IMG/VR virus record: IMGVR_UViG_3300007963_000001
Direction: 5' to 3' (one strand)
DNA: 20,937 nt
From: an uncultured virus (IMG/VR IMGVR_UViG_3300007963_000001)
Taxonomy: Duplodnaviria; Heunggongvirae; Uroviricota; Caudoviricetes
Made by a program: the position numbers and the translations under genes. How positions within the stretch are numbered: position 1 is the first letter of the stretch; the number at the start of each line of letters is the position of its first letter. Below are positions 1 to 20,937 of the stretch, one piece after another. The notes under the pieces are model-generated. The model had not been told where the DNA came from. It was given only the letters and a program-made list of their open reading frames with translations, and made no database searches.

Positions 1-250
1 TCGCATCCCTTGCGTCAAGAGAATCGACAACTGCCCTCAGTTTATCCACATCGGGATTGGGTCGAGTCACTGGTGCTTGACCGAGTTTCTTGACCCAGTG
101 CATTTGCCCACTGGATAATTTGCCTTTGGAGTTGAACTGGTCGAGTAAGGATTGGGCGAATCCCAAGTCCTTTCCGGCTACCTGTCCAGCGTCTATCGCA
201 TCGTTTAGTGCTTGTATGTCGGGGTGTGAGTGTCCTGATACAGTCGTCAT
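1..250 (-). CDS. Partial hypothetical phage protein (runs off the left end)
   Basis: Not in the ORF track. Hand translation gives MTTVSGHSHPDIQALNDAIDAGQVAGKDLGFAQSLLDQFNSKGKLSSGQMHWVKKL..., open to base 1. A TATA-like TTGATAG lies ~26 nt upstream of the ATG. Confidence 0.75.
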   Translation of the reverse strand, partial: MTTVSGHSHPDIQALNDAIDAGQVAGKDLGFAQSLLDQFNSKGKLSSGQMHWVKKLGQAPVTRPNPDVDKLRAVVDSLDARDA

Positions 251-274
251 CAAGTGCCGTCAGGCGAGGCATTG

Positions 275-300
275 GCTATCAATGCTTTGTTTTCTGACTA
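275..300 (-). promoter_or_regulatory. Promoter: TAGTCAGA box, purine-rich BRE-like tract and TTGATAG
   Basis: The 16-mer CTTTGTTTTCTGACTA (285-300) is repeated exactly at 7185-7200. Both copies precede a TGATA box and a gene start. Confidence 0.6.
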
Positions 301-447
301 ACTCGGATTGTGTATCGAGTGGGCTGGATTCCGAAGTTGCAGTCATGCCTTCACCTGCCTGATGAGTGAGCATATTTTGGAATCCTGTGAGTAGCGAATT
401 GGGATGCACTTTCTCACGCCACAGTTCTCGCACAATCCGAGTTAGGA

Positions 448-930
448 TTACTCCGCAAATGGGTTGCGCTTACGCTCGGCCATCCTTGCCTCTCTCTCGA
501 CTCTTGCCTCTGCTCTGCGAGCATCGTCTGCTCTGCGCTTCTGCGCTCTATCCCACCTGACCTTGCCGACATCAACACAGGCATCGACAACAACCTGAAT
601 CACTGGGTCGTTTGGATTATCAAAGTGGATTGCCCATTGGAATCCACGCTTGGTTAAATCGACATCATCAATTCGGATATCATCAGCCGATACAGTTGGT
701 CTGATTATCGACCATGCATCTTCCTTAATCCAAATGGATGCACCACCACCTGCTGACCCATAGATTGCCGCGATTCTTTGGTATGAACCATCAAGGGAGA
801 TTGCAGTGTATTTGACTGCCCCAGCCCTCTTGTCATCACCCACACAATCATGTGCATGGAATGCGTTCATGATGGCTGTCTTTGTCATTGCCTTAATTTC
901 TGCTTTTGTGTATTCACTCATTGCTCTCAA
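448..930 (-). CDS. Hypothetical protein with a charged helical C-terminus (alternative start ATG 921)
   Basis: 160-aa ORF, TTGA overlap with the upstream gene, promoter motif at 946-959. Confidence 0.8.
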   Translation of the reverse strand: MRAMSEYTKAEIKAMTKTAIMNAFHAHDCVGDDKRAGAVKYTAISLDGSYQRIAAIYGSAGGGASIWIKEDAWSIIRPTVSADDIRIDDVDLTKRGFQWAIHFDNPNDPVIQVVVDACVDVGKVRWDRAQKRRADDARRAEARVEREARMAERKRNPFAE

Positions 931-1502
931 TCCTTCCCTGATATTCCCACCGTTATGAAGGAATAGGTTTCTGAGTAATTTCCATCATTGAATAATTTGC
1001 AACATTTGGTGCAAGCAGATTCAGAACCCAAACGCCGTTTTCGATACACCACCTGATTGCAATTTCGACATTTGTATTTCAGAAGTCGCCCTGCTCGATA
1101 TTCATGTTGCTGAATCTTCTTCACGAACCTCTTTCGATGAGTCAGATATTCCTCATATCTCCACCAGTCTTTTTCGACATCTCGGAACTCTCCACGATGA
1201 CCAACTTCTGCGCCCAAAGACAGGTGCAACAATTCATGATGCAATAGACCCTTGAGAAGCAAAGGATGAGCATAGTCAAAGGCGAGTTTGTGAATGGATA
1301 GAGTTGGTGGATTGAAGGACACCGATGCGAGTGTTCTCACTGTTCCTTTCTTGAGGTATCGAAGGCGAAGCCACTTCGTTCCATGAGGCAACCCACCGAA
1401 GATATCGTTTCTTTCGATTCGGAGTTCTCGATAAACTTCCCGAAGTCGAATCAAATCCTCAACAGAAATTGGATTGGTAAGTGTCGAACTCGACATCATC
1501 AT
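927..1502 (-). CDS. SprT-like zinc metalloprotease with a C-terminal zinc ribbon
   Basis: LLHHELLH (HExxH), then GHRGEF, then YKCRNC...CTKC. This is the SprT domain arrangement. Confidence 0.8.
   Translation of the reverse strand: MMMSSSTLTNPISVEDLIRLREVYRELRIERNDIFGGLPHGTKWLRLRYLKKGTVRTLASVSFNPPTLSIHKLAFDYAHPLLLKGLLHHELLHLSLGAEVGHRGEFRDVEKDWWRYEEYLTHRKRFVKKIQQHEYRAGRLLKYKCRNCNQVVYRKRRLGSESACTKCCKLFNDGNYSETYSFITVGISGKD
946..959 (-). promoter_or_regulatory. Conserved promoter motif TTCATAACGGTGGG (copy 1 of 3)
   Basis: Exact 14-mer also at 14311-14324 and 15377-15390, each upstream of a minus-strand start. Confidence 0.7.
1482..1495. repeat. 14-bp palindrome TGTCGAACTCGACA (dispersed site)
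   Basis: TGTCGA-NN-TCGACA also at 2761, 2996, 4331, 9029, 10457, 12247 and 15867. One-mismatch copy at 8512. Confidence 0.9.
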
Positions 1503-1696
1503 TCACCTCCATCTGAGATTTCCACGAAACTCTCGATTGCAAAAACTTCGATGTTTTCACCAACCCTTCGATATGCAAAAGTCAGACTTGGGTTGGCAAA
1601 CAGAATAATCTGCATTTGCCTTCCAAACTCAAGTGGGTTCATTGACGCTGGGAATGTCCACTGGGGGTATCTCACAATACGAGTGGAGAATCCCAC
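1499..1696 (-). CDS. Small hypothetical protein
   Basis: 65-aa ORF. Its 3' end carries the GGAGGTGA RBS and an ATGA overlap for the SprT-like gene. Confidence 0.55.
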   Translation of the reverse strand: MGFSTRIVRYPQWTFPASMNPLEFGRQMQIILFANPSLTFAYRRVGENIEVFAIESFVEISDGGE

Positions 1697-1705
1697 CTAT
1701 ATCAA

Positions 1706-2083
1706 CTACGAAATGAACCGGATTATCCCATCTGCAATGGCTGTTTTCAATTCAACCGTATCACAGATTCTTCCTTCCTTAGTTGCACCCACTGGAAGAA
1801 CCGCATAGAGCAGAGCATCTCCAAACACTTCCATCGTCAGATTTGTTTCGTTATCGACAGTGCCGTTGACCACAAATATGTAGTCAGCCGTGAATCCATT
1901 ATCGTTCTCAATTCTCTTGTCTATGACAGTGCCATTGAACCATTGACATTCACCATCTTCCCAAAAAGGAACTAAGCGGGCTGGCAATGGAGGCATGAGA
2001 GATGCCATAGTCAACATAACCACCGTCATGATAACACCAATTTTGCCGAAAGCAGAAGCAACAGTATTCCTCGACACAATCAC
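1706..2083 (-). CDS. Membrane-anchored or secreted protein with a beta-rich (possibly OB-like) domain
   Basis: N-terminal hydrophobic segment IGVIMTVVMLTMASL, then GTVIDKRIE...YIFVV. Several NxT sequons. CAATAACC box at 2098-2105. Confidence 0.7.
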   Translation of the reverse strand: MIVSRNTVASAFGKIGVIMTVVMLTMASLMPPLPARLVPFWEDGECQWFNGTVIDKRIENDNGFTADYIFVVNGTVDNETNLTMEVFGDALLYAVLPVGATKEGRICDTVELKTAIADGIIRFIS

Positions 2084-2121
2084 AGACGAGAATGTGTGGT
2101 TATTGTCTGAGTTGGTTTGGT

Positions 2122-2205
2122 GGGATGAGGGGGCTTATGAACGGGAACAACATACCCTGCAACCGACCCCCTCACCCCGTATCATTAAGATGTAATCCGG
2201 TTGCA
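2122..2205 (-). other. Candidate structured RNA (pseudoknot) in an intergenic region
   Basis: 2122-2133 pairs with 2167-2178 and 2158-2165 pairs with 2198-2205, interleaved. The A/C mismatches become G-U pairs on the minus strand. Confidence 0.4.
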
Positions 2206-2230
2206 AATTGAACTGGTTAGCCCACCTATA

Positions 2231-2473
2231 TCAACGATGTTGTAGGGTGAACCTGCGAGTGTTGAAGTCTGTGTAGGCATCATAGTCAACTAACCACTTC
2301 GATACATCCTCATCTCGATTCTTGACGGCCATGTTTCTAACCGATACGGAATAACCCATCACCTCAAACATTTGAGTCAGTTGAGCAACCAACTGTGGAG
2401 TTCTCTCCAAAGTCAGTAAATGGGTTCGATTGACGATGTTATCCGATACGAACCACATTTCGTTTTCAGGCAT
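2231..2473 (-). CDS. Hypothetical protein (MPENEMWFVSD...)
   Basis: ORF track 2231..2557; the internal ATG at 2473 is the more plausible start. Confidence 0.65.
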   Translation of the reverse strand: MPENEMWFVSDNIVNRTHLLTLERTPQLVAQLTQMFEVMGYSVSVRNMAVKNRDEDVSKWLVDYDAYTDFNTRRFTLQHR

Positions 2474-2556
2474 CTCAACGAGCAAGAAGCAATCAACCAC
2501 AAAACTCCGAATTATGATGGGTTTTTCACATAATCGTTCCGAATCTGAATAAAACA

Positions 2557-2648
2557 CCTCAGAGAGCGTTCTTGTGTCCAGTGGTAGGTATTGACCTCCA
2601 AACGGAAAGACGCGCTCTATGAGGCTCTATTTGCACAAATCTGACTAT
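2557..2648. repeat. ~90-bp palindromic element, copy A
   Basis: Core TCCAGTGGTAGGTATTGACC (2577-2596) is the exact reverse complement of 10262-10281. Flanks align colinearly. Internal arms CCTCAGAGAGCG and CGCTCTATGAGG. Confidence 0.8.
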
Positions 2649-2788
2649 TTCCGTTCTCATACGACATTCGGGGATATCCGAGTGGAATTGAGTTCCCAAT
2701 ATCACTAATGGAACTGAGAGTATATGAACTTCGCAAAAATCCTGAAAGTCGCTTTTTGGGTGTCGAACTCGACATCGACTTTGATTGT

Positions 2789-2990
2789 GAGATTACAACT
2801 GGTGACGACAATGTTGCTATCGGAGAATAAGCGGGATGAAATCACAACTGGAAATGAAAACATCGCTATCGGGAATTAAGCAGTTCAGACTACGAGTGGT
2901 TCTAACAACTGGAGATTACAATGTCGCTATTGGTCAAGAAGTAGTTTGAGATTCCAACTGGAGATTACAATGTCGGGATGGGGAAGGAAT
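2789..2990 (+). pseudogene. Silent array of four tail-fibre repeat fragments
   Basis: Units translate as ITTGDDNVAIGE*, ITTGNENIAIGN*, LTTGDYNVAIGQ and IPTGDYNVGMGK. Spacing is 49/61/49 nt, so they are out of frame. Bracketed by palindromes at 2761-2774 and 2996-3009. Confidence 0.75.
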
Positions 2991-3016
2991 CGAGGTGTCG
3001 AACTCGACAGGGAACA

Positions 3017-3337
3017 TCATGATTTTTTCTTGGATTTTTTCTGATTCTTTTTCTCAGGAATCGCCCATTCTCCTTTCATCGGTTTTTCCATCTTCAACCA
3101 ATAGTCGATATTCTGTTTTGATGCCCACTTCAACGAGAGCGACAAATCGACATTTCTCGATGTGCAATCACGGTGGAGTTTCTTCCAAAACTTCTCGGAC
3201 TTCCGAGCCTTCCTTAGAAGTCGCTCAAGATTCCTGATTCTGTCCTTGCACTGAGGACAGCATTGATTCTGTTTGGCCGATGATTTCGACAATTCTTCTC
3301 GTTCCTTCTCGGAAGGATTTCTTATTCCATCGGTCAT
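3017..3337 (-). CDS. Basic hypothetical protein (CPQC, Lys-rich tail)
   Basis: 106-aa ORF overlapping the upstream gene by 113 nt. Start uncertain. Confidence 0.45.
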   Translation of the reverse strand: MTDGIRNPSEKEREELSKSSAKQNQCCPQCKDRIRNLERLLRKARKSEKFWKKLHRDCTSRNVDLSLSLKWASKQNIDYWLKMEKPMKGEWAIPEKKNQKKSKKKS

Positions 3338-4082
3338 AGGTAGCCTCTATGTTCAGGTCGTATCTGAGTTGGAGCATAATCCTTGTCCATTCTCCGACCT
3401 TAGACATGACTGTTTGCTCGCTTTGGTGGACTACGATTGGTGGAAGGTCATCATACCTCACACCAGTTGGTTCTTTGAGTTCGCCCCAGTCATCTCGGCG
3501 TTCTCTGACCACTGTTGGGAACGCAGGTCTTTCGACCAACATCCAATCTTGCTTATGCTCCGCAAAGGGAACGAAATAGTGCTTCTCCCAAACCATGAAT
3601 GGCGGAACTGGACAGAGCCGTTCCCGATTGAATTGACCAGCAGTCACATCGACAATGAAGAACTCCGTTTCGACTACCACATGACCTTGATACCCACCCT
3701 CCTTCATACTGACCGTATCGTGTCCACACTCGGTCACATAGGGTGCAGGGCATCCCCTTGATTCAAGGTCGTCTAATTGAGCCTCGACTTCATCAGTCAA
3801 CTCATCTCCCCCATTCCAATTTCCAACAACGACCTTGCCCATCTCGTTCCATAGGAAAACATCGGAACAGACGAGTTTGGAATTGAGATTGTGATGCTTC
3901 TTCAACAGCATCTTGAACACCTGAGATTCCTGAATGCAAGAACCCACATTTGCATGGCCTGACATTTGGTGATAATTGAACAGAGATTGGAACACATCAT
4001 TGATGGCTAATTTCTCATTCTCCTTCCTCTTGAAAGTGAGTTTCTTCTGTTTGAAATTAGCCATGATATTCAACTCCATCAA
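3225..4082 (-). CDS. Transglutaminase/papain-like Cys-His-Asp protein
   Basis: GSCIQES ... GHVVVE ... IVDVTAGQF matches the C-H-D triad pattern. ATGA-coupled to the upstream gene. Confidence 0.55.
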   Translation of the reverse strand: MMELNIMANFKQKKLTFKRKENEKLAINDVFQSLFNYHQMSGHANVGSCIQESQVFKMLLKKHHNLNSKLVCSDVFLWNEMGKVVVGNWNGGDELTDEVEAQLDDLESRGCPAPYVTECGHDTVSMKEGGYQGHVVVETEFFIVDVTAGQFNRERLCPVPPFMVWEKHYFVPFAEHKQDWMLVERPAFPTVVRERRDDWGELKEPTGVRYDDLPPIVVHQSEQTVMSKVGEWTRIMLQLRYDLNIEATYDRWNKKSFREGTRRIVEIIGQTESMLSSVQGQNQES

Positions 4083-4744
4083 CAGTGGTAGTTATTGCAG
4101 TTCAAACAGATGGCAATTTGCATTCTCTCTGAACCAACCCAACCCCATCTCCAAGACAAAACCTTGCCTTGATTTGAGGCGCAATAACATCTCATATCCA
4201 AGATGCCTTTTTGCAACACGATTGGAGTGGTATTCTGAAATCTGTTCCCCGTTGGAAGAAATGATTCTCCATCGAGATGAGTTTCTCTGAATTGGTTGTG
4301 GTTTCGGATTGGTTGGAGTGGTTTAGGGCGTGTCGAGGTCGACAGGTGAGAATCAAACAAATCATCGAATCCATCGTAGCCCAAAACGGATTGAACATCT
4401 GACATGAAATCGAAGAAAATGTGCATCTCAGGAATCGCTTCTGTGTAGTGAAGGAAACAATTCTTCCGACTTGATTTTTTGATTACTGTCGATTGCGCTT
4501 TCCATGCACGATATAGAGCATGGGTATTGATGATGTTTTTCGACTTAGTTCCAGTTGGAACATTGGTCTTGATTTGACTTGCTTGAGAACCCAATGGGGA
4601 AGTAGCCCCACTTTCTCTTTTGGAAACCCATCTTGGTGTCTGTGGAGTCTTGAAATCAGGGTTGTTTCTATTCGCCCAAGCGAAGTCCAACCATTCTTCC
4701 ATCTGCAACTGGAATTGGGTTTGTGCTTGCTGAGTCATACTCAT
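4079..4744 (-). CDS. Hypothetical protein with a Cys-containing C-terminus
   Basis: Long ORF; ATG 4744 overlaps the upstream stop (ATGA). Confidence 0.75.
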   Translation of the reverse strand: MSMTQQAQTQFQLQMEEWLDFAWANRNNPDFKTPQTPRWVSKRESGATSPLGSQASQIKTNVPTGTKSKNIINTHALYRAWKAQSTVIKKSSRKNCFLHYTEAIPEMHIFFDFMSDVQSVLGYDGFDDLFDSHLSTSTRPKPLQPIRNHNQFRETHLDGESFLPTGNRFQNTTPIVLQKGILDMRCYCASNQGKVLSWRWGWVGSERMQIAICLNCNNYHC

Positions 4745-5025
4745 TCCAATTCCTCCCCAAACCCCATTGATGAGATACATAATTTTTTGACGCTGGCCGC
4801 TTCTTGCCGAGTGTGTTGGATGCTTCGATTATGACCACAAGTCCAATGCAATATCGCACTTAGACAATGCCATGCATTCGGCCTTGTGTTAATCACCACC
4901 ACAACTGTCCGGTCAACATCACCACAAGTGGGGCAATGTCGAGGCGAGCGAGGCCAAGCGGAATCACCAGTTTTTCCTGTAAGTTTGAACACGGTTTTAT
5001 TTCGTGAAATATCGGGATTGCTCAT
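4741..5025 (-). CDS. Zinc-ribbon-like protein
   Basis: CPTC plus further Cys/His, ATGA-coupled on both sides. Confidence 0.7.
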   Translation of the reverse strand: MSNPDISRNKTVFKLTGKTGDSAWPRSPRHCPTCGDVDRTVVVVINTRPNAWHCLSAILHWTCGHNRSIQHTRQEAASVKKLCISSMGFGEELE

Positions 5026-5378
5026 TCTTCCTCGACCCCCGCAAAAAATGGATTGTCATAGACCCGAACATCATCCCAAATAATATCCTGAGATGGTATT
5101 CCATCAGGGCTGACGAATGATGCCGTGTCGTCATCGACACCCATCATCTTCGTGAGTATCGGAGAGTGGTCGCAACCGAGTTCCATCACAGACGAATCTC
5201 GCTGGAATGGAAGAACCATTATCTTCTTCGATTGAGGTCTTGTGAAGCAAATCCACTTGGCTGATGTGTTCATGTCAGTTGAGCAATAAACACCGCCCCA
5301 ACTGCGCCTGATTCCCTCTCTCGTAATCGAGAAGAAGTTCTCGTATGGTGTGGCGTGATAGTAGGTAGTCAGAGTCAT
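5022..5378 (-). CDS. ADP-ribosyltransferase-fold protein (Tpt1/KptA NAD-binding-domain-like)
   Basis: YYHATPYENFFSITREGI...VYCST matches the HxT..N..SI..EG...VY.S signature. No N-terminal RNA-binding lobe. Confidence 0.65.
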   Translation of the reverse strand: MTLTTYYHATPYENFFSITREGIRRSWGGVYCSTDMNTSAKWICFTRPQSKKIMVLPFQRDSSVMELGCDHSPILTKMMGVDDDTASFVSPDGIPSQDIIWDDVRVYDNPFFAGVEEE

Positions 5379-5761
5379 CGAACCACCACCACATCATTCC
5401 CCATCAGTTGAGTCACCAACACTCCCTTAGATGGGTCGTCATTGTCCTTGTTGTTTGGATAGTAGTAAATTGGAGAACCCAATATCCCATGTCTTACAAG
5501 ACGCTCTCCACCTGCGAAATAGACAATCTTCCAGCCCGACTTCTGCCTCACTATTTTCGTTATGACACTCTTGAAAGCGGGGTATCTATGGTAGTCGTCT
5601 AAATCGAAATCAGCGTGTGAAGATTCGGGGTATCGAGCAATTCTGTATTCACAGTAATTTTTGTATTCCGTCAAATCTCTTGTCCACTTTGAAGGTCTGT
5701 GGATTTTCATTCTGTCAAAGAAGATTTTCTGTTCCCAATTTATGTCCTTCTGAATACTCAT
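5375..5761 (-). CDS. Hypothetical protein
   Basis: 128-aa ORF, ATGA-coupled. Confidence 0.75.
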   Translation of the reverse strand: MSIQKDINWEQKIFFDRMKIHRPSKWTRDLTEYKNYCEYRIARYPESSHADFDLDDYHRYPAFKSVITKIVRQKSGWKIVYFAGGERLVRHGILGSPIYYYPNNKDNDDPSKGVLVTQLMGNDVVVVR

Positions 5762-5952
5762 TCAATCGCCTCCAGTATCGAGATTTCCTTATCCCGATTA
5801 CTACCCTTCATCTTGAGTGTAAAGCCGCAATCGCGGCACACGAATCTTACCACCAACACAGACTTACTTCCGCTTCCCATGTGGCCTCTGACGAATACCT
5901 CCACACTGTTCGGGTCGTGTTCAAACTCATGGACACCTATCTTACATCCCAT
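5758..5952 (-). CDS. Small zinc-binding protein
   Basis: C...H and CRDC motifs, coupled to neighbours. Confidence 0.7.
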   Translation of the reverse strand: MGCKIGVHEFEHDPNSVEVFVRGHMGSGSKSVLVVRFVCRDCGFTLKMKGSNRDKEISILEAIE

Positions 5953-6320
5953 CAGCCAACCACCTGCCCGTCAATTGAGAGTATCTTTGATTGCGACCAT
6001 GTGCGCCCCATGTCCAGTAAATTACTCGCATGGATTCGACTCAGACCGCAAGTCCGGCAATGGCTGTATGATTGTCCTGACAACCTCATTCCATGAACCG
6101 TGTCGCCCTTCCTGAGATAGACCCCACCATCGTATCTATTGTCAAAGTATTTCGCACCGAGAACCCACTTTCCGAGATTCCTCACACAACACTCGCCTAC
6201 CTCGCTCGTATGGTATCGTGGAGAGAAGTCCTTGTAGTCAGGATAGAGTTCCTTCCCAGTCTGAATGGCGCGAGCATCGACAAGAGCCTCTCTGATTTGA
6301 TTTTCAGTCATCCTACTCAT
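5952..6320 (-). CDS. Hypothetical protein (CC...CRTC)
   Basis: ATG 6320 overlaps the upstream stop; GGAGG upstream. Confidence 0.75.
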   Translation of the reverse strand: MSRMTENQIREALVDARAIQTGKELYPDYKDFSPRYHTSEVGECCVRNLGKWVLGAKYFDNRYDGGVYLRKGDTVHGMRLSGQSYSHCRTCGLSRIHASNLLDMGRTWSQSKILSIDGQVVG

Positions 6321-6604
6321 TGCAACAACCTCCATACCTTGTAGTCATAGACAGAATCAGGATTGGGTTTTGGGGCGCAAGTATTGACGCGGTAGCCATT
6401 GCTCACAGAGGGTGCATTGTAGCAAACCGAGAACTCCCCTACGCCAAACTTTGCTGACTTCCCAAATGGACTCGGTTTCTTTGGATTCTTCGCGGCAGGT
6501 AGCCCACAGTCGGGGCAGATGTTATTCTCTTGCATCCAATCATGAATCATGACTGGAATAATACCGTTGTCTGATGGTTTCGATAATGGATTTGACAAAC
6601 TCAT
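6317..6604 (-). CDS. Zinc-finger-like protein (CPDC)
   Basis: 95-aa ORF, GGGGTGA RBS, ATGA overlap. Confidence 0.7.
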   Translation of the reverse strand: MSLSNPLSKPSDNGIIPVMIHDWMQENNICPDCGLPAAKNPKKPSPFGKSAKFGVGEFSVCYNAPSVSNGYRVNTCAPKPNPDSVYDYKVWRLLQ

Positions 6605-6756
6605 TCACTCACCCCACAATCAAGAATCGTAGCCTTAGTGAATCTGTTGAATATCAAGCCACAACGCCTACAATCCCGCCCCCGATTGAACCATTTGACT
6701 GTTCGTGGATTGTCGCATCGTATGCAACCAACCCAAAGAGAACCACCAAGACTCAT
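6601..6756 (-). CDS. 51-aa CxxC/CxxC zinc-ribbon micro-protein (paralog of 13968-14138)
   Basis: Not in track. MSLGGSLWVGCIRCDNPRTVKWFNRGRDCRRCGLIFNRFTKATILDCGVSE. GAGGTGA RBS, ATGA overlaps. Confidence 0.8.
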   Translation of the reverse strand: MSLGGSLWVGCIRCDNPRTVKWFNRGRDCRRCGLIFNRFTKATILDCGVSE

Positions 6757-6911
6757 TCAATCACCTCTCTCTCCCCACATCTCAAACATACAATAACATT
6801 TGAGGCAATATGAAATCCTTGCATATTCCACAACTCCTTCCAAGTTGCTACCCTATTACAGCAACCATACCTACCATTCCTAACAGGTGCGTTTTGATTT
6901 CTGATATACAT
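6753..6911 (-). CDS. 52-aa Cys-containing micro-protein
   Basis: Not in track. MYIRNQNAPVRNGRYGCCNRVATWKELWNMQGFHIASNVIVCLRCGEREVIE. GGTGA RBS. Confidence 0.7.
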   Translation of the reverse strand: MYIRNQNAPVRNGRYGCCNRVATWKELWNMQGFHIASNVIVCLRCGEREVIE

Positions 6912-7019
6912 TCACTCACCACCCGACTTCTGTTTGTTGTATTCCTGTATCACTTCAAGGTGGTTTTCGACCAGCCAAATTATCAATTTCGCATAGTCCT
7001 TTGCAATTTGATTACTCAT
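6912..7019 (-). CDS. 35-aa micro-protein
   Basis: Not in track. MSNQIAKDYAKLIIWLVENHLEVIQEYNKQKSGGE. Abuts both neighbours (TGA-ATG). Confidence 0.65.
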   Translation of the reverse strand: MSNQIAKDYAKLIIWLVENHLEVIQEYNKQKSGGE

Positions 7020-7115
7020 TCAGTCCACCACCCAAGCGACTATCTCGCCGCAATACCACACATTGCCTTCTTCGTCTGTCCATACATCTTCAATTCCTGT
7101 TGTTTCTGTTGTCAT
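7020..7115 (-). CDS. 31-aa acidic micro-protein
   Basis: Not in track. MTTETTGIEDVWTDEEGNVWYCGEIVAWVVD. GAGGTGA RBS; first gene after the 7175-7200 promoter. Confidence 0.65.
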   Translation of the reverse strand: MTTETTGIEDVWTDEEGNVWYCGEIVAWVVD

Positions 7116-7174
7116 TTTCTTCACCTCTATTCGGTTCGCCGTTCCATTCGGCAGACGGTGCGAGGAAGTAGTTG

Positions 7175-7200
7175 CTTATCACTCCTTTGTTTTCTGACTA
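7175..7200 (-). promoter_or_regulatory. Promoter TAGTCAGA-AAACAAAGGA-GTGATAAG
   Basis: 16-bp identity with 285-300. Heads the tightly coupled gene chain running from 7115 down to ~3017. Confidence 0.6.
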
Positions 7201-7461
7201 TTGGAAATCTCTCAATACAATCCTTTTCCTTTTTGGGATTGGGGCAGGTTCGACTTCTTCCTTTTTGGACTCAGACAAACTTTGCCTGACGGCTTCTTTG
7301 TCTATCGACTTCGACAGGGGAAGCAGAACCCTTCGTCTGTATTCCTCTTGCCATGCTTTTTGCATACAGTCCTCACAGATTCGGGATGTTTCCAAATCGA
7401 CATTTTCCACTTGCTCTCCGCAAAGAGTAGTGTCGCCAATTCGGAGATGGACTCGACTCAT
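7198..7461 (-). CDS. Zinc-binding protein (H...CG...CEDC)
   Basis: ATG 7461 overlaps the upstream stop. Confidence 0.7.
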   Translation of the reverse strand: MSRVHLRIGDTTLCGEQVENVDLETSRICEDCMQKAWQEEYRRRVLLPLSKSIDKEAVRQSLSESKKEEVEPAPIPKRKRIVLRDFQ

Positions 7462-7616
7462 GCATTCCACCCTTGCTTCCTGTATTTCTCCCAACCTTCC
7501 AAGACATCTCTAAGACGAATCCATTTCCGGCAAGATGGTTTGGTGTGAATAGCATAATGAAAATCAGTCAAAGTCCATTCAGACTTATCACATTCACAAT
7601 ACTCACTTTCACTCAT
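7458..7616 (-). CDS. 52-aa micro-protein
   Basis: Not in track. MSESEYCECDKSEWTLTDFHYAIHTKPSCRKWIRLRDVLEGWEKYRKQGWNA. GAGGTGA RBS, ATGA at both ends. Confidence 0.7.
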   Translation of the reverse strand: MSESEYCECDKSEWTLTDFHYAIHTKPSCRKWIRLRDVLEGWEKYRKQGWNA

Positions 7617-7885
7617 TCTTTCACCTCGTAATCCTCATGTTTCTCCAACTGCACTATGTCTGTGTTAAGTTCAATCCAAACTCTTGCACCGCACGATAAT
7701 GGCTTATCAGGAGAATACATGATGGTTGCAAATACTTCCCCTGTTTCAACACAAACCAAGTCCACAGAATCACGATATTCATTCGTCTTGTAGGTCTTGC
7801 AGGTGATAACGGGTTTTCTCTCGGAAACTTCGCACTTTTGATTGTGCCGAATGTGGTGTTGGTTGATGTGAATAATCTGTTTCAT
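7613..7885 (-). CDS. Conserved hypothetical phage protein (IHINQH...YSPDKPLSCGARVWIE type)
   Basis: Motif pattern that I recall as widespread in aquatic phages. GAGGTGA RBS. Confidence 0.8.
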   Translation of the reverse strand: MKQIIHINQHHIRHNQKCEVSERKPVITCKTYKTNEYRDSVDLVCVETGEVFATIMYSPDKPLSCGARVWIELNTDIVQLEKHEDYEVKE

Positions 7886-7909
7886 TGTTTCACCTCGTAA
7901 TCCTCATGT
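7613..7909. repeat. 28-bp direct repeat (7613-7640 and 7882-7909) flanking one gene
   Basis: TCATT[C/G]TTTCACCTCGTAATCCTCATGT. Both genes end in HEDYEVK[E/Q]*. Confidence 0.85.
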
Positions 7910-8103
7910 GTTTTGGGCAGACGATGTATTCTGCGCTGGGCGAGATTGTTGATGAGTCTGAATACTTCCTTTGCACCATCTTCAAATCGCTTTTTGGAAT
8001 GTTTGTCATCAACCATCTGTTGCTCAAGGTCTTGGAGGTCAATATCATCCAACAAGTGCTGGAGGATTTCATATTCAACATGGACTTTCGACTTTGCTCT
8101 CAT
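7882..8103 (-). CDS. 73-aa helical hypothetical protein
   Basis: ATG 8103. The track's upstream extension runs into non-coding-looking DNA. Confidence 0.7.
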   Translation of the reverse strand: MRAKSKVHVEYEILQHLLDDIDLQDLEQQMVDDKHSKKRFEDGAKEVFRLINNLAQRRIHRLPKTHEDYEVKQ

Positions 8104-8540
8104 ATTCCTATGTAGGAAGCACACCGATATTAGTGTTCGACAACATAAGTGGAAAAATTGACTCAGAAAAAATCGAAAATCGACTTGTCGGAGATAGGTT
8201 TTGAATCTCAGCCAAATCAAGGGGGGGTCATACTATTCTGAATCTGACTACAACATAGTCAAAAATCGCTCGTAATTTTTTCGGAGAGTGTGCGAGTGTA
8301 GGGGTCGGATGGATGGTGCTGGCTGTCATGACAGGGGGTCATGACTTCCAAAGAATCAGACAGACCACCCCCCTTAGACACACACACATCTTACACCCCT
8401 GAACTATGTGTGACCCATACCCCCTGTCTGTTGAGTTAATTGTTTATTTTGTATTGATAGATGTAAGTAAAAGGTAGGATAATAGAACAGAAAGTAAGAA
8501 GTCGAATCACTTGTCGAACCCGACAATGATGAGGACACTA
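8104..8540. other. Non-coding region with G/C runs, palindromes and an AT-rich tract (candidate packaging site, terminus or origin)
   Basis: TGACTA-N5-TAGTCA at 8245-8261, CTGTCATGACAG at 8323-8334, 10-bp inverted repeat 8330-8339/8419-8428, AT-rich 8435-8500. Lies downstream of the TerS-like gene. Confidence 0.4.
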
Positions 8541-8674
8541 TTCACGAAAGCCCCGCATCGAGAACACCAACCCAACGGCTATCACAATTCCCTATCTGAA
8601 AATCCCCATCATTAAATCGACAATCTGACGGCTTGGTTGTGGAACTCCACCCCCAGCAGAAAAGCAAAGTCGTT

Positions 8675-9205
8675 CTATTCTTCTTCATCCATTTCGATGT
8701 CAATGATAGGGGGGGTATTCGCTTCCTTCTGAATGACAGTTCGGAACTGGTCGAGTGGGTCATAGCCAATGTTCACCTGCACCTGTGGCACAGCCTCCTG
8801 TGCGCCAGTGAACTTGTCCATTGACTCCTGTGCCTTCACCAATCCACCGACCATGAACGACACCGAGTTGAGTTTGCTCACAGAGTCAGCCTCAGACTCG
8901 GCTCTGTCGATGATGCGCTCAAGCCTGTGGAGATTCTTCTTCCTTCGTGTGTAGGAATCCAATCGGAGAAAGTCAGTCGAGCCGAGTTCAGCCCTGCTGA
9001 TTACCATTGACCTCATGTCCTTAGCGACTGTCGAACTCGACAACATAAGTTGATTCCACTGCTCAAGGGGGAGAGGAGAGTGAAATATCGAGTTCTCCGA
9101 TAGCGACCTACGAATCTGAGATTCTGTTTTTCCTTCGATGAGAAGCATTGCAACCCATCTGACTAATGCATCGTCATTGTGTGGAATCAATTCTTTGTCT
9201 TTCAT
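8675..9205 (-). CDS. Putative terminase small subunit
   Basis: N-terminal HTH-like segment (LLIEGKTESQIRRSL), helical middle, C-terminal VQVNI strand and IIDIE acidic tail. Architecture only. Confidence 0.5.
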   Translation of the reverse strand: MKDKELIPHNDDALVRWVAMLLIEGKTESQIRRSLSENSIFHSPLPLEQWNQLMLSSSTVAKDMRSMVISRAELGSTDFLRLDSYTRRKKNLHRLERIIDRAESEADSVSKLNSVSFMVGGLVKAQESMDKFTGAQEAVPQVQVNIGYDPLDQFRTVIQKEANTPPIIDIEMDEEE

Positions 9206-9301
9206 TTGCAACACATCTGTCTTATTGGTTGATGTTTTTGAGTCAGGTTATTGTTATTCACGATTCCTATTGAGAGTATGCGGTCATGGCTTCCTACGGA
9301 A

Positions 9302-9625
9302 TTACCATTTGCGCTCACTGGGAACTACCGTGAAGCCTTCCTTTTCAGCCGCCGATACATCCACGCCCCAAAGGGTGCAACGGCTTCTGTTGCCGATTAC
9401 ATTTCGTGAGTTCACTTGCTCAAGTGCAAGGAAGAATCCTGACTTCTTGAGAATGTTCGACAACTGATTTCTCGTTGGCGACATCTTAGTTCTCTGAATG
9501 AGCCAGTGGTAAATATCCTGTGCTGTTGCCTCTCCATCTGTTCCCAAGTATTCGATAATTTGTTTCACCAATCGGGGTGCATATCTCTTGCCACTTCTTC
9601 GTCTGCCCCTGCTTGGTTTTACCAT
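9302..9625 (-). CDS. Winged-helix DNA-binding protein
   Basis: IIEYL..DGEATAQDIY.WL...PTRNQLSNILKK...W pattern. CCTTAAG box ~25 nt upstream of ATG 9625. Confidence 0.7.
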   Translation of the reverse strand: MVKPSRGRRRSGKRYAPRLVKQIIEYLGTDGEATAQDIYHWLIQRTKMSPTRNQLSNILKKSGFFLALEQVNSRNVIGNRSRCTLWGVDVSAAEKEGFTVVPSERKW

Positions 9626-9696
9626 TGTATCATCGGCTGTTCCCACCCTCTTAAGGTAAGCCCTGCAACCAACGAATCGGTCAGTCAATTCAGGAA

Positions 9697-10005
9697 TTAG
9701 TTCGTGAAGTCAGAGCCTCGATTTGATTCGTATTGCCTGAACTCAGCGAGCATATTTTTGAACTCTCTCATCGACACAGGAATCCACAACTCATCGGTAT
9801 CAGGCTCAAGCACATACATCGACACCTGCACCATGTCATCCATCATGAGCATCTGCTCTCTCACCCAAGACACCAACAGTAAGTCCGAAGATTGGAACAC
9901 CGATGTCTGCTCAACATATCCATGAGATGATTTGGTCATCCCACAGATTCTCACTTCCCTTCTCTTTCCTTTGCCGACAAAGTAGTTCAGATTATTCACA
10001 CCCAT
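9697..10005 (-). CDS. Hypothetical protein (alternative start 9939)
   Basis: 102-aa ORF in the gene chain. Confidence 0.65.
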   Translation of the reverse strand: MGVNNLNYFVGKGKRREVRICGMTKSSHGYVEQTSVFQSSDLLLVSWVREQMLMMDDMVQVSMYVLEPDTDELWIPVSMREFKNMLAEFRQYESNRGSDFTN

Positions 10006-10127
10006 CCAAACACCTTCACCATGATTACTACTCCAACAATCAGATTGATGAATCCAACTACTGTCCTCACCAATCCCAAACTTCCAATGTGGTCATCAGA
10101 CCATCTATCAATCCCGCTTGCATTCAT
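9996..10127 (-). CDS. 43-aa single-pass membrane micro-protein
   Basis: Not in track. MNASGIDRWSDDHIGSLGLVRTVVGFINLIVGVVIMVKVFGWV. Confidence 0.6.
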   Translation of the reverse strand: MNASGIDRWSDDHIGSLGLVRTVVGFINLIVGVVIMVKVFGWV

Positions 10128-10210
10128 CCTCAACACGCTCCGCAGTTAGTCAGGCTGTGGGCTGGTTCTTGAATATCCCTGAATATCCGGTATGTTGGTG
10201 GGAACGGTAG

Positions 10211-10314
10211 TAGTCATATTCGTATCAATAGAGGCTCATACAGGCCGTTGTTTGCCTCGCGGGTCAATACCTACCACTGGATTAGTCGATGCGCTCTGTG
10301 CGCTTCTATTGATA
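10211..10314. repeat. Palindromic element, copy B (inverted relative to copy A)
   Basis: Core GGTCAATACCTACCACTGGA at 10262-10281. Arms 10223-10243 and 10294-10314 are complementary at 17/21. Confidence 0.8.
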
Positions 10315-10561
10315 TTCGTAAGATATGGTGCAGGTTGCGAGGATGAAAGAAGGTAGGTGTGATTCCTCGCTGGCTGGAATTAGTTCAATCTCCCCCGAAC
10401 CATTTTCCAACCACCTGCAATCGGAAATGAAATCCTGATGGTTATTGAGAATGTGGTGTCGAGTTCGACAGGGAAGTTCTCTGCACGAAAACGAAATCCA
10501 AACCAAGATGATGAGTTTTGGTTATTGACTGAGAAGATGATTCAGTCTGAAATTGAAAATG

Positions 10562-10594
10562 AAAAAAAGGGGAGAAGCCCGAAGGCTTCCCCCC
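10562..10594 (-). terminator. Hairpin terminator with a cUUCGg loop and U7 tail
   Basis: Minus strand reads GGGGGGAAGCC-TTCG-GGCTTCTCCCC-TTTTTTT, 30 nt after the stop at 10625. Confidence 0.85.
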
Positions 10595-10624
10595 AATTTG
10601 TTTCGTGCTTTACTTCAAGTTCTT

Positions 10625-11098
10625 TCAGGGGAAGTAAAGAGATGGTGCGCCGTCAAGACTCTGCTCCATCATTGAGTCATACTCAGCCCAGTGGTCAGCG
10701 TGAGCAGTGAGGTCAACAATCACAGTTGTTGAAACCTGTGTCCAGCCATACTTCTGATAGGCACTTGGGTATGAGTATGGATAGCCAGCCGGATTGAGAA
10801 TCTGTTCCTTGATTCCATTCCTGATGTCCTCAAAGTGTTGCTCTCTCTCAGTGTGATATGCTTTCTTCTCAGCATCAACACGCTCTGCCATCCTAACCCA
10901 CTCTGCGGCTACGGTTGCATCTGTGGTGTGGTGAGTTCTGTTTGCATATCCATCTGAACTCACAGTTCTTGTCCACCCATTCTCAACAGACATCACTGGT
11001 GCAAGGATAGTAGCAACACTTGGGGTGTTAGCCATCATCCATGCAACTGCGATACCTGCAACGCTTGCATTCATTCTCCTTGTTTCTGTTGTCGTCAT
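10625..11098 (-). CDS. Hypothetical protein (157 aa, MTTTETRRMN...)
   Basis: GGAGATGAAAAA leader before ATG 11098; followed by the terminator. Confidence 0.8.
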   Translation of the reverse strand: MTTTETRRMNASVAGIAVAWMMANTPSVATILAPVMSVENGWTRTVSSDGYANRTHHTTDATVAAEWVRMAERVDAEKKAYHTEREQHFEDIRNGIKEQILNPAGYPYSYPSAYQKYGWTQVSTTVIVDLTAHADHWAEYDSMMEQSLDGAPSLYFP

Positions 11099-11144
11099 TT
11101 TTTCATCTCCATTGTTTTTTTTCTTTCTTGTTTTCTGTTCTTGA

Positions 11145-11987
11145 TTATGCCTCAGACTCCAAGTCGTCAGCACGACCAACCTTGCTTCGGTAGTGGATAT
11201 CCAAGACAACCTCTGTCCTGTTGTCTGCGTGTCGCTCTGCTTGCTTGTCGACAGGTGTGAACTTCTTGAATCCGAACTTTGCAACGCAGGTGTTTCCAAC
11301 GAACATTCCGACATGAGTTCCGTCTGCCCTCTGAGCAACTACTGGGTATGTTCCAGTCTTGATTCCGTTCTTGCCGCAAGCCTCGCAGTCGTGTCCATCG
11401 TAGCGGGATGTGAACTCAGTTCCAACAGGCCATGCTGGGTAGTGTGCATTGACTGCAACATCCTCTGTCCACTCAAACACATATCCAGTTGAGTTCCTCT
11501 TGGTGACTCCCCTATCGCGGCAGTATTGGCTTCGACCATTAGCGCAGGTCGAGCAAGGGAATCCTCTGAGTGGGAAGAAGCCCATCTCCTTTGGAAGTCC
11601 TCTGTTCCTGTTCTTGACTTCTTGCCAGCGAGCAGAGGACAGTTCCTCTGCTGACTCGTAATTGATTTCAGTTCCATCATACTCGGTTGGGTTTGGCTGA
11701 CCTGCTTGCTCATACATTTCGTCAATGGTGAACACCGCATTTATCGACCAATCATCACCTATGATTCTGCGAGAGTAAAATGACCTGATGTTCTCAGGGT
11801 CAGTAAGGAACTCTCTTGGTGCATAGAGGTCGTATCTTACTCCATCACCACCGCAGTCGCCGCAACGAACTCGTAGGTTCATGTCGCGGCGTTCTGCTCG
11901 GACTGTGGTTGGTGTCATTCCCCACTGCTCAGGTGTGGTGTCAATCTCAGTTATTGTTGTCAGTGTTTTCGTGCTGTGCTTGCTCAT
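11145..11987 (-). CDS. Multi-CxxC zinc-binding hypothetical protein (280 aa)
   Basis: CGDCGG, CSTC, CEACGK and VGNTC motifs. Same GGAGATGAAAAA leader. Confidence 0.85.
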   Translation of the reverse strand: MSKHSTKTLTTITEIDTTPEQWGMTPTTVRAERRDMNLRVRCGDCGGDGVRYDLYAPREFLTDPENIRSFYSRRIIGDDWSINAVFTIDEMYEQAGQPNPTEYDGTEINYESAEELSSARWQEVKNRNRGLPKEMGFFPLRGFPCSTCANGRSQYCRDRGVTKRNSTGYVFEWTEDVAVNAHYPAWPVGTEFTSRYDGHDCEACGKNGIKTGTYPVVAQRADGTHVGMFVGNTCVAKFGFKKFTPVDKQAERHADNRTEVVLDIHYRSKVGRADDLESEA

Positions 11988-12058
11988 GTTTTTTCATCTC
12001 CTGTTGTTTCTTCTCGGCTCGGCTGGTGCGGAACTTGTTCCGCATGACAGGCCACCCC

Positions 12059-12083
12059 CTTATGAGTGTTCCGAATCTGACTA
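12059..12083 (-). promoter_or_regulatory. Promoter TAGTCAGA-N9-CTCATAAG
   Basis: Same box-to-TATA arrangement as at 300 and 7200, upstream of the 11987 gene. Confidence 0.5.
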
Positions 12084-12304
12084 TTCCTTTGAAATCGGTT
12101 TGCAGAGGCTTCGGGGATTCCCAATATCCCATTCTGACTGTTCTCAAAACATTCCGTGTCGGATTCGATTTGACTCGTATCGGATTCGACAAGTTTGGTT
12201 TGCAACAATCACCATCTCAGAATCTTCCGAAAGCCCTGCATCGGGTTGTCGAGTTCGACACGGAAGGAATGGGGCATTTGCTATGAGAGCGAAAAAAAAA
12301 CGGC

Positions 12305-12613
12305 TCATAGAAGATGGTCGATTGCAGATTGGATTTTCAGAATGCAAAGTCTGCAACTAACATTCTCGATTCTGCAAGTTGCTTCGACAAGATGCTCCGC
12401 CTTGCTCAAGTCCAACTGATTGCGCCTTGCTGAACTCAGGTATTCTTGCGACTGAGTTGAGAGGCAACCGAATGCATATCTCTCACCCTGCCGTGTCCAC
12501 ACGACAAAGTGAATCATCCGATTAGTTCTGATACTACCGACATCTGCTTTGGTAGCATCAGGATATTTGATTCTCAGGAATCGCCTGAGCCTATGCAGTT
12601 CTTCCCTCGTCAT
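12305..12613 (-). CDS. Hypothetical protein
   Basis: 102-aa ORF. TCAATAACC box at 12636-12644, 22 nt before the ATG. Confidence 0.65.
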   Translation of the reverse strand: MTREELHRLRRFLRIKYPDATKADVGSIRTNRMIHFVVWTRQGERYAFGCLSTQSQEYLSSARRNQLDLSKAEHLVEATCRIENVSCRLCILKIQSAIDHLL

Positions 12614-12647
12614 CAGAGATAGTCTGCTTCAATGTGGTTATTGACTT

Positions 12648-12965
12648 TCACAAATCAAACGATGTAATTGGATTATCTGCGAATCTCTGTATGATTGACT
12701 TCTCTCGGCACTCGTTGCATAGAGTCATCAATCGAGTTTCTCCGTGATGATAGAAGGAAGTCAAGTTCTTTCCTGTGCATCCATCAGATGCCTTCTTCGT
12801 TCCCCTCCATTCACACTTCAACTTCTCAGGCTCATCCTCAATGATGACCTCGTAAGAGTCGTCTAACTTAGTCACGATATCCTCACCGATTTTTGTCAGT
12901 GAGGATTCGATGCTTTCCAATGCGCTCGCCAATCTTCCTTTCTCAATTGCTTCTTCAAAGTTCAT
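12648..12965 (-). CDS. Coiled-coil plus Cys-rich hypothetical protein
   Basis: ATG 12965 overlaps the upstream stop; C...C...CNEC. Confidence 0.7.
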   Translation of the reverse strand: MNFEEAIEKGRLASALESIESSLTKIGEDIVTKLDDSYEVIIEDEPEKLKCEWRGTKKASDGCTGKNLTSFYHHGETRLMTLCNECREKSIIQRFADNPITSFDL

Positions 12966-13243
12966 ATCGTTCTCTCCATCATTTCTTTTTTCATCTGCTC
13001 TGCTTCTCTGTGAGATTTGCACATAGCGACAATGAAATCCATCACCGCGATTCCTCGTTTTGGGTCAACCCCGATATAGGGCAACATACGAGCCGTATTG
13101 ACCAACACACTATCACACCAATTACAACATCTGAGTGTGAAGTCAGCACATTCTTCATCAGACCTCAGTATCGGATATGGATTGCAACCGAAGTCAGGCT
13201 TCACAAATGGTTTGTCGCAGAAGCAACACTTCTCAGGATTCAT
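12962..13243 (-). CDS. Zinc-finger protein (CCFC...GCNPYP...CCNWC)
   Basis: AAGGTGA RBS and ATGA coupling at 13243. Confidence 0.75.
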   Translation of the reverse strand: MNPEKCCFCDKPFVKPDFGCNPYPILRSDEECADFTLRCCNWCDSVLVNTARMLPYIGVDPKRGIAVMDFIVAMCKSHREAEQMKKEMMERTI

Positions 13244-13377
13244 GCACTCACCTTCTTGTCTATCATATCGAGAAGTTGTCGTTCCGCCCAAGCGATATTA
13301 GCGATTGAGCGTGGTGTATCACCATAGAGTCTTGACTCCTTTTTGATGATGCGTAAGTAGTAGTGTGCATCCTTCAT
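13240..13377 (-). CDS. 45-aa micro-protein
   Basis: Not in track. MKDAHYYLRIIKKESRLYGDTPRSIANIAWAERQLLDMIDKKVSA. ATGA at both ends. Confidence 0.7.
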   Translation of the reverse strand: MKDAHYYLRIIKKESRLYGDTPRSIANIAWAERQLLDMIDKKVSA

Positions 13378-13646
13378 GCACTCACCGCTCCAGCCTTCAT
13401 ACTACTCGTCACAATCATCAGTGCTTCCATCTGCGTGTAGCCCATGTCTGCATTTGCTTTGTCGCAAATCTCTTGGCAATCAGCAAGGGTATCACCCCAG
13501 TAGTAAGGCAATGCACCAGCACCCTGTCCTCGACAGGGAACATGACCTGCTTGATTCTCAACCACAAGTGATGGAATGAATTGAGTGATACCATCAATGA
13601 CATCGTAATCTCCAGCCGCCCAATAGACGAACCTTCCCTGAATCAT
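13374..13646 (-). CDS. Hypothetical phage protein (FIPSLVVENQAGH...YYWG...IVTSSM)
   Basis: 90-aa ORF, GGTGA RBS, ATGA-coupled. Confidence 0.8.
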   Translation of the reverse strand: MIQGRFVYWAAGDYDVIDGITQFIPSLVVENQAGHVPCRGQGAGALPYYWGDTLADCQEICDKANADMGYTQMEALMIVTSSMKAGAVSA

Positions 13647-13882
13647 TCCCCATCACCATCCGTTGTCCACTCATCCAAGACTCCCTGAACGAACTCGATT
13701 TCTTGTTGAAGTTCCTTAACTGCATCTCCCCAATTATTTTCGTATTCGATATCGTGCATGGAAAGTTGGTGGCGGAATCTTGGCTTGTTGCGAAGCATAA
13801 TGTCCAACGCCTTGCGTAGCCCTCTGAGTTCTGACTCGACCTCAAAGACAATTTCATGATGCTCTGTTGCTTCGACCATCAT
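13643..13882 (-). CDS. Acidic helical hypothetical protein
   Basis: ATG 13882 overlaps the upstream stop. Confidence 0.7.
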   Translation of the reverse strand: MMVEATEHHEIVFEVESELRGLRKALDIMLRNKPRFRHQLSMHDIEYENNWGDAVKELQQEIEFVQGVLDEWTTDGDGE

Positions 13883-13971
13883 TTCATCCACCTACACTTC
13901 ACACACTGGAGTCGTTGAACCCCCCAAAAAGAAGCCATCTTAGTTTCGCTATCGCAAAGTGGGCAGTTCAA
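13879..13971 (-). CDS. 30-aa zinc-ribbon micro-protein
   Basis: Not in track. TTG start, (M)NCPLCDSETKMASFWGVQRLQCVKCRWMK. TTGA and ATGA overlaps. Confidence 0.6.
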   Translation of the reverse strand: MNCPLCDSETKMASFWGVQRLQCVKCRWMK

Positions 13972-14138
13972 ACAATCATCTCCCTTTGCCTTGCTTCCTC
14001 TTGCATCCTTGCATAATCATGAACCATATCACCATTGATGTTGAATATCAACCCACAACACTTGCAATCCCGCATATACACATTCACCCATTTGCGTGTT
14101 CGTGGATTCTCACACCGTATGCACTTGACCCACTTCAA
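13968..14138 (-). CDS. 56-aa zinc-ribbon micro-protein (paralog of 6601-6756)
   Basis: Not in track. (M)KWVKCIRCENPRTRKWVNVYMRDCKCCGLIFNINGDMVHDYARMQEEARQREMIV. Confidence 0.8.
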   Translation of the reverse strand: MKWVKCIRCENPRTRKWVNVYMRDCKCCGLIFNINGDMVHDYARMQEEARQREMIV

Positions 14139-14278
14139 TCAATCATCTCCTTGTTGATTCTCTCCAGTGCTTCTCTTGCATCTGCAATCACTTCGTCAGT
14201 CAGTTCTATTTTGTTGATGGCGAGAATGAACCTTAGTAGGTCATTCTCAGCAATCAATTCTTCATTCGTTGTTGTCAT
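14135..14278 (-). CDS. 47-aa acidic helical micro-protein
   Basis: Not in track. MTTTNEELIAENDLLRFILAINKIELTDEVIADAREALERINKEMID. Downstream of the promoter motif at 14311-14324. Confidence 0.7.
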   Translation of the reverse strand: MTTTNEELIAENDLLRFILAINKIELTDEVIADAREALERINKEMID

Positions 14279-14310
14279 GTTCTCGTTCCTCGTAATTGCT
14301 AATCGGGATT

Positions 14311-14324
14311 CCCACCGTTATGAA
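14311..14324 (-). promoter_or_regulatory. TTCATAACGGTGGG promoter motif (copy 2)
   Basis: 17-bp identity (14308-14324) with 943-959. Confidence 0.7.
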
Positions 14325-14342
14325 TGATTTGATTTCTCAATA

Positions 14343-14630
14343 TCACAAATGACTAAGATATTCTTCACACAAATCTCGTATCGCTCTCATCGTTTCTGAG
14401 AATGCTCGATTCCAACTATCCGTTCCTTTGTCGATAGTATCGGGGAAGTCGGCACGAATGATTCCCAAGACAGATACAGCATTCACTGGAATCATATCGT
14501 GGAATTGCTTTGACGATTCATACACTTCGACATGAACCTTGTTTAGCAGAATCGAAGCGTCATTCAAATCACCAGTTTCGTATGCAGTCAATGACGACCT
14601 CAGAACATCTGTGACTTCTTCATCTTTCAT
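14343..14630 (-). CDS. Helical hypothetical protein
   Basis: 95-aa ORF, ATGA-coupled. Confidence 0.75.
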   Translation of the reverse strand: MKDEEVTDVLRSSLTAYETGDLNDASILLNKVHVEVYESSKQFHDMIPVNAVSVLGIIRADFPDTIDKGTDSWNRAFSETMRAIRDLCEEYLSHL

Positions 14631-14764
14631 TTGTTGACACGCCCCGCAGTCAGTTCACTGTTCAGTTTGTGATGGATGTATTTTCGATAGTGTTCGTAGC
14701 AGAGTCGAGCCTTGTATATCTCAAGATTACAACCAACGCCCATACACACAATGCATCCAATCAT
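14627..14764 (-). CDS. 45-aa Cys/His micro-protein
   Basis: Not in track. MIGCIVCMGVGCNLEIYKARLCYEHYRKYIHHKLNSELTAGRVNK. ATGA at both ends. Confidence 0.65.
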   Translation of the reverse strand: MIGCIVCMGVGCNLEIYKARLCYEHYRKYIHHKLNSELTAGRVNK

Positions 14765-14997
14765 AATCTCGTTCTCCACACCCAACTCTTGCCTTCCTTC
14801 CTTCCGATGTATTTGGGATTCCTACGCAACAATGGATTCAGTTCTGAGATGCTCAAGTTCAGGCGTTTGTGTTCCTTCAACAATCTGCCTGATTGGAACT
14901 TCGCACCGTTCAGGATTTCGTATGATGAGCATGGTTGATTCTGAGATATGAAATCAAAGATGACCTTATCTCGATGTGGGTTATCCCTTCTCGCCAT
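14761..14997 (-). CDS. Small winged-helix-like DNA-binding protein
   Basis: IFDFISQNQPCSSYEI...SISELNPLLRRNPKY...WVW pattern. Confidence 0.6.
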   Translation of the reverse strand: MARRDNPHRDKVIFDFISQNQPCSSYEILNGAKFQSGRLLKEHKRLNLSISELNPLLRRNPKYIGRKEGKSWVWRTRL

Positions 14998-15359
14998 CAG
15001 ACTTCATCCTCCATGTTCAATTCGGACTTTGCTCTATCGAGTATTTTCTCAACGAGAGATAGACTCGGTTCTATGTGTTGCAATGTTGTGATAATCAAGT
15101 CAGTTTGGAACTCACCCTGCTTCTCATTATTGTTGGTGACTGAAAGTAATCTTTGGAGTAATTCTTCCGCCCGTATTATTTCAGTTTGAACGAGGGGATG
15201 GTCGGGTTCTTGGTGGAGGTGTGCTTCCACAAATCGTTTGACTTCCCAAGACTCGATTTCTCCTTTCGATTTGTTAGGGCTTACGAACTCATCAATCGCT
15301 TCCATCAATTCCAAATCATCAATGGCAAGCGCATCGAAATGATTGCTACCTTTCGCCAT
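14997..15359 (-). CDS. Acidic hypothetical protein
   Basis: 120-aa ORF. The TTCATAAC box is 23 nt before the ATG. Confidence 0.75.
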   Translation of the reverse strand: MAKGSNHFDALAIDDLELMEAIDEFVSPNKSKGEIESWEVKRFVEAHLHQEPDHPLVQTEIIRAEELLQRLLSVTNNNEKQGEFQTDLIITTLQHIEPSLSLVEKILDRAKSELNMEDEV

Positions 15360-15376
15360 ATCAAGAATGTGTTAAG

Positions 15377-15390
15377 CCCACCGTTATGAA
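15377..15390 (-). promoter_or_regulatory. TTCATAACGGTGGG promoter motif (copy 3)
   Basis: Exact 14-mer at leaderless-transcript spacing from ATG 15359. Confidence 0.7.
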
Positions 15391-15581
15391 TGGTTCATCT
15401 TCTTACGATGTAGCATATCAAAATACAATCTTCTTTTGGCATCAGGATATGCAAAACATTCCCAAATGAAATGGTGCATCCTCAAGTCATATCTGAGAAT
15501 TGTATCTCTGCAATATGGACATTCAAGACTCATCGCATCAACCAATGTATCGGGGTCGATTGGTCTATCGCCAGCCAGCAT
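15384..15581 (-). CDS. C2HC-type zinc-finger protein
   Basis: CPYC...L..H...EC. Confidence 0.7.
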   Translation of the reverse strand: MLAGDRPIDPDTLVDAMSLECPYCRDTILRYDLRMHHFIWECFAYPDAKRRLYFDMLHRKKMNHS

Positions 15582-15630
15582 ATTTCACAACTCCAAACGA
15601 GGGAGTCTTTGAAGGAATAATTAGGGTTCA

Positions 15631-16152
15631 TTAGTGTTGCTTTACTTTCTTGGTTTTCCTGAACAATGCAATGTGATATCGACTTGAATGACTCTCCAAA
15701 TCAACACCCTCAAAATCCCAATCAGATAGAAATTGGTTGAACACAGAATACCATGCATCCGATACACTCACACTCATGATGATGTATTGCATTTTATCCA
15801 ACAGATGACCGAATGATTTCAGGACTGCGAGATTGTTTTCTGCACCATCAATTCCGAGAAGTAGCGTGTCGATGTCGACACCTTCGTTTTCTTCCCACCA
15901 CTCATCCATCTGAGATTCTGCACAGTCGAGAGAAACAAATCGGATATTCTGATGTGGGCGCAATTTTGTATCGAGTTGATTTGTATTGAGAGATAACCAA
16001 TTATCTGAATGGAAGCATACCACCCTACTATCAAAGCCATCCCGAATCTCAATGGGGTCATACTGGTGCTTCACAAAAACCTGCACAGTTAGGTCTATCT
16101 CACGATGGGCAACCCTGTCGAGGAAGTTCAGATAAGCCCTGCAATCAACCAC
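15631..16152 (-). CDS. Degenerate FkbM-like methyltransferase-fold protein
   Basis: IDTLLLGIDGAE..VLKSF..LLDKMQYIIMSV resembles the FkbM C-terminal motif. The N-terminal SAM-binding DxG motif is not evident. Confidence 0.5.
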   Translation of the reverse strand: MVDCRAYLNFLDRVAHREIDLTVQVFVKHQYDPIEIRDGFDSRVVCFHSDNWLSLNTNQLDTKLRPHQNIRFVSLDCAESQMDEWWEENEGVDIDTLLLGIDGAENNLAVLKSFGHLLDKMQYIIMSVSVSDAWYSVFNQFLSDWDFEGVDLESHSSRYHIALFRKTKKVKQH

Positions 16153-16241
16153 TGATTACACCCTTACGATTATGGCTTATCTGAGTTTTGACGACACCTA
16201 TCAAGATAACCAAACACACAATAACCACCCGCATCAATGTA

Positions 16242-16502
16242 ATGTCCAATATGGGAAGGCGCAACCATCTTGTGAGGATGAGAATTGCTACTGTTCTTGC
16301 CGATGGCGAATGGAAATCTATTGATGAAATCAAATCTGTTTTCCTCCATCACGGATGGAGTTTTCTCAACTCGCATCAACTGGCTCAACTGTGTCGAATG
16401 ACTACTGGGATTGAAACGAGAAGTGTTGGACTTAATTCTCACATCCAATACAGGATGCAAAGCCGCCCTGCATTTGCAGACTTCATGGGTATAGAGGCGT
16501 AG
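16242..16502 (+). CDS. Winged-helix-like protein; the only convincing plus-strand gene
   Basis: IATVLADGEWKSIDEI...NSHQLAQL pattern. CAATAACC box on the + strand at 16219-16226. Confidence 0.65.
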   Translation: MSNMGRRNHLVRMRIATVLADGEWKSIDEIKSVFLHHGWSFLNSHQLAQLCRMTTGIETRSVGLNSHIQYRMQSRPAFADFMGIEA

Positions 16503-16562
16503 TGATACACGCATTCTCATCGCCAATGTTAGACGATAGATTCCAGTGTATCTTATCCTCAC

Positions 16563-16814
16563 TCATTCTTCTTCATCAGCCTGTTCATCATCTGCAACAA
16601 ACATCGCCTTGCCGCCATCGACAAGTGCTTGATTCCTGAGTTGGATTTGTTGATTGACTTCACTCAATTTGTTATTCAAACCAATGATGAGATTACTCAC
16701 ATCGTTCTTGAATGATTCAAGCATTTGGATATACACCAATCTATCTCCAGCAACTATGGAGAGTAGTTCAGTATCAGAAAGCATCGTTGATTCTTGTGGC
16801 TCGTCATCGGACAT
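16563..16814 (-). CDS. Acidic coiled-coil protein
   Basis: 83-aa ORF with heptad-like LNNKLSEVNQQIQL. Confidence 0.75.
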   Translation of the reverse strand: MSDDEPQESTMLSDTELLSIVAGDRLVYIQMLESFKNDVSNLIIGLNNKLSEVNQQIQLRNQALVDGGKAMFVADDEQADEEE

Positions 16815-16867
16815 TGTTAATCCACCGACAATTCCGGTATTTCATCAATTCGTCAAACGACACAGAA

Positions 16868-17191
16868 TCAGACATCTTCTGCGCCACTAAACTCAGCCTG
16901 AGTCTTGAGCCATTTGTATGATTCAGCAACGACATTAGACATATCTGTTGAATCCATATCCAAAGGCATTCTGTAAGTGCCTCCACCAATAGGAGGTTTG
17001 CCCGCAGTGTGGTCTGCCGCAGATACGAATACTTCCAATCCACCAGTCACAAAATATGTCTTGGTGGGAACATCATCGCTTTCGGGGTCGACAGATGAAA
17101 GTTCAATTTCAACTGCACATCTTTTGATTCGCCAATAGGCATCAGCGCAAGTCAGTCCATAGGGGGTTTCATAGGATAGTTTCAGAGCCAT
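16868..17191 (-). CDS. Tail-associated hypothetical protein
   Basis: MALKLSYETPYGL...AYWRI...YKWLKTQAEFSGAEDV, a type I recall next to tail-fibre genes. ATG 17191. Confidence 0.7.
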   Translation of the reverse strand: MALKLSYETPYGLTCADAYWRIKRCAVEIELSSVDPESDDVPTKTYFVTGGLEVFVSAADHTAGKPPIGGGTYRMPLDMDSTDMSNVVAESYKWLKTQAEFSGAEDV

Positions 17192-17237
17192 TGTTTCAAA
17201 TCCCTGTTGTCGTGGTTTATCACTTTTCATGTCGGGT

Positions 17238-17498
17238 CTAAAACCAATCTTCCGGTTGAGGCCAATTATCAACAGCATCATTTGCTGAATCATAATTTTT
17301 CGTTGCATCCCTTAACCATTGTCGAAAGGTGGTAATTGCCTCTTGTTGTTCTGCTGTTAAGGCATTGTATTTATCCACTAACAAATGAACATCAGTTGCT
17401 AATAGTGCAAGGTCGCGTGATTCCCTGAAAGTTTCCCATGTGACATCATAGGGAATCCCATTTTCTGTTCGGTATAGTGTGCTTAATTTAATCATCAT
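17238..17498 (-). CDS. Tail fibre assembly chaperone
   Basis: W..FR..RD..L..TD....D.Y......Q.....FRQWLRD.....WP.P motif, directly downstream of the fibre gene. Confidence 0.8.
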   Translation of the reverse strand: MMIKLSTLYRTENGIPYDVTWETFRESRDLALLATDVHLLVDKYNALTAEQQEAITTFRQWLRDATKNYDSANDAVDNWPQPEDWF

Positions 17499-17518
17499 AG
17501 TATCATCTCTTTATTCCA

Positions 17519-20500
17519 TCATGTGAATGTAGTCCATATTGCGGCTTTCGCCCCTGTTCCTGAGTTTGAAAGATTTGGTGATGCGGGGGGTGAAGTTGAG
17601 CCATCCGCCCATAATTTGAATCCATTAGATACACCGACATTACCTCCTGAGCCTGAGATGTTAGGTAATGTATTAGACGACCATGCTAAGATATTGAATG
17701 GTGTAGTAGTGCTTTGGTTGTTTGCCCAATTTGAAACCATAATAGCATAATACTTTGAACTATCCAATAGTAATGATTGCCCACTTGCGGCTACCCAACT
17801 TACTGAATTGTAGCCTGTTGAACCCGATGCTGTGACAAACTTTGAAGCCGCCCAAGTTGCCGTAGCGATTAAGGTGCTACTAAGAGAAGAAGAAGTTAGT
17901 GTTGATGAAGGCAACTCATACAGTGCCGCAATTACTCCGGTATCAGCCGAGCCACTTGACAAGGAGTTAATGTAAATCCATGCGTTAGATAGAGTTTTAC
18001 TTTCTGTAAAACTAACTAAATTGCCATAAGCCCAATAACCATTCATTACCTGAGTAGTCATACCACCAGCAGTTCCATTCATCATCGGAACTCTGTTCGA
18101 TTCTGTGAACTTGAAAGCACCCGAATCTGTATTAGCACCCATAGACGCACCGTTGTTTGTCAATCCATTGGGGAAGTCAACAACTCCTGATGAATTACCT
18201 GTCATCCAAACGGGGCTTCCATCACCGGATGAAATTGATAGTTGGTCATTACCAGTAGCCGATGAAACATTAGCACCACCGATTACGACATTGTTTGAGC
18301 CGGAGGTGATGTTGCTCCCACTGTCCTTTCCGACTATGATATTCAGGTCGCCGTCTGTGATGGCATTCGCACTGTTCTTGCCGATGGCTATGTTGCCGTT
18401 TGCATCATTACTTGATGCAGTTCCACTCTGACCCCCAGCCATATATCCGATTGCTATGTTTGCATCAGACGCACCCCATCTCTTACCTGCGCCTCTGCCG
18501 ACAAATACTACTTGGTCGTAAGATGCACCATCATCACCAGCCTCCATTCCGATTACAACATTGTCATGACCATCGGTTCGCTTACCTGCCGTTTCTCCGA
18601 TGAACACATTTCGATGTCCTTGAGTTCCGATTCCCCCAGCCTCTTTTCCGATTATTACACACTGCTCGGAATGGGTCAAAGCCTTCCCTGCATCCTTGCC
18701 AATCAGAACATTCTTGCCACCTGTGGTCAATCCAGTTCCGGCCTGATATCCGATGGCGACTACATCATCAGCAGAGGTTAGTGCATCGAGTGAGTAGTTT
18801 CCGATTGCGACATTGAACTCTCCACCTGCAACAGCACCCGTCATAGCATCGTAGCCTATGGCGAGATTGTCCGATTCCGTGTCTGCGTTATCGTAGGAAT
18901 TAGTTCCTATGGCGATGTTGCGATTTCCGGTAGTGACCCCATGATTCGCACTCCTTCCGTAAGCAATGTTGTCACCGCCCGAAGTCAAGTATCGGAATGC
19001 CCAACTTCCTATTCCTATGTTGTTTGAGCCGGAGGTGTGAGCATAGCCGACAAACGAGCCTATGGCAATGTTGTAAGTTCCGCCATTGTAATTGCCACTC
19101 GACAGAGCCATCGAACCCATCGCAATGTTGTGTGCTTCTGTGGTGATTCCACTACCTGCTGATTCTCCGATGAATACTGAACCTGCTCCGGTTGTTAGAG
19201 CAGTTCCCGCGCTTGCACCAATAACTACGCTGTTTGTTGAAGCCATGTTTCTTCCAGCATCCGTTCCGATAGCAACACCTTGCGCTTGGCCTGTTGCACC
19301 ATCCATCGCTCGGTAGCCAATTGCGACAGACTTGTAGCCCGTAGTCATGGACTTCATAGCGTCTTTTCCGATTGCGACATTGGATGAACCACTGGTGACT
19401 GAGGAAAGGGCATCCTTTCCGATTCCGATATTTGAGTGTGCATTATTCAGAGTTCCATGTGGGGGAACAGCACCATCAGGAGATATTAGAATGCTGTCTG
19501 TGAAGTTGGTGATGTTGCTGATTACATCGGTTAGTCCGTTGAGGTCAGAAGCACCACCACCTGCGGCATCCTCCCAAGCCGCCCCGCTACCTGTCGAAGT
19601 CAACACTTGACCATCAGAACCAAGAGAGCCGTTGAGTTGGATTTTCGATGCGGGGAAGTTGACCGTTCCATTACTCGTTCCGGTAATCCAAACACACGCC
19701 CCATCTTGGTCGGATAGAGAACTGATGGATAGTTGCTTATTCCCTGTTCCACTTGCTACATCGGCCAAGCCTATGACGACATTCCCTGTTCCACTTGTGA
19801 TGTTATCTCCAGCATTCCAACCGATAGCGATGTTTTTGCTACCCGAAGTCACCGTGTCTAATGCATTACTTCCAATCACGGTGTTATAGTGAGCCGAAGC
19901 ATGAGTGTTTGAAGTTCCACCAGCATTATCTCCAATATACTGATTGCCTGTTCCATGTAGTTTAACAGCCGCTTGATGTCCTACGACTACATTGTTCCCC
20001 CAAGTGCTGTTTGCATCGTAGCCAGCCAGCGCACCAATCAGCACATTTCCATTAGTTGTTTGTGCCTTACCTGCCCAATCGCCAATTACGACTGAATCTG
20101 AACCGGAGGTATAGGCCAAACCCGCCTCCCTTCCGATGAAAACATTGTCCTCTCCGCTCGTAATTCCCGACCCTGCAAGGTGTCCGATTGCAACATTGTG
20201 GTCGCCGGAGGTCAAAGCATCAAGCGTGTAATTTCCAACACTGGTATTCTTCTCTCCACCAGCAATCGCGCCACCCAACGCATTGAAGCCAATTCCGATA
20301 TTGTCGCTTTCCGTGTCTGCGGCATCTATGGAGTTATTTCCAAACGCTAAGTTTCTGCTACCTGATGTATTGGCGTTTAGACTCCTATATCCGAGTGCTA
20401 AGTTATCATCACCCGTAGTGATGACCTTCAAACTCATGTGGCCTATACCTGTGTTATTGTCGTTGTTGGAAGTATTGCTTGAATCGCCTTCACCTGCGGC

Positions 20501-20937
20501 ATATCCCATGAATATAGAATAGTTAGCATTAGAGCCGTATTTACCTGCATCATTTCCTATGGCGATATTGTAGCCCTTTGCATCAGATGTTGCGTGTTGC
20601 CCCGCATTATTTCCTATGAAAACTACACCTGTTGATTGTGCGTTTTCACCTGCACTTCGCCCAATCATTACTGCGCTACTTCTGTCGTGAATTGCCCTAC
20701 CTGCCCTTGCACCAATAATGACACAATCTGTTCCTGTTTGTTGTGCCTCACCCGCATATTCGCCTATCATTACATTTCTGCCGCCAGTAGTGATTAGTTT
20801 GCCAGCCTCATATCCGAGTGCTATTGAGTGGTCAGCAGAAGTTATTGTTGAAAGAACATCTTTTCCAATGCCTATGTTTCCTGTTGCTCCATTCAATGTT
20901 CCTGTCGTTGGTGCTGAACCGTCACTATCTGTTTGAA
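17519..20937 (-). CDS. Giant tail fibre/adhesin with TxGxxNxAIG beta-roll (YadA-head-like) repeats, 5'-truncated
   Basis: More than 1125 aa and open to the window end. Dozens of ~14-aa N(I/V)AIG repeats, a GQVLTSTG linker and a distinct C-terminal domain. Confidence 0.9.
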   Translation of the reverse strand, partial: QTDSDGSAPTTGTLNGATGNIGIGKDVLSTITSADHSIALGYEAGKLITTGGRNVMIGEYAGEAQQTGTDCVIIGARAGRAIHDRSSAVMIGRSAGENAQSTGVVFIGNNAGQHATSDAKGYNIAIGNDAGKYGSNANYSIFMGYAAGEGDSSNTSNNDNNTGIGHMSLKVITTGDDNLALGYRSLNANTSGSRNLAFGNNSIDAADTESDNIGIGFNALGGAIAGGEKNTSVGNYTLDALTSGDHNVAIGHLAGSGITSGEDNVFIGREAGLAYTSGSDSVVIGDWAGKAQTTNGNVLIGALAGYDANSTWGNNVVVGHQAAVKLHGTGNQYIGDNAGGTSNTHASAHYNTVIGSNALDTVTSGSKNIAIGWNAGDNITSGTGNVVIGLADVASGTGNKQLSISSLSDQDGACVWITGTSNGTVNFPASKIQLNGSLGSDGQVLTSTGSGAAWEDAAGGGASDLNGLTDVISNITNFTDSILISPDGAVPPHGTLNNAHSNIGIGKDALSSVTSGSSNVAIGKDAMKSMTTGYKSVAIGYRAMDGATGQAQGVAIGTDAGRNMASTNSVVIGASAGTALTTGAGSVFIGESAGSGITTEAHNIAMGSMALSSGNYNGGTYNIAIGSFVGYAHTSGSNNIGIGSWAFRYLTSGGDNIAYGRSANHGVTTGNRNIAIGTNSYDNADTESDNLAIGYDAMTGAVAGGEFNVAIGNYSLDALTSADDVVAIGYQAGTGLTTGGKNVLIGKDAGKALTHSEQCVIIGKEAGGIGTQGHRNVFIGETAGKRTDGHDNVVIGMEAGDDGASYDQVVFVGRGAGKRWGASDANIAIGYMAGGQSGTASSNDANGNIAIGKNSANAITDGDLNIIVGKDSGSNITSGSNNVVIGGANVSSATGNDQLSISSGDGSPVWMTGNSSGVVDFPNGLTNNGASMGANTDSGAFKFTESNRVPMMNGTAGGMTTQVMNGYWAYGNLVSFTESKTLSNAWIYINSLSSGSADTGVIAALYELPSSTLTSSSLSSTLIATATWAASKFVTASGSTGYNSVSWVAASGQSLLLDSSKYYAIMVSNWANNQSTTTPFNILAWSSNTLPNISGSGGNVGVSNGFKLWADGSTSPPASPNLSNSGTGAKAAIWTTFT

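Follow-up and report, generated by a model that had tools for sequence, protein, structure and literature searches.

A non-coding cassette of tail-fibre-type repeats occurs in both orientations between dispersed palindromic sites in marine phages

An uncultured marine phage carries, between two copies of a dispersed palindromic motif, a short cassette that the evidence supports as non-coding, frame-broken, fibre-type repeat DNA. The cassette is inverted between these sites in two related lineages, and the centre of one site is flipped in a third. The reading preferred here, and held with moderate confidence, is that recombination within the palindromes inverts, and probably also exchanges, this piece of fibre-derived DNA.

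The window, which is the whole stretch of 20,937 nucleotides analysed (IMG/VR record IMGVR_UViG_3300007963_000001), is part of a phage in which almost every ORF is on the minus strand. A genome size of ~80 kb is implied by the CheckV completeness of the fragments, and ~43 kb of the phage was examined. One further record, G001, overlaps the window at 11950-20937 only, and the cassette locus lies outside it. Another, G004, extends beyond the window start, where terminase-like and portal genes are found. The whole window has no DNA match to GenBank phages, the cassette has none in a distant-mode search, and the portal has only remote matches. The locus, in part or whole, is present in 20 of the 24 public runs listed (11 studies), and the labels of these runs are nearly all marine, seawater or viral metagenome.

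Along the direction of transcription the locus consists of gene A (285 amino acids), gene B, the cassette, a gap of ~200 nt with a conserved element, and gene C. The features, in window coordinates, are:

1482..1495, 9029-9042, 10457-10470 and 12247-12260, no strand: further exact copies of the 14-mer of the sites (motif search)
2231..2557, minus strand: gene C, an ORF of ~100-108 amino acids, the next gene downstream along transcription
2577..2659, minus strand: conserved element between cassette and gene C, with the 20-mer GGTCAATACCTACCACTGGA at 2577-2596
2759..2774, no strand: left site, GG and the 14-mer, with an AC centre in the window (sequence)
2775..2995, plus strand: cassette body, 221 nt, no ORF running through; two diverged 110-nt half-repeats of two fibre-motif units each
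2795..2823, plus strand: unit 1, TTGDDNVAIG (this and the other units by six-frame translation, regular expression and fibre comparison)
2844..2872, plus strand: unit 2, TTGNENIAIG, in the +1 frame relative to unit 1
2905..2933, plus strand: unit 3, TTGDYNVAIG, in the +1 frame relative to unit 2
2954..2982, plus strand: unit 4, PTGDYNVGMG, in the +1 frame relative to unit 3
2994..3009, no strand: right site, GG and the 14-mer, with an AC centre in the window (sequence)
3017..3337, minus strand: gene B, a basic protein of 106 amino acids kept in relatives; its stop abuts the cassette, 7 nt from the right site
17519..20937, minus strand: 3' part of a giant fibre or tail-spike-like gene with in-frame repeats (phrog_4636 tail spike, 1.5e-66; phrog_6002 virion structural protein, 1.3e-67)

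Gene B has no Pfam or PHROG match. Its homologues always end in the same K-rich tail before the cassette, and a fusion to the repeats was never seen. The element at 2577..2659 may be promoter-like. Its 20-mer GGTCAATACCTACCACTGGA occurs again at 10262-10281 on the plus strand and is identical in G002, a relative described below; no sigma-70-like promoter was found in 2200-3400. A profile search with gene A returned from IMG/VR only the same three contigs that hold the cassette, and nothing from GTDB genome contigs, while homologues also occur on contigs of 79-86 kb. Gene A has no protein match among GenBank phages and none in a PDB sequence search, and its AF2 model has a mean pLDDT of 45.3, too low for use. 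Considered as a possible recombinase, it looks instead, from an Atlas lead, like a DUF2026, transglutaminase-like or lasso-B2-like protein.

The preliminary description had placed four plus-strand units of a tail-fibre motif between two identical sites, and the sequence and the six-frame translation of 2700-3060 bear this out. The units translate to EITTGDDNVAIGE-stop, EITTGNENIAIGN-stop, VLTTGDYNVAIGQEVV-stop and EIPTGDYNVGMGKE in plus-strand frames 2, 0, 1 and 2, respectively. Their DNA is a set of 29-mers of the form ACAACTGG...GG, they share the motif TTGxxNxAIG, and a TTSGSNN overlaps the start of unit 3. The spacing of 49/61/49 nt from start to start was confirmed, as was the exclusion of a single ORF by stops, each unit being closed by one in translation; the exact 21-mer said to be common to units 3 and 4 is indeed present at 2906-2926 and 2955-2975. 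The half-repeats, compared over 2795-2875 and 2905-2985, are 72% identical. The 10-mer GAGATTACAA occurs four times in the cassette at 13-nt offsets and across reading frames. More broadly, the cassette holds eight GARATYACAA-like 10-mers paired 13 nt apart, and when at most one mismatch is allowed, four of the six matches in the window fall in it. No ORF across the cassette and no junction-crossing protein is present in a collection of 5.8 billion proteins, nor does any relative examined have an intact gene in its place. Every unit junction is of the type codon-T-RAG, and in G002 the frame of gene B, continued past its TGA, leads into unit 1. Translation of the cassette by stop read-through and three +1 frameshifts was considered improbable; in six of eight records the cassette is antisense to gene B.

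The origin of the units in fibre-type repeats is supported by the same translation and by a motif search. The regular expression [TSP][TS]GxxN[IVL][AGF][IVLM]G has 11 matches in the six-frame translation of the window, four in the cassette on the plus strand and seven in the fibre ORF on the minus strand, and none in 200 shuffles of the 17.5 kb outside the fibre. The full fibre gene, which is contained in G001, encodes 3168 amino acids (a 9.5-kb mRNA) and is 15 kb from the cassette. The units match it at 21-23 of 29 nt, which lies in the range found between the fibre repeats themselves (17-24 of 29). The match of 21/24 nt reported earlier between unit 1 and the GDHNVAIG codons of the fibre is consistent with the 23/29 found here to the TSGDHNVAI codons.

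The sites are two copies of the 16-nt sequence GGTGTCGAACTCGACA, at 2759-2774 and 2994-3009, the 14-mer of which, TGTCGAACTCGACA, begins at 2761 and 2996. This 14-mer is an interrupted palindrome, in which the mutually reverse complementary arms TGTCGA and TCGACA are separated by the central dinucleotide AC, and because it is interrupted, its copies on either side of the cassette stand as direct repeats in the window. Since the arms are reverse complements of each other, any two copies of the site are at once direct and inverted repeats. The sites do flank the array, as had been described, but they are not private to it: the window has six exact copies of the 14-mer, at 1482, 2761, 2996 and 9029 on the plus strand and at 10457 and 12247 on the minus strand. 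Allowing up to two mismatches gives 19 matches, counted by strand, at 11 places, where chance predicts 0.20. The 14-mer also occurs in the relatives G001, G002, G003 and G004, with five exact copies in G002. At matching positions of the window and G002 the arms are kept and the 2-bp centre varies (GT versus TA at 10457, TG versus TA at 15867). Hairpins formed by the sites are weak, at -3.2 to -3.7 kcal/mol and no better than those of shuffles, so that breakage driven by cruciforms is not favoured. On a crude ORF map, some motif copies lie inside ORFs that are conserved in G002. Near-copies of the motif in the fibre gene were examined as a source of the cassette and rejected; they encode N-terminal S/T-rich stretches, far from the TTGxxN repeats.

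Relatives were sought with exact 19-22-mers and a degenerate pattern of two units out of frame. The cassette was found at one locus of one phage lineage, in three IMG/VR contigs and one metagenome contig. In addition, Logan contigs from four runs were aligned to window positions 2000-3800. Together, eight records of about five lineages span the cassette: the window, G004, L136, G003, X5 record 9, X7, X14 and G002. Two of them, G004 and L136, represent the phage of the window itself (99.7% and 99.97% identity), and X5 record 9 is identical to the window and collinear with it. G003, with ~93% identity overall and 95-100% locally, has the arrangement of the window. The 26-kb IMG/VR record G002 is collinear with the window over 17 kb at 68-94% identity, the cassette excepted. 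Window positions 39-2738 (77.8%) and 2996-3978 (74.0%) align to it in reverse, whereas 2760-3010 aligns forward at 97.2%, and its two sites, TGTCGAGTTCGACA and TGTCGAACTCGACA, are perfect inverted repeats. In X14 record 1 (1775 nt), positions 2000-2704 and 3011-3600 align on the minus strand with 31 and 19 differences, which corresponds to ~96% identity, and 2760-3010 aligns on the plus strand with 12 differences; its opposite-strand joints are 2704/3010 and 2760/3011, and 57 of its bases beside the left site are unaligned. X7 record 13 is collinear with nine differences, two of which (2767 A>G and 2768 C>T) change the left centre from AC to GT. Thus the cassette is inverted in two of the eight spanning records, and a site centre is flipped in one more. 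The states are:

Window and others: left centre AC, cassette forward, right centre AC
X7: left centre GT, cassette forward, right centre AC
G002: left centre GT, cassette reversed, right centre AC
X14: left centre not visible, cassette reversed, right centre GT

The sites are accordingly inverted (GT...AC) in G002 and X7 and direct (AC...AC) in the window, G003 and G004. All breakpoints of orientation in the relatives are at the two sites, as the proposed tie between array and palindromes would have it. The expectation that relatives keep a site-flanked array of variable units held for the array and the sites and failed for the units, the content of which is the same in all. The orientation difference is one between lineages, read from contigs. 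The inversion appears to be real and misassembly unlikely, because the 14-bp repeat is shorter than the assembler k-mers (k of at least 21) and two independent assemblies are inverted. No rearrangement at other pairs of sites was detected between the window and G002 or G003, the other alignments being collinear, and in the alignment with G003 the breakpoints of other indels are not at motif copies. None of the four records examined has a cassette at another motif copy.

The cassette has a history of its own. The body differs between the window and G002 at five of 221 nt, while the flanks are ~22% diverged, and the binomial probability of seven or fewer differences in 251 nt is 1.5e-18 for this pair. 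The cassette of X14 (12/251) is conserved no better than its own flanks and is less like that of the window than the cassette of G002 is, though the X14 flanks are far closer. The history of the cassette is therefore uncoupled from that of its flanks. The variable positions in G002, G003 and X7 are spread over the motif cores (four: 2806, 2821, 2870 and 2955) and the spacers (five: 2791, 2876, 2883, 2942 and 2987). This even distribution, together with X14, would fit recent exchange bounded by the sites better than purifying selection site by site, and a function may nevertheless exist.

The cassette separates two transcription units, following gene B and preceding the conserved element upstream of gene C. 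In the proposed mechanism, breakage and rejoining within the arms of the palindromes would flip the DNA between the sites, and the same process could flip the 2-bp centre of a single site. The four arms would make four pairs of inverted repeats, so that by derivation the cassette, the unit of site, cassette and site, or either centre might be turned, and in this way arm recombination would reach all the observed states. As the cassette codes for nothing, either orientation would be tolerated, and lineages may have come to differ in orientation for that reason. The same junctions would probably let co-occurring lineages exchange the cassette, which would account for its ~97% identity between flanks of ~77%. 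No dedicated invertase would be needed, and the function of the cassette would be absent or a minor one in cis. Several observations stand against recombination within the arms. The arms are 6 bp and the site is 14 bp, which is short for homologous recombination, and the states of G002 and X7 are exactly the pair between which an invertase that works precisely on inverted sites would switch. A neutral passenger, moreover, leaves unexplained why the four motif cores are still recognisable and why GAGATTACAA recurs four times at 13-nt offsets. The explanations weighed below overlap in part with this one and with each other.

One of these, possible but not favoured, is that the inversion is programmed, i.e. 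that the cassette is flipped within populations by a dedicated recombinase, encoded by the host or in the half of the genome beyond the ~43 kb examined. The orientation would then set what read-through from genes A and B contains, either four antisense or sense copies of fibre cores or a weak terminator, and would tune gene C or the fibre. The sites of G002 and X7 are perfect 14-bp inverted repeats and only the orientation of the cassette between them differs, which is the pattern of classical invertases. Orientation differs even between relatives with ~96% identical flanks, so that flipping must be frequent on an evolutionary scale. In the window orientation, RNA transcribed along the minus strand would run antisense to the cores of the fibre, with a best contiguous match of 16 nt (unit 2, 2857-2872); with the cassette turned as in G002, weak hairpins followed by T-rich tails, similar to terminators, point the way the genes are read. 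But a Pfam search of 54 ORFs from the window, G001 and G004 gave no serine or tyrosine recombinase, resolvase, invertase or integrase, and a PHROGs search of the 33 ORFs of the window gave none of these either. These searches covered ~43 of ~80 kb, and an invertase could lie in the remaining half or so of the genome. The sites are direct in the window, and in X14 the centre of the right-flank site is the other one. Neither state would arise from a recombinase that cuts at a fixed central dinucleotide, which accounts for the G002-X7 pair only. There is no sigma-70-like promoter around the locus, and the sole contig from an RNA library (run X20) covers 2326-2497 only, within gene C; the cassette lies outside it, and it is evidence neither way. 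Finally, the fibre gene is distant and, unlike the cassette, very different between the window and G002.

The narrower proposal of a phase-variable regulatory module, in which the flip decides whether four antisense copies of fibre cores are made on read-through and for which no invertase is recognisable, is improbable. The cassette is sense to the operon in G002 and X14, and in G002 it is sense to the fibre-like gene as well; this variation of its orientation relative to the operon weakens the idea of an antisense RNA.

About as doubtful as a programmed inversion is that the cassette is a small mobile element, in which recombination between the two direct sites frees a circle of one site and the cassette, and the circle inserts, either way round, at a site copy in a co-infecting relative. 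On this view each orientation would stem from an insertion of its own and not from inversion in place. By derivation, a one-arm crossover with a reversed circle gives the arrangement of G002 (GT, reversed cassette, AC) and direct integration gives that of the window, each in a single step. The block of high identity (97.2% between flanks of 74-78%) ends exactly at the sites, and the uncoupling of cassette and flanks seen with X14 and G002 fits. Mini-circles formed by the PeSLs of T4-type phages, as described in PMC2839356, are a precedent. On the other side, the cassette is confined to a single locus and a single lineage, and the other motif copies in four records are all without it. Exchange as a free module is an unproven proposal; the records and searches examined showed neither an empty site nor a deletion joint, nor the cassette inserted anywhere else. 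A MITE-like element was rejected: each genome has a single copy, always at this locus, and the GGG found at both ends in the window has no such duplication in G002.

It is less likely again that the cassette is an array of functional nucleic-acid sites, bound by protein as DNA or acting as structured or trans-acting RNA, that is under selection and works independently of orientation. The identity of 97-98% across lineages with ~77% flanks and the eight paired 10-mers speak for it, as does a z-score of -3.9 for the fold of the minus-strand RNA. This score, however, is due to pairing of the two palindromic ends, and the plus strand has a z-score of +0.36. No Rfam family matches the window at the gathering score, and within 2400-3200 there are two matches only, both at chance level and both off the cassette. 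Moreover, substitutions fall evenly over cores and spacers, the cassette of X14 has diverged as much as its flanks, and other places of regulatory appearance lack the 10-mer.

That the array is a store of silent donor sequences with which recombination diversifies the fibre, as had first been suggested, is very improbable, although the units belong to the fibre repeat family in DNA and peptide, are kept though untranslatable and lie between recombinogenic sites. They are no closer to their own fibre than the fibre repeats are to one another, no tract of more than 16 nt is shared, and among the 54 ORFs searched with Pfam there is neither a reverse transcriptase nor another diversifying enzyme; no template-variable repeat pair was found. 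Between the window and G002 the fibres can hardly be aligned, whereas the units are constant across relatives. Fibre variants carrying the units, which the suggestion foresaw, did not come to light. Within IMG/VR, the three cassette-bearing contigs are the only ones to contain the 21-mer that units 3 and 4 share; the degenerate unit pattern gave 122 stretches, and the other 120 lie mostly in ORFs with the same repeat and match the units at best over 29-31 nt at 90-94%. A decayed relic, another possibility raised at the outset, is compatible with the broken frames, but decay alone fails to explain the inversion or the 97% identity between ~77% flanks.

By analogy, recombination at the dispersed palindromes would be most like the shuffling mediated by PeSLs in T4-type phages, without promoter and terminator. 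According to Arbiol et al. 2010 (PMC2839356), a PeSL is a strong sigma-70-like promoter with a terminator stem-loop, and mini-circles are described. The likenesses are a short conserved motif dispersed among small ORFan genes (six exact copies in the window, five in G002), a breakpoint of rearrangement between relatives exactly at motif copies, for the cassette only, and a direct-repeat state in the window that could release a mini-circle. The phage locus differs in that no promoter was found and the hairpin is weak, that the event is an inversion and not a gain, loss or replacement of genes, and that the other indels of G003 are away from motif copies. Comeau et al. 2014 reportedly also deals with PeSL regulatory cassettes of T4-type phages.

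Invertible tail-fibre segments are known from Mu (G/Gin), P1 (C/Cin), e14 and p15B, and shufflons are rearranged by Rci. In segments of the Mu and P1 type, alternative 3' ends of the fibre gene that can be translated lie beside a constant 5' part and an invertase gene. Fibre-linked invertible segments are classical in Mu and P1, Mu G being cited in PMC13501310, and they lend some weight to a programmed inversion here. Like the Mu G and P1 C segments, the cassette is a fibre-related phage segment between short repeats that occurs in both orientations. Unlike them, it has nothing translatable, with a stop after each unit and gene B homologues that end before it; it is 15 kb from the fibre gene; no invertase is seen in ~43 kb; and its sites are 14-bp palindromes, which in the window are direct.

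Small inversions also arise by template switching at hairpins or quasi-palindromes, as in the hairpin loops of non-coding chloroplast DNA and in quasipalindrome mutagenesis, usually at single hairpins and without a dedicated enzyme. The reverse-complemented palindrome centre of X7 and the larger segment flipped between arms resemble them, but here the motif is scattered over the genome with arms that keep their positions across diverged relatives, and it bounds a segment of 221 nt. Silent cassettes that serve antigenic variation (pilS/pilE, vls) and diversity-generating retroelements are likewise comparable in part, having partial, untranslated copies of surface or receptor-binding repeats away from the expressed gene. 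The cassette differs from them in having no tracts in common with the expressed gene, no reverse transcriptase, no template-variable pair and constant units.

Most of the inversions known from phages are switches, driven by an invertase, of fibre ends that can be translated. Here, a short untranslatable segment derived from fibre-type repeats reorients across marine phage lineages at a dispersed 14-bp palindrome, with no invertase in sight. With its dispersed copies, and arms that hold their positions between relatives of 77% identity, the motif is a candidate for a signal in regulation or recombination. Should the flip be programmed, it would represent a new type of phage phase variation tied to the receptor-binding fibre; if an antisense switch were true, the four copies could pair with dozens of sites on the fibre mRNA and give sub-populations of differing fibre output. 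If, as preferred here, the palindromes are general junctions of recombination, they would provide a simple mechanism for micro-rearrangement and module exchange in an abundant group of uncultured phages.

The cassette, the non-coding segment of fibre-like repeats, carries a regularity at the DNA level, the recurrence of the 10-mer GAGATTACAA, which occurs in it four times, one of the four with a mismatch. Some of the copies are spaced 13 nt apart and do not share one reading frame within the fibre-like motif (EIT versus GDYN), and the peptide motif does not demand that GAGATTACAA be repeated. Beside the left of the two palindromic sites that bound the cassette, at 2745-2760, the window has GTCGCTTTTTGGG and G002, the relative in which the cassette is inverted, has GGAAAAATCGAC in the same orientation. 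As GGAAAAATCGAC is roughly the reverse complement of GTCGCTTTTTGGG, the difference may represent a second micro-inversion. At this left flank X14, a public sequencing run in which one record carries the inverted cassette, has 57 unalignable bases.

Features of the window and of the overlapping fibre locus
2789-2798, 2912-2921, 2948-2957 and 2961-2970: 10-mer GAGATTACAA, in the cassette
2577-2659 (-) and 10199-10281 (+): 83-nt element (L131:99-112 is also given as a location)
3225-4082 (-): gene A
1482, 4331, 8512, 9029, 10457, 12247 and 15867: dispersed palindrome TGTCGA-NN-TCGACA, with copies also in G002 and G001 (the overlapping record that holds the full fibre gene)
L002:3649-13155 (+), taking in window 17519-20937 (-): fibre or tail-spike-like gene, 3168 aa

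The two copies of the 83-nt element are inverted relative to each other and are 75% identical. One lies directly upstream of gene C and the other upstream of the ORF at 10438-10710 (+). A 20-mer inside the element, GGTCAATACCTACCACTGGA, is perfectly conserved and is identical in G002 too, despite about 70% identity of the surrounding DNA. The element is a candidate phage-specific promoter or 5' leader.

Upstream of the cassette in the order of transcription, gene A shares 113 nt with gene B (window 3225-3337), each in its own frame, and an overlap of like kind, 104 nt long, is found in G002. Invariant Cys, His and Asp positions are present in gene A (GSC, TECGHD, GYQGH), for which the ESM Atlas gave a lead, scored at 0.93, to DUF2026 and lasso-peptide B2-like, that is, transglutaminase-type, proteins. 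The AF2 model of gene A was of too poor a quality for checking this lead.

In relatives at 77% identity the dispersed palindrome has its arms preserved at the corresponding positions and a variable centre. Its possible roles are those of an operator-like site for a dimeric protein and of a recombination signal. The tetramer TCGA is over-represented about 1.3-2.1 times in all five records. Two direct repeats were also found in the window, one of 85 nt (6645-6726 and 14039-14123, 79% identity) and one of 28 nt (7613-7640 and 7882-7909, 96%), the latter at the start of each of two adjacent genes.

The fibre or tail-spike-like protein contains repeats of several different classes and had no match in Pfam; its counterpart in G002, the ORF at 2383-4380, is far shorter and hardly alignable. 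Contigs identical to the window are contained in the public run X5, the sample of which is labelled as a named organism ('organism A') and not as a metagenome. This label may hint at the phage's host or habitat.
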